Below the pieces are notes generated by a model. That model was not told the DNA's origin. It did not search any database and saw only the letters and a list, made by a program, of their open reading frames with translations. This document shows, piece by piece, positions 1 through 64,000 of a DNA stretch of 64,000 nt (within the stretch, counting starts at the first letter, position 1; each line of letters begins with the position of its first letter). Position numbers and translations under genes: made by a program. Source of the DNA: an uncultured Lentisphaeria bacterium (GTDB lineage: Bacteria; Verrucomicrobiota; Lentisphaeria; Victivallales; Victivallaceae); the NCBI GenBank assembly GCA_949282965.1, contig CASDQW010000010.1:4243-68242 (forward strand). Direction: 5' to 3'.

Positions 1-2889
1 CGCCATCGGCGCGGTAAACCGGGAAATCGGAAATGCCACGGAAAAACGACAACGATCTTCCGGATCCCCTTCCACCGGCACGCCGCGGGCAAGCAGAAAT
101 CCCTGATCCGCCACTTCCAGTCGCCGCCCGCCTCCCCGGGCCAGCGTGAACGTCGCCGGAATCCCTTCCGGCGGCGACACCAGGATCAGGCTTCCCGGTT
201 GCAGCGCCTCCGGCGGCAGCTCCCGGTCGAGCGTCAGCACCCGCTCCCGGATCGCGGTAATCGCAGCGGTTGCTGCACCCGGCCCCTGATGCTGGAAATC
301 CCCGGCCCGCAGCGACCGGACACCGGTTCCCCGGACATGCAGCAGTTTTCCGGACCGGTCGAAAACCAGAAGCGCCAGCCGGACATCCCCCGTGATCGCC
401 GGAAGATTGCCGGACGCGGGAATTTCCAATTTCCCGGTCAGCCAGACATCGCACAACCCGTCTGAACGGGACACCCTGCAGGCGCGGGCAAAAGGATCTT
501 CCGACCGGACGGCAGGCGTTTCGACCGCATTTACCGGGTCCTCCACGCCGTCCGGCACCACCCGGATGATTTTAAGAAAAACACTGATACCCCCTTTCCC
601 GCGGTCCCGCCGGATCAGATAGGCCACCGGCGCCGTCACGTCCAGTCCCGGATGAACTGCGGCAATGTATTCCCGGTCCGGCGCCCCGGGGAAATCCACC
701 TTGATCCTGCCCCGGAAAGGCGATCGGACAATGAACGCGGGATCTGTCAGCTCCATGCCCACCCCCTCGCCGGTCCGCGTACTCTGCGGCTGCGTCAACA
801 GGGCATAACCGTTGCCGGGCACCTCACAGCGGAAATGGCGATCTTCAAACCCGGTCAGCCGGTAATCCCGCCGAAACCGGTTCTCCGCGCTCAATCCCGG
901 AAACATGCCGTAGGTTCCAACCGGCGTCATCTTCCGGGAGAAGCGCCAGTCCTTCATGGCCGTGTGAAAACTGTCATCCCGGAATTCCCCTCCGGCAATG
1001 ATCCCGATATCCAGCCAGTATCCCAGATCCGTGCCGGTTTCATCCGGACGCTGTGCAATCATCCGTTCATAACGGGACACGCCTTCCGGGCGGTAAGCTC
1101 CCGGGTGAACCGCCAGGGCGTACTGCACCACGTCGTCCGCCAGAAAACCATTCAGATAACCGCCGCCCGCCCGCGGATCGAAACTTTTCCCGTCGGCCAG
1201 CAGCGACTGATGCGCCACGGTCATCTGCGTCCAGCTGTGCCGGTAATGGCTGTTGTAATAACCGGGATCGTTGCTCCAGTCATGCCCCCGGCTGAAGAAA
1301 GTCCAGGTCAAAGCCTCCCGTTGTCCATGATTGTTCTGCATACCCGCCGCCAGCTGTGCGCCGTACCGGCAATCCCCCCTGCCGCCGCGCAGCAGGGCCA
1401 GCCCCTTGGCACCATAGAAAATGCTCCCTTCGCTCAAGAGCTTTTCGTCTTCAGCGGCACTCGCCACCTCGCGCAGCAATGCCGGCGTAATCCGAAACAG
1501 CGTCAGCCGGTCTACCGGCGGAACGACCGGCCCGTCACCATACAGCGTCCGGAGAAATCGCAGAATTTCTCCACGCACATCGGAATCGGCGTTCAGCAGC
1601 AACCGCCAGCTGTTGCGCAGCTGGGAACTCCAATAGCGGTCGGACAACGCCGTCCGCCCCGGCTCCGGCAGCCGTCGTGTCGGCGACACGTAAAACCGGT
1701 CCGGCCCGTCGTCCCCAATCGTCGGCATGTGCCCGGAAAGCTCCCGCCGGATGAAAAACCGATCCATCATCGCCACCAGTCCGGGATCCCGGTAAAAGGA
1801 TGCTCCCGCCGCCAGTCCCTGCCGGACCGCCGCATCGGCAATACCCGCCATCGCGCAGTACAGCTCCGTCGTATGCACCGAATAAGTGGTTGACACCTCA
1901 AAATAGAACCCGTTGCGGTCGACATTGTTGTCGAGCATCGAACGCAACGACGACGGCCCCTTCAGCAGCGGCGTCAGCAGCCGTTCGTCCCGCAGCAGCA
2001 GCCCGGCATAAGCCGCCCCCCGGACGTAATCGGCCAGACCGTTATTGAGCTGTCCGCCTTCCATCGCCCAGTCGTAACAGAACTCCCCGCCGTCCCGCAG
2101 CAGGTTTGCCGCGACATGTTCTCGGATGCTGGCGAATCCGGGAAAGGCCGAGGGAGCCTCCAATTCCCCGGAAGCGGTAATCAGATCCAGCGTATTCGCA
2201 TAATTCTCCAATCCCCGCGCCACCATGTAATACGCCCGCTGCAACCGTCCGGACCGGTCGCGGTCCGCCTTGCGGCCGGGATAATCCAGCGGCCCGCGCC
2301 GGTTGGCGGGATAAATCCCCGCCACGGCGTCCAGCAGAACGGCCGCGACATGCGCATATTGCTTCTCGCCGGTCAGGGCGTACAGGTCGCCGAGCGCCGG
2401 CAGCACCCGTTCCTCCAGCTCGGAACAGACGAATCCGTAGGCACGCGCCGTGAAATAATACTTCTTCCCATCCTTCCCGCACCCGGAACCGTCATCCGGA
2501 TAATCGGCATTGGGATACACCACGTTGTTTCGCCCCATTACCTTGAACGGGGTTTTCCAGGAGGTCCAGCGCAGGCGTTCCCCATACGGGTCGAGATTCA
2601 TCCCCAGCCCGTACACGATCGGCGCACCGGCCGGCGGCACCAATCTTCGCAGCTCGTCGTCGGAAAATTCCAGCAGCGGCACCACAATCTTCCGCTGTTC
2701 TTCCACGTATTGCCGCAGGTGCGGCATCTCCGCCCAACCGGCACGCAGCTGCGCCAGCTCCTCCCGGCTCGTCAGCAGCTGCGGAAAGCGTTCCGGCCGG
2801 AGAACCTCCGATGACAATTCCGATTTGCCGCCCGCCCCGCTCACCAGACCGGCGCAGCACATGATCGCCAGCAGCAAAATTTTCCTCAT
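1..2889 (-). CDS. heparinase II/III-like polysaccharide lyase, secreted; the 3' end runs off the left edge of the window
   Basis: Absent from the ORF track because it has no stop in the window. I read the minus frame codon by codon from 2889 to 1 and found no in-frame stop (963 codons). It starts ATG 2889-2887 as MRKILLLAIMCCAGLVSGAGGKSELSSEVLRPERF (signal peptide). The internal GMQNNHGQREALTWTFFSRGHDWSNDPGYYNSHYRHSWTQMTVAHQSLLADGKS resembles the heparinase II/III C-terminal block (compare HNTILVNGKGQ in the neighbour at 3969-7592). Confidence 0.65.
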   Translation of the reverse strand, partial: MRKILLLAIMCCAGLVSGAGGKSELSSEVLRPERFPQLLTSREELAQLRAGWAEMPHLRQYVEEQRKIVVPLLEFSDDELRRLVPPAGAPIVYGLGMNLDPYGERLRWTSWKTPFKVMGRNNVVYPNADYPDDGSGCGKDGKKYYFTARAYGFVCSELEERVLPALGDLYALTGEKQYAHVAAVLLDAVAGIYPANRRGPLDYPGRKADRDRSGRLQRAYYMVARGLENYANTLDLITASGELEAPSAFPGFASIREHVAANLLRDGGEFCYDWAMEGGQLNNGLADYVRGAAYAGLLLRDERLLTPLLKGPSSLRSMLDNNVDRNGFYFEVSTTYSVHTTELYCAMAGIADAAVRQGLAAGASFYRDPGLVAMMDRFFIRRELSGHMPTIGDDGPDRFYVSPTRRLPEPGRTALSDRYWSSQLRNSWRLLLNADSDVRGEILRFLRTLYGDGPVVPPVDRLTLFRITPALLREVASAAEDEKLLSEGSIFYGAKGLALLRGGRGDCRYGAQLAAGMQNNHGQREALTWTFFSRGHDWSNDPGYYNSHYRHSWTQMTVAHQSLLADGKSFDPRAGGGYLNGFLADDVVQYALAVHPGAYRPEGVSRYERMIAQRPDETGTDLGYWLDIGIIAGGEFRDDSFHTAMKDWRFSRKMTPVGTYGMFPGLSAENRFRRDYRLTGFEDRHFRCEVPGNGYALLTQPQSTRTGEGVGMELTDPAFIVRSPFRGRIKVDFPGAPDREYIAAVHPGLDVTAPVAYLIRRDRGKGGISVFLKIIRVVPDGVEDPVNAVETPAVRSEDPFARACRVSRSDGLCDVWLTGKLEIPASGNLPAITGDVRLALLVFDRSGKLLHVRGTGVRSLRAGDFQHQGPGAATAAITAIRERVLTLDRELPPEALQPGSLILVSPPEGIPATFTLARGGGRRLEVADQGFLLARGVPVEGDPEDRCRFSVAFPISRFTAPMA

Positions 2890-2934
2890 TCCTCTCCTCC
2901 CTTATCCTGCAAACTCCACCGACAAACAACTCCC

Positions 2935-3724
2935 TTACTTGCTCTTCATTTTCAGGCCGTCGCGACTCCAGTGGTTGTCATCATCATTGATCGTCTTGAG
3001 TTCTCCGGAATAAATCGCCAGATGGTTGTCCCGGTCTCCCCTGACCGATCCCACATGTCCGTCGCACCACAAGACGTTGGCGAACCCGTTGTGACGGCAC
3101 TCCGGCACGTTCGCATTCGTTCCCGCTCCGGTTACGCCGCCGTCGACCACGATATAATAGTTCCGGTGTGTGCTCTCTCCGGCGCCGAAACTGGCGCGCC
3201 ATGCCAGGGAATCGATCAACAGCAACGTGTTCCCCGGCTTTTTAAATTCCGGCACGGGCGGGAGCGCTGAGATAGCCGTCGGCGGTGGTCAACGTCTTTC
3301 TGCCGTGCCAACGGGAGGCGCTGCCGATGTTGTTGGCGTTGTATCCGTAGCTGATGTACTGGCCGTAAATCATATTCGGATTGGCGGTGGAGGCCGGGCA
3401 GTAGAACAGGCGATTCCGGTTGTTGACGCTCTGCTGGGTGGAAAAGTAAAGATTCTTCATCACCTCGCCCCAGGAGGTCTTGGCGTCATAGCTGGAAATC
3501 GTACTGTTCAGAGGATTGTTCCAGCGGAAATAATAGGGAAAGAAGTCCCGATGGTCGTTGGTGTAAAACGCGAAATACCCGCCGATCTGCCGCATGTTGT
3601 TCACACAGGAAATCGCCTTGGCCCGGTCCCGCGCCCGGCCCAGGGCGGGCAGCAGCATGGACGCGAGAATCGCAATAATGGCAATCACTACCAGCAGCTC
3701 GATCAACGTAAAGCGCCTTTTCAT
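2935..3724 (-). pseudogene. DUF1559-type pseudopilin-like protein split by a frameshift (ORFs 3242-3724 and 2935-3255)
   Basis: The 5' ORF carries [28 protein letters not shown] plus the conserved Cys pair. The 3' ORF carries KKPGNTLLLIDS and the H-X9-DG motif HNGFANVLWCDGHV. Intact paralogs in the window hold both halves in one 200-254 aa protein. Both frames are open only between 3242 and 3288. Confidence 0.7.
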
Positions 3725-3927
3725 TCGTACCTCCGGTTTTTCCGTCGAGTCCAGGTTGTCCCATGATATATATATATTGTATCAGAAAACCTGGCGTGCA
3801 CGCCAGGCGTTTTCTATTGAAAATCAATACTTTTTTGACAAAAATCCTCTTTCTCTGCCTGATTCGGGGGCCGGGCTGTCGTCATAAACGGCATTCTCCG
3901 TCAACACGGTCCCGGAAATCATTATTG

Positions 3928-3952
3928 AAAAAAACCGCTCCGGAAGGCGCGG
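3928..3952 (-). terminator. rho-independent terminator after the heparinase-like gene
   Basis: On the minus strand: ccgcgccttccggagcgg hairpin (7 bp stem with one mismatch) followed by ttttttt, beginning 17 nt after the stop at 3969. Confidence 0.5.
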
Positions 3953-3968
3953 TATTCGATTTTTCCAT

Positions 3969-6900
3969 TCAACGTTCGACCGGCAGCAACGCCAGACGCG
4001 ACAGGTTGGTTACGCCTCCCAGCGCGGTAAGCCGCAGCCGGTGCTTTCCCTTCGCCAATTCGAAGTCCTTCGGAAACACCAGATAACTCCATTCCGACGG
4101 CGCGTATCCCGCCACTCCCGTCGAATCCCAGCCCAGCACCGCCACGCGTCTGCCGTCGATGCTCAAGTCCCGCAGCACCTGATTGCCCAGACCGGAAACC
4201 TGAAGCGCCAGCCGGTAGCGTCCCGCCTTCGCCACCTGGAACTCCCATTCCAGATATTTGCCCTCTTCGGCCCAGTAGATCACCCCCATGCCGCCGGGAA
4301 TCGGCGCACGTTTCTCCAGTCGGGCCGCCGGTACGTTCTCGGCGGCGAAATCCGCCGCGTCCAGCAACAGCGCATTCTGCGGCGGTTCCTTCCCGGCGGG
4401 CCGCCCGCGCACCACGCTTCCCGGCACCGTCCGCAGCGTCACTTCCGGCAGTGTTCCGTCCGTCGCGATGCTGACCAGATAGGTGCCCGCACGCAGAAAC
4501 GCCGTCTGCGCCTCATGATGCGCCGCCAGCGTTCCCGTCATGCGGTCGGAGCGGGAACTGACGGTGTAATGCACGGCACCATCCCCCGCGGCAGCGGAAA
4601 CGGTAACCAGACTGTCGGCGGGCAATTCGAAAACCCCGGAAAGAAGTTGTTTGACATCCCCCCCGCCGACCGGCACCGTCCACCGGTCGGCGGCAATCGT
4701 CCGACCGTCGACCAGCAGTTTCCCCTCTTCCCGCCGCGCCGGAGAGGCCGGCACCAGGCTCCGGGCGCCGGGGGTTTCCAGCCGCAGCAGTTCCCGCCCC
4801 TGATACCGGAGAAACGTTCCCTCGGAAAGCATGGCGTCCGCCACCTCCCCGTCCCGGAGCATTACCGCGGCGACGGCCGCATCGGACTCCACGTCTCCCA
4901 GCCGGAATTCCCCGGCGGCTCCCCGGCGGAACACAAGCAGCGTCCGGCCGCCCGGACCGTCGAATTCCGCTCCGGCCGCGGCATCGTTTTCCAGCAGGCG
5001 GGGCGCGGACGTCCGGCTTTCCGGAACGCTACGGCGCGAAATCCGCATGACATTCAAAAATTCGCATTCCCGCGCCGGTCGGGCGTTCTCGGCAAAAGCC
5101 GTCCACTCCGGCTGGGGCCGCGGCAGAGGATCCAGCAGATAACGCTGCATGGGCATCAGATCATACGCCTGCTTGACCTGCCAGACGGCGTCGCGCGGCA
5201 GCAGCATCCGGCTGTTCAGCCGGGCCAGAGGACGGCGGACTTCCAGCTGCGCACCCGACGCCGCCGTGTCCTCCTGCCGGTCGGTATGGGTATGAAGCTG
5301 GTAACGGAAAACGGAAGGCGCATCCGCTTTCAACCGGTCGTAGGTAATGACGAAATCCGGTTTGACGAACACCAGACGCCGCACAAATCCGGACAACGCG
5401 CCCCCATACACTTCCGGCGCCGACGCATCGCCCGCGATCACCCCGAAGTTCGGCGAGTCAAAATACCCGGAACTGACCGCATCCGCCCCCTCGGTCAAAG
5501 ACACCTGCCCCTTGCCGTTCACCAGAATGGTGTTGTGCGCCACCGTCTGGGTGGAATAACCATTGAAATGCGGACTGCCCCACCAGTCGTAATAACCGCC
5601 GTCAATGGCCAGCTTGTCGCCGTAGGCGTTGATCACGAAACTGTTCTGGTCGGCATGCTGATGTCCGGCAAAAAACTTTCCGGCATGAAATCCCACCGCC
5701 ACGTTTTCCCGTCCGTCCGGCAGAAACGTATTGAACAGCGTCACCCCGATGTGCGGATAATACACCGATTGCGGAATCGCCACCGGCGGCTCCGCCCGGA
5801 GCGACCGGTCTCCCGGCATTCCCGCATACCAGAGCGCGACGGCGTCCCCGCTGTGCCGCGCCAGCTTGCCGGTAAAGGCGCGGGCCGCCGGCCCCATCTG
5901 TCCGTGATTGAGCGTCCCGTTGTCGGCAAAGGCGATCTGATACCCCTCCTGCGGCGCACTGTACAGCGGGAAACGCGCCGTTCTGGCCAGCCAGGGATGC
6001 CGGTACAGATCCAGCGGCGTCACCGCCCGCGCAAGATCCACGAACTTCAACGCCAGTCCCGTCCCGTAACTCCAGTACGCCATGCCCTCGTTGTTCTCTC
6101 CGTCGAATCCGAGCGACGGCAGAAACCGGTAGGCGAACATTTTTGCCGCGAAATCAAACCATTCCGCCGCCTCCGGCCATGCCGCCAGCCCGACGGCGGC
6201 AAAGGCAATCACCTGCACCCGGTCCCAGGAATGATTCTGTGCCTCATTGCCGCGGAAAGGATTGGCATCCTCCCAATACTGGCGTCCCCGTTCTTCAATG
6301 GCACCAGCCACAACTTTGCGTTCCTCCGGCGTCATGCTGTGCCAGGCGGCGTCGTAACACCAGACCAGCCCGGTCAGCAGATTGGCGGCCTGAAGATCGC
6401 AATTCTTCATGTGGCTGCCGTTATTCGGATCCCAGGTCCGGGCGATGGCCAGGGCGAGTTCGCGGGCCTTGTCGATGAAATCCCGCCGCCCGGTCAGCAT
6501 GGCGGCCTGCCCGATCGACGCCATCTTCCGCCCGGCCGGAGTGATAATGCCGTCGGCAATCGTACCGTACCATTCAATCCGGGCGCGGATCCGCGGATCG
6601 GCCCCTTCCCGGTAAGGCTGCGGATCCGGCGGCAACTGAAAGTCCAATTCCCTCTCCGCCGCCGCGGCCGCCGCTTCGACATTGCCCCCGCACTGCTCCC
6701 GCGCCAGCGGCAGCAGCCGCGGATGAGGCGTTTTCGCAAGCTGCGAAAAGTCATATGCCGGCAGTTCCCAGCTATGGGCCGGGTCCGGTACCACCACCCG
6801 GTCGCGTCCCGCCACGGTTTCGGACGGCAGCGCGGTCGCCTGCCAGTAGTACAGCCCCGGCGCCAGGACCTCCGGAGAAACGACAAAATTGAACGGCGTT

Positions 6901-7592
6901 TCCACTGTCACGGTCTTTTCCGCCGGAAACGCTGGATCGGTGGAATACTCCAGGCGGTAGCCCTGCGCCCCTTCCACCCGCTCCCAGTTGAAAAGCACCC
7001 GGGCGCTGTAGGAAACCCGCACTCCCGCCAGTGGATTGTAGCGGGGATCCTTCTCAATCCGGAGGTGGCGCACTTCCAGCGTCATTTTCGTCGGAGCGTT
7101 GCTCTCCGAAAGACGACCATACAGGTTGATCCGGTCCAATACGTCCCCTTCCTCCCAGAATTCATTCCGGGTACTCTTCAATCCGGAAAAAGAGACCTGC
7201 GCCTGACGCCATTGCGCGGACGCCGGAAAACGGTGAAACGTCATTCTCTTGCGCGTATCAAACAGGTTAACCCCCAGATAACCGGGATCCACCCCTTCCG
7301 GTCCGGAATTTCGGTATTCAAAGCGCAGCACCAGATCCGGCGCATAGGGCACCCGGTCCGGATTCAGCGACAGAACGCAATAACGGGACGGCACGGTATT
7401 GGTTGCACGCAGAGAATCCTTTTCCGGAGTCACCGACACGTCTCTGGAAGCATTGACCCGGATTCCACCGCCGTTCTGAATACGCCCGTCCTTCACCTCC
7501 AGCACCCGCAGCGGCGCCTCCGCGCGAAGCTCCGCAGCCGCCAGCAGGAATACCGGCAGCGCCCCCCGGAAAATCCAGCTCCAGTTCATCAC
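3969..7592 (-). CDS. DUF4962/heparinase II/III family lyase with a C-terminal carbohydrate-binding-like domain, secreted
   Basis: 1207 aa. Signal peptide MMNWSWIFRGALPVFLLAAAELRAEA. FN3-like FNWERVEGAQGYRLEYSTDPAF. NHSWD...NNEGMAYWSYG helical domain. GHQHADQNSFVINAYGDKLAIDGGYY...VAHNTILVNGKGQ heparinase II/III block. Beta-rich C-terminus (YLEWEFQVAKAGRYRLALQVSG) resembles a CBM. Confidence 0.8.
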   Translation of the reverse strand: MMNWSWIFRGALPVFLLAAAELRAEAPLRVLEVKDGRIQNGGGIRVNASRDVSVTPEKDSLRATNTVPSRYCVLSLNPDRVPYAPDLVLRFEYRNSGPEGVDPGYLGVNLFDTRKRMTFHRFPASAQWRQAQVSFSGLKSTRNEFWEEGDVLDRINLYGRLSESNAPTKMTLEVRHLRIEKDPRYNPLAGVRVSYSARVLFNWERVEGAQGYRLEYSTDPAFPAEKTVTVETPFNFVVSPEVLAPGLYYWQATALPSETVAGRDRVVVPDPAHSWELPAYDFSQLAKTPHPRLLPLAREQCGGNVEAAAAAAERELDFQLPPDPQPYREGADPRIRARIEWYGTIADGIITPAGRKMASIGQAAMLTGRRDFIDKARELALAIARTWDPNNGSHMKNCDLQAANLLTGLVWCYDAAWHSMTPEERKVVAGAIEERGRQYWEDANPFRGNEAQNHSWDRVQVIAFAAVGLAAWPEAAEWFDFAAKMFAYRFLPSLGFDGENNEGMAYWSYGTGLALKFVDLARAVTPLDLYRHPWLARTARFPLYSAPQEGYQIAFADNGTLNHGQMGPAARAFTGKLARHSGDAVALWYAGMPGDRSLRAEPPVAIPQSVYYPHIGVTLFNTFLPDGRENVAVGFHAGKFFAGHQHADQNSFVINAYGDKLAIDGGYYDWWGSPHFNGYSTQTVAHNTILVNGKGQVSLTEGADAVSSGYFDSPNFGVIAGDASAPEVYGGALSGFVRRLVFVKPDFVITYDRLKADAPSVFRYQLHTHTDRQEDTAASGAQLEVRRPLARLNSRMLLPRDAVWQVKQAYDLMPMQRYLLDPLPRPQPEWTAFAENARPARECEFLNVMRISRRSVPESRTSAPRLLENDAAAGAEFDGPGGRTLLVFRRGAAGEFRLGDVESDAAVAAVMLRDGEVADAMLSEGTFLRYQGRELLRLETPGARSLVPASPARREEGKLLVDGRTIAADRWTVPVGGGDVKQLLSGVFELPADSLVTVSAAAGDGAVHYTVSSRSDRMTGTLAAHHEAQTAFLRAGTYLVSIATDGTLPEVTLRTVPGSVVRGRPAGKEPPQNALLLDAADFAAENVPAARLEKRAPIPGGMGVIYWAEEGKYLEWEFQVAKAGRYRLALQVSGLGNQVLRDLSIDGRRVAVLGWDSTGVAGYAPSEWSYLVFPKDFELAKGKHRLRLTALGGVTNLSRLALLPVER

Positions 7593-7611
7593 GTTTCGAC
7601 TCCTCTCTCCC

Positions 7612-8328
7612 TCAGGGCACCAGATAGGTGGACATGTCGCCGCTGACCAGCTGATTCACCGTGAACGGCACACCCAGCGAATTGTACTGCATGGAATTGA
7701 CGTTGTTGAATCCGCCGCGCTGGACGGCCTGCACGTGGCCGTCCATGAACAACACGTTGGCCCGATCGTTGTGAACCAGCCAGGTACGCCCGTAGCTTTC
7801 GCCCACATAAGGCGCGCCCGTGCTCCAGAAGAGCATGCGGCTCATCGGATTGCCGGCGCCGATGCTGTACGAGCAGGCGACATAGCCGAACTTGCTGAAC
7901 CCGTTTTTCTGATAGATGCCCATTTTGAAGGAAATCCCCTGGGTGTTGGTAACGGCGTAAGCGGCGCCGTACGTCTGATTGAGGAGATTCCAGGACTCGC
8001 TGCCGAGGTTGTAGTTCTTGAAACCGGGGCAGAGCAGCACCTCGGATTTGGTGACCAGACCATCCCAGTAAAGGCGGGCGGCCCAGGTGCAGTGCGTGCC
8101 GGTTTTCAGCGCATCCGAAGTATTGTTGGAATTCGGAGAATAAAAGAAATCGTCGTTCTGCTGCAGGTAGAAACCGATCGCGAGCCCGACCTGTTTCTGG
8201 TTGGACATGCATTTGGTCGCCGTGGCCCGGTCGCGCGCCTTGGCCAGGGCGGGCAGCAGCATGGATGCGAGAATCGCGATAATCGCAATCACCACCAGCA
8301 GTTCAATCAGGGTAAATCGTCTGTTCAT
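7612..8328 (-). CDS. DUF1559-type pseudopilin-like protein (prepilin-type N-terminal domain, H-X9-DG)
   Basis: [48 protein letters not shown]...LLCPGF...[14 protein letters not shown]. The start is taken at the internal Met (ATG 8328) directly before the FTLIELL helix. The stop lies 19 nt upstream of the lyase start. Confidence 0.85.
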
Positions 8329-8533
8329 GAAAAAAACGTCCTGTGTATTGAAATTTGGTTCAGTCGCCTTTAAATATAGTATAGCGAATTTATGGCGGGA
8401 ACCAATTGCAAAACGGGACACTTTTTTATCATTTCAGCCCCTGTTTCGCTGCAAGAGAAGGCGGATCAGGCTTTTTTATTTGCGTTTTCCGCAAACCCGG
8501 GTTATAGTCCTGCGAAACAGTGGGGAAGAGGTC

Positions 8534-9304
8534 ATGAGCACAACCGCGAATTTTCCGATCAAGCTGTTGTATTGGGGGGCCGGAACAGAAAAGAATCTGG
8601 ACGGGAAACCCCATCTGCATTCATTTTTTCAGCTGGAAATCTGCAGGACAGGGAGGATCGTCGGCATTTCGGAAAATGGCGCAATGGCGTTGGAACAGGG
8701 AGAATTCTGGCTGATTCCGCCGGAAACGCCACACAGTTTCCGGTCGTCCGGTACGTCCGCGTCTTACTACAGCATCAAATTTCAGGCGGAGCACCCCTTT
8801 CGGACCGCCGGACGCAGCGGTCATCCGGTTGCCGACTACCACGTGGCGGCGATCGTCCGACTGCTGGGGGAATCCGGACGGACCGGCAGGATGGACTTCG
8901 TTTCGAAAACCATCCTGTGTCAGCATCTGTGGTGTTTGCTGGAAACCCTGAACGCCGATCGGGAAAATGAGATCGTTGAATCTCCTTTTCTGCAACGCCA
9001 GAAAGAATTCATCTCCAATCACGGAGCCGAGGCCAATGTCACACGCCTGGCCGAAGAAGAAAATATGTCGCTTCCCCGGTTCAAAAAACAGTTCCGCCGC
9101 GAAACCGGCGGCAGAACCGACATCAAGCGCTTCATCGACGAACACCTGATCCAGTGCGCCGTCGGCCACCTGACTTATTCCTCGGGCAACCTCACGGAAA
9201 TCGCCCGGCTGATGAAGTTCCCCACCATCTATGCCTTCTCGCGTTTTTTCAAGTCCCGCATGGGCGTCTCGCCGCTGGAATACCGCAACCGGCATCACCG
9301 CTGA
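8534..9304 (+). CDS. AraC family transcriptional regulator (cupin sensor + HTH)
   Basis: Start moved to ATG 8534 (ggggaagagg upstream). Cupin-like HLHSFFQLEICRTGRI...GEFWLIPPETPHSF. C-terminal AraC HTH GNLTEIARLMKFPTIYAFSRFFKSRMGVSPLEYR. The track ORF N-terminus (8201-8533) is the mirror of the pilin-like gene. Confidence 0.85.
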   Translation: MSTTANFPIKLLYWGAGTEKNLDGKPHLHSFFQLEICRTGRIVGISENGAMALEQGEFWLIPPETPHSFRSSGTSASYYSIKFQAEHPFRTAGRSGHPVADYHVAAIVRLLGESGRTGRMDFVSKTILCQHLWCLLETLNADRENEIVESPFLQRQKEFISNHGAEANVTRLAEEENMSLPRFKKQFRRETGGRTDIKRFIDEHLIQCAVGHLTYSSGNLTEIARLMKFPTIYAFSRFFKSRMGVSPLEYRNRHHR

Positions 9305-9349
9305 CCGCCCCCCCGGCGGAAGACGGCGGCGAAAGCTTTTTTCGGGAAG

Positions 9350-11839
9350 TTATTCCCGGGAAGCCGGCTCCGGCCATTTCAGGAATCCGTTCCAGCACCG
9401 GAAGGCGTGTTTCTCCCGCGCCGTCACCGAACCGGAAAGCCGCCGCGAATACTCTTCGGTCCACTCGTCCGAAGAAGGCGCATACGAATACAGCATTCCT
9501 TCCGGATACAGCTGAAATGCCAGATATCCATTCGGATACTGCGTCGTCTGCGGACAGTTGATCTGCGGCACGCGGCCGCCGATTTCCGTCATGGATGCGA
9601 GATTCTTATGCCCGACCAGCACGATGGCCCGGGCGGAGGCAATCCGCTCCAGCATAGCGCGGCACTCCGGCTGATCCGCGTCTTTGATCGCGGCGTCCGG
9701 ATCGGTGATGTGGTCATCCTTCACCAGCTGGTAATGCGAAAGAATCAGTGCCGGTTTCGCCGGATCAAGACGCTGGACGGCGGCGATGTTGCCCGGCTTA
9801 TTCAACCGTCCGTTTCCGGTGTCCAGGCGAACGATCTGAATGCCGTTTCGTTCTTCCCATCCGGTGGGTTCTCCGAAGAGTTTCTTCCACTCCGCCGCAA
9901 ATTCGCGCGAGGAAAGCCGGTCGTGATTGCCGGGGACTGCGACCGAGGCAAAGGGCGCATCGGCAAAAATCTTCCGGAACTGCTTCAACTCCGACGCCCG
10001 GCTGCGGTCGGTCACGTCGCCAGGCAGCAGCAGCAGATCCGTCCGGGCTTTTTCCAGTTCCGTCCGCACATTCCGGAGAATGGCGGCGGAGCGCGAATGC
10101 AGCCGCATCTTCGGATTGTCCGGGCCCACCGCCAGATGCGGGTCGGCCAGCACCGCGCCCCGCAACAGCGGCTCACCCGCCGGCCGCGGCAGCGTCCGGA
10201 AGGTCATTCGGGTGAGTTCCTTGTCGCCTTCGCGGACAGTCAGCACATACTCACTTTCCGGCTTCAGACCGGTGAATTTCACCCGGCCGAACGGCGCATT
10301 GGTTTTTTCCACCCGGTCTTTTTCGCCCTCACCGCTCAGCGTGAACGTCAGCGGCGCGGCCTCGGCACGGGTATAACGACACTGGAAAAAGTCCGGCCCG
10401 ACACTCTGCATGACCCAATGGTCTTTCACCTTCGCCGCCGGAAACGGCCATTCGCCCGCGGCCTTTTTCAGCAGATCAGTTCCGGTCATCGCCTCACTGA
10501 TCAGGTGGGGAATCGTTGCATTCTCCAGCGGCGCACGAAACCGTTCCGCACCCACGCCGACGGCATAGGTCAACACCGGTTTCGATGTATGCCCGAACGT
10601 CGTATAATGAAAGCCGTTCTGCCGGTCCCGCTGCCGGAAGACCTCAATCACCAGCGGATTGTATTTGCCGTAATTGGTCATGGCATCCTTCCGGGTGGTC
10701 TTCCCGGCCAGAAACAGCTCGGCAGCCTTCTGCAAATCAGCATATTCCTTCGAGCCGGCCTCAGGCACGGCGATCCCGGTCGCCTTGCAGGCCGCCTGAA
10801 TCAGAGCCGCCGCATCGTCGCCGGATTTCTGCATTTTTCCGAGGCGCCGGGCCAGAGCACCGTTGGGCAGCTCCTGCGCCTGCCAGAAACCGGGCCGGGA
10901 CTTGCCGTCGGGTTCCCATTCGATGCCACCGGTGGTGTGGTCGGCGGTGACGACCACCAACGTTTCCTCCGGATGGCGGCCGGCAAATTCGAGCACCGTC
11001 TTGATGGCCTTGTCGAATTCCACCATTTCCCGCAGCATGGCGCCGGAATCATTGGCGTGATTGCCGTGATCGACGGCGCCGCCTTCGATTACGAGAAAGA
11101 ATCCCTTCGGGTTATCCAGCGCCCGGATCGCGGCCGCCACCACTTGCGCCAGCGTCGGATCAGGATTCAAAAAGCCATCGCCGCCAATCGTCTCCGTGAC
11201 CCCGTAGAAGAAATTTTTCTTTTCCGGATCAAGCTGTTCCAGGCCTTCCCGACCGGAGAGCAGCGTGTAACGGTTGCGTTTTAGAAGAAACGCCAGGTCC
11301 TTGTCGGAAAAACCTTCCGGACGCAGCAGGCTGCTCGCCCCGAAAAAATCATATCCGGAAGCAAAAAGATCCGAGAGCACCCCCGCATATTCCTTGCGAC
11401 TCAGGCGATTCCCGTAATGTGCCCCCGGCGTCGCATCATTGATCCCCACCGTGGAGATAATGCCGATTTTCACCCCGCGTCGCTGCAGCAGCCGGGCCAG
11501 ACTCGTCACCGGTTTACCATCGGCATCGACACCGATGGCCCCGTTGTATGTCTTGATCCCGCAGGCCAGCGCAGTACCGGATGCCGCCGAATCGGTGGTA
11601 GTTCCCTTCACATTGTTCGTGCCGGTCGGGACCGGCTCGCCCAGCCGGTCGAACACGGTGGTCTGAAACTGTTCCCGGAACAGCCGTACGGAATTTTCTC
11701 CCATGCCGTCGCCGATCATTAAAAAACCGTACTTCGCCCGGGGACTTTCCGATTGTTCCGCCGCGGCACCAACCGGAATCCATCCGGACCAGATCAGCAG
11801 CAAGGCCCCTGCAACGATTCTTCCCAATATTTTCCGCAT
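9350..11839 (-). CDS. secreted alkaline phosphatase fused to a calcineurin-like metallophosphoesterase
   Basis: PhoA-type active site TDSAASGTALACGIKTYNGAIGVD and DHTTGG/HT blocks in the N-terminal 470 aa. An FN3/PAP-N-like linker follows. The C-terminus has ADPHL..., LLPGDVTDRS and VPGNHD metallophosphoesterase motifs. Start chosen at MRKILGRIV (gagagga RBS); the upstream ATG 11860 is an alternative. Confidence 0.8.
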   Translation of the reverse strand: MRKILGRIVAGALLLIWSGWIPVGAAAEQSESPRAKYGFLMIGDGMGENSVRLFREQFQTTVFDRLGEPVPTGTNNVKGTTTDSAASGTALACGIKTYNGAIGVDADGKPVTSLARLLQRRGVKIGIISTVGINDATPGAHYGNRLSRKEYAGVLSDLFASGYDFFGASSLLRPEGFSDKDLAFLLKRNRYTLLSGREGLEQLDPEKKNFFYGVTETIGGDGFLNPDPTLAQVVAAAIRALDNPKGFFLVIEGGAVDHGNHANDSGAMLREMVEFDKAIKTVLEFAGRHPEETLVVVTADHTTGGIEWEPDGKSRPGFWQAQELPNGALARRLGKMQKSGDDAAALIQAACKATGIAVPEAGSKEYADLQKAAELFLAGKTTRKDAMTNYGKYNPLVIEVFRQRDRQNGFHYTTFGHTSKPVLTYAVGVGAERFRAPLENATIPHLISEAMTGTDLLKKAAGEWPFPAAKVKDHWVMQSVGPDFFQCRYTRAEAAPLTFTLSGEGEKDRVEKTNAPFGRVKFTGLKPESEYVLTVREGDKELTRMTFRTLPRPAGEPLLRGAVLADPHLAVGPDNPKMRLHSRSAAILRNVRTELEKARTDLLLLPGDVTDRSRASELKQFRKIFADAPFASVAVPGNHDRLSSREFAAEWKKLFGEPTGWEERNGIQIVRLDTGNGRLNKPGNIAAVQRLDPAKPALILSHYQLVKDDHITDPDAAIKDADQPECRAMLERIASARAIVLVGHKNLASMTEIGGRVPQINCPQTTQYPNGYLAFQLYPEGMLYSYAPSSDEWTEEYSRRLSGSVTAREKHAFRCWNGFLKWPEPASRE

Positions 11840-11866
11840 AAAAAATCCTCTCATCGTCATTAATGA

Positions 11867-12628
11867 TTAAAGATCCGGCAGATTGCTCACCCAGGCGACT
11901 TCATAAAAGGCCCCCGGACCACCCTTCAGACCGGAAATGATCTTGAACGGCACGTTCCCGGTGGAAATCCGCACCCCGTAACCGTTTTCATTCTGGAGGT
12001 CCCCCGGCGTGACCGCCTCGGCATGTCCGTCGGCGAAAACCATGTTGGCAAACCCGTTATGAAGGAAAAACACCCGGCCGCGACCGCCGCTTTCCTGCTT
12101 GTGGTAGAGGTTGTAGTTCGGATATCCGCTGGTGGAGTCGACCGTGTCTCCCAGCAGCGAAAAGATCGACGGCCGGCGGAGGAATTTCGCGAACGACAAA
12201 CTGATGGTGAAACTGTCCGAAATCGCACTCGGCGTGGCGTTCCACGCCCCGTAACTGTAACGGAGGATCCGGTCCGGACTGGTATTCTTGATGGTCATCC
12301 GGGTGGACGGACAGAAGAAGGGCGCGGTGGGTTTCTGGTAGGAGGCGATGTAGTTGCAGCGCGCCAGCATGGCGCCCCAGCTGATGTCATACGCCTCTTC
12401 CCCTTTCGGGTCGAAGGAGGCGGCGGAAACCCGCGAATGAAAATAATTCCGGTAATCCATCCCGTACATGCTGATGGCCGTCCCCAGCTGTTTCTGGTTG
12501 CTCATGCAGGAAATGGCATGAGCCCGGCTGCGCGCGCCGGCCAGGGCCGGCATCAGCATGGAGGCCAGGATCGCGATGATCGCAATCACCACCAGCAGCT
12601 CTATCAAAGTAAAATGTTGTTGTTTCAT
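11867..12628 (-). CDS. DUF1559-type pseudopilin-like protein (H-X9-DG)
   Basis: [49 protein letters not shown]...FFCPST...[14 protein letters not shown]. Start at ATG 12628 immediately before the hydrophobic helix. Confidence 0.85.
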
Positions 12629-13132
12629 CGTGAACTCCTTGTTTTCTGGAAAAGACCTCCGCGACATGACGCTACTGCTGTACTGCATCCGCTCTGGAGC
12701 CGTTCCTTTCATGTAAAGACTTCCGCTTTCTTGTTTTCTTTCCGTATCGGATCATTGGCAGATCCTGGGTTTTCTGTTTTCTGATTATCTCTTAATGTAT
12801 TCTTACAAAATGAAGGAATGGTTTCTCCACTATTTGCTTTTTGTAAGGAATGGGCCGTATGCGCCGGCGCTCCGAAACAAGCCTCGTTGACGTCCGGCAT
12901 ACCCCTCTTTCTCCTCCTGAAAATGCGGCAGTCAGCCGGTTGTGGTTCTGCCCGGAAGAGGTCGCCTGCGAACAGATCCTCATCCGTTCTTCTGTCGTTA
13001 TGAATATTATAATGAAAAAAAACACCAAAAAAATGATGAAATCAATATTATTTTTGACGATTTTTTACTATTTTCAATCTTGTCTTTTCTTTCTCCTCCT
13101 TTATATTTTTCCCTGGGAGCAAAGTCTTTGAC

Positions 13133-14041
13133 ATGAGTGCGGAAATCACGATCCTGTGGAACGAAACCCCTTATCATCTGGTCCCGGAAGAGGCCAAAAT
13201 CCATCATTCCGTGTTTCCTCCGGGTTTCCCCTTTCCGCGTCATGTCCATCCGGCTTATCACCTGATTCTGGTGGAACAGGCCTGCTGCACGCTGGACGTT
13301 ACCGGCAGTTCTCCACTGCTGTGCCGGGAAAACACGCTGCTGCTGATCAATCCGAATGTGGAGCACCGCTTTCTCTACACCGATACCAGAGGCTGCATGC
13401 ACAGTTCCCTGATCTGGAACTTTATCGACGCGGCGGGACATCGTCTGCTGCGTCCGCTGCAGGAACTGGGGGGACGGTCGGGCAAAGAAGCATTGCGCCC
13501 CTATGTGGCCACACTGCTGACGCCGGTTCAGGCGAGCGGATTCCGCTTGCGGCAGCGCGAATGCGAGCGTTTTCTGTCTTGCCGGGACCCGGGAGTATCG
13601 TCGATGAAATTCTTCAACCTGGTCAGCTTCAGTATGGAGCTTTTATGGGGGTCCCTCTGGGCGCGTGATCCGCGCCGGGAGGAAGGCAGCGCAGCCCTGT
13701 TGTCCGAACGGGTTCAGACGCTGATCGAGACCTGTTTCCCCGATCCTGACTTCAACGTCCGGCGACTGGCGGGACAGCTGCAATTCAGCGTCAGTTATCT
13801 CAATGCCGTATTTTCCCGGGAAAACGGCTGCAGCATCGCCACCGCCCTGCGGATGCGGCGCCTGGAATATGCCCGGGAACTGCTGAAGAATACCACCCAT
13901 TCCATCAAATACATTTACGAACAGTGTGGTTTCACCCGACAGAATTACTTTGCCGCGGCTTTCCGACAAGAAAGCGGCATGACGCCCCTGGAATACCGGA
14001 AGCATTTCAATCGCAATGCGCCGGAAAACCGCTCCACCTGA
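13133..14041 (+). CDS. AraC family transcriptional regulator (cupin sensor + HTH)
   Basis: FPFPRHVHPAYHLILV...LLLINPNVEHRF cupin. C-terminal SIKYIYEQCGFTRQNYFAAAFRQESGMTPLEYRKHF AraC HTH. Divergent from the pilin-like gene at 11867-12628. Confidence 0.85.
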   Translation: MSAEITILWNETPYHLVPEEAKIHHSVFPPGFPFPRHVHPAYHLILVEQACCTLDVTGSSPLLCRENTLLLINPNVEHRFLYTDTRGCMHSSLIWNFIDAAGHRLLRPLQELGGRSGKEALRPYVATLLTPVQASGFRLRQRECERFLSCRDPGVSSMKFFNLVSFSMELLWGSLWARDPRREEGSAALLSERVQTLIETCFPDPDFNVRRLAGQLQFSVSYLNAVFSRENGCSIATALRMRRLEYARELLKNTTHSIKYIYEQCGFTRQNYFAAAFRQESGMTPLEYRKHFNRNAPENRST

Positions 14042-14080
14042 TCGGCCCGCACTGCCGCCGAATCATTTCCGGCAGTCATT

Positions 14081-16861
14081 TCATGGCCGAAGCAACTCCG
14101 CCAGGTCCCCGCGATTCCGCCCCCGGGCAATATCGGCGGCCGTCTGACCGCCGCGGTCCCGCAGCGAGGCGTCGGCACCGGCCGCCAGAAGCTCACGAAT
14201 CGCTTCCGGATCCTCGATGTACTGTGCGGCATAATGCAGCGCGGTGCGACCGGAATGATTGGCCTGATTGACGTTCCGCGTACGCTGAATCAACGCCTGA
14301 CGAATCTCCTTCGGTCCGTTCACCTGCATGGTAAACATCAGCGCAGTATCGCCGTCCCGGTCGCCGACGTCCGGATCGGCTCCGGCCTCCAGAAGCACCT
14401 GCACCGTCTCCACGCCTTTGGCGGCGGCGGCCAGATGCAGCGGCACATGACCGTGACCGTCGGGCTTGTCGCACGGAGCGCCGAGCGCCATCAACTTACG
14501 CACCATGATCACGTTGGGCGCCATGGCGGCGACGTGCAGCGGGGTGCGACCGTATTTCGGCTCCGGCCGGTCCAGGGGGTCTCCCGCCTGTTTGAGCACA
14601 TCGATCATATTGGTATCGGTCCCCCTCCGGGCGATGTTGACGGCGGTTTCCCCGGGATAGTTTTCGTACTGCGCGTAGTCAAATCCCAGCTCGATCAGCT
14701 CGCGCACGACGTCCGATGCGTCGTTCCGTCCCGCCACCTGAAACGAATTGTACAACCGGGCGCCATCATTGCAGTCGTAATACTCGCTGCCGCCGAAATT
14801 CAGACTCCATCGCCCGTAAAGATCGATCAGAAATGCCCGATCCGACGCAGTCCAGTTGCCTTGACGAATCAACTCTTTCAACTGTGTCCGTCCCGCATCG
14901 CCTTCACCGCCAAGATACGCCAGCTCGGCGGCGCGCAAGGCCTCCGCCTGTTCCCCGGTAAACAACCGCAATTCGGTCGGAAGATCACTGAACTGCGGCA
15001 CCAGCGGGTACCACAGCCCGCCCCCCGTGCCACGCCAGAAACGGTTGCGGCAGAAATCGGCGAACTTCTCCATTCCGCCGTATTCGCGGATGGTGGCCGC
15101 CGCCTGATCGTAACGGAGCGTCGCCATCTCAAAGAGTGCCCGGTGCACCAGCAGAAAATCATATCCGTCAGAGCCTTTCTCCACCGCTTCAAGCCGTTTG
15201 GCGAACAACCGGTCGCCGCGGGCCGGCATATCCCTCCTCCGGTAAATGTTCTTCCAGCGGTAATCCGGATAATCCCATGCCACGCGGCCGAGTTGAATGA
15301 ACCCCAGCGACGGGATATCCGTATCGTAGCGTTCCGTCGCCATCGCCGCATCGGCCAGCTGCAGGATCAGCTGATGGGAACCGCCCCAGCGCGGCAGCAG
15401 GCCCCAGCTCAGATTGCTGTAGGCGCTGGAAATATCCGGATAAATCTTCACAAGTTTATTGAAAACCTCAATGCGATCCTGCACCGAACCGTCGCCCATC
15501 TCCACCGACAGCAGCTGCACATAGGGATTTCCCCATTCCGGGTGCAGTTCCAACGCCTTGTAAAAAGCGTCGCGCGCCACGCCCAGTTCCCGCCGGAATC
15601 CCTCCCAGCCGCGGCGGCTCACGGTATTGGCAAAGCCGCTGCCGCGGGCGTCCCAGGCCCGGGCGATGGCGGCCCTCCCGGTGATCATTGCCCACATCCA
15701 CGGATCCACCTGATCCCGATCGCCGGCCAGTTCGGCCTCGTAGCGCTTGAAATCGTCGTTGCTGCTGCAACCGGAAATCACATTGTAAACATGGTGCATG
15801 TATTCTCCGGAAGCCCCGGCGCGAAGCTGGTTGAGAAATTCCCGGACCATGGAATTCGTCTGGTTCCGATACATCTGCCCCTCGGAAACGATTCCCCGCA
15901 GGTAGTCAATGGCGCAGGCCCGCAAAAAAGTATTCCGGGGAATCTTCAACAGGCTCCGCCGCACCTCCAGGCCGAACTCCGGCGTCCGGCGCAGCTTCTC
16001 ATCCTGCTCCCGTCGCACCAGCCGGCAGAACTCCGCCAGCGGATCTTCCAGCGGGGTCTCCGACTCCGGCGCGTGATCCCACGCGGCCGCTTCTCCCCTG
16101 ATCCAGCCGCGAACGAAGCAATCGAGCACCGCCGGATCGGCTTTCGGCCACTCGGACCGGATTTTTTCCTCCAGCATCTTCTCCCGCAACGGGGCAAAAT
16201 CCCGATTGGAAACAGCTTTGCTCAGATCGGAAAAGGTTTCCGCGAAGGGATTTTCCGCCGGAGCCTCCTCTTCTTCCGCCGCGTCCTTCTCCGCCAACTG
16301 CCGCATTCGGTGCAACAGTTCCCGCAGCTCACGGGCGTCCTCCGTCATGGAGCGCTGCAACAGCATATCCATTTGTTTTTCGGTGGCGGCCGCCGCGTTT
16401 TTCCACAACGCCCGGGCCGCGATCAGCTCCGGTGAAGACTCCAGCAGTTCCCGGCGTTTCCGGGCCAGCATTCTTACCTGCCGCTGCTGCACGCCGACTT
16501 CCCGCAACCGGGATTCGTCGCCGAGATATTCCCCGTATTGTTTGACAGCCTCCTGATACTGGCGGTCAATTTCAGCGAACTCCCGGTTGTCCCGCCGGAA
16601 TGCCGCCTCCGCCTCCACCATCGCTTTCAGGGCTGCCATTTCCTCTGCCGCCAGCCGTCGGAACGTCGCGTCCTTGATCAGAATCGTCTGAAGCACCCGC
16701 TGCCGGAGTTCATTGAAAGTCTGTTGCCACTGTTCTTTGTACTTTACCGGATCCTCCCGCAGCTTCTCCCAGAGCTCCAGCGCCGGTCCGCCCCGAAGGG
16801 GAAAAGCCGCACCGCACAACACCGCCATCGCGACCGCAACACGTTTCCATAAAGGGATCAT
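14081..16861 (-). CDS. secreted multidomain protein: coiled-coil N-terminus, DUF4034-like helical W/Y-rich core, C-terminal ankyrin repeats
   Basis: 926 aa. Signal peptide MIPLWKRVAVAMAVLCGAAFPLRG. E/R/Q-rich heptad-like region. Core ARAWDARGSGFANTVSRRGWEGFRRELGVARDAFYKALELHPEWGNPY...LPRWGGSHQ. At least four ankyrin units (GRTPLHVAA..., GHVPLHLAAAAKGVETVQVLLEAGADPD, GDTALMF, GRTALHYAAQY...LLAAGADASLRD, GQTAADIA). Confidence 0.75.
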   Translation of the reverse strand: MIPLWKRVAVAMAVLCGAAFPLRGGPALELWEKLREDPVKYKEQWQQTFNELRQRVLQTILIKDATFRRLAAEEMAALKAMVEAEAAFRRDNREFAEIDRQYQEAVKQYGEYLGDESRLREVGVQQRQVRMLARKRRELLESSPELIAARALWKNAAAATEKQMDMLLQRSMTEDARELRELLHRMRQLAEKDAAEEEEAPAENPFAETFSDLSKAVSNRDFAPLREKMLEEKIRSEWPKADPAVLDCFVRGWIRGEAAAWDHAPESETPLEDPLAEFCRLVRREQDEKLRRTPEFGLEVRRSLLKIPRNTFLRACAIDYLRGIVSEGQMYRNQTNSMVREFLNQLRAGASGEYMHHVYNVISGCSSNDDFKRYEAELAGDRDQVDPWMWAMITGRAAIARAWDARGSGFANTVSRRGWEGFRRELGVARDAFYKALELHPEWGNPYVQLLSVEMGDGSVQDRIEVFNKLVKIYPDISSAYSNLSWGLLPRWGGSHQLILQLADAAMATERYDTDIPSLGFIQLGRVAWDYPDYRWKNIYRRRDMPARGDRLFAKRLEAVEKGSDGYDFLLVHRALFEMATLRYDQAAATIREYGGMEKFADFCRNRFWRGTGGGLWYPLVPQFSDLPTELRLFTGEQAEALRAAELAYLGGEGDAGRTQLKELIRQGNWTASDRAFLIDLYGRWSLNFGGSEYYDCNDGARLYNSFQVAGRNDASDVVRELIELGFDYAQYENYPGETAVNIARRGTDTNMIDVLKQAGDPLDRPEPKYGRTPLHVAAMAPNVIMVRKLMALGAPCDKPDGHGHVPLHLAAAAKGVETVQVLLEAGADPDVGDRDGDTALMFTMQVNGPKEIRQALIQRTRNVNQANHSGRTALHYAAQYIEDPEAIRELLAAGADASLRDRGGQTAADIARGRNRGDLAELLRP

Positions 16862-17021
16862 GACCGCATCCTTTCCGATAGTGGAAGTCGACTCTGGATT
16901 ACTATTCCGCCCACTTGTTTTTTTTCAAGTCACGGCGAAATGGCAACAGAAAAAAAGCCGGATTTTTTCTTTGCCGATCCGACCATGCCCCACATTCGAC
17001 CAGGCGAAGCGAAGAATGCCC

Positions 17022-18884
17022 TTACTCCCCGGGCACCCGGATCAGCGCATTGCTGCCGGAATTTTCGACCGGCACCAGCTGCACTTTTTCGGCGCGCAAC
17101 AGTTCCAGCAGCAGCCGGGCCAGATCGGCGTTGATCTGATCGTAAGCCGTCAGATGATCAGGATTGCGCAGCGAACCGCCGATGAAAACCCAGTTGATCC
17201 TGCGCCGTTTCAGTTCCCGCAAAACCTCGTCCGCCGTCTGCGGCAGCGGCCAGAAAATCCATTCCTGAAACCCCGGCGTCCCATTGAACGCCCGGCAGGG
17301 GAAATACAGGGCCCTGCGCTCAAACAGCATCAATACCCGGTCATCCGGTCGCGCCCGTCGGGACAGCTCTTCCAGTGCCACAAAAAATTCTCCGTCCCGC
17401 GCCCCCTGCCGCAGCAGCCGGACCGGTTCGCTCCGCCCCCCCGGCAGCATTTTCCAGCAGTAGTAAAAATGTTTCAGAGCCGGCAACTCTCCCTGGAGAC
17501 TGACCAGCGCCGCCACCGCCAGCACCGCCGCCGCCAGTCGTCGCCAGCGGCGGCTCCACCACCGCAGCGAAGCCGCCCCCAGACACAGCAGTACCGCGTA
17601 GGCCGGCAGCAGGAAGCGCGTCTGCTGCGCTGAACATACCCAGAATAAATACAAAAGCAGCACCATCCCTCCGTAAAGCGTCTCCGGGCTTCTCGCCCGC
17701 CCCTCCCGGCACGCCAGCCAGACCCCCGCCAGCCCCACCGGCACCAGCAAAGCGAACGGCCACCCCATGACGATGCCGTCATAAATCCGGCTGTCAAACG
17801 CCGCCCAGAACCAGCTCAGCAGAATTCCGCTGAGTCCGCCGATGCCGTAATAATAACTTCCCATCAGATAATGGAATCGTTCCACCATCGCCGCACCGGT
17901 CCCCCCCCACCAGCCGGAACCGAACGGATAAACCGGATTGCCCGTCCCCAGCCAGACCCGTCCATAAAACGGCAGAGCCATCAGCAACGCCGTCCCCCCC
18001 AGCCACAGCAGGTTTTGCAGCAGATTCTTCCGTCTCCACGGCAGCACCACCAGCAGAATCATCACGGCGGCACCCGCCGCTGGCAATTTCACGGCCGCCG
18101 TTCCTCCCGCCAGAATCCCCCCCAGCACCAATCGTCCCCGCCCCGCGCCGAGAAAACGGCGCAGCCGCAGCGCCGCCAGTACGTTCAGCACAATGAATGG
18201 TTCCACATACACTTCCCGGCACATGGCTCCCACCACCGGAGAAAATGCGAAAATCAAAACCAGCAACAATGCCATGGGACGAGAAAGATACCGCCGCATT
18301 TCCTGATACAACGCCAGGTCGATGATCAGATAACTCCAGAGAATCACCCCCCGGGCCGCCCCCAGTCCCCCCAGTGCCACCACCCACAGCAACACGAATT
18401 GCGGTAAGGCCGGATAGGCGGAATAGGGATTGTCCAACTGTACTGCCGCCGTTCCCTCCATCAGCCAACGCATCGGCAACGCCAGCTGATACGTCTGTTC
18501 ATCCCAGGCATACGGCGGAATCAGCGCGGATCCCAGCATAAACACACCGCCCGCCACCGCCAGGATGCCGGCCGGGCAATTCCGCCGCCACCAGCGGCCG
18601 ACGCCGCCGTGCCACAAACGCATCCCGCCGTATCCTGCCGCCGCCAGCACCGGTGCCCACAACCACCAGCGCCCCTGCGGCAGCACCGCCGCGGCACCGA
18701 TCAGCGCCGCGAGCGCCAGAAGATTGACGCCCAGCACCAGTTCCACCAGAAACCCGTGCCCGCGCCGGAACTCCAGCCGACGGCAAAGTCCGGCGCCGAC
18801 GCCATATGCCGCCAGCAGAAACAGCGGCGGCGTCAGCACATTCAGCCACAACGGCCCCATCCAGGTGCTGATCAAAGCATTCAT
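17022..18884 (-). CDS. polytopic membrane protein, GT-C-like (ArnT/PMT-type) glycosyltransferase candidate with a soluble C-terminal domain
   Basis: Start set at MNALISTWMGPLWLNV (ATG 18884), which overlaps the upstream stop as ATGA (18881-18884). At least 10 hydrophobic helices. First-loop motif PPYAWDEQTYQLALPM resembles the acidic loop-1 motif of the GT39/GT83 families. The family assignment is tentative. Confidence 0.6.
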   Translation of the reverse strand: MNALISTWMGPLWLNVLTPPLFLLAAYGVGAGLCRRLEFRRGHGFLVELVLGVNLLALAALIGAAAVLPQGRWWLWAPVLAAAGYGGMRLWHGGVGRWWRRNCPAGILAVAGGVFMLGSALIPPYAWDEQTYQLALPMRWLMEGTAAVQLDNPYSAYPALPQFVLLWVVALGGLGAARGVILWSYLIIDLALYQEMRRYLSRPMALLLVLIFAFSPVVGAMCREVYVEPFIVLNVLAALRLRRFLGAGRGRLVLGGILAGGTAAVKLPAAGAAVMILLVVLPWRRKNLLQNLLWLGGTALLMALPFYGRVWLGTGNPVYPFGSGWWGGTGAAMVERFHYLMGSYYYGIGGLSGILLSWFWAAFDSRIYDGIVMGWPFALLVPVGLAGVWLACREGRARSPETLYGGMVLLLYLFWVCSAQQTRFLLPAYAVLLCLGAASLRWWSRRWRRLAAAVLAVAALVSLQGELPALKHFYYCWKMLPGGRSEPVRLLRQGARDGEFFVALEELSRRARPDDRVLMLFERRALYFPCRAFNGTPGFQEWIFWPLPQTADEVLRELKRRRINWVFIGGSLRNPDHLTAYDQINADLARLLLELLRAEKVQLVPVENSGSNALIRVPGE

Positions 18885-20683
18885 TGGCCTCCCTCCAGCA
18901 TCTCCCGGGGAATGCGGTGAACATTGACGTCCCATTCCGGGTGACGGCGCAGCTGCGACAGAAACGACAGCGGCAGGCCTTTTCGGCGCATGACCTCGTC
19001 CCGCCGCATCCGAATTTTTGCCGCCTCTTCGCGACGCCCCAGCGCCTCCAGCACCTGCCGCCATTGGTCAAGATTGACCGCGCCATACGGATAATTCCGC
19101 TGTTCCGCCTCGAAAAACGGCAGAGATTCCTCCAATTTCCCCTGAACCGCCAGTGCACGAGCTCGCAATCCCTGACAGTGCAGATAATTTCCCGCCGCGC
19201 TTTCCAGCTGCAACCGGTCCAGAAACAACAGCGCCGCTTCCGGATCTTTGCGGTCGAAGAGCGCTTCCGCAGCTCCCGCGTACAGATTGCGCGCATCCGT
19301 TTTCCATTTCCGGGCGGCATTCCAGGCGACAGCGGCAGCCTCGCGTTCTCCCCGTTCCCCCGCCAGCAGCGCGGCCCGGGCATGCCAGCCGCTCCCGGCT
19401 GAGCGTACCAGAAACACCAGTAGAAAAACCGCCAGCACCACTTGAACCGCGCGCAAAGGCCAGTACACCGTACTCTCCTGTTTTTCCGGCGTTTCAGTCT
19501 CTTCCCGCACCGCTGCCCGACATGCGACCGGCCCGGAGGCATAGCCCCAGAAAACCCCGGCGCAAACCCAGAAAAAAGTATCCAGCGGCCATTGGCTCAA
19601 CAACACATCAAACTGTCCATGCAAGCCGACAAGCGTAAAAAGAAACAGCAGAGCTCCGATTCGGCCCGGTTCCGACCTTCCGACAGGTGTCCGACGCACC
19701 TTGAACAATGCACTTCCAGCCGCCAGCAACACCGCCGCCCACCACAGTACGCCCGGTAAACCGAATTCCGCCGCGAAACGCAGAATTTCATTATGCGGAT
19801 GCGGATTGAATTCAGTGGCAAAAACGCTTTGATGATAAACATCCGGCAGATACGGTCGAATCTCCCCCGCAAAACGCCCTGGTCCCACACCGAGCACCGG
19901 ATGAGCACAGGTCAAAGCCACCGCCCCCTGTGCCAGACCATTGCGGATCCCATCATCGCTGCGCACCAGCAGAACCACTCCCCCCAGCAGAACCACGCCA
20001 CACAGACAGCCCAGCCATATCGTCGCCGGCTTGCTCCGGTAACGCAGGAACCCCGCCACCAGCACACCGCCCACCAATGCCGCCAGCATCCCGCGCGGCA
20101 GAAAGTCCTGCCTCGGTAACAGCACAATCACCAGTCCCAGCAATACTCCCGGCCAGAGTCGGCGACGCAGTAAAAGAAAGGATAAAGCCGCCAGTCCCGC
20201 CACCACCAGCGTGGCGCTCCAATTCCAATTGCCGCTCAAACCGTGCGGAACTCCTCTTTTCCATGCCGTCCACAGCGCCACAGCTCCGGCAACCGTGCCA
20301 AGCCCCCCCAGATACCACAACAACGCATGAGAAAAGCGCCGCCAGTATAAAGCCCCCAGCAGAACCAGCAGGAAAACGTAAAGTCCCTCCAGCAGCAATT
20401 CATGATTCCCCCGCCAACGGTAATAATGCAACAGCAAAACCACGCATGCCGGCACCGCCAGCCAGATCATGCGGTGCAGCAACCGGTCATCCCGCAGAAA
20501 AAAACGCCGAAGCCGCTCCGGCTCCATACTGATCAGCAGCAGCGCCAGCAGCGCCAGGGCGGCATGGCCGAACAGCCGCACCTCCTCGAAGTACGTCATG
20601 CCGCACCAAAGCAGCGGATAACAGACGATCGACGCCATTAAAAACAGACAGGGGATTCTCGCAGGTGACATGAAAAATCGCAT
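18881..20683 (-). CDS. O-antigen ligase/Wzy_C superfamily membrane protein with a C-terminal TPR-like domain
   Basis: Multi-TM N-terminus. Wzy_C signature loop FATEFNPHPHNEILRFAAEFGLPGVLWW. Helical repeats in the C-terminal 180 aa (DPEAALLFLDRL...YLHCQGLRARALAVQGKLEESLPFFE...). Confidence 0.75.
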   Translation of the reverse strand: MRFFMSPARIPCLFLMASIVCYPLLWCGMTYFEEVRLFGHAALALLALLLISMEPERLRRFFLRDDRLLHRMIWLAVPACVVLLLHYYRWRGNHELLLEGLYVFLLVLLGALYWRRFSHALLWYLGGLGTVAGAVALWTAWKRGVPHGLSGNWNWSATLVVAGLAALSFLLLRRRLWPGVLLGLVIVLLPRQDFLPRGMLAALVGGVLVAGFLRYRSKPATIWLGCLCGVVLLGGVVLLVRSDDGIRNGLAQGAVALTCAHPVLGVGPGRFAGEIRPYLPDVYHQSVFATEFNPHPHNEILRFAAEFGLPGVLWWAAVLLAAGSALFKVRRTPVGRSEPGRIGALLFLFTLVGLHGQFDVLLSQWPLDTFFWVCAGVFWGYASGPVACRAAVREETETPEKQESTVYWPLRAVQVVLAVFLLVFLVRSAGSGWHARAALLAGERGEREAAAVAWNAARKWKTDARNLYAGAAEALFDRKDPEAALLFLDRLQLESAAGNYLHCQGLRARALAVQGKLEESLPFFEAEQRNYPYGAVNLDQWRQVLEALGRREEAAKIRMRRDEVMRRKGLPLSFLSQLRRHPEWDVNVHRIPREMLEGGQ

Positions 20684-20778
20684 AGAGAACAGCCAAAATC
20701 ATTCGCCGGACTTCATCTGGCCGGCCTGAATTCATCAATCATCGGCAACCTCAGAGTTTGCCGCTGCCTAAGAAATGA

Positions 20779-20806
20779 TAAAAAAAAGGAGGCCGAAGCC
20801 TCCTTA
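20779..20806 (-). terminator. rho-independent (bidirectional-looking) terminator after pilin-like gene D
   Basis: aggaggc-cgaa-gcctcct perfect 7 bp hairpin (20787-20804) flanked by an A-run on the plus strand (= U-run on the minus strand). It lies 38 nt after the stop at 20844. Confidence 0.7.
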
Positions 20807-20843
20807 TTTTCTGAAAAACTCTGAATTCTTCTCAGAAGAAATC

Positions 20844-21443
20844 TTAGTTTCCAGCGTTCGGCCACATGTAGGACGCACCGCGGTTGTCCGAGGTGTACCA
20901 GTTCTGACCGGCATAACCGCTCACGTGACCGTCATGGAACAGGATGTTACCGAAATCGCTGTGGTTCGGAATGTCAGTGGTACTGGTCGTACCGTTCGTC
21001 TTGCTCACGCCAGTGCTGTAGATGTCAGAGGCAATACCGGAATCGGCACGGCCAAACGCATTGGAGTCGCCTTCCATCATGTTGGCGGCAAACGCGTAGT
21101 CGCAGTTGGCGTCATCGGCAGTCCCCTGGGACAACGCTTCCGTACCGGTCCCGCGGGTCGTCGTGGTGGACGGGCAGGCATAGACGCCGTAGTCAGTCAG
21201 GTAGTCGTTCTTACGCAGCAGTTCCAGACCATTCGCGCCACCCGCGAACGGGAACCGGTCGGAGTAGTCGATGCTGTACTGCTTCAGAGACAGACCGATC
21301 TGCTTCAGGTTGGAGGTGCAGGAAATACGGCGGGCCTTTTCACGGGCCTGGTTCAGGGCCGGCAACAACATACCGGCGAGGATCGCGATGATCGCGATCA
21401 CGACGAGCAACTCGATAAGAGTAAACCCACGATTTTTTCTCAT
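20844..21443 (-). CDS. type IV pilin/pseudopilin-like protein with canonical Gly(-1) leader, Ser/Thr-rich tracts and H-X9-DG
   Basis: MRKNRG|[44 protein letters not shown]...[21 protein letters not shown]...[36 protein letters not shown] lies 9 nt upstream of ATG 21443; the upstream ATG 21458 has no RBS. Confidence 0.85.
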
Positions 21444-21520
21444 TTTTTTCGTCTCCATTAACAGGTTTTACTATTCGGCATCACGCGAAATGGTATCGCA
21501 GACTCCGCTAACTACCTTTT

Positions 21521-21549
21521 AGTTTAGCAAAAAAAACCCAAAAATGCAA
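21521..21549 (-). promoter_or_regulatory. sigma70-like promoter candidate for pilin-like gene D
   Basis: Minus strand reads TTGCAT-N17-TAAACT, about 75 nt upstream of the start, in an AT-rich intergenic region. Sequence inspection only. Confidence 0.35.
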
Positions 21550-21593
21550 GGGCAGATCGTTATTTTTTTGTTTTTTTCCCGGAAAAAACTGCT

Positions 21594-22496
21594 CTATGAA
21601 CGCTTTTTTTCCTGAATTTGACAAATGATTCGGTGTTGTTCACTTGGGGCCAGAACCCGGCGATCCGATGCGGCGTTGGCCGTCTCCACGCAAAGCATCT
21701 GCCCGTATTCTTCATTCCCGAAATCCGCCATCCGCCCCGCCTTCTCCCGCCAGGGATTCCACACCACCGCCGAAGCACTGCCCGTCCGTTCCACCAGAAT
21801 CGTCCGTTCCCAACCAGAATCGATGATTTCAATCGGCCCCGATGTACCGGTATAAATCCGGTCTGTCTCCGCCGTCACCCGCACCGGAGCGTTTTCCACT
21901 TCTTCCGCACCGGTCAGGGCATTCAGGAACCGCTTGCCTTCCAGACCGCGCACCGCCACATGGCCGATGTCGGAAACGGCAAAATAACTATGCAGGGCGC
22001 AACTGATCTCCAGCGGCCGCGTATCCCGGTTGGTCATTACCAGTTCCAGTGTCAGACTATGCCCCACCGTCACCGTGTAAGACAAGGAAAAAGGCAAAGG
22101 CGCCAACGGTTCCGGCACCTTTTCCGGATCCAGATGAAACTCCAGCCGGTCTTCCCCCCCCGGCAGACGCCGGACATCGGCCAGATTCCATTCACAAATC
22201 CGCGCGTACCCGTGCGCCGGGAACGGCGCTCCCGCCGGATGCGCTCCGAACCAGGGCCAGCAGAGCGGCACCCCGCCCCGGATAGCCTTGCCGGATTCAA
22301 ACCGGCTTTCCGCGCTCATCCACAGGATCGGGCGTCCGCCGCGCAGCGCATACCGCATGACATGCGCGCCGTGCAACGTCATGGTGCTTTCGCCAAGCGC
22401 ATTGGCCACGTCCACATAAATCAGATTTCCCGCTCCGGAACGGATATGGACGGAATCCGACTCGAACCGGGCCTGCAAACCGGCAACGTCTGTCAT
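21594..22496 (-). CDS. D-hexose-6-phosphate mutarotase (YeaD/aldose 1-epimerase-like)
   Basis: Start at MTDVAGLQARFES (ATG 22496). IRGGVPLCWPWFGAHP...PAHGYARICEWNL and TYTV...L...N motifs typical of glucose-6-P 1-epimerase family proteins. Confidence 0.7.
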   Translation of the reverse strand: MTDVAGLQARFESDSVHIRSGAGNLIYVDVANALGESTMTLHGAHVMRYALRGGRPILWMSAESRFESGKAIRGGVPLCWPWFGAHPAGAPFPAHGYARICEWNLADVRRLPGGEDRLEFHLDPEKVPEPLAPLPFSLSYTVTVGHSLTLELVMTNRDTRPLEISCALHSYFAVSDIGHVAVRGLEGKRFLNALTGAEEVENAPVRVTAETDRIYTGTSGPIEIIDSGWERTILVERTGSASAVVWNPWREKAGRMADFGNEEYGQMLCVETANAASDRRVLAPSEQHRIICQIQEKKRS

Positions 22497-22501
22497 GTCA
22501 C

Positions 22502-23608
22502 TCACTCCTCTTCTTCTTCCTCCGCGTCTCTCAGCGGCCGGAGCCGCCGCGACAACACCGCCTCCGCGGCCCCCGCACTTTTTTCCGGAAACTCCAGATA
22601 TAACGCCCCGCCGCGGCGGCCGAGCTGGCGGCATCCCCACAATTTCAACGTCAGCCGTTCCCCCATATCCCAGTGTGCCAGCTCCTCACGGGTACCGCGG
22701 TCCAGATGCGCCGCCGCCTGGCACACGCCGGGCAACGGCGTCTCCAGCACCAGCGATCCCCGCGCCCCACGAACAAGATCCCGGAGTCGGCGACGCACGG
22801 GAGGCGCGGCCAGACAGAACGTTCCATCCGCCCCCACGCCCTGCCTCAGGCCGCCGCCCGAGACACCCCAGTCCGCTGGAGCCAGCCGAACCGCGTTCTC
22901 TTCCTGCACGCTCTCCATTGGAGCAGTCGCAGCGAACCAGGCAAGATAATATTCCCAGCGCCATGGCCGGGACGGCACTTCCGCGTCAGACGCGAAATCA
23001 AGCATCCGCCGCTCAAAAACGATCTGTTTTCGCGTTACGGACATCGAAAAAGAAGCGGTACACTGCGGCAACGTCTCCGCAATCCGATGCCGCCAGAGGT
23101 CGTCGCCGCATCCGATTTCCAGCATGGCACCGGATTCGTCCTCCGCCAGACAGCGCAGCGGCGGCTCGGCAAAATCCAGATTCCGCGTCTCGTCCCCGGC
23201 ATCATGCCATTTAAAGTCTTTCCCGTCCATGCTGATGCCGAAACGACGCCATTGCCCGTGCAGCCGTATCGGATCCAGCGTGCATTGCCGAAGCCGTCCA
23301 CCGTTCCCCGCCCGGACATCCACCGTCACCTGCACCAGACCATCCGCCACCGTCATCCGGCGGCAAACCTGAAACTCACAGCCGAACGGAATGGTCCGCG
23401 CCTGCTCCACGCCCGCAGAAAGCCCGTCTTCGGCACGATGGCGGCGATTTTTCGCCACCAATGCCTGCTGCTCTCCAAAGCCGTCGCAGGAAGTTCCGTA
23501 CACTTCCAGCCGCATCCCGGCAACCACCAGTTCCAGCACCGGTGATGCGACATCCGGCACCCGGAGGTTGAAATCGGCTCCTGCAATCCGGATGGCGTCC
23601 GTTTTCAT
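22502..23608 (-). CDS. hypothetical protein (368 aa) with an acidic EEEEEE C-terminal tail
   Basis: Protein-like composition with no motif I recognise. ATGA start/stop overlap with the upstream nitroreductase gene, and only 5 nt to the downstream mutarotase start. Confidence 0.6.
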   Translation of the reverse strand: MKTDAIRIAGADFNLRVPDVASPVLELVVAGMRLEVYGTSCDGFGEQQALVAKNRRHRAEDGLSAGVEQARTIPFGCEFQVCRRMTVADGLVQVTVDVRAGNGGRLRQCTLDPIRLHGQWRRFGISMDGKDFKWHDAGDETRNLDFAEPPLRCLAEDESGAMLEIGCGDDLWRHRIAETLPQCTASFSMSVTRKQIVFERRMLDFASDAEVPSRPWRWEYYLAWFAATAPMESVQEENAVRLAPADWGVSGGGLRQGVGADGTFCLAAPPVRRRLRDLVRGARGSLVLETPLPGVCQAAAHLDRGTREELAHWDMGERLTLKLWGCRQLGRRGGALYLEFPEKSAGAAEAVLSRRLRPLRDAEEEEEE

Positions 23609-24111
23609 ACGATAACTTCAAAAATTTCCGCAAGAGGTTTCTTCGTCAAGGCTGCCGCCGGCATGGCCGGATAGCCCAGGGGCGTCAGCGCATACACACT
23701 CCACGGCGCGGCAATGCCGAACGCGGCATCCACCTTTTTCCGGTCATACGCGCATACCCAGCAGCTTCCCAGCCCCTCGGCGGCCGCCGCCAGTACCAGA
23801 TGCTCCATCACAATCGCCGCATCCACCGATACGATGGAATCCCCTTCCGGGCGCTTCCATGCCTCGGCGGCATTGCCGAGCACCGCGCCGATGGCCGGTG
23901 CGCCCACCAGAAGTCGCTGCGGACAGGCGGAACGAATGGCTTCCAGCAATGCCGGTTCGGTCACGATCAACACTTTCCAAGGCTGCCGGTTGCAGGCGGA
24001 CGGCGCGGAGGCCACTGCGGTCCCGAGCCGTTCGAATACCTCAGACGGAATCGGATCAGGGCGGTAATTGCGAATGCTGCGCCGCCGCGCCAGAACCTCA
24101 TAAAAATCCAT
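23605..24111 (-). CDS. nitroreductase family protein
   Basis: [22 protein letters not shown]...[13 protein letters not shown]...D..I..EH..LAA...GLGSCWV, the classic nitroreductase fold signature. Confidence 0.8.
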
Positions 24112-24265
24112 TTCCTCTATCTCCCTTCTGAAAAAAGCTCAATCTTTATTTGTTACTATCGCCGTTTCCCTGTCAAAATGCAAGCCCGGGACGTGTATTT
24201 TCCGGATTATGGAGTTATATTATAAGATGATAAGACGGTACCTAAACCGCAAGGAAAGGAACTCC

Positions 24266-25102
24266 ATGCTGGCAAAACGAATCATTCCCTGTCTCGACGT
24301 CTCCGGCGGACGGGTGGTCAAAGGCGTTCACTTCGTCGATCTCGTCGACGCCGGAGACCCCGTCGAAGCCGCCCGCGCCTATGACCGGCAGGGAGCCGAT
24401 GAAATCGTCTTCCTGGACATCACCGCCAGTGTCGACCAACGCGATACCATTGCCGACGTCGTGCGCCGGACCGCGGAACAGATTTTCATTCCACTCACCG
24501 TCGGCGGCGGCATCCGGACCGTGGCCGACATCCGCCACCTGCTGCGCTGCGGCGCCGACAAAACCTCCCTCAATACCGCGGCAGTTCTGCAGCCTGACCT
24601 GATCCGGGCCGGCGCGGAACGTTTCGGTCGTCAGTGCATCGTGCTCGCCATCGACGCCCGCCGGGTGCCGGGAGAACAACGCTGGGAAGTCTTCACCCAC
24701 GGCGGGCGGCACCCCACCGGCATGGACGCTCTGGAATGGGCCGTCCGCGGCGTCGAACTCGGCGCGGGGGAAATCCTGCTGACCAGCATGGATGCGGACG
24801 GCACCTGTGCCGGTTACGACTGGGACCTGACCCGCGCGGTGTCGGAAGCCGTGCCGGTCCCGGTCATTGCTTCCGGCGGGGCGGGGCGTCTGGAGGATCT
24901 GGCCGAAGTGTTGGACCGGGGCAAGGCGGACGCGGTACTGGCCGCCAGCATTTTTCATTTCGGCACCCATACTGTGGCGGAGGCGAAGGATTTCCTGGCC
25001 GCACGCGGCATTCCGGTCCGCCCCCCTTTCCGCGCCCGGCGGCAAAACACCGGTGCATCAACCCCAAACCATTACCTTAACGGAGAGCAATATCATGGAT
25101 GA
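24266..25102 (+). CDS. hisF: imidazole glycerol phosphate synthase cyclase subunit
   Basis: [55 protein letters not shown]...GGGIR...SGGAG. No other his genes lie nearby. Confidence 0.9.
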
Positions 25103-26432
25103 ACTGACGAAAAAAGCCCTGGCGTACCATCGCCAGTCCCCTCCCGGAAAAATCGGCGTCGTCGCCACCAAACCCTGCCGGACCGGCGAAGACCTCTCTT
25201 TGGCCTACACCCCCGGCGTAGCCAAACCCTGTCTGGAAATCAAAAAACAACCGGAAGCCGTATGGGATTACACGATGCGCGGCAATTTCGTCGCCGTGGT
25301 CAGTGACGGCACCGCGGTTCTCGGACTCGGCAACATCGGCCCCGAAGCCGGGCTGCCGGTCATGGAAGGCAAATCCGTTCTGTTCAAACATTTCGCCGAC
25401 ATCAACGCCGTCGGCATCTGCCTCGGCAAGGTATTCAATGAACAGGGCCGCACCGATCCGGCCCGGATCATTGAAACGGTCGAACGTCTGGAACCGACTT
25501 TCGGCGGCATCAACCTCGAAGACATCGGCGCCCCCGCCTGCTTCGAGGTGGAACAGACGCTGAAACAGCGCATGAACATCCCCGTCTTCCACGATGACCA
25601 GCACGGCACGGCGATCATCTCGCTGGCGGCCATCCTCAACGCCCTGGAAATCGTCGGCAAGAAAATCGAGGATTGCCGTTTTGTCGTCAACGGCGCCGGC
25701 GCCGCCGGCATCTCCTGCAGCGAATTCTACATCACCGCCGGCGCCCGCCGCGAAAACTTCCTCATGTGCGATTCCCGCGGCGTCATTCACTCCGGCCGGA
25801 ACGATCTCAATGAACAAAAACGCCGCTTTGCCATCGACACCCCGGCGCGTACCCTGGCGGACGCCATGCGCGGCGCGGACATCTTTCTCGGCTTCTCGGC
25901 CCCGGGCTGCGTGACCGGAGAAATGGTGAAAACCATGGCCCCCGGCGCCATTTTATTCGCCATGGCCAATCCTGTTCCGGAAATCTTCCCGGACGAGGCG
26001 CTCGCCGCCGGAGCCGCGGTCGTCGGCACCGGTCGGAGTGATTTCCCGAATCAGATCAACAATGTGCTCGGCTTCCCCGGTATTTTCCGCGGCGCGCTCG
26101 ACGTGCGCGCCACCGATATCAATGAGGCCATGAAGCTGGCCGCCGCCCATGCCCTTTCCGACCTCGCCCGGGAGGCCGTGCCGGAAGACGTCCGGCGCCA
26201 GCTGACCGAAGCCTATCCCGCCGACGCCGCCGCAGGCATGTTCAGCGGCCCCGCCGGTCTCCGTCCCGACTGCGTCCTCCCCAAGCCCTTCGACAGTCGG
26301 GTCGTGCCCCGGGTCGCCCGGCAGGTGGCCGAGGCCGCCATGCGGACCGGTGTGGCCCGCATCCGGATCGACGACCTCGATGCCTATGAGCGCGCCGTCG
26401 CCGAACGCATCCGCCGGGCCAATCAGGCTTGA
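25095..26432 (+). CDS. NAD(P)-dependent malic enzyme
   Basis: Start ATG 25095 (ggagag RBS). [36 protein letters not shown]...[30 protein letters not shown]...[11 protein letters not shown]...VVNGAGAAG. Confidence 0.85.
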
Positions 26433-26569
26433 CGTTTTTTTGACAAAATAAAACCGGTTTATATTTGACAAGACATGCTTCCGGTCTTATCTTAATGATG
26501 GAGCGGGCGACAGCGGTTGTTACCCGCCGTCGTTATGATAGAGGTTTGTTCAAGGAAAGAGCAGAAACC

Positions 26570-27469
26570 ATGAGTACGTTGAAAATCGGCATCGTCGGAC
26601 TCGACACTTCGCACGCGCCGGCCTTCGCCCGGCTGCTGAATGACGCAAAGAATGAATTTCACGTTCCCGGCTGCCAGGTGGTGAAAGCCTTCCCCGGCGG
26701 CAGCAAGGCATTCTCCATGAGCATGTCACGCGTCGGACAGTTCACGGAGGAACTGCGGTCGCTCGGCGTGGAGATCGTCGATTCTATCGAAGCCCTGGCC
26801 GGACTGGACGCCTATTTTCTGGAAAGCGTGGACGGCAACCAGCACCTGGAACAGTTCAAGATCCTCGCGGAATTCGGCAAACCGGTCTTCATCGACAAGC
26901 CGCTGGCCTGCAATTATGATGACGCCCGTGCCATCGTTGCCTACGCCCGCGAAAAACAGCTGCCGATCATGACCGCGTCCGCCATCCGTTATGCCAACGG
27001 CATCGAAGGCGCGCTGCCCGAAGGCGCCAAAGTGTACGCTGCGGACGCGTTCGGCCCGATGGAATTCTTCCCGGACTACCGGGATTACTTCTGGTACGGC
27101 ATCCACTCCGCGGAACTGCTGTTCTCGTTTATGGGCAGCGGCTGCGAGTCTGTGCAGACGTTCAGCACCCCCGTCGTCGACGCCGTCGTCGGCCTGTGGA
27201 AGGACGGACGTATCGGAAAATTGAGCGGCAACCGGGTCAAAGCCCTCAATTTCGGCTGCACTCTGACCACCGACAAGGGCAACATCGCCGCGCTCGTCGC
27301 CACCGACGTGCCCTTCTACGCCAAGTTGATGCGCAAGGTGGTCCCCTTCTTCCAGACCAGCGTCCCCGCCATTCCGATCGAGGAAAGTTTGCAGATCATC
27401 GCGTTCCTTGAAGCGGTCAGTCGCAGTCGCGCCGCCGGTGGCAAGCTCATCCGCATCGCCGACCTCTGA
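26570..27469 (+). CDS. Gfo/Idh/MocA family oxidoreductase
   Basis: MSTLKIGIVGLDTSHAPAF Rossmann N-terminus, and the KPVFIDKPLA motif typical of the family. Confidence 0.7.
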   Translation: MSTLKIGIVGLDTSHAPAFARLLNDAKNEFHVPGCQVVKAFPGGSKAFSMSMSRVGQFTEELRSLGVEIVDSIEALAGLDAYFLESVDGNQHLEQFKILAEFGKPVFIDKPLACNYDDARAIVAYAREKQLPIMTASAIRYANGIEGALPEGAKVYAADAFGPMEFFPDYRDYFWYGIHSAELLFSFMGSGCESVQTFSTPVVDAVVGLWKDGRIGKLSGNRVKALNFGCTLTTDKGNIAALVATDVPFYAKLMRKVVPFFQTSVPAIPIEESLQIIAFLEAVSRSRAAGGKLIRIADL

Positions 27470-27580
27470 CCCCCTGGGAAACGACCGGTTCCGACACGGG
27501 AACCGGTTTTCAGCAAGGGTCGTTCACCCGCTTTCGACCGGGCTTCTCCGGTTGTGAAGCGGGTGTTTTTTCTCGCCTCT

Positions 27581-29419
27581 TCAGTGCCGGGAGGCGCCGC
27601 CGCGCAGAGCACGGAAATCCAGCGGCCGGAACGATTGTCTGCGGCGCTCCCGCTCCTCCGCCCGGACTGCCAGGTATTTCCAGCGGGAGAACGCGAAATC
27701 GTTCGGCAGAAAATTTTCCAGCCAGGTGTATTTGAGCTGGTAAGCAATCGGAATCCCTTCATAAATCCACGGCACCAGCGGAATCAGATACCGGACCATC
27801 TCCTGGTAAAGTTTGGTGCGCTCCGGCGAATCGGGCATCCTCCGCGCCCGTTCATACATCCGGTCGAACTCCGGATCGGAAAATGCGGCACGATTGCATC
27901 CCCCCGCGTTGCGGCTGTAAAAAAGCTGCAGAAAGTTTTCCGCATCCGGATAATCCCCCACCCAGGAATAGTGAAACAGCTGGGTCTTGCCCTGCCGCAG
28001 TTTTTCAATAAACCGCGGCGTACTGTTCAACACTGACCGCACCCGGATACCGAGCCGGGCCAGATCGGCGGCCATCAGCTCTCCCAGCTGCCGCTGGGCA
28101 GACGTATTGTTCCCCTGATCGAATGTCAGTTCCAGCGGTTCGCCGGTCCGGGGATCGATGCCGTCGGGATAGCCGGCCTCCGCCAGCAGCTGCCGCGCAC
28201 GCTCCAGGTCATTCCCGAGATAAGGGTTTTTCAATGTGGGATCATATCCGGCCACCGACGCCGGCAGCGGCCCCGCCGAAGGAATCAGCAGATTGTTCAT
28301 ATGCCGGACCCGCCCTTCCACGTCGAATGCGAGAGAGATCGCCTGCCGCAGCTTCACATTCCGCAGCACCGGATCCAGAAAGTTGAAACCGACATAACGG
28401 ATCTCAAACGCCGGTTCCCGGATCAGCTCCACCCCACGATCCCGCAAAGCGGGCGCCACCTGATCGCCCCCTGCCACCAGATCCAGATTGTCTTTATCCA
28501 GCACGCTGACATCCAGTTCCCCCTGAAGAAACAGCAGCCATGCCGAAAACGGCTGCCGGATCTGGTAGCACACCACCCGGTCGGCCAGTGGCAGAGGACG
28601 GTTCCGGTCGGCCGGGTTGGCGGCCTCCGGAAACACCTGATGCCGATATTCCGGATTCCGATCCAGCACCAGTTTGTAGTCCCGAATCCATTCGCGCAGA
28701 CGGAACGGCCCCGACCCGACCGGATGTTCGGCAAAGGACTCCCCGTAATACTCCACCGCGCGACGCGATACCACCGCCAGATTCGGCAATGCCAGCAGGT
28801 ACAGAAACCGTGGATCCGGAGCATTCAGCTGAATGATAAATTCCCGGTCGCTGATCTTGCGCAACCCCGCCACGGGTTCGTCGTAAACCGACCGGTCATC
28901 CGGAAGTGCGCGTTCGCTCTTCTCCCGAAACCGGTCCAGCCCCGGAATTTTTCCCCGAACCATCCAGTAGGAGGAACTGTGCAGCCGCGCGTCCGCCAGG
29001 CGCTTCAACGAAAACAACACGTCGTCCGCCCCGATCCGGCGCGCTTCCCGCGGCAGACCGGCAAAACACGGATCTTCCGGAAAATATAAGTCGTCCCGCA
29101 GCCGGAACCGGAATTCGGTATGATCTTCGTTCGCCTCCGGCATGCACGCCAGCATCGAAGGAACCAGCTTATAGGGACGCTGGACATAATCGTATTCCAG
29201 CAGCGTATCATAAAACGCCGCCACCATGTTCCGGCTGGCCAGGTCGTCCGCCAGCGCCGGATCCAGGGTCTTCACCCGCCCTCCGGCCGCCAGATGCACT
29301 GCACTGTGAACAGCGGGATCCGGCCGGCCGCAACCGCCGCACAGCACGGCACCACAACCGGTGGCCAGCAAGCCACACCACAGCCACCGTAGAATGATTC
29401 TCGTTACCTTGCCCCGCAT
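27581..29419 (-). CDS. ABC transporter substrate-binding protein, family 5 (peptide/nickel/oligosaccharide type), probable lipoprotein
   Basis: SBP_bac_5-like blocks (LDPALADD...YDTLLEYDY, GSGPFRLREW, YPDGIDPRTGEPLELTF, QLFHYSWVGDYPDAENFLQLF). Start uncertain (ATG 29419 MRGKVTRIILRWLWCGLLATGC, or 29476). No permease or ATPase genes are adjacent. Confidence 0.75.
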   Translation of the reverse strand: MRGKVTRIILRWLWCGLLATGCGAVLCGGCGRPDPAVHSAVHLAAGGRVKTLDPALADDLASRNMVAAFYDTLLEYDYVQRPYKLVPSMLACMPEANEDHTEFRFRLRDDLYFPEDPCFAGLPREARRIGADDVLFSLKRLADARLHSSSYWMVRGKIPGLDRFREKSERALPDDRSVYDEPVAGLRKISDREFIIQLNAPDPRFLYLLALPNLAVVSRRAVEYYGESFAEHPVGSGPFRLREWIRDYKLVLDRNPEYRHQVFPEAANPADRNRPLPLADRVVCYQIRQPFSAWLLFLQGELDVSVLDKDNLDLVAGGDQVAPALRDRGVELIREPAFEIRYVGFNFLDPVLRNVKLRQAISLAFDVEGRVRHMNNLLIPSAGPLPASVAGYDPTLKNPYLGNDLERARQLLAEAGYPDGIDPRTGEPLELTFDQGNNTSAQRQLGELMAADLARLGIRVRSVLNSTPRFIEKLRQGKTQLFHYSWVGDYPDAENFLQLFYSRNAGGCNRAAFSDPEFDRMYERARRMPDSPERTKLYQEMVRYLIPLVPWIYEGIPIAYQLKYTWLENFLPNDFAFSRWKYLAVRAEERERRRQSFRPLDFRALRGGASRH

Positions 29420-29546
29420 CTTCTTCCGCTTTTCTCCGTATCGGCTGCCGCGTCTGCCTCCTCGCATTTTCTTCATCGCAACATGGCGACAGGCGTTCCG
29501 GCGCCGCCAGAACGCCGTTACCCGGCCCGGGGGAAAACAGGGGAGG

Positions 29547-30599
29547 TTACTTCCGACGAATCTGAGCCAGACGCCGGTGCGCCTCACGCAGGAGCGCTTC
29601 CGTCTCCTCCCATCCGATACAGGCATCGGTAATGGAGACATCCGGTGCGGGGCACTGTCCGCGGACAATCTTCTGATTGCCCGGTTTGAGATAACTTTCC
29701 AGCATCACGCCGTTGATGCATTTCTCTCCGGCCTCAATCTGATCCAGCACATCCTCAAAAACCACATGCTGGCGCTCGTATTTCTTCCCGGAATTCGCGT
29801 GGCTGCAATCCACCACGATATTCGGTCTCAAACCTGCCTTGCTCATCGCCACCCGGAGAAACACAATATGCTCCGAAGCATAATTCGGCTGCGGACCACC
29901 CCGCAGAACAATGTGGCCATAGGGATTGCCGCTGGTCCGAAAAACCCCGACGTGCCCGTCCTCCAACACTCCGATGAAACTGTGCTCGCTGCGGGCCGTC
30001 GCCACCGCGTCGATGGCGGTTTGAAATGACCCATCGGTGGCATTCTTGAAGCCGACCGGCATGGAGATTCCGCTCCCGAGCTGCCGATGCGGCTGCGACT
30101 CCGTCGTCCGCGCCCCGATAGCCGCCCAGGCCACGGAATCGGCAATATACTGGGCGATGATGGGGTCCAGCATTTCGGTAGCAACCGGAAGCCCCAGATC
30201 GACAATCCGCAGCAGCAACTTCCGGGCGATGAAAATCCCCTTTTCGATATTATAGGATCCGTTGATGTCCGGATCGTAAATCAAGCCTTTCCAGCCGACC
30301 GTGGTCCGGGGTTTTTCAAAATAAACCCGCATGATCACCAGCAGCTGGTCCTGCACCTCATCGGCCAGTTGTTTGAGCCGGGTCGCGTATTCGAATGCCG
30401 CTTCGGGATCATGAATGGAGCAGGGCCCGACAATCACCATCAGCCGCCGGTCCTTGCCTTCGAGAATATCGCAGATCTCCTGCCGGGCGCGAATCACCTT
30501 CATCACGGATTCCAGCGACAAGGGCAGCTCCGAACGGATGGAGCCGGGGCTGGGAAGCACACTGCGGCTGGAAATATTGACATTATTGCTGCTTAGCAT
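29547..30599 (-). CDS. aroG: 3-deoxy-7-phosphoheptulonate (DAHP) synthase, class I AroG/F/H type
   Basis: RLMVIVGPCSIHDPEAAFEYATRL...RVYFEKPRTTVGWKGLIYDP...IGARTTESQPHRQLGSGISMPVGFKN. The isozyme cannot be assigned. Confidence 0.9.
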   Translation of the reverse strand: MLSSNNVNISSRSVLPSPGSIRSELPLSLESVMKVIRARQEICDILEGKDRRLMVIVGPCSIHDPEAAFEYATRLKQLADEVQDQLLVIMRVYFEKPRTTVGWKGLIYDPDINGSYNIEKGIFIARKLLLRIVDLGLPVATEMLDPIIAQYIADSVAWAAIGARTTESQPHRQLGSGISMPVGFKNATDGSFQTAIDAVATARSEHSFIGVLEDGHVGVFRTSGNPYGHIVLRGGPQPNYASEHIVFLRVAMSKAGLRPNIVVDCSHANSGKKYERQHVVFEDVLDQIEAGEKCINGVMLESYLKPGNQKIVRGQCPAPDVSITDACIGWEETEALLREAHRRLAQIRRK

Positions 30600-30783
30600 C
30601 TTCTGAATCCTGGATAGTCCACTCTCCGGACCGCGCGGACACATCCCGGCGATCCGGTATCAATATACCATCGGGATGAAGATTTTTCAATCCGAAATCA
30701 GAGGATTGTCCTGGAAACCCCGCGGAAGCCTCCGCCGGGAACGATTCCCCGGAATCCCTCCCGCTCAAGGCGAAAGGCCGAGG

Positions 30784-31506
30784 TCATTTCGCGTTGTTCC
30801 GGCATGATTCCTTGCGCGGCAGACGGAAACTCACGACAATTTCCTGGACCGGTCGCATCCAGAGCACAAACCCCGGATCGAGATTGACCTCCCAGACATA
30901 ATCCGGCCCCACCGCCCGGTCTCCGCCGAGAATGATGCTGCCATCCCGGGGCAGATAGCGCCGAAGCAGCAGTTGGCGCTCCCGCAAACCGACCAGCACC
31001 AGGTCTCCGGGAATTGGATATCGCTCCACGCCGATCAGCAGGGTGCTGCCCGGCAGCACGCCTTTCACCAGAGATCCGTTCCCCACATCCAACCGGATCT
31101 GGTCGCCGATGGAACGGATTCCCGTTTTGCGAATCAGATAGGAACGCAGCGACTCCAGGGCGGGCTGATAATCCAACAGCCATTCAATCGGGCATTCCGC
31201 CGGACGTTCCTGCCGGCTGCGGGATTCCGGACAAACACGAATCTCCAATGCCCGCGATGAGCGATGTTCTCCGAGAATCCGGGCCCGAAACACCATACTG
31301 TAAAACTCCAGAATATCCGAATCCGCCATCCCGCAGAAGCCAATCACCGTATCAAACTGACTGGGGCCCAGCAGACTTTCCCCCTTCTTGATCTGCGTCA
31401 CCGCCGCGGGAGACACACCCAGCACCCGGGCCAGATCACACTGCCGCAATCCTCTGATCTCCAGATATCTGGCGATAATCGGCCAGCCATTGATCTCCGT
31501 TCTCAT
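30784..31506 (-). CDS. XRE-family HTH regulator with a C-terminal S24/LexA-like domain
   Basis: Start ATG 31506. HTH RGLRQCDLARVLGVSPAAVTQIKKGE. C-terminus GNGSLVKG...IPGDLVLVGLRERQLLLRRYL aligns with LexA GDSM...GD..V...VKRL. The Lys position reads Arg. Confidence 0.6.
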   Translation of the reverse strand: MRTEINGWPIIARYLEIRGLRQCDLARVLGVSPAAVTQIKKGESLLGPSQFDTVIGFCGMADSDILEFYSMVFRARILGEHRSSRALEIRVCPESRSRQERPAECPIEWLLDYQPALESLRSYLIRKTGIRSIGDQIRLDVGNGSLVKGVLPGSTLLIGVERYPIPGDLVLVGLRERQLLLRRYLPRDGSIILGGDRAVGPDYVWEVNLDPGFVLWMRPVQEIVVSFRLPRKESCRNNAK

Positions 31507-31971
31507 AACGCCACGGATCTCCTTGTTTTCCTTATATGATTCCTGTCTGAACACAAGGGTGCAGCTCCGCAACGAAAGCAACGCTTTCCATCATCAAACG
31601 ACCGATTTTCATCGTCGGGCTCCCTCCTTGCCAGAAACTCTTCTTTCGCGGAGCAATCCAGCAGCCGTCATGTATCACAACATCGTCTCCGTATACCTGG
31701 ATGCACATTTTTTTTAATCTATTACTTAACACTCTGCAACAATATCAGAAAATCAGCATTCTTCAAGAAGAAAATCTATTTTTTTAAAGAAAAACAACCA
31801 ACATTCGCCCTATATAAGTTTATTTTTTAAGTGTTTTGTAAAACCACCGCAAAGCATCATTTGCCAACATGCAGAATGACCTCCCCCCCTCCCCGCTATT
31901 GTCAGAATCGGGAAACCGGAACCGGCTACCACTTGATGCTTCAGCCATCTTATATATACATCCGGCGCTTA

Positions 31972-32011
31972 AGACAAAAAGCGCTTTCCCTCCCGCTGGA
32001 AGAGAAAGCGC
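31972..32011 (-). terminator. rho-independent terminator of serS
   Basis: Minus strand: gcgctttc-(15 nt loop)-gaaagcgc 8 bp stem followed by tttttgtctt, about 30 nt after the serS stop. Confidence 0.55.
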
Positions 32012-32040
32012 AATAGAATCGCAGCAAACGCAATGAATGC

Positions 32041-33288
32041 TTACTTTGCCGGCTCAATCCGGTCGAAACCGGTATAGGGACGCAGCACTTCGGGAATGAT
32101 GACCGTCCCGTCCGGCTGCTGGTTGTTTTCCAGAATCGCAATGATCACCCGGTCCGTGACGGCGGTGGCGCTGATGGTATGCACCAGATCCTTCGTACCG
32201 TCCGCCTTCTTATACCGGATGTTCAGCCGCCGGCTCTGGAAAGAAGTAAGGTTCGTATTCGAAGTGACCTCGCGGTAGGCGCCGAATCCGGCAAACCACG
32301 CTTCGATGTCGTATTTCTTATAGCCCGGCGCTCCGAGATCGCCCACACAGACATTGACCACATGGTACGGCAATCCCAGCTGCTGCAACAGGTATTCTTC
32401 GTTGGCCAGGCATTCTTCGTGATATTTGACCGAATCTTCCGGACGGCAGAAAATGATCTGCTCAACCTTGTGGAACTGGTGCACCCGGAAAATCCCCCTG
32501 CTGGCCTTCCCGTAGCTGCCGGCCTCAGTACGGAAACAGGGCGTCAACGCGGTATAACGCCGCGGCAGCGTCGCCTCGTCCAGCACATCGTCGGCATGGT
32601 ATCCGACCAGCGTCTGTTCAGAAGTCCCGATCAGCGCCAGATCCAGATCCTGCAATCCAAAGGTCTGGTCCGCAAAAAACGGCAGATACCCCGTCCCATA
32701 CAGCGTCCGCGGCTTGGCCACGCAGGGCGTCATGAACAATGTGAATCCGCGCTTGACCAGCTCCTGCTGCGCCCAGAAAAACAGCGACTGCGCCAGCTGC
32801 GCCCCCTTGCCCTTCCAGTAATAGAACCCGGCCCCGGCCACCTTGGCGCCGCGCTGGGTATCGAGAATGTCCAGCAAATCCCCCAGTTCCTGATGGTCGC
32901 GCACCTTGAAATCGAACTGTGGAATTTCGCCGACCCGACGGATTTCCACATTGTCGGTATCATCCAGACCGTCCGGCACATCATCAGCCAGCAAGTTGGG
33001 CAGAAAATCCAGCATCAACTGCAGTTTCGTCTGCTGGCGGGCCAGCACCGCCTCCTTGTTGCCGAGCTCATCCTTCAACCGGCGCACCGTCTCCCGCACT
33101 TCGGGGTTGGTACGGCATTCCTTGCTCAACCGGTTGCGTTCGGCCCGCAGGTTTTCCACTTCCGTCTGAAGTGTCCGGCAGGCGTTGTCGATTTCGATGA
33201 GCGAATCGAAGTTCGTGGGACATTTACGGCGGATCATGTTCGCCCGGACCAGATCCGCGTGTTCGCGAAGCAATTTGATGTCAATCAT
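32041..33288 (-). CDS. serS: serine--tRNA ligase
   Basis: MIDIKLLREHADLVRANM..., N-terminal coiled-coil arm, and class II core (FRTEAGSYGKASRGIFRVHQFHKVE, GLPYHVVNVCVGDLG). Confidence 0.92.
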   Translation of the reverse strand: MIDIKLLREHADLVRANMIRRKCPTNFDSLIEIDNACRTLQTEVENLRAERNRLSKECRTNPEVRETVRRLKDELGNKEAVLARQQTKLQLMLDFLPNLLADDVPDGLDDTDNVEIRRVGEIPQFDFKVRDHQELGDLLDILDTQRGAKVAGAGFYYWKGKGAQLAQSLFFWAQQELVKRGFTLFMTPCVAKPRTLYGTGYLPFFADQTFGLQDLDLALIGTSEQTLVGYHADDVLDEATLPRRYTALTPCFRTEAGSYGKASRGIFRVHQFHKVEQIIFCRPEDSVKYHEECLANEEYLLQQLGLPYHVVNVCVGDLGAPGYKKYDIEAWFAGFGAYREVTSNTNLTSFQSRRLNIRYKKADGTKDLVHTISATAVTDRVIIAILENNQQPDGTVIIPEVLRPYTGFDRIEPAK

Positions 33289-33317
33289 TTTTTAACCTCA
33301 CAATCCGTTCCGCCCGC

Positions 33318-35033
33318 TCAGAAATGCGGCAGCGGAAACGCCGTGGCAAATTCCCGGACCTCTTCGCCGAGCCGGCGCAGCCCGGCCTCGTCGTCGCGCA
33401 GCGCCACCCCGCGCTCGATGAAATCGGCGATCCGCACCATTTCGGCTTCCTTCATGCCGCGCGTGGTCACCGCCGGCGTCCCAACCCGGATACCGCTGGT
33501 AACAAACGGTTTTTCCGGATCGAAGGGGATCATGTTCTTGTTGACGGTGATCCGCGCCAGATCCAGCGCGTTGGCCACCACCTTCCCGGTCGCCCCCTTC
33601 GGCCGCAGGTCAATCAGCATCAGGTGATTGTCCGTGCCGCCGGAAACGATCCGGAAGCCCCGGGCCGCGAGTTCCGCACAGAGCTTCGCGGCATTGAGCC
33701 GGATCTGGTGCTGGTAGGCCTTAAAGGCCGGCGTCATGGCTTCGGCGAAGCAGACCGCCTTGGCGGCGATCACGTGTTCCAGCGGACCGCCCTGCAATCC
33801 CGGGAAAATCCGGGAATTGATCGCCTTGATGTGTTCTTCCCGGCAGAGGATCAGGCCGGAACGCGGTCCCCGCAGCGTCTTGTGCGTGGTGGTGCTGACC
33901 ACGTCGCAGTACGGAACGGGATTCGGATGTTCACCCGCCGCCACCAGCCCGGCAATGTGGGCCATATCGACAAACAGCTTGGCGCCGACCAGGTCGGCGA
34001 TGGCGCGGAGCCGGGCGAAATCAATCACCCGGGGATAGGCGCTGGCTCCGGCGATGATCATGGCCGGCTTGTGGGTGACGGCCAGACGTTCCACCTCGTC
34101 ATAATCAATGCATTCCGTTTCGCGATTGACGCCGTACGGCACGATGTTGTACAACATGCCTGAAAAGTTCAGCGGATGTCCGTGCGTCAGGTGTCCACCG
34201 TGGTCCAGGCTCATGGCCAGCACCGTGTCTCCCGGCTTGATCAACGCCATGTACACCGCCTGGTTGGCGGGACTGCCGGCATGGGGCTGAACGTTGGCGG
34301 CTTCCGCCCCGAACAGCTTGCAGGCGCGCTCAATAGCGATGGATTCGATTTCGTCGATAAATTCGCAGCCGTTGTAATAGCGTTTCCCGGGATAGCCTTC
34401 AGCGTACTTGTTGGTCAGCACCGATCCCTGGGCGGCGCGCACGGCACAGCTGGTGAAGTTTTCGGAGGCGATCAGCTCGATGCCCTCTTCCTGCCGGGCC
34501 GCTTCCTTGTCGATCAGTCCGGCGATGACCGGATCGGCGTCCCGCAGCGCGGCGATGTCGTCATAGGTCGCCGCCTCCAGATGCCGCAGCCGGCGGGCAT
34601 GGCGTTCCTCGCCGCTGAAACGGGTACCGAGCCATTCGCGCACGATCTCCACCGCGGCCGCGAAATCCATGCGGTCTCCGGAAAGAACCAGCACATTGGA
34701 TGCATTGTGCTGCCGGGAAAGCCTGGCATCTTCGGCATTGGAAACCACCGCCGCGCGCACGCCGTGGAACCGGTTGGCCGCCATTGCCATTCCGAAACCG
34801 GAACGACAGATCAAAATGCCGCAATCGGCCTTGCCGCGAACCATGGCCCAGCCCACCGCGGCGCCGAACACTTCATAGTCGTCCGCCGGATCAAATACCT
34901 TCGGTCCGCAGTCAACGACCGTGATGCCGGAGGCCTGCAGATCGGCGGCCAGCTGCTGCTTGAGTTCAAATCCGCCGTGATCGGCGCCGATTGCCAGCGT
35001 TACATGCTTCGGGTCAAAATCCAGACTGTTCAT
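33318..35033 (-). CDS. glyA: fusion protein: ribose-5-phosphate isomerase B (RpiB/LacAB) + serine hydroxymethyltransferase
   Basis: N-terminal 150 aa: [16 protein letters not shown]...[26 protein letters not shown]...[14 protein letters not shown] (RpiB). Then [42 protein letters not shown]...[13 protein letters not shown] (SHMT) in a single frame. Start ATG 35033. Confidence 0.85.
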
Positions 35034-35112
35034 GACTCCATCTCCTTCATATCCTATCATCAGAAATCCATTATCGATGCAACATATCCTGCCGAACCGC
35101 CGTTCCGGTCGT

Positions 35113-35553
35113 TCATGCCGTCAGCAACAGCTCCCCGGCCAGCCGGTCCAATGCCGGACGCATGACGGCGAACACCTCCCCGTACTCCGCCACCGACCCC
35201 CCGAACGGGTCCGGCACGTCGGTGCCGCCCAGCAGCAACCGGGTTTTGTCCGCCGCATCCGGAGCCAGCGCCAGAACCGCGCGACGGTGGGAGGCGCTCA
35301 TCGCCACCACCAGTTCGACCGAATCGATCAGCTCGGGCGTCAGGCGGGTGCTGCGGAACGCGGTCAAATCCACGCCGATTTCCGCCAAAGCGGCAATGGC
35401 CGGTTCCGATGCCGGCATTCCCGCCCAGGCCGATGTCCCGGCGGAAAGCACTTCGATGTCGCCGCGCCCGGCATTCCGGCAGAGTCGGGCGAAGTAGGCC
35501 TCGGCCATCGGGCTCCGGCAGCTGTTGCCGGTACAGACGAATAAGACGCGCAT
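35113..35553 (-). CDS. low-molecular-weight protein-tyrosine/arginine phosphatase family protein
   Basis: [21 protein letters not shown] (CX5R-S P-loop) and DVPDPFGG near the C-terminus. Start ATG 35553. Confidence 0.85.
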
Positions 35554-35652
35554 TTTTGCGGCACCTCCGGAATCGCGAAAAAACAATTGATTAAATAATA
35601 TACACCCGGATTGAACTTTTTACAGCAACATCGATGATAAAGTCAGGCTTTT

Positions 35653-36666
35653 TCAAGCACCTGGGGCCGCCATCCGACAATGTGAAGCGTGTTTCCCCCG
35701 CACCGTCTCCATCCGGGTGAACCCGGCATCGTACAGGCGTCGCAACAACAATGCAATCAGTTCGTCCGGCGCACTGGCTCCGGCACTGACGCCCACCGTG
35801 CGTACCCGGTTCAGTTGTTCCGGATCGAGTTCATCGGGATGATCCAGCAGCAGGGCATTGCCGTTGACCGCCGCGGCCACCTCCCGCAACCGGTTTGAAT
35901 TGGAACTGCGCGGAGATCCGATGATGAGCACCAGCTCCGAGCGCGCCGCCACCAGCCGTACCGCATTCTGGCGGTCCGCCGTGGCATAACAGACGCCCGC
36001 CCCCTTTTCCGGCTCGGCCCCGTAACGCACCGCCACCGCCCGGCGCAGCATTTCCACAAACTCCGGTTCCAGCGTCGTCTGTGCCACCAGTCGCAGAGGC
36101 CGCCCGTCCGCCGCCGGCAGTGCCGCCACATCCGCCACGCGTTCCAGCAACCGGATCGCGCCCGGTTCCGCCTGGCCGAGAATCCCCTCCACTTCGGGGT
36201 GTCCGCCGTGTCCGGCCAGCAGCACCAGTTCTCCCGCCGCGACGCCTGCCGCCGCTGAAGCCTGCACCCGTTTCACCAGCGGGCAGGTGGCGTCCACCAC
36301 CCGGAGCCGCCGCGCCCGGGCCTGCGCCTCCACTGCCCGGGACACGCCGTGCGCGCTGAACACCAGCGTCGCCCCCTCCGGCACTTCGTCCGGAGATTCG
36401 ACAAAACGCACGCCGCGCTCCCGCAGCCGGCCGACGATAAAATTATTGTGGACAATCTCGTGGAGCACATAGACTTCGCCCGCAACGCCCTCCAGCACAT
36501 CCAGCGCCCGCCGGACCCCCGCGCACATGCCGCGCGGCTCCGCTAGATACACCGTCCGTTCACCCGGATTATCCGGACACACCGGCGTCGTCCGGGAAAC
36601 GGTCTTTCCCGGCTCCGCAACTTCGGTCCGGCCTTCCGGAACCGGCGGTCGGTAAACCTGTTTCAT
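35653..36666 (-). CDS. ispH: 4-hydroxy-3-methylbut-2-enyl diphosphate reductase
   Basis: GMCAGVRRALDV...LHEIVHNNFIV...FSAHGVS...DATCPLV.KV......GH..HPEV.G..G... Has an N-terminal extension of about 35 aa, so the start is uncertain. Confidence 0.85.
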   Translation of the reverse strand: MKQVYRPPVPEGRTEVAEPGKTVSRTTPVCPDNPGERTVYLAEPRGMCAGVRRALDVLEGVAGEVYVLHEIVHNNFIVGRLRERGVRFVESPDEVPEGATLVFSAHGVSRAVEAQARARRLRVVDATCPLVKRVQASAAAGVAAGELVLLAGHGGHPEVEGILGQAEPGAIRLLERVADVAALPAADGRPLRLVAQTTLEPEFVEMLRRAVAVRYGAEPEKGAGVCYATADRQNAVRLVAARSELVLIIGSPRSSNSNRLREVAAAVNGNALLLDHPDELDPEQLNRVRTVGVSAGASAPDELIALLLRRLYDAGFTRMETVRGKHASHCRMAAPGA

Positions 36667-36670
36667 GGAA

Positions 36671-37624
36671 TCAGATCAAGTCGAGTTGATCGCGGTCGCC
36701 CCGTTCGGCGGCGCGAAGGTTGGCGACGACACGACGGGCGACGCGGAGGCATGCCTCCGCCGTGCTGCTCCCCAGATGCGGCGTCAGAATCACCCGGTCA
36801 AGACGGCGCAGGTCGCGCGCGGGATCAACCGGGCAATAAGGCTCGTGGGCAAACACATCCAGCGCGGCGCCGGCGATCGTACCGGCAGCGACGGCGTCAT
36901 ACAAGGCATTTTCGTCCACGACCGAGCCGCGGGCGGTATTGATGAGAATGGCGGACGGTTTCATCAGCCGGAGCCGGGCGGCGTTGATGAAATGGAAGTT
37001 GCCGCTGCTGCTGGGAATGTGCAGCGAAATGAAGTCCGCGTCGGCCACCGCCTCGCCGAAATCCGCCGTCACCGTTTCGAAAAGCGACGGATCAGGATTT
37101 TCGCCCGTCCGGTTGAACCCGGTAACACGCATATCAAATCCAAGTGCGGCAATCCGCGCCGTCTGCCGTCCGATCCGGCCGCAACCGACAATCAGCAACC
37201 GTTTGCCGGCCAGTTCGACCCCGACGCGATTATGCCAGGCCCCGGCGCGAACCTCGGCGGCGCAGAGGCTGAGATGCCGGGCGGCGGTGATCATCGATCC
37301 GACGGAAAATTCCGCCACGGACCGCTCCAACACCCCGGGCGTGTTGGTGCAGAACAGTCCGCATTCCGCCGCCGCCTGCCGGTCGATGCCGTCGTAACCG
37401 ACGCCGAATCGGGCGATCACTCCGCCCGGCGGCAGCGCCCGGTAGAGTGCACCGACATACTTCCGAACGCCGACGACGGCGTGCCGGGCGCCGTGTTCCC
37501 GAATAACCGCGGCCAGCTCCTCTTCGCCGGGGGGACTGACGATGAATTCAAAATCCGGCAGACTGCGCAGATATTCCGCGGCCTTGCCGTATTCCAATTC
37601 GGTAATCGCCACTTTGACCGACAT
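36671..37624 (-). CDS. D-isomer-specific 2-hydroxyacid dehydrogenase family protein
   Basis: NAD-binding GKRLLIVGCGRIGRQTARIA, and the catalytic-region RGSVVDE...LDVF..EP...HLG signature. Confidence 0.8.
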   Translation of the reverse strand: MSVKVAITELEYGKAAEYLRSLPDFEFIVSPPGEEELAAVIREHGARHAVVGVRKYVGALYRALPPGGVIARFGVGYDGIDRQAAAECGLFCTNTPGVLERSVAEFSVGSMITAARHLSLCAAEVRAGAWHNRVGVELAGKRLLIVGCGRIGRQTARIAALGFDMRVTGFNRTGENPDPSLFETVTADFGEAVADADFISLHIPSSSGNFHFINAARLRLMKPSAILINTARGSVVDENALYDAVAAGTIAGAALDVFAHEPYCPVDPARDLRRLDRVILTPHLGSSTAEACLRVARRVVANLRAAERGDRDQLDLI

Positions 37625-37645
37625 GCTGTACTCCAGACGCCTTAT

Positions 37646-38497
37646 TCAGATGCTTTCCACCGTCAGTTCGGGAGAAACAAATTCCCGGAGCTTGTCTTCC
37701 ACCGTATGCTTGAGCGTCGCCCCGGCAGCCGGACAGGCGGCGCAGCGTCCCTGCAGCCGGACCAGAATCCGGGACCCCTGAATGTCGATCAGTTCGATAC
37801 TGCCTCCATCCTGCTCCAGCAACGGCTTGATCTCCTTGTCGATCACCTCCTGCACCCGCATCACCCGCTGCATCACCGGCAGCGAAGCAAACGGCGCCGC
37901 CGGCGCCGGGGCGGCGGGAGCCGCAGCCCAGAGATCATCCAGAATCTGCTGAATTTCGTCCAGGCAGGCGCCGCAGGCACCGCCGGCCTTGCAGTAATGG
38001 GTAATGTCCTCGGCCTTGTGCAGCTGATTTTCACGCGCCACCTTGCGGATTTTGACATCAGTGACGCCGAAGCACTTGCACACGAGTTTTCCCTCGTGGT
38101 CGGCGTCGTCGCATTCGAAGGGGTTCTTCTCGCCCCGGTAATGGGCGATGGCAGCCTGAAGCGCCTCCATACCCATGACCGAACAATGCATCTTTTCCTC
38201 GGGCAGTTCCCCCAGCAGTTTGACGATGTCCTGATTGGTAACCTTGGCCGCTTCGTCGAGCGTCATGCCTTTGATCAGGTCGGTCAGAGCGGAGCTGGAG
38301 GCGATGGCGCTGACGCAGCCGAAGGTTTTGAACCGGGCGTCGGCGATGCGGCCGTTTTTGTCCAGTTTGAAGGTCAGCCGGAGGGCATCGCCGCAGCTGG
38401 CGTTGCCGACGTCACCGACGCCGTCGGGATTTTCGATTTCACCGGCGTTGTGCGGGTGCAGGAAATGTTCCATGACCTTGTCATTGTAGTTCCACAT
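37646..38497 (-). CDS. nifU: NifU-type Fe-S cluster assembly scaffold (IscU-like N, BFD-like 2Fe-2S, Nfu C domain)
   Basis: HFLHPHNAGEIENPDGVGDVGNASCGDALRLTFK...FGCVSAIASSS...HCSV; CKCFGVTD...CKAGGACGAC; C-terminal LRLQGRCAACPAAGATLK. Confidence 0.85.
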   Translation of the reverse strand: MWNYNDKVMEHFLHPHNAGEIENPDGVGDVGNASCGDALRLTFKLDKNGRIADARFKTFGCVSAIASSSALTDLIKGMTLDEAAKVTNQDIVKLLGELPEEKMHCSVMGMEALQAAIAHYRGEKNPFECDDADHEGKLVCKCFGVTDVKIRKVARENQLHKAEDITHYCKAGGACGACLDEIQQILDDLWAAAPAAPAPAAPFASLPVMQRVMRVQEVIDKEIKPLLEQDGGSIELIDIQGSRILVRLQGRCAACPAAGATLKHTVEDKLREFVSPELTVESI

Positions 38498-38523
38498 GAA
38501 TTCACCTCATGGTTTGGCAAATG

Positions 38524-40260
38524 TTACGCATTCAGCCGTTCCAGTTCCAGCGCGATCTGCCGTTTCATCTCCGCCGTCGCGGCGTCGAGATCCAGCAGCA
38601 CGGTGTCGCGGGAGACGCGGCGGCGGAATTCCACCTTGCCTTCGGCCAGGGACTTCGGCGACACCACCAGCCGGAGCGGAATCCCCAGCAGGTCCGCATC
38701 GCTGAACATGAATCCGGCCTTTTCCCCCCGATCGTCGTAGAGCACCTCCACGCCGGCGGCGCACAATTCCTGATAAAGCCGCTCCGCGGCCTCGCCCACT
38801 CCGTCGCGATTCGGATTGAGCGCGCACAGCTGAACCTGATACGGCGCGATCGACATCGGCCAGATCGGACCGTAGTCGTCGCACGACTGCTCCAGCACCG
38901 CCGCCATGGAACGGCCGACGCCGATGCCGTAACAGCCCATCACCATCGGGTGCGATTTGCCGTCCCGGTCGAGATATTCACAGTGCATCGGTTCGGAATA
39001 CTTGGTGCCGAGCTGGAAAATGTTGCCGACTTCGATTCCGCGGGTCATCACCAACGGCTTGCCGGTCAGCGGACACGGATCCCCTTCCCGAACAGTGGCG
39101 ATGTCGGCGACGGTAACCGCCGCCCCGGCAAGATCGCGGTCAAAATTGAAATTGCGATAATGATAATCCGGTTCATTCGCGCCGACCACCAGGTTGGAGG
39201 ACTCGGCGGCGGAGCGGTCGATCACGATCCGCACCCGGGCCGGATCGACCGAAAGCGGCGACGCGTACCCCGGCACGCAGCCGACGGCGCGGATCGATTC
39301 GTCGTCGGCGAACTTCAGTTCCGGCGCCTGCACCAGGTTGCCGAGTTTGCTTTCGTTCACCTCGAAATCCCCGCGGATCACCGCGAAAATCAGTTCCCCG
39401 CTCTGAACGTTCTGGAAAAACACCGCCTTGCCGGTCTGTTCCGGCCCCACCCCGAGGAACCGGGCCACTTCCTCAATGGAAGTCTGTCCGGGGGTATGGA
39501 CCTTTTCCAGCGGCAGCGGCGCGGATTTTTCGAATTTCCAATCGGCCACGGCAATTTCCCGGTTGGCGCGGTAGGTGTAATCGGGGCTGGTGAAGATCGT
39601 GTCTTCCCCGCATTCGCAAATCGCCATGAACTCATGCGACACCTTGCCGCCCATCATGCCGGAATTGGACTCGATCGAAAGCACATTCTTCATGCCGATC
39701 CGCCGGAAAATCCGTTCGTAGGCGGCATGGGCGCGCTGGTAATACGCCTCCAGGTCCTCCTGCGACGTATGGAAGGAATAAGCATCCTTCATGGTAAATT
39801 CCCGCACCCGGATCATTCCCGCCCGGGGCCGGGCTTCGTCGCGGTATTTGGTCTGGATCTGATAGAGCATGACCGGAAGCTGCTTGTAACTGTTGACCTC
39901 GCTGCGCACCAGCTGGACGATCGCCTCCTCGTGGGTCATGGCCAGAAGCATCCGCTTGCCGTTGCGGTCCACGAACCGGAGCAGTTCCTGCCCGACGGAC
40001 TGATAGCGGCCGGATTCTTCCCACAATTCGGCGGGCAGCACCACGGGCATGAGCACCTCCTGTCCGTCGATGCGGTTCATTTCTTCGCGGATGATCGTCT
40101 CGATTTTCTGAACGATCCGCTTGCCGATCGGCAGCAGCGAATAGATCCCGGCGGAAACCGGGCGGATGTAGCCGCCCCGGATCAGAAATTTGTGGCTGAC
40201 GGTCCGGGCGTCCTTGGGATCCTCCTTGATCCGGCGGCCGACGAGTCTGGACATGCGCAT
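38524..40260 (-). CDS. proS: proline--tRNA ligase
   Basis: MRMSRLVGRRIKEDPKDARTVSHKFLIRGGYIRPVSAGIYSLLPIG...REFTMKDAYSFH...GCYGIGVGR. Bacterial type with an insertion domain. Confidence 0.9.
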   Translation of the reverse strand: MRMSRLVGRRIKEDPKDARTVSHKFLIRGGYIRPVSAGIYSLLPIGKRIVQKIETIIREEMNRIDGQEVLMPVVLPAELWEESGRYQSVGQELLRFVDRNGKRMLLAMTHEEAIVQLVRSEVNSYKQLPVMLYQIQTKYRDEARPRAGMIRVREFTMKDAYSFHTSQEDLEAYYQRAHAAYERIFRRIGMKNVLSIESNSGMMGGKVSHEFMAICECGEDTIFTSPDYTYRANREIAVADWKFEKSAPLPLEKVHTPGQTSIEEVARFLGVGPEQTGKAVFFQNVQSGELIFAVIRGDFEVNESKLGNLVQAPELKFADDESIRAVGCVPGYASPLSVDPARVRIVIDRSAAESSNLVVGANEPDYHYRNFNFDRDLAGAAVTVADIATVREGDPCPLTGKPLVMTRGIEVGNIFQLGTKYSEPMHCEYLDRDGKSHPMVMGCYGIGVGRSMAAVLEQSCDDYGPIWPMSIAPYQVQLCALNPNRDGVGEAAERLYQELCAAGVEVLYDDRGEKAGFMFSDADLLGIPLRLVVSPKSLAEGKVEFRRRVSRDTVLLDLDAATAEMKRQIALELERLNA

Positions 40261-40486
40261 GATGGTTGCTTTCCTGTCATTAGAAAAATACATGAATCAT
40301 TTTGTTCACCTGACAATATACACGCCGTTGGCCCCGGCGGCAAGTGCGGCACGTGGAGAAACCCTGTCGGGTTTGCTTTTTTCCGCTGAAAGGATATTGT
40401 AAATTCCGGACAGCATCGCACCGCCTGTTGCTCCCTATTCCGAGGGGGCACGACGGAGCCAAGCAGAAAATCGGAGGCATTTTGCT

Positions 40487-43450
40487 ATGAATTCGATGGA
40501 AACAATCGTGGAACGACAGCGGGAAAAACTCGGAGACGCCTACCGCCTGCTGCATGAGGTCATGCCGGAATTCTTCTTCCGGGCAATGGGTGAACGACTC
40601 GGCGACGTGCTGCCGCTGCTGTGCAATCTCGACCCCTCCTCCGGCATCCGCCGGGCGGAAATCAATACGGAGACCTTGCTGGTCTATTTCCGCAGCTCCG
40701 AAGCCAATCCGACGGTCACCAGCCGCCGCATGGCCGTCGGACACCTGAGTTCCGCCGCCGTGCATCAGGCGGTGAAACCGCTGCTGTTTGACGGGAAACC
40801 CTATACGCTGGTAGTGGAACATTATATCGCCGGGACGCCGGTCCGGAGCGAAGCCCATATTTCTCTGGAGGAACTGCAGGACGCCTATCGACGGCTGTTC
40901 GGCCCCGGCCGGGAAGAGGAACTGCGGGAAATCCACGGCCGCATCAATTTCGCCGCCGTCGCCGATCTGGACGCGGACCGGCTGGCGCAGCGCATTCGCG
41001 CCGCGCTCGACGCCCAGAACAGCGACACCGTCCGTGCCGAACTGGAAAACTGGGAGGACGACATGGTCCGGCTCACGGTATCGCTGGCCCAGCCGGTACC
41101 GCAGCCCGACCTTTTCCACCAGCTGATCGAAGCGGTCGATCTGGCCGGATTCGAACCGCGCCGCGCTTATTTCCGGGAACTGACGTTTCACGACAACGAC
41201 GAGGACTTCCATCGCCAGCCGGTGATGGTGACCACGCTCTATCTCGCCTCCAGTACAGGCGGAAAACCGGATGACGCGGCCCTGGCACGACTGCTGGAAT
41301 ACGTCCGGCTGATCAACTACGTCGAAATGGACGATCTGCTGCACCGGGAACTGGTGCGGCGCCACCATTTCCACATCGAGGACGCCAACTTCATTCGCGC
41401 CGTCGGAGAATTCGTCCACGGGCAGCTCGCCTTCGTTGACCGGAACGCCTACAATTACAATGATATTTTCCGGTTTCTCGCGCTTTATCCGGCGCTTTCG
41501 GCCCGGCTGGCGGCGGCGTTCCGGAGGCGGTTCGCCCCGGGAAGCGCGGCGGATGAACCGCTCCATCTGCAGGAATTCGAAGCGGAAACCGCCCGAATCA
41601 ATTCCGGAGATCCGGACAAGGACCATCTGGTGCGCAACGTCTTCCGGGCCGCGGCCGATTTTCTGGCGCACATCCGCAAAACCAATTTCTTCTCTCCGGA
41701 AAAGTCGGCGCTCTCCTTCCGGCTCGATCCCGGATTCATGCAGTTTTATCTGCAGCTCGGCGGCGGTTACTCCGAAGCGTTCCCACCGGAACGGCCCCAC
41801 GGGGTGTTCTTCTTCCACCGGCGCGGGGCGATCGGCTACCAGATCCGGTTTTCGGAAATCGCCCGCGGCGGCTGGCGCACGGTCATTCCCACCCGGTCCT
41901 CGAATGAACTGGAGGCATTCGACAACTATGCCGCCGCCAAGGATGAACTCTTTCGGGAAGTCTACGTCCTGGCGCACACCCAGCACCTCAAGAACAAGGA
42001 CATTTACGAGGGCGGCTCGAAAATGATCACGCTGCTGGATCCGGTCGAATCCCGCACCGGCATCAAGCCGCTGCTCTGGCAGGCGCAACGCTGTCTCTTC
42101 CAGGCCTTCCTGACCCTGATCAACTACGACGAAACCGGCCGGCTGCGGGACCATACCGTCACCGACCGGCTGGGCCACCGCGAAATCATCGAAATCGGTC
42201 CGGACGAAAACATGTTCGACCCGATGATCCTCTGGATGGGGGAATATGCCGCCGAACACGGGTACACGCTCGGCTCCGGCATCATCTCCGGCAAGCCCGG
42301 CGCGGGCATCAACCACAAGGAATACGGCGTCACCAGTTTCGGCGTGCACCAGTATCTGCTGAAAACGCTGGAGGAACTGGGTATCGATCCGGCCCGGGAC
42401 GAATTCAGCATTAAAATCTCCGGCGGGCCCGCCGGGGACGTCGCCGGAAACGAACTGAAACTCCTGCTCGCCTGCGACGATGCCGGACGTCCCCTTTATC
42501 CCGGATTGCGGCTGATCGCCATCACCGACGGTCCGGCCGTCGCCTTCGATCCGGAAGGACTGGACCGGGAAGAACTGCGACGGCTGCTCTTCCGCAGTGC
42601 GCTGGATGAATTCGATCCCGAAAAGCTCCGCGGGGAAGGCGCCTCGATTCTCTATGCCGCGCCGGTCGTCCGCGACGATGAGGAACGCCACGAACTGGTC
42701 GTGCGGCGGGACGGAAAACTGGAGAAAACCACCATCTCGCGCGATGATTTCATGCGGTTGTTCCAGCAGAATCTGACCCATTACGCCGACGTGTTCATTC
42801 CCGCCGGCGGGCGGCCTTCGACCATCGACGTACCGAACGTGCCGGACTATTTCCCCGGCAACCGTCCCTCTTTCCGGGCGATCGTGGAGGGGGCCAACTC
42901 CTTCATCACGCCCGCCGCACGGGAGGAAATTCAGAAGCGCGGCGTGCTGATCATCAAGGACGCCTCCGCCAACAAATGCGGCGTGATCACTTCCTCCTAC
43001 GAAATCCTGGCCGGATTGATGCTGACCGAGGAAGAATTTAAACAGGTCAAGCCGGAACTGGTCCCGGAAGTCAAGGAAATCCTCCGGAGCCGGGCCCGCC
43101 GGGAAGCGGACTGGCTGTATGCGCATTTCCATTCCGAAGGGATGCTGCTCACCCGGCTGACCGACCGCCTGAGCCGCGAAATCAACAGTGCCAACGATCG
43201 GATTTTCGCTTACCTCGGCCAACATCCGGAAATGGTAACCGACTGTCTGCTCAAATCGCATCTGCCGCCGCTGTTTTCCGGTCGCTTCGCGGACCGTCCG
43301 GCGCGGCTTCCGGCGGAGTACCGCCGGGCCATCGCCTCGGTGGAACTGGCCTGCCGCATGGTCTATGCACTGGAAGGCGGAGACCTCGGCAGACAATTGT
43401 TCATGCTGCTGACCGACCGTGAAAAAGAGGCATGCCAACCGAACCGGTAA
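40487..43450 (+). CDS. gdh: large (about 110 kDa class) NAD-specific glutamate dehydrogenase
   Basis: 987 aa. IARGGWRTVIP...HTQHLKNKDIYEGGSKM, INHKEYGVTSFGV, KISGGPAGDVAGNE, IPAGGRPSTI, VEGANSFITPAAREE...IKDASANKCGVITSSYEI match the catalytic/NAD blocks of large bacterial/fungal NAD-GDHs. Confidence 0.75.
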   Translation: MNSMETIVERQREKLGDAYRLLHEVMPEFFFRAMGERLGDVLPLLCNLDPSSGIRRAEINTETLLVYFRSSEANPTVTSRRMAVGHLSSAAVHQAVKPLLFDGKPYTLVVEHYIAGTPVRSEAHISLEELQDAYRRLFGPGREEELREIHGRINFAAVADLDADRLAQRIRAALDAQNSDTVRAELENWEDDMVRLTVSLAQPVPQPDLFHQLIEAVDLAGFEPRRAYFRELTFHDNDEDFHRQPVMVTTLYLASSTGGKPDDAALARLLEYVRLINYVEMDDLLHRELVRRHHFHIEDANFIRAVGEFVHGQLAFVDRNAYNYNDIFRFLALYPALSARLAAAFRRRFAPGSAADEPLHLQEFEAETARINSGDPDKDHLVRNVFRAAADFLAHIRKTNFFSPEKSALSFRLDPGFMQFYLQLGGGYSEAFPPERPHGVFFFHRRGAIGYQIRFSEIARGGWRTVIPTRSSNELEAFDNYAAAKDELFREVYVLAHTQHLKNKDIYEGGSKMITLLDPVESRTGIKPLLWQAQRCLFQAFLTLINYDETGRLRDHTVTDRLGHREIIEIGPDENMFDPMILWMGEYAAEHGYTLGSGIISGKPGAGINHKEYGVTSFGVHQYLLKTLEELGIDPARDEFSIKISGGPAGDVAGNELKLLLACDDAGRPLYPGLRLIAITDGPAVAFDPEGLDREELRRLLFRSALDEFDPEKLRGEGASILYAAPVVRDDEERHELVVRRDGKLEKTTISRDDFMRLFQQNLTHYADVFIPAGGRPSTIDVPNVPDYFPGNRPSFRAIVEGANSFITPAAREEIQKRGVLIIKDASANKCGVITSSYEILAGLMLTEEEFKQVKPELVPEVKEILRSRARREADWLYAHFHSEGMLLTRLTDRLSREINSANDRIFAYLGQHPEMVTDCLLKSHLPPLFSGRFADRPARLPAEYRRAIASVELACRMVYALEGGDLGRQLFMLLTDREKEACQPNR

Positions 43451-43461
43451 GGAGGAGCCCC

Positions 43462-43962
43462 ATGATCAAGATCAGAAAATTCAAGGATGAGGACGCGGAA
43501 GCCGTGGCGGATTTGATTTACGAATCGTACCGCTCCTTCCTGAGCGAACGGCTGGGTGACCGGTTCGAACAGCTCTGCCCGCGGCTGTCGGCGGATCACT
43601 ATCGTCAGACCGCCCTGCATCGCACCGAGGATGTCGAAACCGTTTCCTTCGTCGCGGAGGAAGATGGGAAACTGGTCGGGTTTCTCCAGGCCGAGGCGCG
43701 CGCGTTCGGTCTGGGGAGCCTCAATCTGGTCGCCACCGCGCCGGGGAGTGCCGGCAAAGGCATCGGTTCACGTCTTTTCGAAGAAGCCTATCAGTTCTGG
43801 ACCGGGCGGAAACTGCGCAAGATCGTCACCAGCGTCGCCAGCTGCAACAAGACGGCGCTGGCGTATTATCTGCGGCACGATTTCGTCCCGGAAGGATACC
43901 GCAAGGATCACTTCTTCCCCGGAGTGGACGATATTGAACTGGCCCGATTTTTGCATTACTGA
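43462..43962 (+). CDS. GNAT family N-acetyltransferase
   Basis: MIKIRKFKDEDAEAVADLI..., acetyl-CoA motif VATAPGSAGKGIGSRLFEEA. aggagg RBS upstream of ATG 43462. Confidence 0.8.
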   Translation: MIKIRKFKDEDAEAVADLIYESYRSFLSERLGDRFEQLCPRLSADHYRQTALHRTEDVETVSFVAEEDGKLVGFLQAEARAFGLGSLNLVATAPGSAGKGIGSRLFEEAYQFWTGRKLRKIVTSVASCNKTALAYYLRHDFVPEGYRKDHFFPGVDDIELARFLHY

Positions 43963-44001
43963 AATGGTCGGAGCGGACACGGCAAGGGACGGGAAGGCAA
44001 G

Positions 44002-44757
44002 ATGAGAAAGAAAATCGCTGTCGTCACCGGAGTTTCCGGAGGGTTGGGCGCCGCGCTGGCGCGAGAATTCCGCCGGCACGATTTCCTGGTGATCGGTCTT
44101 TCCCGCACTCCCCCGCCGGAAGGTGTGGTGGATGAATTCGTCGCCGCGGACCTGACGGACCCCGCGGCGCGGGACATGCTGGTCCGCGACCTTGCCGACC
44201 GGTTCGGCCGCGTTGATATCCTGATCAACAATGCCGGAATCGGCGCGTATGCCACCTGGGAGGAATTGGACGAGGAAGCCCTGCGACGCCTGTTCGAAAT
44301 CGATTTCTTCGCCCCTGTCGCCCTGACGCGCGCCATGCTGCCGCTGCTGGCGGCGGGACTCGGCACGGTGGTGAACATCTCCTCGGTGGCGGCTGCGGTG
44401 CCGGTCGCCTGCATGGGCGCGTACAATGCGGCGAAAGCGGCGCTGCGCCTCTTTTCCGAATCGCTCCGGCCGGAACTCGCAGGACGGGGCATTCATGTGG
44501 TCACGGTCTGTCCGGGAAGAATTGAAACCGGCTTTTCCCGGCGGGCGCTGGGCGGACGCAAACCACCGGAGACGCCGGGGCACGGCAGTGCCACGCCAGC
44601 GGGGCTGGCCCGCCGGGTGTACCGGGCCTGTGTCGTCCGGCGGCGCGAGGTGATTTATCCGGCCTGGTACGGCTGGGTCATGACGTTTGTCCGCATTTTC
44701 CCCGGCATCAACGAATACGCCAACCGGAAAATCTGGCATCTGGATCATGAGGATTAA
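44002..44757 (+). CDS. SDR family short-chain dehydrogenase/reductase
   Basis: TGVSGGLGAALA, NNAG, S...YNAAKAAL catalytic tetrad pattern. Confidence 0.85.
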   Translation: MRKKIAVVTGVSGGLGAALAREFRRHDFLVIGLSRTPPPEGVVDEFVAADLTDPAARDMLVRDLADRFGRVDILINNAGIGAYATWEELDEEALRRLFEIDFFAPVALTRAMLPLLAAGLGTVVNISSVAAAVPVACMGAYNAAKAALRLFSESLRPELAGRGIHVVTVCPGRIETGFSRRALGGRKPPETPGHGSATPAGLARRVYRACVVRRREVIYPAWYGWVMTFVRIFPGINEYANRKIWHLDHED

Positions 44758-45478
44758 GCGTTTATCCCGACGAATCGCCATCATCGCACTGCTGCTGGCG
44801 ACGGTGCTTCCGCTCTGCCGGGCGGAAGTCTATCTGCTGGGGCCGAAACGGCGCAGCGCCACAGAAGGCGGAAACGGCTTGCCAGGGCAGGAATTTCAGG
44901 ATCTCTTCGATTACAAGTCGCTGCTGGAGGAACCCGTCGTCTACAACGGGGTGAAATCCACGCTGCAGGTTCTGCTGATCAAACGCCCTCTGGAGGAACT
45001 GCTGGCTGAACTGCGCCACCGTTATCCCGAACTGAAAATGCGCGCCGACAATGCCGGAGTGGTTCTTTTCTGGCCCGGAGCGCGGGGCTGGCGGCAGCGA
45101 ATTCTGCTGGTCGGCAATGCCGAACAGGGCAATGTCACCTGTTTCGTCATGCGTCTGCCGGAAAAGACGCCGAACCAGCCGCAATGGCCGCGCACCCTGC
45201 CGCTGCCGCCCGGAGCCACGCCGGAAGAGACGATTCTCTTTGAAAATTCCGGCGTCAGCTACGGTGCCTTCCGGGGCAGCCTTCCCCCTGCCGAAGCACT
45301 GGCGGCCGTGGCGGAAAAGCTCGCGGCGGAGGGCTTCACGCCGGTAACCGGAGAAGCGGCGGGCGCGAACATGGTCGCCCGGGGGGAACTTTTTCTGCGC
45401 AGCCGGCCCCGGCAGCTGCTGTGGATCGCCTTCGCCGACGACGGCAGCGGCACCGTTGCCCTGACGCCGCTGAAATAG
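44747..45478 (+). CDS. hypothetical secreted protein
   Basis: MRIKRLSRRIAIIALLLATVLPLCRAEV signal peptide. Overlaps the SDR stop by 11 nt. No recognisable domain. Confidence 0.55.
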   Translation: MRIKRLSRRIAIIALLLATVLPLCRAEVYLLGPKRRSATEGGNGLPGQEFQDLFDYKSLLEEPVVYNGVKSTLQVLLIKRPLEELLAELRHRYPELKMRADNAGVVLFWPGARGWRQRILLVGNAEQGNVTCFVMRLPEKTPNQPQWPRTLPLPPGATPEETILFENSGVSYGAFRGSLPPAEALAAVAEKLAAEGFTPVTGEAAGANMVARGELFLRSRPRQLLWIAFADDGSGTVALTPLK

Positions 45479-45499
45479 CCGCTCCCGGAGCGGACCGAT

Positions 45500-46531
45500 T
45501 CAATCCGACACCCGGGAAAAACGGTATTCCATCTTCTGACGATACGTCTCTCCCGGCTCCAGCCGGATGCTCGGGAAGGCCGCATGGTGCGGACTGTCGA
45601 TCAGATGCTGCGGCTCCAGGCAGAAGCCTCCGAACCGCTCATAAACCCTGCCGCTCTTGCCGATGTCCGTTCCATTCAAGCCGCCGCCGGTATACAGCTG
45701 CACGGAAATATCGGTTCCCGCCAAATCCAGCCGAATCCCCGTTTTCGTCGAAAAGGCGGTCGCCATCCACTGCATGGTTCCCCCTTCTCCGGGCAGCCGG
45801 AAATTGTCGTCCAGCCCATTGGGAAACACGTTCAGCAATTCCCTGAAACTACGTACCCGGCGCAAATCATATGGGGTTTCCACCACCGGCAGCAGCCGTC
45901 CGGTCGGGATCAGGTCCGGCCTCACCTCCTGCCGCTCCGCGGCGTTCACCTGAATCGACTGTCCGGCAACGCTCCCGGTCCCCTCGCCGTCCAGATTGAA
46001 ATAGGCGTGTCCGGTGAGATTCACCACGGTCGTCATTGTGGTCGTCGCCTGAAATTCCAGCTCCAGCGTGTTCTCCGATGTCACCCGGTACACTGCGTCC
46101 ACGGTGAGATCTCCGGGGTAACCGCCCTCGCCGTCGGGACTGAACAACCGCAGCGCCAGCAAATTTTCCCGGTGCTCCCGGACTTCCCACAGCCGGTGGC
46201 TGAAACCAACGCCGCCGTGCAGACTGTTGTTTTTTTCATTGGCCTCCACCTGGTATGACACGCCATCCAGCGTGAAGGACGCACCGGCGATCCGGTTGGC
46301 CACCCGTCCGACCAATGCCCCGAAATAGGTGCCGCATGTCAGATAATCACACGGATCCCGATACCCCAGCACCACATCCACCGGCACCCCATCACGCCCT
46401 GGAAAATTCACCGCATACAACACGCCGCCGAAATCGCTCACGTCCGCAGTCAACTCGCCGCTTGGCGACTGCAACCGGAACAGCCGGGCTGTCCGGCCGT
46501 CCGGCAGCTTGAAAAATTCCCGCACCCTCAT
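45500..46531 (-). CDS. galM: aldose 1-epimerase (galactose mutarotase)
   Basis: YFGALVGRVANRIAGASFTLDGVSYQVEANEKNNSLHGG..GF....W, HAYFNL, FCLEPQ blocks. Start ATG 46531. Confidence 0.85.
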   Translation of the reverse strand: MRVREFFKLPDGRTARLFRLQSPSGELTADVSDFGGVLYAVNFPGRDGVPVDVVLGYRDPCDYLTCGTYFGALVGRVANRIAGASFTLDGVSYQVEANEKNNSLHGGVGFSHRLWEVREHRENLLALRLFSPDGEGGYPGDLTVDAVYRVTSENTLELEFQATTTMTTVVNLTGHAYFNLDGEGTGSVAGQSIQVNAAERQEVRPDLIPTGRLLPVVETPYDLRRVRSFRELLNVFPNGLDDNFRLPGEGGTMQWMATAFSTKTGIRLDLAGTDISVQLYTGGGLNGTDIGKSGRVYERFGGFCLEPQHLIDSPHHAAFPSIRLEPGETYRQKMEYRFSRVSD

Positions 46532-46557
46532 CGTCCGCCAGTCTCCCTTGGAATGCT

Positions 46558-47478
46558 TCAGGAAAAAAGCCATGTGGAAAGATAACGCTCCCCGGAATCC
46601 GGCAGCAGCACCACCATCCGTTTTCCCCGGAACTCCTCCCGCTCCGAGAGCCTGAAGGCCGCAGCCAGAGCCGCCCCGGAAGAAATCCCCACCAGCAGCC
46701 CCTCCTTGCGGGCAGCCTCCCGGGCGGTCTCGCCGGCGGTATCGGAATCAATCCGGACAATTTCATCGATCAGATCCAGATCCAGCACCTTCGGCACAAA
46801 ACCGGCACCGATCCCCTGAATCCGGTGCGCCCCCGCCGGACCGCCGGAAAGGACCGGTGATTCATCCGGTTCCACCGCCACCGCATACAACGCCGGGTTC
46901 CGTTCCTTCAAACCCGCCGCCACACCGGTCAACGTGCCGCCGGTCCCCACCGTGGCCACAAACACATCCACTCTGCCGCCGGTATCACGCCAGATCTCCT
47001 CGGCGGTCGTCGCCCGGTGGCAGGCGGGATTGGCCGGATTGTCGAACTGCCCGGGAATGATGGAGCCGGGATTTTCCCGCTGCAATTCCTCCGCCCGCCG
47101 GATGGCGCCGGTCATCCCCTCATCGCCCGGCGTCAACACGATTTCCGCCCCCAGCGCCTGAAGCAACTTCCGCCGCTCGATGCTCATGGTTTCCGGCATG
47201 GTCAAAATCAGCCGGTACCCCTTGACCGCCGCCGTCATGGCCAGACCAATCCCGGTATTGCCGCTGGTCGGCTCGATAATCAGGCCCCCGGGACGAAGCC
47301 CCTGATGGCATTCCGCATCGGCGATCATCGCCGCGCCGACCCGGTCCTTGACACTGGACATCGGATTGAACATTTCCAGCTTGGCAAGAATTTCCGCCCC
47401 GCCCCGGTTCAGGCGGTTGATCCGCACCAGCGGAGTATTGCCGATCAGTTCCAGTACATTAGCCGCAATCTTCTCCAT
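46558..47478 (-). CDS. cysK: cysteine synthase A (O-acetylserine sulfhydrylase)
   Basis: [15 protein letters not shown]...[14 protein letters not shown] (PLP Lys), [20 protein letters not shown]. Confidence 0.9.
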
Positions 47479-47865
47479 ATTTTGTCTCCTGTGATCCCCG
47501 GAAAGTTGCTTACCGTTGCCCAACGACTGCGCGTTGCGCCCGCTTCGCGTCGGCCACCGGCCTCGGGTCCCTGCTCCGCGTCTCCCGATACCGGTGTCCG
47601 GCCCGTGCGTCCCCGCCGTTGCTCGTTCCTCTCGGGAAAAAGATGATTATGGCCTGGCGGAGTTTCTGACAGCCTGATGAAACTTTACCACGGTTCCTCA
47701 AAAAAATCAATCCCGAAACGGTTGCAAATCTTCCACGGCGCCGTTATCTTATGAGCGCGGCGCCGCCGGACAGACCGGGCGGGATCTGAGAAAATCGCCG
47801 CACATCGGATTTTTCCAGAGCAGATTCTCCGCCGCGGCGGCGGACTCAACGCGAAAGGGAAGAAC

Positions 47866-48636
47866 ATGGACGGAAGTTTTGTTGTACTCTCGCTGCTGCG
47901 CGACGCTGCGGCCGCCGGTGCCGAAGGAAACGTTGACGAAGCCGTGCGACTGGACCGGGCATTCGACGATGAATCCGGAGAAGGCTATCTGCTGCGATTC
48001 GGCGACCGGCTCTGTTTCGCGGAACGCCGAACTGGAGAAACGGATTATTCCTGTACCGTCCTGCCGCTGACGGAAGTCGCCCTAAGCGCCTTGTCGGAAG
48101 ACCATTTTCTGACCCGGGCCCGTTTCCGCGCCGGCGACCGGTTCTTCGACTGCTGCTGGTCGTGGGCGGAACGCGAAGACGCGGAAAAAATGCTGCTTCA
48201 TCTCCAGGACGAAACCGCCGCCGCGCCTGCGACCGAAACCGGCGGCACGCCAACTGAAAGCGCCTCTCCGGCGATACTCTTCGTGGCGGGACTGATGTTC
48301 GCCGCCGGTGCGGACAACGAACTTCCGGAAGAAGAGGAGCAGAAAATCCGGGAACTGGCACCACCTCAAGCGCTGGAGCCGGGGGTGGCGTTCTACCAGC
48401 AGTCCACCCTGGAGGAGTTCGCCGCAGCGGCGCGGCGCGCCCTGAGTGACAAGCAGCTGATTTCCCTGCTCTCCAACCAGTTGGAAATTTTGATGGCGGA
48501 CGGCGAATTTTCCAGCGCGGAACGGCACATGATGTCGGAACTGGTGCGGCTGCTGGATTTCCCCCCGGAAGATTACGCCCGGATTGAAAAGGTGATTCTG
48601 CTGAAAAATCAGAGAAACGGATTGTTTGCCTCCTGA
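47866..48636 (+). CDS. hypothetical protein with a C-terminal TerB-like domain
   Basis: C-terminal half ILFVAGLMFAAGADNELPEEEEQKI...LSNQLEILMADGEFSSAERHMMSELVRLLDFPPEDY resembles the TerB/DjlA-N helical bundle. The N-terminal 120 aa is unassigned. Confidence 0.55.
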   Translation: MDGSFVVLSLLRDAAAAGAEGNVDEAVRLDRAFDDESGEGYLLRFGDRLCFAERRTGETDYSCTVLPLTEVALSALSEDHFLTRARFRAGDRFFDCCWSWAEREDAEKMLLHLQDETAAAPATETGGTPTESASPAILFVAGLMFAAGADNELPEEEEQKIRELAPPQALEPGVAFYQQSTLEEFAAAARRALSDKQLISLLSNQLEILMADGEFSSAERHMMSELVRLLDFPPEDYARIEKVILLKNQRNGLFAS

Positions 48637-48654
48637 GCGGATGCGGCGCGCCCG

Positions 48655-49548
48655 GTGCGCGCCCCTCTCCTCCGGCGGCGGGAGTATTGTGTGAAATTCA
48701 TTGACTACTGGCATGCGAACCGGCAGCGTTATCAGGCGTTGCTGTTCGACATCGACGGCACCTTGTCCTGCGGCAGCAACGTTCTGCCCGGCGTCCGGGA
48801 ACTGCTGGCGGAACTGCGCGCGGAACAGGTGCCGCATTGCATTCTGACCAACGACGGCAACCACTCGCAGGAGGAGAAGAGCGCCATCCTGGCGGCGGGC
48901 GGTCTCTCCGTCGCCCCGGAGGAGATCGTCTCCTGCGGTTCCGTTCTGGGAGAACTGGTCACGGCGCGGGGCTGGCGGAACCGGATGTTTTTCGTACTGG
49001 GATTACTGGGACATCCGTGTTACGCGGAACGTGCCGGACTGCGGGTCTGCCGCGACGAACACCGCATCGACGAGTGTTTCGGAGTAATCAACGGCGAAGA
49101 TTACTACGACTGGCACAACCATATGCAGGCGGCGATCAACTTTTTCCGCCGTCATCCGGACCGTCCGCTGGTGGTGCCGAATCCGGACAGTTACTGGCCC
49201 GGTTCGCGTCCCGGCTGGCTGGGGGTGGGCGCGGGCGGCCAGACCCGTTTCATCTGCGGTATGCTTGCCGAAATGGGGGTGGACATCCAGCCGATTTACC
49301 TGGGCAAACCCTACCGGCCGGTTTATGACGCCGCGGTGCATCTGCTGCGGCGGCGTTTTCCGGAAGCCGGCGAATTTGACTACGGCCGGATTCTCATGCT
49401 GGGAGATTCGCTGCGTTCCGACGTGCGCGGAGCGAACAACTGCGGCATGGTTTCCGCGCTGCTGTTGACTGGAATCACCACGGCGGCGCAGGCGGCGCGG
49501 GCGGAAGGGGATTGCGTGCCGCAACTGATTTTCGATACCATCGGTTGA
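48655..49548 (+). CDS. HAD superfamily hydrolase, subfamily IIA (NagD-like)
   Basis: LLFDIDGTL, ILTNDGNHS, YLGKPY, MLGDSLRSDVRGANNCGM. Start uncertain (GTG 48655, or GTG 48691 with a gggag RBS). Confidence 0.75.
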   Translation: MRAPLLRRREYCVKFIDYWHANRQRYQALLFDIDGTLSCGSNVLPGVRELLAELRAEQVPHCILTNDGNHSQEEKSAILAAGGLSVAPEEIVSCGSVLGELVTARGWRNRMFFVLGLLGHPCYAERAGLRVCRDEHRIDECFGVINGEDYYDWHNHMQAAINFFRRHPDRPLVVPNPDSYWPGSRPGWLGVGAGGQTRFICGMLAEMGVDIQPIYLGKPYRPVYDAAVHLLRRRFPEAGEFDYGRILMLGDSLRSDVRGANNCGMVSALLLTGITTAAQAARAEGDCVPQLIFDTIG

Positions 49549-49655
49549 ACGAAACAATAACGATGAGGGGATTTTTCGGAAAAAGTTGGGCTCCCCGCAT
49601 AAATCCGGCTTGCAATTTTCCGAAAAAACGATATTGTAAGGGAGTTTTGAGAAAA

Positions 49656-49732
49656 GGGCGTATAGCTCAGTTGGTTAGAGCGCTACGTTGACATCGTAGA
49701 GGTCGTAGATTCGAGTTCTACTACGCCCACCA
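49656..49732 (+). tRNA. tRNA-Val (anticodon GAC), CCA encoded
   Basis: Hand-folded cloverleaf: acceptor gggcgta/tacgccc, D arm gctc-agttggtta-gagc, anticodon arm ctacg-ttGACat-cgtag, 5 nt variable loop, T arm gtaga-ttcgagt-tctac, discriminator A, CCA. Confidence 0.92.
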
Positions 49733-49747
49733 TTTAGAATGGTTCCG

Positions 49748-49773
49748 CCGACCGGATTCCCGGTTGGTTTTTT
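49748..49773 (+). terminator. rho-independent terminator after tRNA-Val
   Basis: ccgaccgg-attc-ccggttgg hairpin (one G-U pair) followed by tttttt. Confidence 0.6.
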
Positions 49774-50199
49774 CATTTTGAGCTTCCGACAAATCTTCCG
49801 GGGGAGTAGCAGTCGCAGACTTTTCGACAGGAGAAACAGAGATCAGGAAAACCCACCTCCCGTTTTTGAGCGTTGAAAAACGGAATTCTCCGTAGAAAGA
49901 AATTTAGTCAAAATATGAAGTTTTATCCCCTGCCGTTTTCAAGGTTAAACTCTGGAGAAAAGGGGCGTTTTTTTCGATTTTTCTGAAATTTCCGGAAAAT
50001 GGTCATTTTGTCCACCTGGCAAACGGTCGACTTTTTGTTACTGTCCCATTCCCCCGTCTCAACAAGCTGAAAGCATATTGTATCCGCAACCGCGCCGTTT
50101 ATTTTTGAGTCCTTGTAATCGGCTAATTGCGGGATATAGTAACGCAAAGGCTTGTACACCAATCTTTTCATCAAAAGCTGTCTTGGGGAGAGTGGCGCA

Positions 50200-50646
50200 A
50201 TGAATGCCATGCATTTCTATGAAAAACATGGAGAAATGCTGATTCAATTCTTGTATTTTATCATGCTTGCCTTGATTATGGGCGATTCTGAATTTCGCCT
50301 CGGGAGTTTTTTATTTTATCTGACTGCCTGGAGCATCTTCTACTGGTTAACCCGGCATTGGAGTAGTGCCAAAAAGCAGCTTGCGAGCGGGCTCAGCGCG
50401 TTCTTTTCCATCACAGTCCTGGTGTTGCTGTTGTTCTACTCCGAATCAGTACCGGAGCCTTTTGAGAGGCAAGGGAAGTATTCAGTTGCTTTTGAGTGTC
50501 TTGCCTGTCTTTTCGCTTTATTCATTTCCATATTTGCAGCTCTTTTATTGGGGAGTTTTTCTTTCTTCTGCTCAAAGTTTTTTCTTTCACGCAACAAACG
50601 CGGGGTAGGTTATCAAGCATCGAAAAAGGTAGACTTCAGGGAGTAA
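50200..50646 (+). CDS. hypothetical small membrane protein (about 4 TM), island-encoded
   Basis: ATG 50200 after ggggagag. Hydrophobic segments LIQFLYFIMLALIMG, FLFYLTAWSIFYWL, FFSITVLVLLLFY, LFALFISIFAALLLGSFSFF. Low-GC codon usage unlike the flanks. Confidence 0.5.
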   Translation: MNAMHFYEKHGEMLIQFLYFIMLALIMGDSEFRLGSFLFYLTAWSIFYWLTRHWSSAKKQLASGLSAFFSITVLVLLLFYSESVPEPFERQGKYSVAFECLACLFALFISIFAALLLGSFSFFCSKFFLSRNKRGVGYQASKKVDFRE

Positions 50647-50649
50647 TCC

Positions 50650-51222
50650 ATGTATCAATGCTTCTTTGTAAAATTTCAGCTCTGCTCCGGAAATGTGAAA
50701 TTGTATTCGCCTTATTTGATGGATCATGAAAGCAATCCCGATACGCCGCTGCTCGTTAATGGGAAAATCGTTTTCTTTAAGACGAAAAACGGCGCGGTCA
50801 ATTTCATGCACAATCATTTCCGCGCTGTTCCGTACCATGACGAACCTGCATATGAATTTGATACGGAAACATTTATTGAAAACATCCGAACCGGATATCA
50901 TCGAGGATTAGTCATCGATACTCTTAACATCGTTTTTGATTATTTAAGTGCGATAAAGGCGGAGAATTACCCATTCTTTTCCCGGGAAGCCATTGCCGAT
51001 TTTGCGGATTATGCTACTTTTCATAGAGAAATCGAGGTATACTTTCAAAACCACTCTCATCCTTCTCCTTCTGAACTGATCAATTTCCTTTACTGGTTTT
51101 TAGGGGAAATTGCCCATCATTCCATCCTTTATTCACGGCGTGTCTTAGCGGAAACCATTCAGGGCAAGACACAGCCTTTAACTATTCAAGCGGAACAATC
51201 CTTCCTCATGCCAAGCAAATAA
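50650..51222 (+). CDS. hypothetical protein (190 aa), island-encoded
   Basis: Starts 4 nt after the preceding stop, with gggag 8 nt upstream. Balanced soluble-protein composition and no motif I recognise. Confidence 0.5.
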   Translation: MYQCFFVKFQLCSGNVKLYSPYLMDHESNPDTPLLVNGKIVFFKTKNGAVNFMHNHFRAVPYHDEPAYEFDTETFIENIRTGYHRGLVIDTLNIVFDYLSAIKAENYPFFSREAIADFADYATFHREIEVYFQNHSHPSPSELINFLYWFLGEIAHHSILYSRRVLAETIQGKTQPLTIQAEQSFLMPSK

Positions 51223-51636
51223 GACTTTGAATTGCGGTTGTCCTTGATAACCGGGCAATAAAATACTGGAACCTGTTTGTATTCGCGACGGAATCATCTA
51301 TTTGAGAACTTGCAATCAGATAGCTACGGGATATGAAAAATCAGAAGTTTTTTTCCATAAAAGAATGTCCAAACTGGAGTGCATGGTTCTGCGGTACTTG
51401 CAATCGGCACTGACGGAAGATATCATATCTTCAAAAAATTTTATTCCCCCAATTCCCGGTTGCCGAGAAAATACAGGAGGGCTCTATGAAAAGATGGTTC
51501 CAACATCTATTGGGTATGGATCCTTCTGCTGGATTTTGCGTATCTCTTTCTGTTCTGGCCGCTTCACGATTATCCGGAAACACTGTATCCGATTCTGTCG
51601 GAAGATTGCTATGATCTCTGGGAAGAGTTCGCCGTC

Positions 51637-52140
51637 ATGCATCTGGAAGGATTTCTCGCTATCGGGATGCTTTTCCTTTTGCTGTCAGCCCTGGGCGGTG
51701 GGGTGTTGATTGCAGTTAAGGCAAAAGGCCGGAAAAAAGCGGGAATACTCCTCGGGTATCTCTGCCTTGCGCTCTGGACGCTCTACTGCGGAATGCCGGG
51801 GCTGGGACAGGCGCGGGAAAAAGCCAGACGCATAGCCTGTCAGGCCCATCTGAAACAGATCTGCCTCGCTCTGGAACGGTATGCGGAAGAAAACGCAGGA
51901 GCTTATCCGCCGGATTTACGGACACTGCTGGAAACGGATTATCTGACGGATGAAAGCATTTACCGCTGTCCGAGCCGACGCCGCCCGAATCCGGAATTTT
52001 CCGATTACCAATATCTGGGCAGCGGACATCGCATCGGGGAACCGGCATTTCCCATCCTGCGCGACCTTGAAAAAAATCATCCGGGGAAATACGGTAATAT
52101 CCTGCATTCCAACGGAGATTGTTCCATTGCGGCGAGGTGA
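51637..52140 (+). CDS. divergent DUF1559-like protein lacking the FTLIELL prepilin leader (TM-anchored); possibly 5'-disrupted
   Basis: [36 protein letters not shown] and HPGKYGNILHSNGD mirror the post-leader Cys box, second Cys and H-X9-(D/N)G of the canonical paralogs. The N-terminus is two unrelated hydrophobic helices. The frame stays open 49 codons upstream of the ATG. Confidence 0.5.
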   Translation: MHLEGFLAIGMLFLLLSALGGGVLIAVKAKGRKKAGILLGYLCLALWTLYCGMPGLGQAREKARRIACQAHLKQICLALERYAEENAGAYPPDLRTLLETDYLTDESIYRCPSRRRPNPEFSDYQYLGSGHRIGEPAFPILRDLEKNHPGKYGNILHSNGDCSIAAR

Positions 52141-52454
52141 GTGAGAAAATATAGATGCAGCAACGCGGATCGATATTGCAATAAAAAGCTGTCCGACCCG
52201 TGGAAAAGGCGCCCAACACGTGTGAATTGGAGCAGGAGTCGTCGGCAGGAAGAAAACATGGGTACGAAAATCTTGGAAAAGCCTGCGATCGCGCTTGCAA
52301 CCGGATCGATTGCCGAATATGGTAAAACGACGGATGTTTTTTCGTACAAAGCTCCTCCCGGAAGAAAGGCCGGGCCATCGCATCGAAGGCAGTTGCAGAA
52401 CAACCTGTTCCCGCCCGCCGCAAGCCACGACACGATCGTATGACAAGGAGAAGC

Positions 52455-53009
52455 ATGATGATCAAGAAACCCCTGCTCTGCCTTCTGTTGTCTTTGCTGC
52501 TTTTTTCCTCCGGATTCGCCCATAATCCGTCCCTGGTCACAGGCTTCCCGCTGGTGGATACCGATGCCTGGACGCCGGTTCAGGTTACAGTCTGGCCGGT
52601 GAAATTGTTTTCCGTTCAGGCGGTTTACGGGATCAATCTGGCGCCGTTTTTTTTGTCGTTTGAGCAGCGGGTGTACGGGATTTCTCTGGCTCTGATGGGA
52701 GGCGCCCGGAAATTATACGGAGTTCATTGCGGACTGGGTGGTTTTGCAGAACAATCGACCGGACTGATGGTCGGCCTATCGAACTACTGCAAATGGAATC
52801 GTGGAATCGTCATCGGATTGCTCAACTTTTCATCCGACTCGTACGATGCTGCCGGTTCCACTGAGAACCTGATGCAACTCGGAGTCTTCAACCAGGCGGA
52901 AAACGGTCTGCAGATCGGACTGCTCAATTACAACCCCAATGCCCTCATCCCGTGGATGCCCATGATTAATTTCTCTCCGAGAAAAACGGCGCCTCCGGAA
53001 GCACGATGA
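52455..53009 (+). CDS. secreted repeat protein with G-[LI]-x-[IL]-G-L-[LS]-N type repeats
   Basis: aaggag RBS, MMIKKPLLCLLLSLLLFSSGFA signal peptide. Repeats VYGINLAPFF / VYGISLALMGG / LYGVHCGLGG / STGLMVGLSNY / NRGIVIGLLNF / LMQLGVFNQ / NGLQIGLLNY. Reminiscent of the LA_2272-type surface repeat family (from memory, not verified). Confidence 0.55.
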   Translation: MMIKKPLLCLLLSLLLFSSGFAHNPSLVTGFPLVDTDAWTPVQVTVWPVKLFSVQAVYGINLAPFFLSFEQRVYGISLALMGGARKLYGVHCGLGGFAEQSTGLMVGLSNYCKWNRGIVIGLLNFSSDSYDAAGSTENLMQLGVFNQAENGLQIGLLNYNPNALIPWMPMINFSPRKTAPPEAR

Positions 53010-53044
53010 AGCGGAAATCTCCCCCCAAGCAGTCTTTTCGCCAA

Positions 53045-54313
53045 TCAGCTGATCTCAAACGCGGCACCGAGCCTCCGGAAATCCGCGACAAAGTCCGGAT
53101 ACGTCACCGCCGCCGCCTCCACTCCATGGATGACCGAAGGCGAATCCGCCGCCAGCGCGGCGACCGCCAGCGCCATGACGATGCGGTGATCTCCACAGCC
53201 GTCCAGTTCGGCTCCACGCAAGCGCCCCCCCTGAATGATCATGCCGTCCGGCAGCTCCTCAACGGTCACCCCCATCTTTCGCAACTCCCGGGTCATACAG
53301 GCGATCCGGTCCGTCTCCTTGACCCGGGCCTGCGGGACATGGAGCAGTCGGGTCGTCCCCGTCGCCGCGGCGGCGGCCACCGCCATCACCGGCAGCGCGT
53401 CCGGCGTGGCATTAAGGTCGAAGTCGCCTCCCTGCAACGGCCGCGCAGACTCCACAAACAGTTCCGTCCCTCGCCGGCAGGAAGCATTCATGCGCGCCAG
53501 ATACTCAAATACGGCTTTGTCTCCCTGCACGTCGGCAAAATCCAGATTGCGGATCTCCACTCCGTCCCCGACCAGCGCCGCCGCGACCAGCGGAAACGCC
53601 GCCGTGGAAAAATCCGCGGGAATCGTCGCCTCAAATCCCCGGTAACGCTGTCTTCCCGGTACTTCAAAATGCAGCAGGTCCTCCGAACAACGGTAGCGGA
53701 TGCCCAGCCGGTCCAGCCAGCCGAGGGTGATGCCGATATACGGTTTCTCATTGAGAAACTCCAGGTCCAATACGCAGTCGCGCCGGGCCAGCGGCGCAGC
53801 AAAAAGCAATGCCGTCAGAAATTGCGACGTCGTCCCGTCCACTGCGGCGGCGGTCCCGCCTTCGAGCGGCCCCCGGACCGTGAGCGGACACCGGCCGTTA
53901 TCCGAAATGCATTCCGCCCCCAGCTGCCGCAACGCCTCCAGCAGCCCCTCCATCAACCGAGTCCGCAACGAAGCGTCCCCATCAAAACGGACCGGAAACC
54001 CTCCGGTCGCGGCCATGGCCGTCAACAGTCGCAGTCCGGTGCCGGAATTCCCCAGGTCCAGCGTCTTGCGGGGCTCGGTCAGACGTCCGCCGGTTCCGGT
54101 AATGAGCCAGTCCCGCCCCTGTTCCACGCAATGCGCCCCCAGCTCCGTGGCGGCGACCAGTGCGGAACGGGTGTCCGCCGAATCCAGCGGCGCACGCAGC
54201 GTACTCGTGCCTTCGGCGGCCAGCGCGGCGACAATGCCGCGAATGGTATGGGATTTCGAACCGGGCACGGTGATTGAGCCGGCCATGCGGGAGGGGTGTA
54301 CGGTCAGTTTCAT
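53045..54313 (-). CDS. aroA: 3-phosphoshikimate 1-carboxyvinyltransferase (EPSP synthase)
   Basis: GSITVPGSKSHTIRGIVAALAAEGTSTL, LDLGNSGTGLRLL, DHRIVMALAVAAL. Confidence 0.9.
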   Translation of the reverse strand: MKLTVHPSRMAGSITVPGSKSHTIRGIVAALAAEGTSTLRAPLDSADTRSALVAATELGAHCVEQGRDWLITGTGGRLTEPRKTLDLGNSGTGLRLLTAMAATGGFPVRFDGDASLRTRLMEGLLEALRQLGAECISDNGRCPLTVRGPLEGGTAAAVDGTTSQFLTALLFAAPLARRDCVLDLEFLNEKPYIGITLGWLDRLGIRYRCSEDLLHFEVPGRQRYRGFEATIPADFSTAAFPLVAAALVGDGVEIRNLDFADVQGDKAVFEYLARMNASCRRGTELFVESARPLQGGDFDLNATPDALPVMAVAAAAATGTTRLLHVPQARVKETDRIACMTRELRKMGVTVEELPDGMIIQGGRLRGAELDGCGDHRIVMALAVAALAADSPSVIHGVEAAAVTYPDFVADFRRLGAAFEIS

Positions 54314-54387
54314 CGTAACAAAGTACCTTGCAATTCCATGATGTCGGCATTAATGTAACGTAGAATCCCAACGAAAGCAAACCGAAT

Positions 54388-55638
54388 ATGCAGATTGAAG
54401 TTATCTCCACCGGCACAGAGCTCCTGAAAGGCTCCAACGTCAACACCAACCTCGCCACCATCGGCCGCGCGTTCGGCACGATCGGCAAAACCGTACACCG
54501 GGCTCAAACCGTGGGCGATGACCGGGAGGCCTTGATCGCGGCGTTCCATCTGGCGGCGCTGACCGGGGACGTCATTCTCGTGACCGGCGGCCTCGGACCG
54601 ACCGCGGACGATCTGACCCGGGATGTTGCCGCGGAATTTTTCGGCATGCCGCTGATCCGTTCCAGAGAACTGGCCGACAACCTGCGCCGCTACTACCGGC
54701 GGCGCCACGGAACCGGACCGATCCCCGCCACGCTTTTCCGCCAGGCGGACGTGCCGCAGGGAGCCGTGGTGCTGCCGAATGCCAACGGCAGTGCCCCCGG
54801 CCTTTACCTGAATACCACTTACGCCGGGCACGCCTGTCATGTGTTTCTCCTGCCCGGACCGCCGGTGGAGATGGAGCCGATCCTGGACGCGGAAGTGCTG
54901 CCCCGCCTGGCCGCCCTTGGTGACGACAGCGACCGGACACTGACCCGCGGCTTCCTCGTCGCCGGCGGCGCGGAACTCATGATCGAGGAAACGCTGGCAC
55001 CGCGTTTTCGCGATTGTGCGGTAGCGCTGGCCTACTGCGCCAGCGCGGAAGGCACCCGGGTTTTTCTCTCCGCCGCCGATGCCGCGCTGCTGGATGAAAA
55101 ATTCACGGAAGCCCATCAATTGTTTTCCGGCAGCGCCCTGCCGGAAGGCTGTCTCTCCCTCGCCGAAGGCCTGGTGCGACTGCTGAAGGAACAGCACCGG
55201 ACGTTGAGCCTGGCCGAATCCTGCACCGGCGGCCTGACGGCGGCGGCCATCACCGCCGTTCCCGGAGCGTCCGAAGTCTTTCTGGGCAGCGTCACCGCTT
55301 ATGACAACCGCGTTAAAGCGACGGTGCTCGGCGTGCCGGAAATGTTGCTCGCCACCTCCGGCGCGGTCAGCGCCGACTGCGCAATGGCCATGACCCGGGG
55401 CGTCCGGCAATTGCTGCATACGGACTGCAGCGCGGCCATCACCGGCATTGCCGGTCCCGGCGGCGGCACGCCGGAAAAACCAGTAGGGCTGGTCTACGTC
55501 GCCGCCGCCTGCGGCGACCGGGAGGCGGTGCGGGAATGCCGGTTCCGCGGCAACCGGGAATCCATCCGGCTGCGCTCCCGGGCAGCGGCCCTGCAACTGC
55601 TTTACCAGCTGGTTACCGGCGCGCCCACGAAGGGGTAA
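54388..55638 (+). CDS. cinA: CinA family protein (MoCF-binding domain + nicotinamide-nucleotide amidohydrolase PncC domain)
   Basis: MQIEVISTGTELLKGSNVNTNLATIG...VILVTGGLGPTADDLT...SLAESCTGGL...ITGIAGPGGGTPEKPVGLVYV. Confidence 0.88.
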   Translation: MQIEVISTGTELLKGSNVNTNLATIGRAFGTIGKTVHRAQTVGDDREALIAAFHLAALTGDVILVTGGLGPTADDLTRDVAAEFFGMPLIRSRELADNLRRYYRRRHGTGPIPATLFRQADVPQGAVVLPNANGSAPGLYLNTTYAGHACHVFLLPGPPVEMEPILDAEVLPRLAALGDDSDRTLTRGFLVAGGAELMIEETLAPRFRDCAVALAYCASAEGTRVFLSAADAALLDEKFTEAHQLFSGSALPEGCLSLAEGLVRLLKEQHRTLSLAESCTGGLTAAAITAVPGASEVFLGSVTAYDNRVKATVLGVPEMLLATSGAVSADCAMAMTRGVRQLLHTDCSAAITGIAGPGGGTPEKPVGLVYVAAACGDREAVRECRFRGNRESIRLRSRAAALQLLYQLVTGAPTKG

Positions 55639-55731
55639 CGCTTCCGGAGTCCCCGTCATGGCCGGGAGGGGGACGCGGGTTTGTTTTTCTGAGATCGGGT
55701 GTATATTATCCGAAACGGACGGAGGTGGTAT

Positions 55732-58266
<2,535 letters not shown>

Positions 58267-58337
58267 AAAACTTCCCCCTGCGGACTTCCGGAATAATCCG
58301 GGAAGTGGCTCCGGCTTGCCGGAGGAAAAAAACGACA

Positions 58338-58370
58338 AAAAAAGAGGAGGCCTGCAAACCTCCTCTTTTG
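58338..58370. terminator. bidirectional rho-independent terminator between clpC and uxuA
   Basis: agaggagg-cctgcaaa-cctcctct 8 bp hairpin flanked by an A-run upstream and ttt downstream. The two genes converge here. Confidence 0.65.
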
Positions 58371-58481
58371 TTATCGGCTGCCGGTTGCCCGGAAATGCCG
58401 CATCCTTTTTTGCAGAAATGACTGCAAAGAGAGCGCCGATTCCTGCAAAGCGTCCCCCCTCCCGCGGCCAACTTCGCCGGA

Positions 58482-59687
58482 TTACTTTTCGTCCGGGAAA
58501 CAGCTGCGCATGACGCCCATTTCCAGCCCGCGCAATTCCGCCAGGCCGCGCATCCGTCCCAACGCGTAATAACCGGGATTGGGACACGGGGGCTTGGCCA
58601 GATCGTCCATGATGTCATGCCCATGGTCGGGGCGCATGGGAATGCGCCAGTCGGCACGGCCTTCCCGGCGGCGGCGGATCTGCTCGGCGCAAACCGCCTT
58701 GACCAGTTCATACATGTCCACCCGTCCTTCCAGATGCCGGGCTTCGTAGAAATTGCCGTCGCCTTCGTGTTGGGTGCTGCGCAGATGCAGGAAGCCCACC
58801 CGGGGCGCACATTCCTTGAACATGGCCACGACGTCGTTCTCCTTGCCCGCGCTGAAACTCCCCGCGCAGAAGCAGATCGCGTTCGCCGGGCTGTCCACCA
58901 TCGCCAGCAGGTTCCGCACGTCCGCGATGTTGCTGAAAATCCGCGGCAGCCCGAGAATGGAACGCGGCGGATCGTCGGGATGAATCACCAGCCGGCAGCT
59001 GTTTTCCTCCGCCACCGGAGTCACGGCTTCGAGGAAATGCCGCAGATTGGCCTCCAGCTTTTTGCGGTCCACGCCCTCGTAACGGGCCAGCATCCGGCGG
59101 ACGTCTTCGATGGTCACCCCTTTGAAACCGGGGAAATTGTCGATGATTGACCGGGTCTGTGCCTCCACCTGTTCCGGCGTCAGCGAACGGAAATAGGCGG
59201 TGGCCTTCTCGATCTGGCTCGGGGTGTAGTCCTTTTCCGCGCCCGGGCGCTTCAGAATGAACATTTCAAACGCGGCAAACTGCGCCTGGTCGAAATACAG
59301 CGTCGTCGCTCCGTCGGGCAGACGGTAATGCAGATCGGTCCGGATCCAGTCCAGCACCGGCATGAAATTGTAGGTGATCACCCGCGGCGCATTCGGCACT
59401 TTGCCGAGATTGCGGATGGATTCCTTGTAATTTTCAATATATTCCTCGCAGCGGCCGGCTCCCAGTTTGATGTCCTCATGCACCGGCAGACTTTCGATCA
59501 CGCTCCAGGTCAGTCCGGCCTCTTCGACGATCCGGCAGCGTTCCCGGATCGCCTCCACCGGCCAGACTTCCCCATAGGGGATTTCATGCAGCGACGTCAC
59601 CACGCCGGTGGCGCCGGTCTGGCGGATATGCGACAGCGGCACCGGATCCTTCGGGCCGTACCAGCGAAAAGTGGGTTCCATAAACAT
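58482..59687 (-). CDS. uxuA: mannonate dehydratase
   Basis: MFMEPTFRWYGPKDPVPLSHIRQTGATGVVTSLHEIPYGEVW..., RPDHGH. gagaggaaa RBS before ATG 59687. Confidence 0.88.
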   Translation of the reverse strand: MFMEPTFRWYGPKDPVPLSHIRQTGATGVVTSLHEIPYGEVWPVEAIRERCRIVEEAGLTWSVIESLPVHEDIKLGAGRCEEYIENYKESIRNLGKVPNAPRVITYNFMPVLDWIRTDLHYRLPDGATTLYFDQAQFAAFEMFILKRPGAEKDYTPSQIEKATAYFRSLTPEQVEAQTRSIIDNFPGFKGVTIEDVRRMLARYEGVDRKKLEANLRHFLEAVTPVAEENSCRLVIHPDDPPRSILGLPRIFSNIADVRNLLAMVDSPANAICFCAGSFSAGKENDVVAMFKECAPRVGFLHLRSTQHEGDGNFYEARHLEGRVDMYELVKAVCAEQIRRRREGRADWRIPMRPDHGHDIMDDLAKPPCPNPGYYALGRMRGLAELRGLEMGVMRSCFPDEK

Positions 59688-59805
59688 GGTCGTTTCCTCT
59701 CTATTGTCAATCGTTCCAATGATGGTCTTATAATATGCCACCGCATGTCGGAGGATGCAAATAAAAAACCGGTTTTTATGAAAAACTCCGCCAACCGATC
59801 ATCGT

Positions 59806-60555
59806 TCAGAAGAGAAAAACCGGCGGATGATCCACCGTCTTCAGTGCGGCCAGACGGTCTCTGGTGGCGGAGAACGCCGGGTGCGATATCGTCCGGCATT
59901 GTCGCGGGCAGAATTGGACGCAGGCCATGCAGCGCAGACACGTTTCCGGATCGGTCACACCGTTTCGGAGCGCCCCGGTCGGGCAGACTTCCTCGCAGAC
60001 TCCGCAGCGACTGCACGGTCCGATGGTCTCCGGCAGAAACGGCAGCGCCGGATACGGTTTGTATGGCCGGTTGCCCGGCGGCGTAAAAGGCTGCTTCTCC
60101 CGTTTCAGCAGCGCCGCGGAAAAAGTCGTCGCCGCCTGCCGGTCCCGTTCATCGGGCCGCCCCGCACCGACCTCCGGAATGAAACAATGAGGCGCCACCA
60201 GCGCCGCCATCGCCACCGGCACAAATCCACGCGCCGCCGCCAGATCGGCCAGCTCCAGCGCCGCGTCATCAAAATCCCGGTTTCCGTACACCACCGTGAT
60301 CACTGCCGCGCAGCCGTTCCCCTCCAGCCGGTCCAGCAGCCCCGGCACCGGCGGCACCCGTCCGCAGTAAACCGGCACGGCGAGAATCACCAGATCGTCC
60401 GGCGCGAACGCCCGCCGCTCCCGCCGGGCGGCAGGCCGTGTCAGATCCAGCTCCGAATAATCATACCGGAAACAACCCGCCAGCATCCGGGCACACGCCC
60501 GGGTGCCGTGCGTCGGACTGAAATAAACGGCGGTAACGGCTGACGGCTGATTCAT
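59806..60555 (-). CDS. flavodoxin-like domain + 2x[4Fe-4S] ferredoxin domain protein (EFR1-like)
   Basis: N-terminal flavodoxin-like AVYFSPTHGT...LVILAVPVY. C-terminal CSRCGVCEEVCP and CLRCMACVQFCP cluster motifs. Confidence 0.7.
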   Translation of the reverse strand: MNQPSAVTAVYFSPTHGTRACARMLAGCFRYDYSELDLTRPAARRERRAFAPDDLVILAVPVYCGRVPPVPGLLDRLEGNGCAAVITVVYGNRDFDDAALELADLAAARGFVPVAMAALVAPHCFIPEVGAGRPDERDRQAATTFSAALLKREKQPFTPPGNRPYKPYPALPFLPETIGPCSRCGVCEEVCPTGALRNGVTDPETCLRCMACVQFCPRQCRTISHPAFSATRDRLAALKTVDHPPVFLF

Positions 60556-60650
60556 ACGAAAACCTCCTTGAGAGTTGCATCGATCTGCCCTCTACATTGC
60601 CGCCGTTCCGGTGGGATGTCAAGTATTCTTCGTGTTTTTTCCGTCGCGCC

Positions 60651-62063
60651 TCACGGAGCCGGCACCGGATAGGAGGCCTTGACATAATCCAGCAGAATCT
60701 TCGGTACCGATTCCAGGATCACCGGCTGCGGCGATTTGGCGCTGACAATGGCAAACAGCCGGGATTTGCGTCCCCGCGCCTTTCGCACCATGCGGCCGGT
60801 AATGGCGCAGCGATAGGTCTCCCGCTGTTCCGGCAGAATCAGTTGGACGGTCCCGGCCTGCCCGTCCCGCTTCACGGAAAAGCCGTAAGGCAGCTGGCTG
60901 CCCGGTTTGCCGGAGAGAAATTGTTCCTGCACAATTTCCTGAAGCTCGTCAAGTGTCAGCGTCACCACCACCACCCCGCCCTGTTCAAACGGATAGGCGT
61001 TGAACAAATCACCGCGGGTGATGTCGTTTTCAAAAAACGCCTCCCGGACCGGCGGCGAAATCAAGGCGAGGTCGGCCCCGGTTGCCCGCAGAAACGCTTC
61101 GCCGAAAAACCGGGCCATGGAATCGTCCCGGGTCGAAATCCGGCGGGAGGTATGACCGATCACCACACCGGCATCCCGTTCCGCCTCAGCATTGAGCAAC
61201 CGTATGGCCGCGGACGGTTGATACCGGTCCGTGCCTTCCGGCGTCTCGTCTCCACGGATGTATTCCGTAGCGACATCGACGACCTTTTTCCGCTCCGTGT
61301 CATATTGGATAACCGCCCGTCCCACGCCTCCGGCATGGCATCCGGGCTGAAGAACCCGGGTGTCCGCACCGAGCGTTTCCCGGATGATTTTGTGCGTGTG
61401 TCCGGCGGCAATCAGATTGATTTCCGGATATTTCCGCGCAATGCGGCGCAGCTTGTCCGACTGGTTGCTGCCGTAATGGCAGGCGAGAATCACGACGTCC
61501 GGCTCGGCCCGGCGAACTTCCGGCATGACCCGGTCCATGGTCGGTTCCAGATCGGACAAAACGAAATCCTCATCCGCAAAATAGAACCGGTTCAGCGTGG
61601 GGTAGGTCAGCCCGATCACGGCAATCCTCACCCCTTTGCGTTCGATGATGCGAAACGGCGCAACATCAGCCTGATTCCGCTTCAAGTCCAGGTTCGCCAT
61701 CAGCGTCTGCCCCCGGCATGTTCGAATCTGTTCCAGCAACAGCGGCAGCCCGCGGTCGAATTCATGATTGCCGGGAATCCAGAAATCATACTTGAGATCA
61801 TTCAGGTATTGAATGCCGACCATTCCCCGGGAGGAATGTCCCACGTAAGTACCGATAACGGTGTCGCCGCAGTCGATCAGCACCGCCTGCGGATCCGCTT
61901 CCCGTTCCCGGGTCAGGATGCCGCCCAGCCGGGCGACCTCCGCTTCCGTCAGATGCGCGTGAATGTCCGTGGTGGTCAGAACGGTGATGGTCTTCACCGG
62001 ATCGGCGACACAAACGCCCGCTGTCAGCAGCAGCCAGACCAGCGACAAAATAATTCTGTTCAT
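60651..62063 (-). CDS. secreted bifunctional metallophosphatase/5'-nucleotidase (UshA family)
   Basis: Signal peptide MNRIILSLVWLLLTAGVCVADP. TTDIHAH, DCGDTVIGT, PGNHEFD, GHTH metallophosphatase motifs, and a C-terminal 5'-nucleotidase-like domain. Confidence 0.8.
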   Translation of the reverse strand: MNRIILSLVWLLLTAGVCVADPVKTITVLTTTDIHAHLTEAEVARLGGILTREREADPQAVLIDCGDTVIGTYVGHSSRGMVGIQYLNDLKYDFWIPGNHEFDRGLPLLLEQIRTCRGQTLMANLDLKRNQADVAPFRIIERKGVRIAVIGLTYPTLNRFYFADEDFVLSDLEPTMDRVMPEVRRAEPDVVILACHYGSNQSDKLRRIARKYPEINLIAAGHTHKIIRETLGADTRVLQPGCHAGGVGRAVIQYDTERKKVVDVATEYIRGDETPEGTDRYQPSAAIRLLNAEAERDAGVVIGHTSRRISTRDDSMARFFGEAFLRATGADLALISPPVREAFFENDITRGDLFNAYPFEQGGVVVVTLTLDELQEIVQEQFLSGKPGSQLPYGFSVKRDGQAGTVQLILPEQRETYRCAITGRMVRKARGRKSRLFAIVSAKSPQPVILESVPKILLDYVKASYPVPAP

Positions 62064-62102
62064 CGTGCGCTCCTCTTAAATCCGAAAACGTTCGCTGCCG
62101 CC

Positions 62103-62867
62103 TCACCAGGGATTGGCGGCCGCCACGTTGACGCCGTTCTGGTCGAAATACCGGATCTTCGTCCAGTCCTTGTCGGTGTTGTGGCCGTCCAACCCCGGCA
62201 TCTGGTCAAAACTTTCCTTGATCTTTCCGGAAAATGCCCCGCCCTGCACGGATTCCGCGTGTCCGTCCAGAAACATCAGATTGATGCTGCCCCGGTGAAT
62301 GGCAATGAATCCGGTGTCCGAAGAAAAGAACGCGGCACGGCTGTAATGACCGGGAGGAGTCGTAGTCGTCGCCCAGCTGTCGCCGATATACAAAGTCCGG
62401 GCATGGTGGCGCACACGTTTCGTATTCAGCCAGGCCTTGCTCCCTTTGCCGACGACCTGTCCGGCCAGCAGCGTATTCTGATGGCGGGCGCCGTAAGTCC
62501 GCTCGAAAAACCACTTGTCGTTCTTTTTCGCCTCATCGGGTTTCGCTCCGAAAGCAACCACCGCCGGGCATTGCACCAGGGACAACTTCGGCACCACGCT
62601 GCCGGTGCTTCTCACATAGGTCGCCAGCAGTCCTGCACTCAGCAGAGACCCGGTCCAGCCGCGGTCGGGTTCATACAGCGGGGTGATACCGTTGAAAACG
62701 TCCTGATACATGGCCGAGTCCAGGCCGATCTGCCGGAGATTGCTCAGGCAATGGACCTGTTTGGCTTTGGCGCGCGCGCCGGAAAGGGCCGGCAGCAGCA
62801 TGCCGGAGAGGATGGCGATAATCGCCATCACCACCAGCAGTTCAATCAACGTAAATGTCTTTCTCAT
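62103..62867 (-). CDS. DUF1559-type pseudopilin-like protein (H-X9-DG)
   Basis: [48 protein letters not shown]...VQCPAV...[14 protein letters not shown]. Confidence 0.85.
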
Positions 62868-63007
62868 CTTTTCTCATCTCCTTTTCCGAGTGAATGGAGA
62901 CAAGATACCCGTTCCAGGTTTTTCTTTGATGAAAGACAGGTTTGGTTTTGATGAGAATTCCGGTCTTCATGCAATACGGTGTGATCGCGCTTCCCGGCCT
63001 GTATAAG

Positions 63008-63048
63008 AAAAAAACGGAGAAGCAGCGAATCCATCCACCGCTTCTCCG
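63008..63048 (-). terminator. rho-independent terminator after the upstream oxidoreductase gene
   Basis: Minus strand: cggagaagc-(16 nt loop)-gcttctccg 9 bp stem followed by ttttttt. It separates the 63071+ gene from the pilin-like/5'-nucleotidase unit. Confidence 0.6.
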
Positions 63049-63070
63049 GAGTTGGGACCGGTCAGTCCGG

Positions 63071-64000
63071 TCAGCGTCGCGCCGCGTCCCGGGCGGCGGC
63101 AAGCGTGGCGTATTTGGTCAGCAGGTTGGCCCGGCTGTTGGCCGGTTCGGCACCGCCGTCCACCATGGCGAGAAATTCGTCGCGCACGGCGGCGAAGTGC
63201 ATTTCGTGGGTGGTCCGCAGCGCGGCGGGAATGTCGATCCGGAAGCGGTCGCCTTCCCGGACCGCCTTCAACCCCTGGAAGCGGGACTCCCGGAGCGCCT
63301 GTTCCAGTTTCGGAGCGAGCCGGTCGCAATCGCCATCCGCGGGGACGACGAACAGCTCCGCTCTGCCGCCGGTCGCGGGGCCCTGCTCGATCAGCAATTC
63401 GGCTCCGGTACCGCGCATGACGGAACGCTGGGTGTCGCCGCCGCCCGGCTCCGCTTCCAGCGCCCAGACCACGGAAATCCGCACGGGAACGCCCCGCAGC
63501 GTATAGGTAAATTCACCGTTGCTGCGCAGCGCCAGCACCCCGTCCTTCACCCGGTCCGCCAGTTCCGGCGGGAAGCCGTCACGCCGGGTCACTTCGCAAT
63601 ATTTCGCCAGCGGCACGGCGGTATCCCAGGTACGGGCGTCCAGAATCCGAACGTCCCGGTCAAAATCCAGCGATTCGTCGCCGAACACCATCCACTGCAC
63701 GATGTCCACCAGATGGGTGGTCACGTCGACAATGCCTTCTCCCTGGACATTCACATCCAGATACCAGGCGGGACGGACCAGCGGTGTACCGTTGACCAGC
63801 TTACACAGATGGTGGACACTCTCCTTTTCGATCGCGGGCTTGTCGCCGTCGCAACGCAGTGTGCCGAAGATCGCTTTGTTCCGGAAGAGTTCCCGCTGCA
63901 GCAGCGTGGTCATTTCATGCCGTTCCGTCATGATGTCCATCAGCACCGGATCGGTGGCGAGAATCTTCCGCAGCACTGCCACGCCGGCGTCGTCAATGGT
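63071..64000 (-). CDS. Gfo/Idh/MocA-type oxidoreductase, C-terminal part (the 5' end is beyond the right edge)
   Basis: The frame remains open upstream of the track Met (…IDDAGVAVLRKILATDPV…). TERHEMTTLLQRELF...VNVQGEGIVDVTTHLVDIVQW resembles the C-terminal dimerisation domain of putative oxidoreductases. Confidence 0.55.
   Translation of the reverse strand, partial: TIDDAGVAVLRKILATDPVLMDIMTERHEMTTLLQRELFRNKAIFGTLRCDGDKPAIEKESVHHLCKLVNGTPLVRPAWYLDVNVQGEGIVDVTTHLVDIVQWMVFGDESLDFDRDVRILDARTWDTAVPLAKYCEVTRRDGFPPELADRVKDGVLALRSNGEFTYTLRGVPVRISVVWALEAEPGGGDTQRSVMRGTGAELLIEQGPATGGRAELFVVPADGDCDRLAPKLEQALRESRFQGLKAVREGDRFRIDIPAALRTTHEMHFAAVRDEFLAMVDGGAEPANSRANLLTKYATLAAARDAARR

Follow-up and report, generated by a model that had tools for sequence, protein, structure and literature searches.

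Within the 64-kb stretch of DNA analysed here (the window), four genes for prepilin-like H-X9-DG proteins are each followed on the minus strand by a gene for a signal-peptide enzyme. Each such cassette looks like a small operon with separate regulation, in which a prepilin-like gene sits close to the gene of a Sec-exported hydrolase or lyase on the same strand, usually with a regulator that senses a sugar or other effector at its side. The initial annotation had listed these four pairs, and their coordinates, including those of the fourth copy at 60651–62867, were confirmed on rechecking. Literature searches returned no systematic description of pilin-enzyme pairing, and a single passing mention in a 2026 paper (PMC13274419).

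The motif FTLIELLVV marks the pilin-like genes on the minus strand at positions 3712, 8316, 12613 and 62855, with a fifth copy, missed in the initial annotation, at 21425. Genes 2 (7612–8328, 238 aa), 3 (11867–12628, 253 aa) and 4 (62103–62867, 254 aa), all on the minus strand, lie 19, 6 and 39 nt upstream of their enzyme genes, and the gap in the first pair is 45 nt. Gene 1 (2935–3724, minus strand) had been taken as a single open reading frame, a reading that did not survive comparison with its homologues, which align in one frame from 3742 to ~3338 and in another from ~3300 to 3037. A frameshift thus separates an N-terminal part (3242–3724) from a C-terminal part in the other frame (2935 to ~3300), and gene 1 is therefore either a pseudogene or the product of an assembly error; its partner enzyme gene is intact although the pilin gene is frameshifted. 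Gene 5 (20844–21458, minus strand, 199–204 aa) provides the contrast case, as it stands alone, being followed directly by a clean intrinsic terminator (20786–20805, minus strand) and then by a gene for a Wzy-like membrane protein.

None of the four pilin-enzyme junctions contains a terminator-like hairpin, and each carries a GGAG-type ribosome-binding site, giving every enzyme gene its own. Terminators instead flank the cassettes: a terminator-like hairpin with a T-run (3789–3808, minus strand) lies between the stop codon of lyase 2 and the start of pilin gene 1 and sets cassette 2 apart from cassette 1, and a strong one with a 15-bp stem and T-run (63015–63048, minus strand) sets cassette 4 apart from the upstream gene. 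From the short gaps, the separate ribosome-binding sites and the terminator-free junctions, the pairs look operonic.

The four enzymes, all encoded on the minus strand, have N-termini that resemble Sec signal peptides. Enzyme 1 (1–2889), whose C-terminus lies beyond the end of the window, begins with the signal peptide MRKILLLAIMCCAGLVSGA and has a weak heparinase II/III-like core. The earlier description of it as an exported lyase thus stands as to the signal peptide and is weakly supported as to the lyase, with a PF07940 (Hepar_II_III_C) score of 19.9 bits, under the cut-off of 24, and 26% identity to lyase 2 over 87 aa only. Enzyme 2 (3969–7592, 1206–1207 aa) is a putative polysaccharide lyase with DUF4962 (PF16332, 99 bits) and heparinase II/III-like (PF07940, 64.6 bits) domains, both above gathering cut-offs, for which lyase activity is predicted; its homologues are DUF4962 proteins of Victivallaceae and Lentisphaeria. 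Enzyme 3 (9350–11860, 836 aa), with a start at 11860 that is conserved in the related locus L085, fuses an Alk_phosphatase domain to a calcineurin-like Metallophos domain, and enzyme 4 (60651–62063, 470 aa) combines Metallophos and 5_nucleotid_C domains, as in a metallophosphoesterase or 5'-nucleotidase.

Two cassettes face divergent AraC-family regulators, as had been reported: the one at 8534–9304 (plus strand; cupin/AraC_binding and HTH_18) is divergent to pilin gene 2, and that at 13133–14041 (plus strand) to pilin gene 3. Domain scores bear out both assignments (HTH_18, 41.9 and 68.1 bits; AraC_binding, 29.2 and 28.0 bits), and in L084 the divergent AraC gene is kept beside a 94% identical homologue of pilin gene 2. 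The upstream neighbours of pilin-like genes in related loci are mostly sugar-sensing regulators, with Peripla_BP_3 in 14 of 33 and AraC-type proteins in 3 of 33. Regulators in these relatives are mostly of GntR or LacI type and on the same strand, in contrast to the divergent AraC genes of the window.

The pilin-like proteins belong to the H-X9-DG/DUF1559 family of PVC bacteria (TIGR04294, PF07596 SBP_bac_10, TIGR02532 N-terminus), with which they share the FTLIELLVV...LPAL helix, two conserved cysteines and a C-terminal H-X9-DG-H motif, and which has many paralogues per genome, as does the window genome, itself of a gut-type Lentisphaerota (Victivallaceae-like). All five copies score above the TIGR02532 cut-off of 16.3 (22.2–35.0 bits; gene 2, 22.5), and PF07963 scores in window copies are 21.1 (borderline, cut-off 21.2), 29.9, 22.8 and 41.8 bits. 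The family identity given initially holds for the motif, which is present in every copy (H.{9}DG matches all four intact ones, and the stretch RHNGFANVLWCDGH is present in the frameshifted gene 1), and holds less well for the curated profiles, under whose cut-offs the window copies mostly fall. The TIGR04294 cut-off of 19 is reached by gene 2 only (22.0 bits; C-terminal part of gene 1, 16.8 bits) and the PF07596 cut-off of 23.3 by gene 5 only (41.2 bits), with two other copies at 16.7 and 20.6 bits and no match to that profile in gene 4. Across 112 sequences, H186, D196, G197 and H198 are conserved at 90% or more. As previously stated, DUF1559 is without a demonstrated function; the literature searched gives none.

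Among named NCBIfam families, the type II secretion major pseudopilin GspG/PulG scores best for the window pilins, whose N-terminal helix is homologous to that of solved GspG and PilA. Against the GspG equivalog TIGR01710 (cut-off 88.85), window copies reach only 25.4–43.3 bits, over the N-terminal 45–80 residues, and gene 5 has the best DUF1559 and GspG scores of the window copies. The head is ~100 aa larger than that of GspG/PulG. An AF2 model of pilin 2 (pLDDT 92, pTM 0.87) has a helix at residues 7–57 and a beta-rich head carrying the two conserved cysteines and the H-X9-DG-H motif; a Foldseek search of this model against the PDB gave nothing with E < 0.001, the best matches being the type IV pilins CofA and PilE at E ~0.5, and no significant structural neighbour was found for the head. 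Around the prepilin-peptidase site, F+1 and E+5 never vary, nor does the hydrophobic helix. At –1 the four paired copies have R, R, H and T, and only the stand-alone copy has G. The canonical glycine is thus absent from 4 of 5 window copies and 40 of 44 Lentisphaerota copies (present in 4 of 44, and in 24 of 259 homologues), so processing and filament assembly are uncertain. By contrast, 64 of 67 H-X9-DG copies from Verrucomicrobiota and Planctomycetota have Gly or Ala at this position, and in those phyla the gene downstream usually encodes a small lipoprotein-like protein instead of a large enzyme.

The pairing recurs beyond the window. Outside the window, 29 Lentisphaerota loci were compared, a partner being defined as a soluble signal-peptide protein encoded at most 150 nt downstream. 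Of the pilin-like genes in them, 19 of 37 had a partner, while among other genes it was 24 of 239 (odds ratio 9.5, p = 2e-8); the pairing is not random. Restricting partners to 450 aa or more gave 14/37 and 13/239. The arrangement in pilin-centred loci is polar, with the exported protein downstream in 22 of 42 cases and upstream in 1 of 44, and the median gap between pilin and partner is 22 nt. The idea of a 1:1 pairing had to be dropped, as roughly one in two Lentisphaerota pilin-like genes lacks a partner and one window copy (20844–21458) stands alone. Partners in related genomes are mostly carbohydrate-active enzymes, and the types found include polysaccharide lyases, GH20, GH78, GH123, DUF4838, beta-helix and LamG lectin-like proteins; those of the window additionally include a phosphatase and a nucleotidase. 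What the partners share is export, not substrate.

Conservation of individual pairs is mixed. Homologues of lyase 2 with 40–50% identity to it have an adjacent pilin-like gene in four of six other genomes (L088, L090, L092 and L093), on the other side from that in the window. The heads of these four pilins are 35–56% identical to each other, do not exceed 47 bits against 231 other pilins and form a clade of their own. In this one enzyme lineage the enzyme and a pilin clade specific to it have been passed on as a pair. No pilin neighbour was found beside the lyase 2 homologues of L089 and L095, or beside the L085 phosphatase homologue. As the latter is 82% identical to the window phosphatase, pairing is common and not obligatory. 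Since the window lyase 2 has an unrelated, opposite-side pilin relative to homologues of ~50% identity, any cognate specificity would be short-lived. Pilin head similarity showed no association with the Pfam family of the partner (permutation p = 0.98).

Because the pairing lies far above chance in related genomes, the pilin-like protein and the enzyme probably work together at the cell envelope, where the action of the former could lie in export, retention, display or substrate capture. We tentatively favor, at somewhat less than even confidence, the possibility that the pilin-like protein is an enzyme-directed partner that aids export, retention or display of the enzyme made with it. The invariant N-terminal helix would insert the protein into the inner membrane, as in the subunits of type IV filaments or type II secretion pseudopili, and the variable head with its two cysteines and H-X9-DG-H motif would face the periplasm, where it might help the co-made enzyme toward export, retention or display. 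The setting could be a pseudopilus-like fiber or, if the pilin-like protein is uncleaved, a membrane tether. In favor of this reading are the operon anatomy, the enrichment and polarity of the pairing, the export common to the partners, the regulators upstream, the conserved lyase 2 pairs, the pilin architecture and the verrucomicrobial precedent described below. Against it count the homologous enzymes that do without a pilin neighbor, heads that do not sort by partner family, the change of pilin and of side among lyase 2 relatives, the glycine missing at –1, the head without a significant neighbor in the PDB, and the frameshift in a copy whose enzyme gene is intact. Cargo-specific display, secretion or anchoring, the physical role proposed initially, may be how such a partner acts.

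Alternatively, the head might bind the polymer or oligomer attacked by the neighboring enzyme, like SusD or a surface glycan-binding protein, either on a fiber or as an anchored periplasmic binder, and so feed the enzyme or a transporter. The layout of regulator, binding-type protein and enzyme does resemble a minimal polysaccharide-utilization locus, and very variable heads on an invariant N-terminus are what would be expected of diversified ligand binding. Ruminococcus and Fibrobacter have cellulose-binding proteins of the pilin family. For Planctomycetes, uptake of polysaccharides by pili has been proposed (Boedeker et al., 2017, as cited in PMC12673574). However, the small substrates of the phosphatase and nucleotidase partners need no capture, heads do not track the enzyme family of the partner, and the head matched no lectin or CBM fold in the PDB, and we consider such capture somewhat unlikely. 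As the partners have export rather than substrate in common, an enzyme-directed role fits better than glycan capture.

A further reading, which we hold to be unlikely, is that the two genes are merely co-regulated: the pilin-like genes would encode general type II secretion or type IV filament subunits whose synthesis the substrate induces, one per enzyme operon, scaling secretion or adhesion with enzyme output without any specific contact. An N-terminal assembly segment that hardly changes among tens of thousands of family members would suit such subunits, as would the swapping of partners, in which orthologous enzymes have a different pilin, one on the other side, or none; the authors of PMC13274419 likewise interpret their case as type II secretion of alginate lyases. 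Against it, heads as divergent as 25–35% identity within one genome would be superfluous in a generic subunit, the gene order is strongly polar, and one pilin clade has descended together with one enzyme lineage. That pilin paralogues and secreted enzymes are so numerous as to adjoin by accident is highly improbable and already strongly disfavored, since, even with a family of 44,760 clusters (50% identity, E ≤ 1e-10) and 5–6 copies in the window alone, such proteins follow 51% of pilin-like genes as against 10% of control genes in the same loci, with asymmetric orientation, short gaps and one pair conserved across genomes.

Several known systems resemble these cassettes in part. In the pul regulon, pullulanase is co-regulated with its own secretion apparatus, and here too an exported enzyme and a pseudopilin-type gene seem to be regulated in response to substrate; but pul is one secretion operon per cell, whereas here there is one pilin-like gene per enzyme, and no GspC–M genes lie near the window cassettes. 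Modular or minor type IV pilins carry functional modules, for example the lectin or vWA modules of Streptococcus sanguinis PilB and PilC. The idea of a filament subunit that presents a functional module is common to both, and small LamG lectin-like proteins are among the partners here; in the present, putative filament proteins, however, the function resides in a separate neighboring polypeptide rather than a fused module.

The closest published case is that of the verrucomicrobium Verruconatronum alginivorum, in which a pulG-like pseudopilin, one of 67 paralogues, lies within an alginate-induced gene cluster, and a separate pseudopilin encoded outside both clusters is over-expressed on alginate (PMC13274419). 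As in the window, a multi-copy pseudopilin paralogue stands among secreted enzymes, in that organism polysaccharide lyases within a cluster whose genes are over-expressed on alginate, although this is one passing case from a different phylum, likened to the window by description, and that paper gives no analysis of pairing, polarity or frequency (PMC13274419). The Bacteroidota polysaccharide-utilization loci, with SusC/SusD, enzymes and a regulator, follow the same logic, in that a regulator is combined with a non-catalytic envelope protein and exported carbohydrate-active enzymes, and the set recurs many times per genome with different enzymes. Neither the window genes covered by the Pfam scan nor the neighbors in related loci contained a SusC, SusD or TonB-dependent receptor; in contrast to those loci, the non-catalytic component here is of pilin type, and some modules are predicted to serve phosphoester rather than glycan substrates. 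The module of regulator, pilin-like protein and exported enzyme is a recurrent building block of Lentisphaerota genomes.

A six-frame search of the window, which is ~60% G+C and carries mainly housekeeping genes on the minus strand, recovered five genes with a prepilin motif, all on the minus strand, and in four of them the next gene on that strand encodes a large signal-peptide protein. Pilin-like gene 1 (2935-3724) precedes a gene whose product has a weak heparinase II/III-like core (1-2889, truncated by the window edge); pilin-like gene 2 (7612-8328) precedes lyase 2 (3969-7592), with DUF4962 and Hepar_II_III_C domains; pilin-like gene 3 (11867-12628) precedes an alkaline phosphatase plus metallophosphoesterase (9350-11860); and pilin-like gene 4 (62103-62867) precedes a metallophosphoesterase with a 5'-nucleotidase C-terminal domain (60651-62063). 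The four pilin-enzyme gaps measure 45, 19, 6, and 39 nt, each has a GGAG-type ribosome-binding site, and none contains a terminator-like hairpin. Hairpins with T-runs lie instead between cassettes, at 3808-3789 (3' of lyase 2 and ahead of pilin gene 1) and at 63048-63015 (ahead of cassette 4), and plus-strand AraC-family regulators at 8534-9304 and 13133-14041 diverge from pilin genes 2 and 3, respectively. A scan for a sigma-70-type promoter common to the regions upstream of the pilin genes did not exceed shuffled background. The initial annotation, which had described pairs of pilin-like and signal-peptide enzyme genes, two of them with divergent AraC genes, was right, because the pairs, the short gaps, and the divergent regulators were all recovered. 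Convergent with the second AraC gene is a minus-strand gene (14081-16861) for a 926-aa protein that bears ankyrin repeats at its C-terminus and what looks like a signal peptide; to our knowledge, an exported ankyrin-repeat protein is unusual in a free-living bacterium.

Some gene-level readings changed. The gene at 2935-3724 is indeed a prepilin-like gene but not the single unbroken one it had been taken for, as tblastn of homologues places its first 160 codons in one frame and the C-terminal portion in another (switch at ~3338-3300), splitting it into ORFs 3242-3724 and 2935-3255. Its partner gene appears intact, and the break represents either a pseudogene or an assembly error. The name lyase for that partner is weakly supported, depending as it does on a score of 19.9 bits (cut-off 24) and 26% identity to lyase 2 over 87 residues. 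The fifth pilin-like gene (20844-21458), which is followed directly by an intrinsic terminator of textbook form (20805-20786) and, after 160 nt, by the gene for a Wzy-like protein predicted to span the membrane eight times, stands alone. Downstream of it and beyond the terminator, the minus strand at 17022-20683 encodes Wzy_C (O-antigen-ligase-like) and PMT_2 glycosyltransferase-like membrane proteins.

Elsewhere in the window, a plus-strand tRNA-Val(GAC) gene (49656-49732) is followed by ~2.5 kb (50000-52500) at 45% G+C in which most ORFs lack a Pfam match, and which may be an islet acquired from elsewhere. This stretch carries a sixth, degenerate DUF1559-like ORF on the plus strand (51637-52140; PF07596, 28.2 bits) that has a hydrophobic N-terminus and lacks the FTLIE motif, and also, ~300 nt past that ORF, a gene for a 189-aa signal-peptide protein (52440-53009, plus strand).

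The window proteins appear to be members of the prepilin-type superfamily, and motif content, together in part with HMM scores, places them in the H-X9-DG/DUF1559 group. The H-X9-DG half of the label first given to them stands, the motif being present in every copy; the DUF1559 half is weak, since PF07596 reaches its cut-off only in the stand-alone copy. TIGR02532 scores above cut-off for all window copies and TIGR04294 only for 7612-8328. Their GspG scores of 25-43 bits fall far short of the 88.85-bit cut-off, so that they do not count as equivalogs of that family. A search with one query at E ≤ 1e-10 retrieved 44,760 representatives from a library clustered at 50% identity, and homologues of pilin 2 and lyase 2 include records named as Victivallaceae, Victivallales, and Lentisphaeria. 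An alignment of 112 members has a near-invariant N-terminus of 24 residues, two conserved Cys, and an H-x4-N-x4-D-G-H motif near the C-terminus, with an otherwise highly variable head in between. The AlphaFold2 model is confident (pLDDT 92, pTM 0.87) and predicts a pilin-like lollipop in which residues 7-57 form a helix and the head is rich in beta structure. Its relatives among solved structures, PilA and GspG, match the N-terminal helix only; a Foldseek search of the PDB with the whole model returned no significant neighbor, leaving the head unmatched by sequence or fold.

Classical prepilin peptidase sites have Gly at position -1. Among the homologues, 24 of 259 have it. Of 67 copies from Verrucomicrobiota and Planctomycetota, 64 carry Gly or Ala immediately ahead of FTLIE; among 44 Lentisphaerota copies the residue there is Gly in four, with R, K, S, and T common, and the lineage as a whole lacks the canonical site. 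The four paired copies in the window have R, R, H, and T (motif at 3712, 8316, 12613, and 62855), and only the stand-alone copy has Gly (21425); the deviation in the paired copies had escaped the initial annotation. Absence of Gly showed no association with pairing (2/4 vs 20/38); it is a lineage trait. Phe+1 and Glu+5 are invariant despite the variable -1 residue, an indication that processing or assembly is still under selection. Judging from these sequences, either the peptidase of the lineage would accept any -1 residue, or the proteins would remain uncleaved, signal-anchored, and periplasmic.

To ask whether the pairing exceeds chance, we used 80 loci with pilin-like relatives (one genome per species) plus two more from look-ups, each ~20 kb, centered on pilin genes, and grouped into lineages by record titles. 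Genes were called with our own self-training codon-usage caller, which gave a near-exact match to the database calls of two of these loci (L001 and L002), and signal peptides with a simple heuristic of our own on n-, h-, and c-regions. In 29 Lentisphaerota loci, the window excluded, the next same-strand gene within 150 nt encoded a soluble signal-peptide protein after 19 of 37 pilin-like genes as against 24 of 239 other genes in the same loci (odds ratio 9.5, p = 2.4e-8), bearing out the earlier view that the pairing is not due to chance; simple chance adjacency is essentially excluded. Restricting partners to at least 450 aa gave 14/37 vs 13/239 (odds ratio 10.6, p = 3.2e-7), and the median gap from pilin to partner was 22 nt. 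The arrangement is also polar: with the window counted, 22 of 42 pilin-like genes have such a protein encoded immediately downstream, as against only 1 of 44 with one immediately upstream. Pairing with a large enzyme is absent from the Verrucomicrobiota and Planctomycetota loci (1/59), where a small lipoprotein-like secreted partner was found instead (9/59 vs 13/404); this is a different type of partner, possibly an older one. At L014, L030, L034, L038, L043, L058, and L082, all loci from these two phyla, a 120-180 aa lipoprotein-like or signal-peptide protein, rather than an enzyme, is encoded -4 to ~100 nt 3' of the pilin-like gene.

Scanning 20 downstream partners from Lentisphaerota against Pfam identified DUF4838 (GH20-like) in three, Laminin_G_3 lectin-like domains in three, heparinase-like, GH123, and pectate-lyase or beta-helix domains in two each, GH20 and GH78 rhamnosidase in one each, and CBMs in several; four had no Pfam match, and one downstream neighbor was a LacI regulator. 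Among 33 upstream neighbors, 14 contained Peripla_BP_3, with a GntR helix-turn-helix in 10 and LacI in one, and three more were of AraC type. From these neighbors on both sides, the recurring unit reads regulator, pilin-like gene, exported enzyme, and given the phosphatase and nucleotidase cassettes of the window, it is not restricted to glycan substrates. Inspection by eye revealed no sorting or docking motif that the partner enzymes have in common at either terminus.

Individual pairs are conserved unevenly. A homologue of the phosphatase that is 82% identical (L085) has no pilin-like ORF within 10.5 kb, two lyase-2 homologues (L089, 43%; L095, 35%) lack a pilin-like gene, and homologues of pilin 2 at 47% and 42% identity have unrelated neighbors; for those at 94% and 62%, the contigs stop just past the pilin gene. 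Across 12 pilins, head similarity did not correspond to the Pfam family of the partner (permutation p = 0.98). Lyase-2 homologues at 40-50% identity do have a pilin-like gene 19-33 nt away at four loci from other Victivallaceae genomes (L088, 3974-10241; L090, 761-6700; L092, 1601-8922; L093, 1319-6177), with the pilin gene downstream of the lyase, the reverse of the window order, and a GntR regulator preceding in all except L093; in L092 the regulator and the DUF4962 lyase are separated by an MFS transporter. The four pilin heads share 35-56% identity with one another, and none exceeds 47 bits in comparisons with 231 further members of the family. Since they form a related group, an enzyme lineage can evidently keep its own pilin lineage over the long term. 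Window lyase 2, ~50% identical to these enzymes, has an unrelated pilin on its opposite side. Co-diversification tested negative at the level of Pfam families and positive for one lineage of close enzyme homologues, and partners have also been swapped, moved, or lost. L088, from the cultured Victivallaceae isolate BBE-744-WT-12, has a phage-type integrase, an HTH_17 protein, a DUF5906 protein, and a PIF1-like helicase in its flanks (1-1146, 11189-14488), and its GntR-lyase-pilin unit may be on a mobile element.

The operon-like anatomy, enrichment, polarity, regulator context, pilin-type architecture, and one co-inherited pair are shown by these data; by inference, the pilin-like protein would act at the envelope jointly with its presumably co-expressed enzyme. 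We tentatively favor, at somewhat under even chances, a role aimed at the enzyme itself, in its export, retention, or display, because what the partners have in common is export, not substrate class. That the pilin-like protein captures substrate is less likely yet viable, and so, at slightly lower probability still, is a generic filament subunit that is simply co-regulated. The one experimental hint on role that we found comes from Verruconatronum alginivorum, in which an alginate-induced gene cluster contains a pulG-like pseudopilin that has 67 paralogous copies in all. Over-expression on alginate also extended to a pseudopilin encoded outside the two clusters, and the authors proposed that the lyases are exported by type II secretion (PMC13274419). 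Going further, the H-X9-DG paralogues of Lentisphaerota, perhaps of all PVC bacteria, could serve as adaptors in an enzyme-handling system built on filaments. Every operon for an exported hydrolase or lyase would then supply its own pilin-type subunit, by which the enzyme would be loaded onto, or kept on, a pseudopilus-like fiber or the inner membrane. We consider this generalization distinctly improbable; if true, it would represent a third design for polymer use at the envelope, beside SusC/D loci and cellulosomes, and the missing Gly at -1 would mean that the peptidase has an unusual specificity or that the proteins act as uncleaved signal anchors.

The statement in the initial annotation that DUF1559 has no demonstrated function agrees with the papers that could be searched (PMC10632474, PMC2754498). 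No paralogue group of Planctopirus is bigger than this family, and two of its members there are essential (PMC10632474). Neither pilin-type subunits nor enzyme operons regulated by substrate are new in themselves, and the searchable literature on DUF1559, H-X9-DG, and pseudopilins or prepilins in PVC bacteria yielded no systematic account of pilin-enzyme pairing; within that library, their combination as a widespread, polar two- or three-gene Lentisphaerota module with a non-canonical -1 residue looks new. With dozens to hundreds of copies per genome, DUF1559/H-X9-DG is among the largest PVC protein families without a function, and its link to exported carbohydrate-active enzymes and phosphatases, which is reproducible, polar, and seen at the level of operons with sugar-sensing regulators, provides a functional context that can be tested. 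The conserved regulator-lyase-pilin triplet of isolate BBE-744-WT-12 is open to direct study, and in PVC genomes from gut and marine habitats, pilin-like genes could serve as markers for enzyme operons that respond to substrate. The pairing also suggests how Lentisphaerota, whose modules are not of the SusC/D type, arrange polymer degradation at the envelope.

Follow-up and report, generated by a model that had tools for sequence, protein, structure and literature searches.

Is the pilin-like protein encoded at this locus glycosylated by the membrane enzymes encoded beside it, and if so, by what kind of system? The window analysed here, a stretch of 64,000 nucleotides from an uncultured Lentisphaeria bacterium (family Victivallaceae), carries on its minus strand, in this order, a prepilin gene, a terminator, a gene for a Wzy_C-family enzyme with a TPR domain and a gene for a GT-C enzyme. 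A sequence-only reading had proposed these genes and a fourth, for an ankyrin protein, as a candidate pilin glycosylation module, and the positions of all four agreed with the window when checked (see the table). The pilin, Wzy_C-TPR and GT-C genes are a three-gene unit kept throughout the order Victivallales. Between the pilin and Wzy_C genes lie 160 nt in the window; across 34 loci this spacing is mostly 60-270 nt. The reported ATGA overlap of the Wzy_C stop and GT-C start codons can be read directly in the sequence, and this junction is conserved, the two codons overlapping or lying at most 20 nt apart in most loci. The ankyrin gene lies outside the module, because a homologue was found in the nearest relative (locus L035) only, and the proposal to include it is not supported. 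It is set off from the cassette by a 160-nt gap and a promoter-like site of its own (16928-16901). Its product had been described as DUF4034-like with ankyrin repeats; the repeats match Ank families, while DUF4034 has no match in the 926-aa protein. No sugar-donor biosynthesis genes were linked to the cassette in the flanks examined.

Table. Features of the cassette and of its neighbour, in positions of the window.
Feature	Coordinates	Strand	Basis or remark
Prepilin, 199 aa (193 aa mature), DUF1559/H-X9-DG class, candidate glycan acceptor	20844..21443	-	PF07963, PF07596, TIGR02532
Class III leader MRKNRG, ending in Gly-1, followed by F1 and E5 of the mature protein	21426..21443	-	Sequence
Ser/Thr tract 1, mature residues 84-108	21102..21176	-	Core C-[PA]-S-[TS]-x-x ... 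G-[TS]-G-T conserved
Ser/Thr tract 2, mature residues 137-151, length-variable S/T/G/N-rich loop	20973..21017	-	Indel-rich in orthologue alignment
H-X9-DG motif, residues 161-172	20928..20963	-	N, H, G, N, L, G invariant in orthologues
Intrinsic terminator hairpin and T-run, 3' of the pilin gene	20786..20805	-	Sequence scan
Wzy_C-family membrane enzyme, 600 aa, about 13 TM helices, C-terminal TPR; candidate O-oligosaccharyltransferase	18881..20683	-	PF04932
Arg247 of Wzy_C-TPR, 50 residues before His297	19934-19951	-	Invariant column
HPHNE motif with invariant His297	19787..19801	-	Aligned to catalytic His of WaaL and PglL
TPR domain, residues 431-600, predicted periplasmic	18884..19393	-	TPR profile and fold matches
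GT-C-fold glycosyltransferase, 620 aa	17022..18884	-	PMT_2 borderline; predicted fold
YAWDEQTYQ loop motif of GT-C	18486..18512	-	W127, D128 and Y132 invariant, E129 nearly so
Ankyrin-repeat protein, 926 aa, signal peptide, C-terminal ankyrin	14081..16861	-	Ank families; neighbour outside the cassette

The first gene of the cassette, with GGAG 9-10 nt upstream of its ATG (21443), encodes a protein with the defining features of a type IV pilin or pseudopilin, namely a short basic leader, Gly-1 and a hydrophobic helix with Glu+5 (MRKNRG, then FTLIE). It matches the profiles N_methyl (PF07963, 41.8 bits), the DUF1559 N-terminus (PF07596, 41.2 bits, residues 37-74) and TIGR02532, and the presence of both the DUF1559 N-terminal region and the C-terminal H-X9-DG motif places it in the H-X9-DG/DUF1559 family. 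As had been observed, it is the sole paralog with a canonical leader among the five FTLIELL genes of the window. Genome-wide, Gly-1 occurs in 5 of 89 prepilin-like genes, and it is kept in all 13 aligned pilin orthologues. The genome has a single prepilin peptidase gene (Peptidase_A24, C60:13081-13425) and several genes for GspE/PilB-type and PilT-type ATPases. This pilin stands apart from the H-X9-DG paralogues that are paired with enzymes by its Gly-1, its lesser length and its much stronger conservation.

The Ser/Thr richness ascribed to the pilin is evident, with 20.2% S+T against 14.5 ± 2.8% (rank 2 of the 89 prepilin-like proteins). Its densest 15-residue window, with nine S/T, ranks first among the 89 and falls in tract 2. 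In tract 1, which we propose as a glycosylation site, the Cys, the Ser and the last Thr are invariant among 11 orthologues. The pilin C-termini in the orthologue alignment (…PNAGN, …QTGE, …GQIK and others) vary, and none ends in Ser or Thr. Codon adaptation of the pilin gene lies in the top 6% of 1881 ORFs, and that of the enzyme genes is low. The subfamily looks like true, processed and highly expressed pilins that are probably modified.

The Wzy_C identity of the second protein is corroborated by a match to PF04932 (36.6 bits, cut-off 31.7), a profile also matched by 25 of 27 orthologues. WaaL (7tpg) is the best fold for its model (pLDDT 88.6), and the profile matches are to WaaL 7tpg (1e-10, 35.4 bits) and the oligosaccharyltransferase 9rmk (9e-8, 29.8 bits). 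None of 27 sequences departs from R247 or H297, and in alignments with 7tpg and 9rmk these residues fall on the Arg and His of those proteins; the equivalent periplasmic-loop Arg and catalytic His are R288/H338 in Escherichia coli WaaL and R298/H349 in Neisseria meningitidis PglL (PMC3643930). The TPR tail was recovered by profile and by fold, and an extra TM helix (residues 408-430) directly precedes it in a topology derived from the positive-inside rule and homology to WaaL. The PglL_A motif (PF15864) had no match at E <= 0.1 in this protein or in the 27 orthologues. This motif separates PglL from WaaL; PilO/TfpO are also without it, and sequence alone does not separate O-oligosaccharyltransferases from WaaL or Wzy (PMC3643930). 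At 600 aa the enzyme has the size of the PglL/PglS type (520-600 aa), and it is accompanied by a pilin whose conserved internal S/T tract is a candidate acceptor region.

The third protein scores just above the threshold for PMT_2 (26.8 bits, cut-off 26.1), and its GT-C-like character is upheld by a confident model (pLDDT 92.4) for which GT-C folds are the best matches in Foldseek, led by ArnT (5f15, E = 6.5e-7) and followed by ALG9, AftA, AglB and Pmt4. In the model about four TM helices lie ahead of the catalytic loop, and the last 135 residues form a small alpha/beta domain. The YAWDEQTYQ loop is predicted to be the periplasmic catalytic acidic motif. In four species Wzy_C-TPR and GT-C are a true single-ORF fusion of 1191-1254 aa, in which the TPR is N-terminal to the GT-C part and hence stands between the two enzymes. 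Such fusion fits the predicted topology, since the C-terminus of the TPR domain and the N-terminus of the GT-C enzyme are both predicted to be periplasmic.

Conservation of the gene order in relatives had been suggested as a check of the glycosylation proposal, and its absence from every relative as a refutation; it was found in loci of about 34 species with unrelated flanks, which decisively removes that objection. Among 73 pilin-subfamily loci sampled from GTDB species, 36 have the pilin and Wzy_C-TPR genes in the same order and on the same strand, and 34 of these 36 also have the GT-C gene. Victivallis vadensis DSM 14823, a type strain that is in culture and not a pathogen, has the cassette at about 107.9-113.3 kb of NZ_QEKH01000011.1 (locus L057). 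When flanks were clustered across loci, only the three cassette families were held in common, the flanks consisting of housekeeping or unrelated genes. Identities across the order are 52-95% for pilin orthologues and 23-87% for the enzymes, and synteny with the pilin survives even where enzyme identity is 23-30%.

The distribution of the genes points in the same direction. In 61 genomes the pilin subfamily and Wzy_C-TPR occur together in 38, the enzyme alone in 6, the pilin alone in 3 and neither in 14 (Fisher p = 8e-7, without phylogenetic correction); within the family the respective numbers are 24, 4, 0 and 9 (p = 6e-6, likewise uncorrected). Three of the enzyme-only cases are contig-end cuts. 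The pilin is unlinked from the enzymes in about eight family genomes, and the co-occurrence stands even where the genes are unlinked. Given synteny and co-occurrence, chance linkage between pilin and enzymes is excluded. The GT-C gene is missing from one complete genome (G017), and some genomes of family f6 have it without a recognisable Wzy_C gene beside it. A second Wzy_C-TPR paralogue (on C60, 633 aa), barely alignable to the pilin-linked copy, is found in 56 of the 61 genomes, among them eight of the nine family genomes without the cassette, the ninth being about 81% complete. Since this other paralogue is the core gene of the order, the pilin-linked Wzy_C, which is missing from 17 of the 61 relatives, is accessory.

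The terminator previously seen after the pilin gene is a hairpin, AAGGAGGC-TTCG-GCCTCCTT, followed by a T-run (20805-20786). Of 34 orthologous loci, 31 have an equivalent hairpin; of 680 shuffled controls, 40 do. The terminator between pilin and enzymes is strong, and co-transcription is therefore not required. The promoter-like element claimed upstream of the pilin gene is weak. The candidate (TTGCAT at 21549-21544, a 17 nt spacer, TAAACT at 21526-21521) agrees with the sigma-70 consensus at 7 of 12 positions and was not reported by a promoter scan.

We regard it as probable that the cassette is a dedicated pilin O-glycosylation module of the Victivallales, combining TfpO/PglL-like and TfpW-like glycosyltransferase classes. 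The proposal of such a module gains from synteny, co-occurrence and the accessory nature of this Wzy_C, while the glycosylation itself is still what we infer. Counting against it are the slightly higher profile score of WaaL than of 9rmk, the missing PglL_A motif, the terminator, the genomes in which the pilin is unlinked or one enzyme gene is missing, and the lack of linked sugar-donor genes. Also inferred are the glycan acceptor, the donors, the sites and a docking role of the TPR domain. The prepilin would enter the inner membrane by its N-terminal helix and be cleaved after Gly-1 by the single prepilin peptidase of the genome, and its periplasmic globular domain would be glycosylated on Ser/Thr, the likeliest sites being the conserved C-P-S-T-T-T...G-T-G-T tract, the variable S/T/G/N loop or the two together. 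With Arg247 and His297 in its periplasmic loop, the Wzy_C-TPR enzyme may transfer a glycan en bloc from undecaprenyl diphosphate to the pilin, which its periplasmic TPR domain may dock. The GT-C enzyme, made together with Wzy_C-TPR by translational coupling and physically fused to it in some species, could use an undecaprenyl-phosphate-linked monosaccharide to attach sugars or to lengthen chains, be it on the pilin itself or on its glycan. The pilin would be strongly expressed from a separate transcript ending at the terminator, and the enzymes would be made sparingly, through read-through or a weak internal promoter.

A more specific version of the dedicated module is tentative and, in our judgement, rather doubtful. 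Wzy_C-TPR and GT-C, made as a single polypeptide in some species, would then be one periplasmic machine with two active sites that assembles the glycan on the pilin itself. A primer linked to lipid diphosphate would be placed by the Wzy_C site on a new internal sequon (C-P-S-T-T-T...G-T-G-T), lipid-monophosphate sugars would serve the GT-C site for processive extension of that primer, and the pilin would be held by the intervening TPR.

Dedication to one pilin is what distinguishes the module from a general PglL-like protein O-glycosylation system with many periplasmic or surface substrates, perhaps other H-X9-DG paralogues among them, with the adjacent pilin as no more than its most abundant target or one among several. 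A 600-aa enzyme and an internal instead of C-terminal Ser/Thr tract suit PglL/PglS and not TfpO/TfpM (PMC9829042, Table 2), several genomes have the pilin apart from the enzymes, as Neisseria has pglL and pilE, TPR domains could allow broad substrate recognition, and 89 prepilin-like proteins are encoded in the genome. A general system is nevertheless unlikely, since the enzyme is missing exactly where the cassette pilin subfamily is missing although many other DUF1559 genes remain there, and since the PglL_A motif is absent and synteny with one pilin subfamily is tight throughout the order.

The structural matches bear on a further alternative, in which Wzy_C-TPR is an O-antigen ligase or a Wzy-type polymerase for LPS, capsule or exopolysaccharide, GT-C is an ArnT/GtrC-like modifier of lipid A or polymer, and the pilin is a conserved neighbour and not an acceptor. 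In its favour, WaaL (7tpg) and ArnT (5f15) lead the structure and profile matches, the pilin is cut off from the enzymes by a terminator, and TPR domains in the periplasm are frequent among polysaccharide export proteins. We consider such a pair quite improbable: there are no LPS or polysaccharide genes in the flanks of about 30 loci, the cassette is missing in 17 of 61 relatives and the near-universal other Wzy_C-TPR paralogue is the better ligase candidate, and a pair of this kind does not account for enzymes that track one pilin subfamily and keep its synteny at 23-30% identity. Very improbable is a polymer made by the enzymes and exported or anchored by a pilin-like filament (pseudopilus-driven polysaccharide secretion), or linkage without shared function, since the enzymes are integral-membrane transferases instead of secreted cargo and the cassette pilin is unlike the enzyme-paired paralogues in its Gly-1, length and conservation, even if H-X9-DG pilin-like genes of Victivallales are repeatedly paired with secreted carbohydrate-active enzymes and several GspE/PilB-type ATPases are encoded in the genome.

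The H-X9-DG/DUF1559 family is enigmatic and very large, with tens to hundreds of paralogues per PVC genome, and the present analysis picks out one of its subfamilies. To our knowledge, pilin O-glycosylation has been studied almost exclusively in Proteobacteria, and our literature search found no paper tying Victivallis/Lentisphaerae pilins or DUF1559 proteins to glycosylation. If the glycosylation reading is true, the cassette is the first such system described in its bacterial group. Were the two-site machine true, it would be a fifth class of bacterial O-oligosaccharyltransferase, would give a member of the H-X9-DG/DUF1559 family its first assigned biochemical fate, and would possibly serve pilus defence against gut phages. 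O-oligosaccharyltransferases are the working enzymes of bioconjugate vaccine production, in which PglL, PglS, TfpO and TfpM each widened the range (PMC9829042). Practical interest would attach to a class that bears TPR, has a new internal sequon and is coupled to a GT-C enzyme.

Among known systems, TfpO (PilO; Pseudomonas aeruginosa 1244, Acinetobacter) and TfpM (Moraxellaceae) share with the cassette a catalytic His and a Wzy_C enzyme gene directly downstream of the pilin gene on the same strand (PMC9829042). These pilin-specific enzymes measure 420-470 aa and are without TPR, whereas that of the cassette is 600 aa long, with an additional TM helix and a TPR domain in the periplasm. Furthermore, they glycosylate a C-terminal Ser/Thr of the pilin, whereas the cassette pilin has a C-terminus that is neither Ser/Thr nor conserved, and the cassette adds a second, coupled GT-C enzyme. 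The TfpO analogy drawn in the sequence-only reading fails in detail, on enzyme size (600 aa, not 440-470) and on the lack of a conserved C-terminal Ser/Thr in the pilin (PMC9829042).

The likeness to PglL of Neisseria and PglS of Acinetobacter baylyi, whose acceptor is ComP, lies in the size of 520-600 aa, in an internal Ser/Thr-rich acceptor site, which for the cassette pilin is a proposed one, and, for PglS, in adjacency to the gene of a pilin-like acceptor (PMC9829042, PMC3643930); predicted PglL homologues adjoin pilin genes in 21 of 31 cases (PMC3643930). The cassette enzyme also matches the oligosaccharyltransferase 9rmk in profile around the Arg and His. It differs by the absence of PglL_A (PF15864), by a C-terminal TPR array and by coupling or fusion to GT-C, and its acceptor would be an H-X9-DG/DUF1559 pilin of a PVC-group bacterium.

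TfpW, the arabinofuranosyltransferase for group IV pilins of P. aeruginosa Pa5196/PA7, is a precedent for the second enzyme that the sequence-only reading did not name. It resembles the cassette GT-C in its fold, with ArnT as the closest template, in an acidic motif in a periplasmic loop (essential in TfpW), in a gene downstream of pilA, and in a system with a periplasmic TPR and with multiple Ser/Thr acceptor sites, candidates in the cassette pilin (bioRxiv 10.1101/2020.04.19.049825). TfpW, however, carries the TPR at the C-terminus of the GT-C polypeptide and works without a Wzy_C enzyme, whereas in the cassette the TPR belongs to the Wzy_C partner or, in fused forms, stands between the two enzymes. 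Further distinctions of the cassette GT-C are the number of TM helices that precede its catalytic loop, about four, and the small alpha/beta domain at its C-terminus; no D-arabinofuranose pathway genes are linked to the cassette. WaaL (e.g. of Cupriavidus metallidurans, 7tpg) is the best fold and profile match of the Wzy_C enzyme and has the periplasmic-loop Arg and His in common with it. It is an enzyme of about 400 aa and 12 TM helices without TPR, encoded in LPS core clusters and required wherever O-antigen is attached, whereas the cassette Wzy_C is accessory, lies outside LPS clusters and tracks a pilin.

The four genes between 14081 and 21443 all lie on the minus strand (see the table) of a metagenome-assembled genome of 2.8 Mb in 127 contigs, which among public genomes is closest to gut Victivallaceae (Lentisphaeria, Victivallales) of animals. 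Among public runs the DNA of the window was matched by gut-metagenome DNA of birds and chickens only, and RNA runs gave no match. The genome is so rich in pilin-like genes that adjacency to one of them alone says little. Five independent lines, namely synteny, co-occurrence, accessory status, enzyme coupling and transcript design, show that the linkage between this pilin and the two enzymes, a Wzy_C-family membrane enzyme with a C-terminal TPR domain (Wzy_C-TPR) and a GT-C-fold glycosyltransferase, is specific. The simplest account of this cassette is probably that of a dedicated module for pilin O-glycosylation.

Features of the pilin locus and of the related loci discussed in the text
Feature	Position	Strand	Remarks
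Prepilin gene, 199 aa	20844-21443	-	N-terminal methylation motif, DUF1559 N-terminal region, TIGR02532
Intrinsic terminator	20805-20786	-	Textbook form; after the prepilin gene
Wzy_C protein, 600 aa	18881-20683	-	Wzy_C domain above Pfam threshold; beyond the terminator and a further gap
Polytopic (GT-C) protein, 620 aa	17022-18884	-	ATG overlaps TGA stop of the Wzy_C gene; PMT_2 score only just at threshold
Ankyrin-repeat protein, 926 aa	14081-16861	-	160-nt gap from the GT-C gene; own promoter-like site
Second Wzy_C-TPR protein, 633 aa	G000:C60:21557-23458 (L002 721-2622)	-	Same genome, contig C60; amid housekeeping genes
Natural "GT-C minus" variant	L015, 1226208-1230959		Complete chromosome of relative G017; pilin, pilin, Wzy_C-TPR
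Wzy_C-TPR/GT-C fusions			Loci L138 (G112), L139 (G298), L140 (G225), L141 (G192); genomes in brackets

Conservation of gene order in relatives had been proposed in the sequence-only reading as a check on the locus. A Wzy_C-TPR protein was found in 44 of the 60 relatives searched, and tblastn placed the pilin, Wzy_C and GT-C genes in the same order at most loci. A second survey, with the globular domain of the pilin as query against all GTDB species, yielded 73 pilin loci; Wzy_C-TPR lies directly downstream in 36, with GT-C next in 34 of the 36, and Victivallis vadensis DSM 14823 is among those with the conserved arrangement. When the neighbouring ORFs were clustered, the pilin and the two enzymes were the only families in common, the flanks holding unrelated genes of housekeeping function, proB and miaB among them, and no donor-synthesis genes were linked to the cassette. 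Across orthologues the pilin is more conserved (52-95% identity) than the enzymes (23-87%). The partnership of the enzymes is not obligatory everywhere, since the complete genome with the "GT-C minus" locus has no GT-C gene anywhere and some genomes of one family among the relatives surveyed (f6) carry GT-C without a recognisable Wzy_C neighbour. Tandem duplicates of the cassette pilin occur in V. vadensis (L057, 5797-6306 and 6785-7339) and in several other species (L043, L049, L051, L056 and L063). Additional copies of its subfamily, up to 10, lie unlinked in many genomes.

A second pilin and Wzy_C pair, on a 1747-base contig of the same genome (C91, locus L001), was first read as a paralogous locus and is not counted as one here. 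It carries a pilin (53% identical) and a Wzy_C gene (30% identical), its DNA is 76-83% identical to loci of the genus Victivallis, and its G+C content is 55.5%, that of the genome 59.7%. Probably the contig stems from a Victivallis in the same habitat and was binned here in error.

The pilin subfamily and Wzy_C-TPR also occur together. Among 61 genomes 38 have both, 6 the enzyme only, 3 the pilin only and 14 neither (Fisher p = 8e-7, without phylogenetic correction); within the family the corresponding numbers are 24, 4, 0 and 9 (p = 6e-6, likewise uncorrected). In three "enzyme only" cases the contig breaks off at the place expected for the pilin, and the association is kept in about eight genomes in which the genes are unlinked. 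That the enzymes belong to a general O-glycosylation system is unlikely.

Wzy_C-TPR was modelled confidently by AlphaFold2 from 27 orthologues (pLDDT 88.6, pTM 0.89). For its membrane part the WaaL ligase 7tpg alone gives a significant fold match, and the tail matches TPR proteins. The family profile matches 7tpg (E = 1e-10) and the "oligosaccharyltransferase" structure 9rmk (E = 9e-8), with similar scores once the TPR tail is removed (35.4 and 29.8 bits), and the invariant Arg247 and His297 align to the functional Arg and His of both, the residue equivalences being taken from PMC3643930. Single-sequence searches of both cassette enzymes against PDB sequences gave nothing useful, so that profiles and folds were required, and a word-indexed homologue search with Wzy_C-TPR returned 13 proteins with uninformative names. 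O-oligosaccharyltransferase, WaaL and Wzy activities are inseparable by sequence analysis (PMC3643930), and here sequence and fold cannot discriminate between the first and the other two. A glycolipid or polysaccharide role, with which the WaaL match would agree, is quite unlikely. The genome encodes a second Wzy_C-TPR protein on contig C60, so divergent that it can scarcely be aligned to the cassette copy. This paralogue occurs in 56 of the 61 Victivallales genomes, among them eight of the nine cassette-free genomes of the family, the ninth being about 81% complete. Of the two proteins it is the more plausible housekeeping ligase, a putative core O-antigen ligase whose TPR tail is unusual.

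The GT-C model is very confident (pLDDT 92.4) and its fold matches ArnT, ALG9/ALG12, AftA, AglB and Pmt4. Members of the family share an invariant P-x-x-W-D-E-x-x-Y loop, and further periplasmic motifs are conserved. One weak match aside, a search of 301 genomes of the phylum found the family in Victivallales only; it is essentially unmodelled, as Pfam detects only 5 of 28 members. From the positive-inside rule and homology to WaaL, an extra thirteenth transmembrane helix is predicted to put the TPR domain of Wzy_C-TPR in the periplasm, and four helices are predicted ahead of the catalytic loop of GT-C, whose N-terminus would thus be periplasmic as well. The GT-C gene (1.86 kb) holds four G runs of 7-8 bases (gene positions 762, 885, 977 and 1443) and the Wzy_C gene one, the genome mean being 94 per Mb; on/off switching of GT-C by slipped-strand mispairing at these runs is possible, and the tracts are kept neither in an 87%-identical relative nor in other orthologues.

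The translational coupling of the two enzyme genes noticed earlier held up, the stop of the first overlapping the start of the second or lying within 20 nt of it in most loci. Four species, all of one Victivallaceae genus, encode both enzymes fused in a single ORF of 1191-1254 aa with both motif sets, the pilin subfamily being encoded elsewhere in these genomes, and the junctions contain no additional transmembrane helix, as the predicted topology requires. An open frame of about 1200 aa was rejected as sole proof of fusion: at L134 the enzymes occupy different frames, and fusions were therefore accepted on the motifs of both enzymes within one ORF. Directly behind the pilin stop, 31 of 34 loci have a hairpin with a T-run, compared with 6% of shuffles, and the stems vary between lineages. 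In codon adaptation the pilin ranks among the top 6% of ORFs and Wzy_C-TPR among the bottom 14%.

The pilin starts at an ATG at 21443, with GGAG 9-10 nt upstream, and has a six-residue leader, MRKNRG, followed by FTLIE, and an H-X9-DG motif on its C-terminal side. Of the promoter and terminator of its own with which it had been credited, the terminator stands; the promoter claim is weak (best candidate TTGCAT-17-TAAACT, 7 of 12 consensus positions), a promoter scan made no call there, and no sigma-54 promoter was found by eye upstream. The pilin is indeed the only paralogue with a canonical leader among the five FTLIELL-type genes of the window (the others lie near 3724, 8328, 12628 and 62867). 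In the genome Gly occupies position -1 in only 5 of 89 such genes, the others carrying S, R, T, F, H, P or another residue there, which suggests that most H-X9-DG paralogues may escape cleavage by a canonical prepilin peptidase. A prepilin peptidase and several PilB/GspE/PilT-type ATPases are encoded, as needed for processing and assembly. The Ser/Thr richness noticed earlier was also confirmed: Ser and Thr make up 20.2% of the globular part, where the mean is 14.5 +/- 2.8%, which ranks it second of 89, and the densest 15-residue window among the 89 proteins, with nine Ser/Thr, is its own. Candidate glycosylation sites are a variable S/T/G/N loop and, at mature residues 84-95, the conserved C-[PA]-S-[TS]... 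G-[TS]-G-T tract.

The 926-aa protein had been listed with the locus as "DUF4034-like/ankyrin". No DUF4034 was detected, ankyrin repeats alone being recognised, and with a homologue (88% identical) only in the closest relative the gene was rejected as a member. The protein has a signal peptide and is helical over a long N-terminal stretch; its repeats are C-terminal, and through them alone it weakly matches Legionella Dot/Icm ankyrin effectors, its best NCBIfam matches.

Readings other than a dedicated pilin module, a general O-glycosylation system or a glycolipid or polysaccharide role are very improbable. No report was found in the full-text literature tying DUF1559 or H-X9-DG proteins, or Victivallis pilins, to glycosylation. 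As a putative pilin glycosylation module the cassette resembles TfpO, TfpM and PglS, in which a Wzy_C enzyme is encoded beside its pilin (PMC9829042, PMC3643930), but it lacks the enzyme size and the C-terminal Ser/Thr acceptor of TfpO/TfpM, and the PglL_A marker of PglL is absent from its Wzy_C-TPR. In TfpW, too, GT-C goes together with a periplasmic TPR domain (bioRxiv 10.1101/2020.04.19.049825), whereas here the TPR is carried by the Wzy_C enzyme and not by GT-C. The cassette thus belongs to no single one of the TfpO/TfpM, PglL and TfpW families and, by analogy with them, would seem to unite the two kinds of pilin glycosyltransferase known so far, the Wzy_C kind and GT-C with periplasmic TPR.
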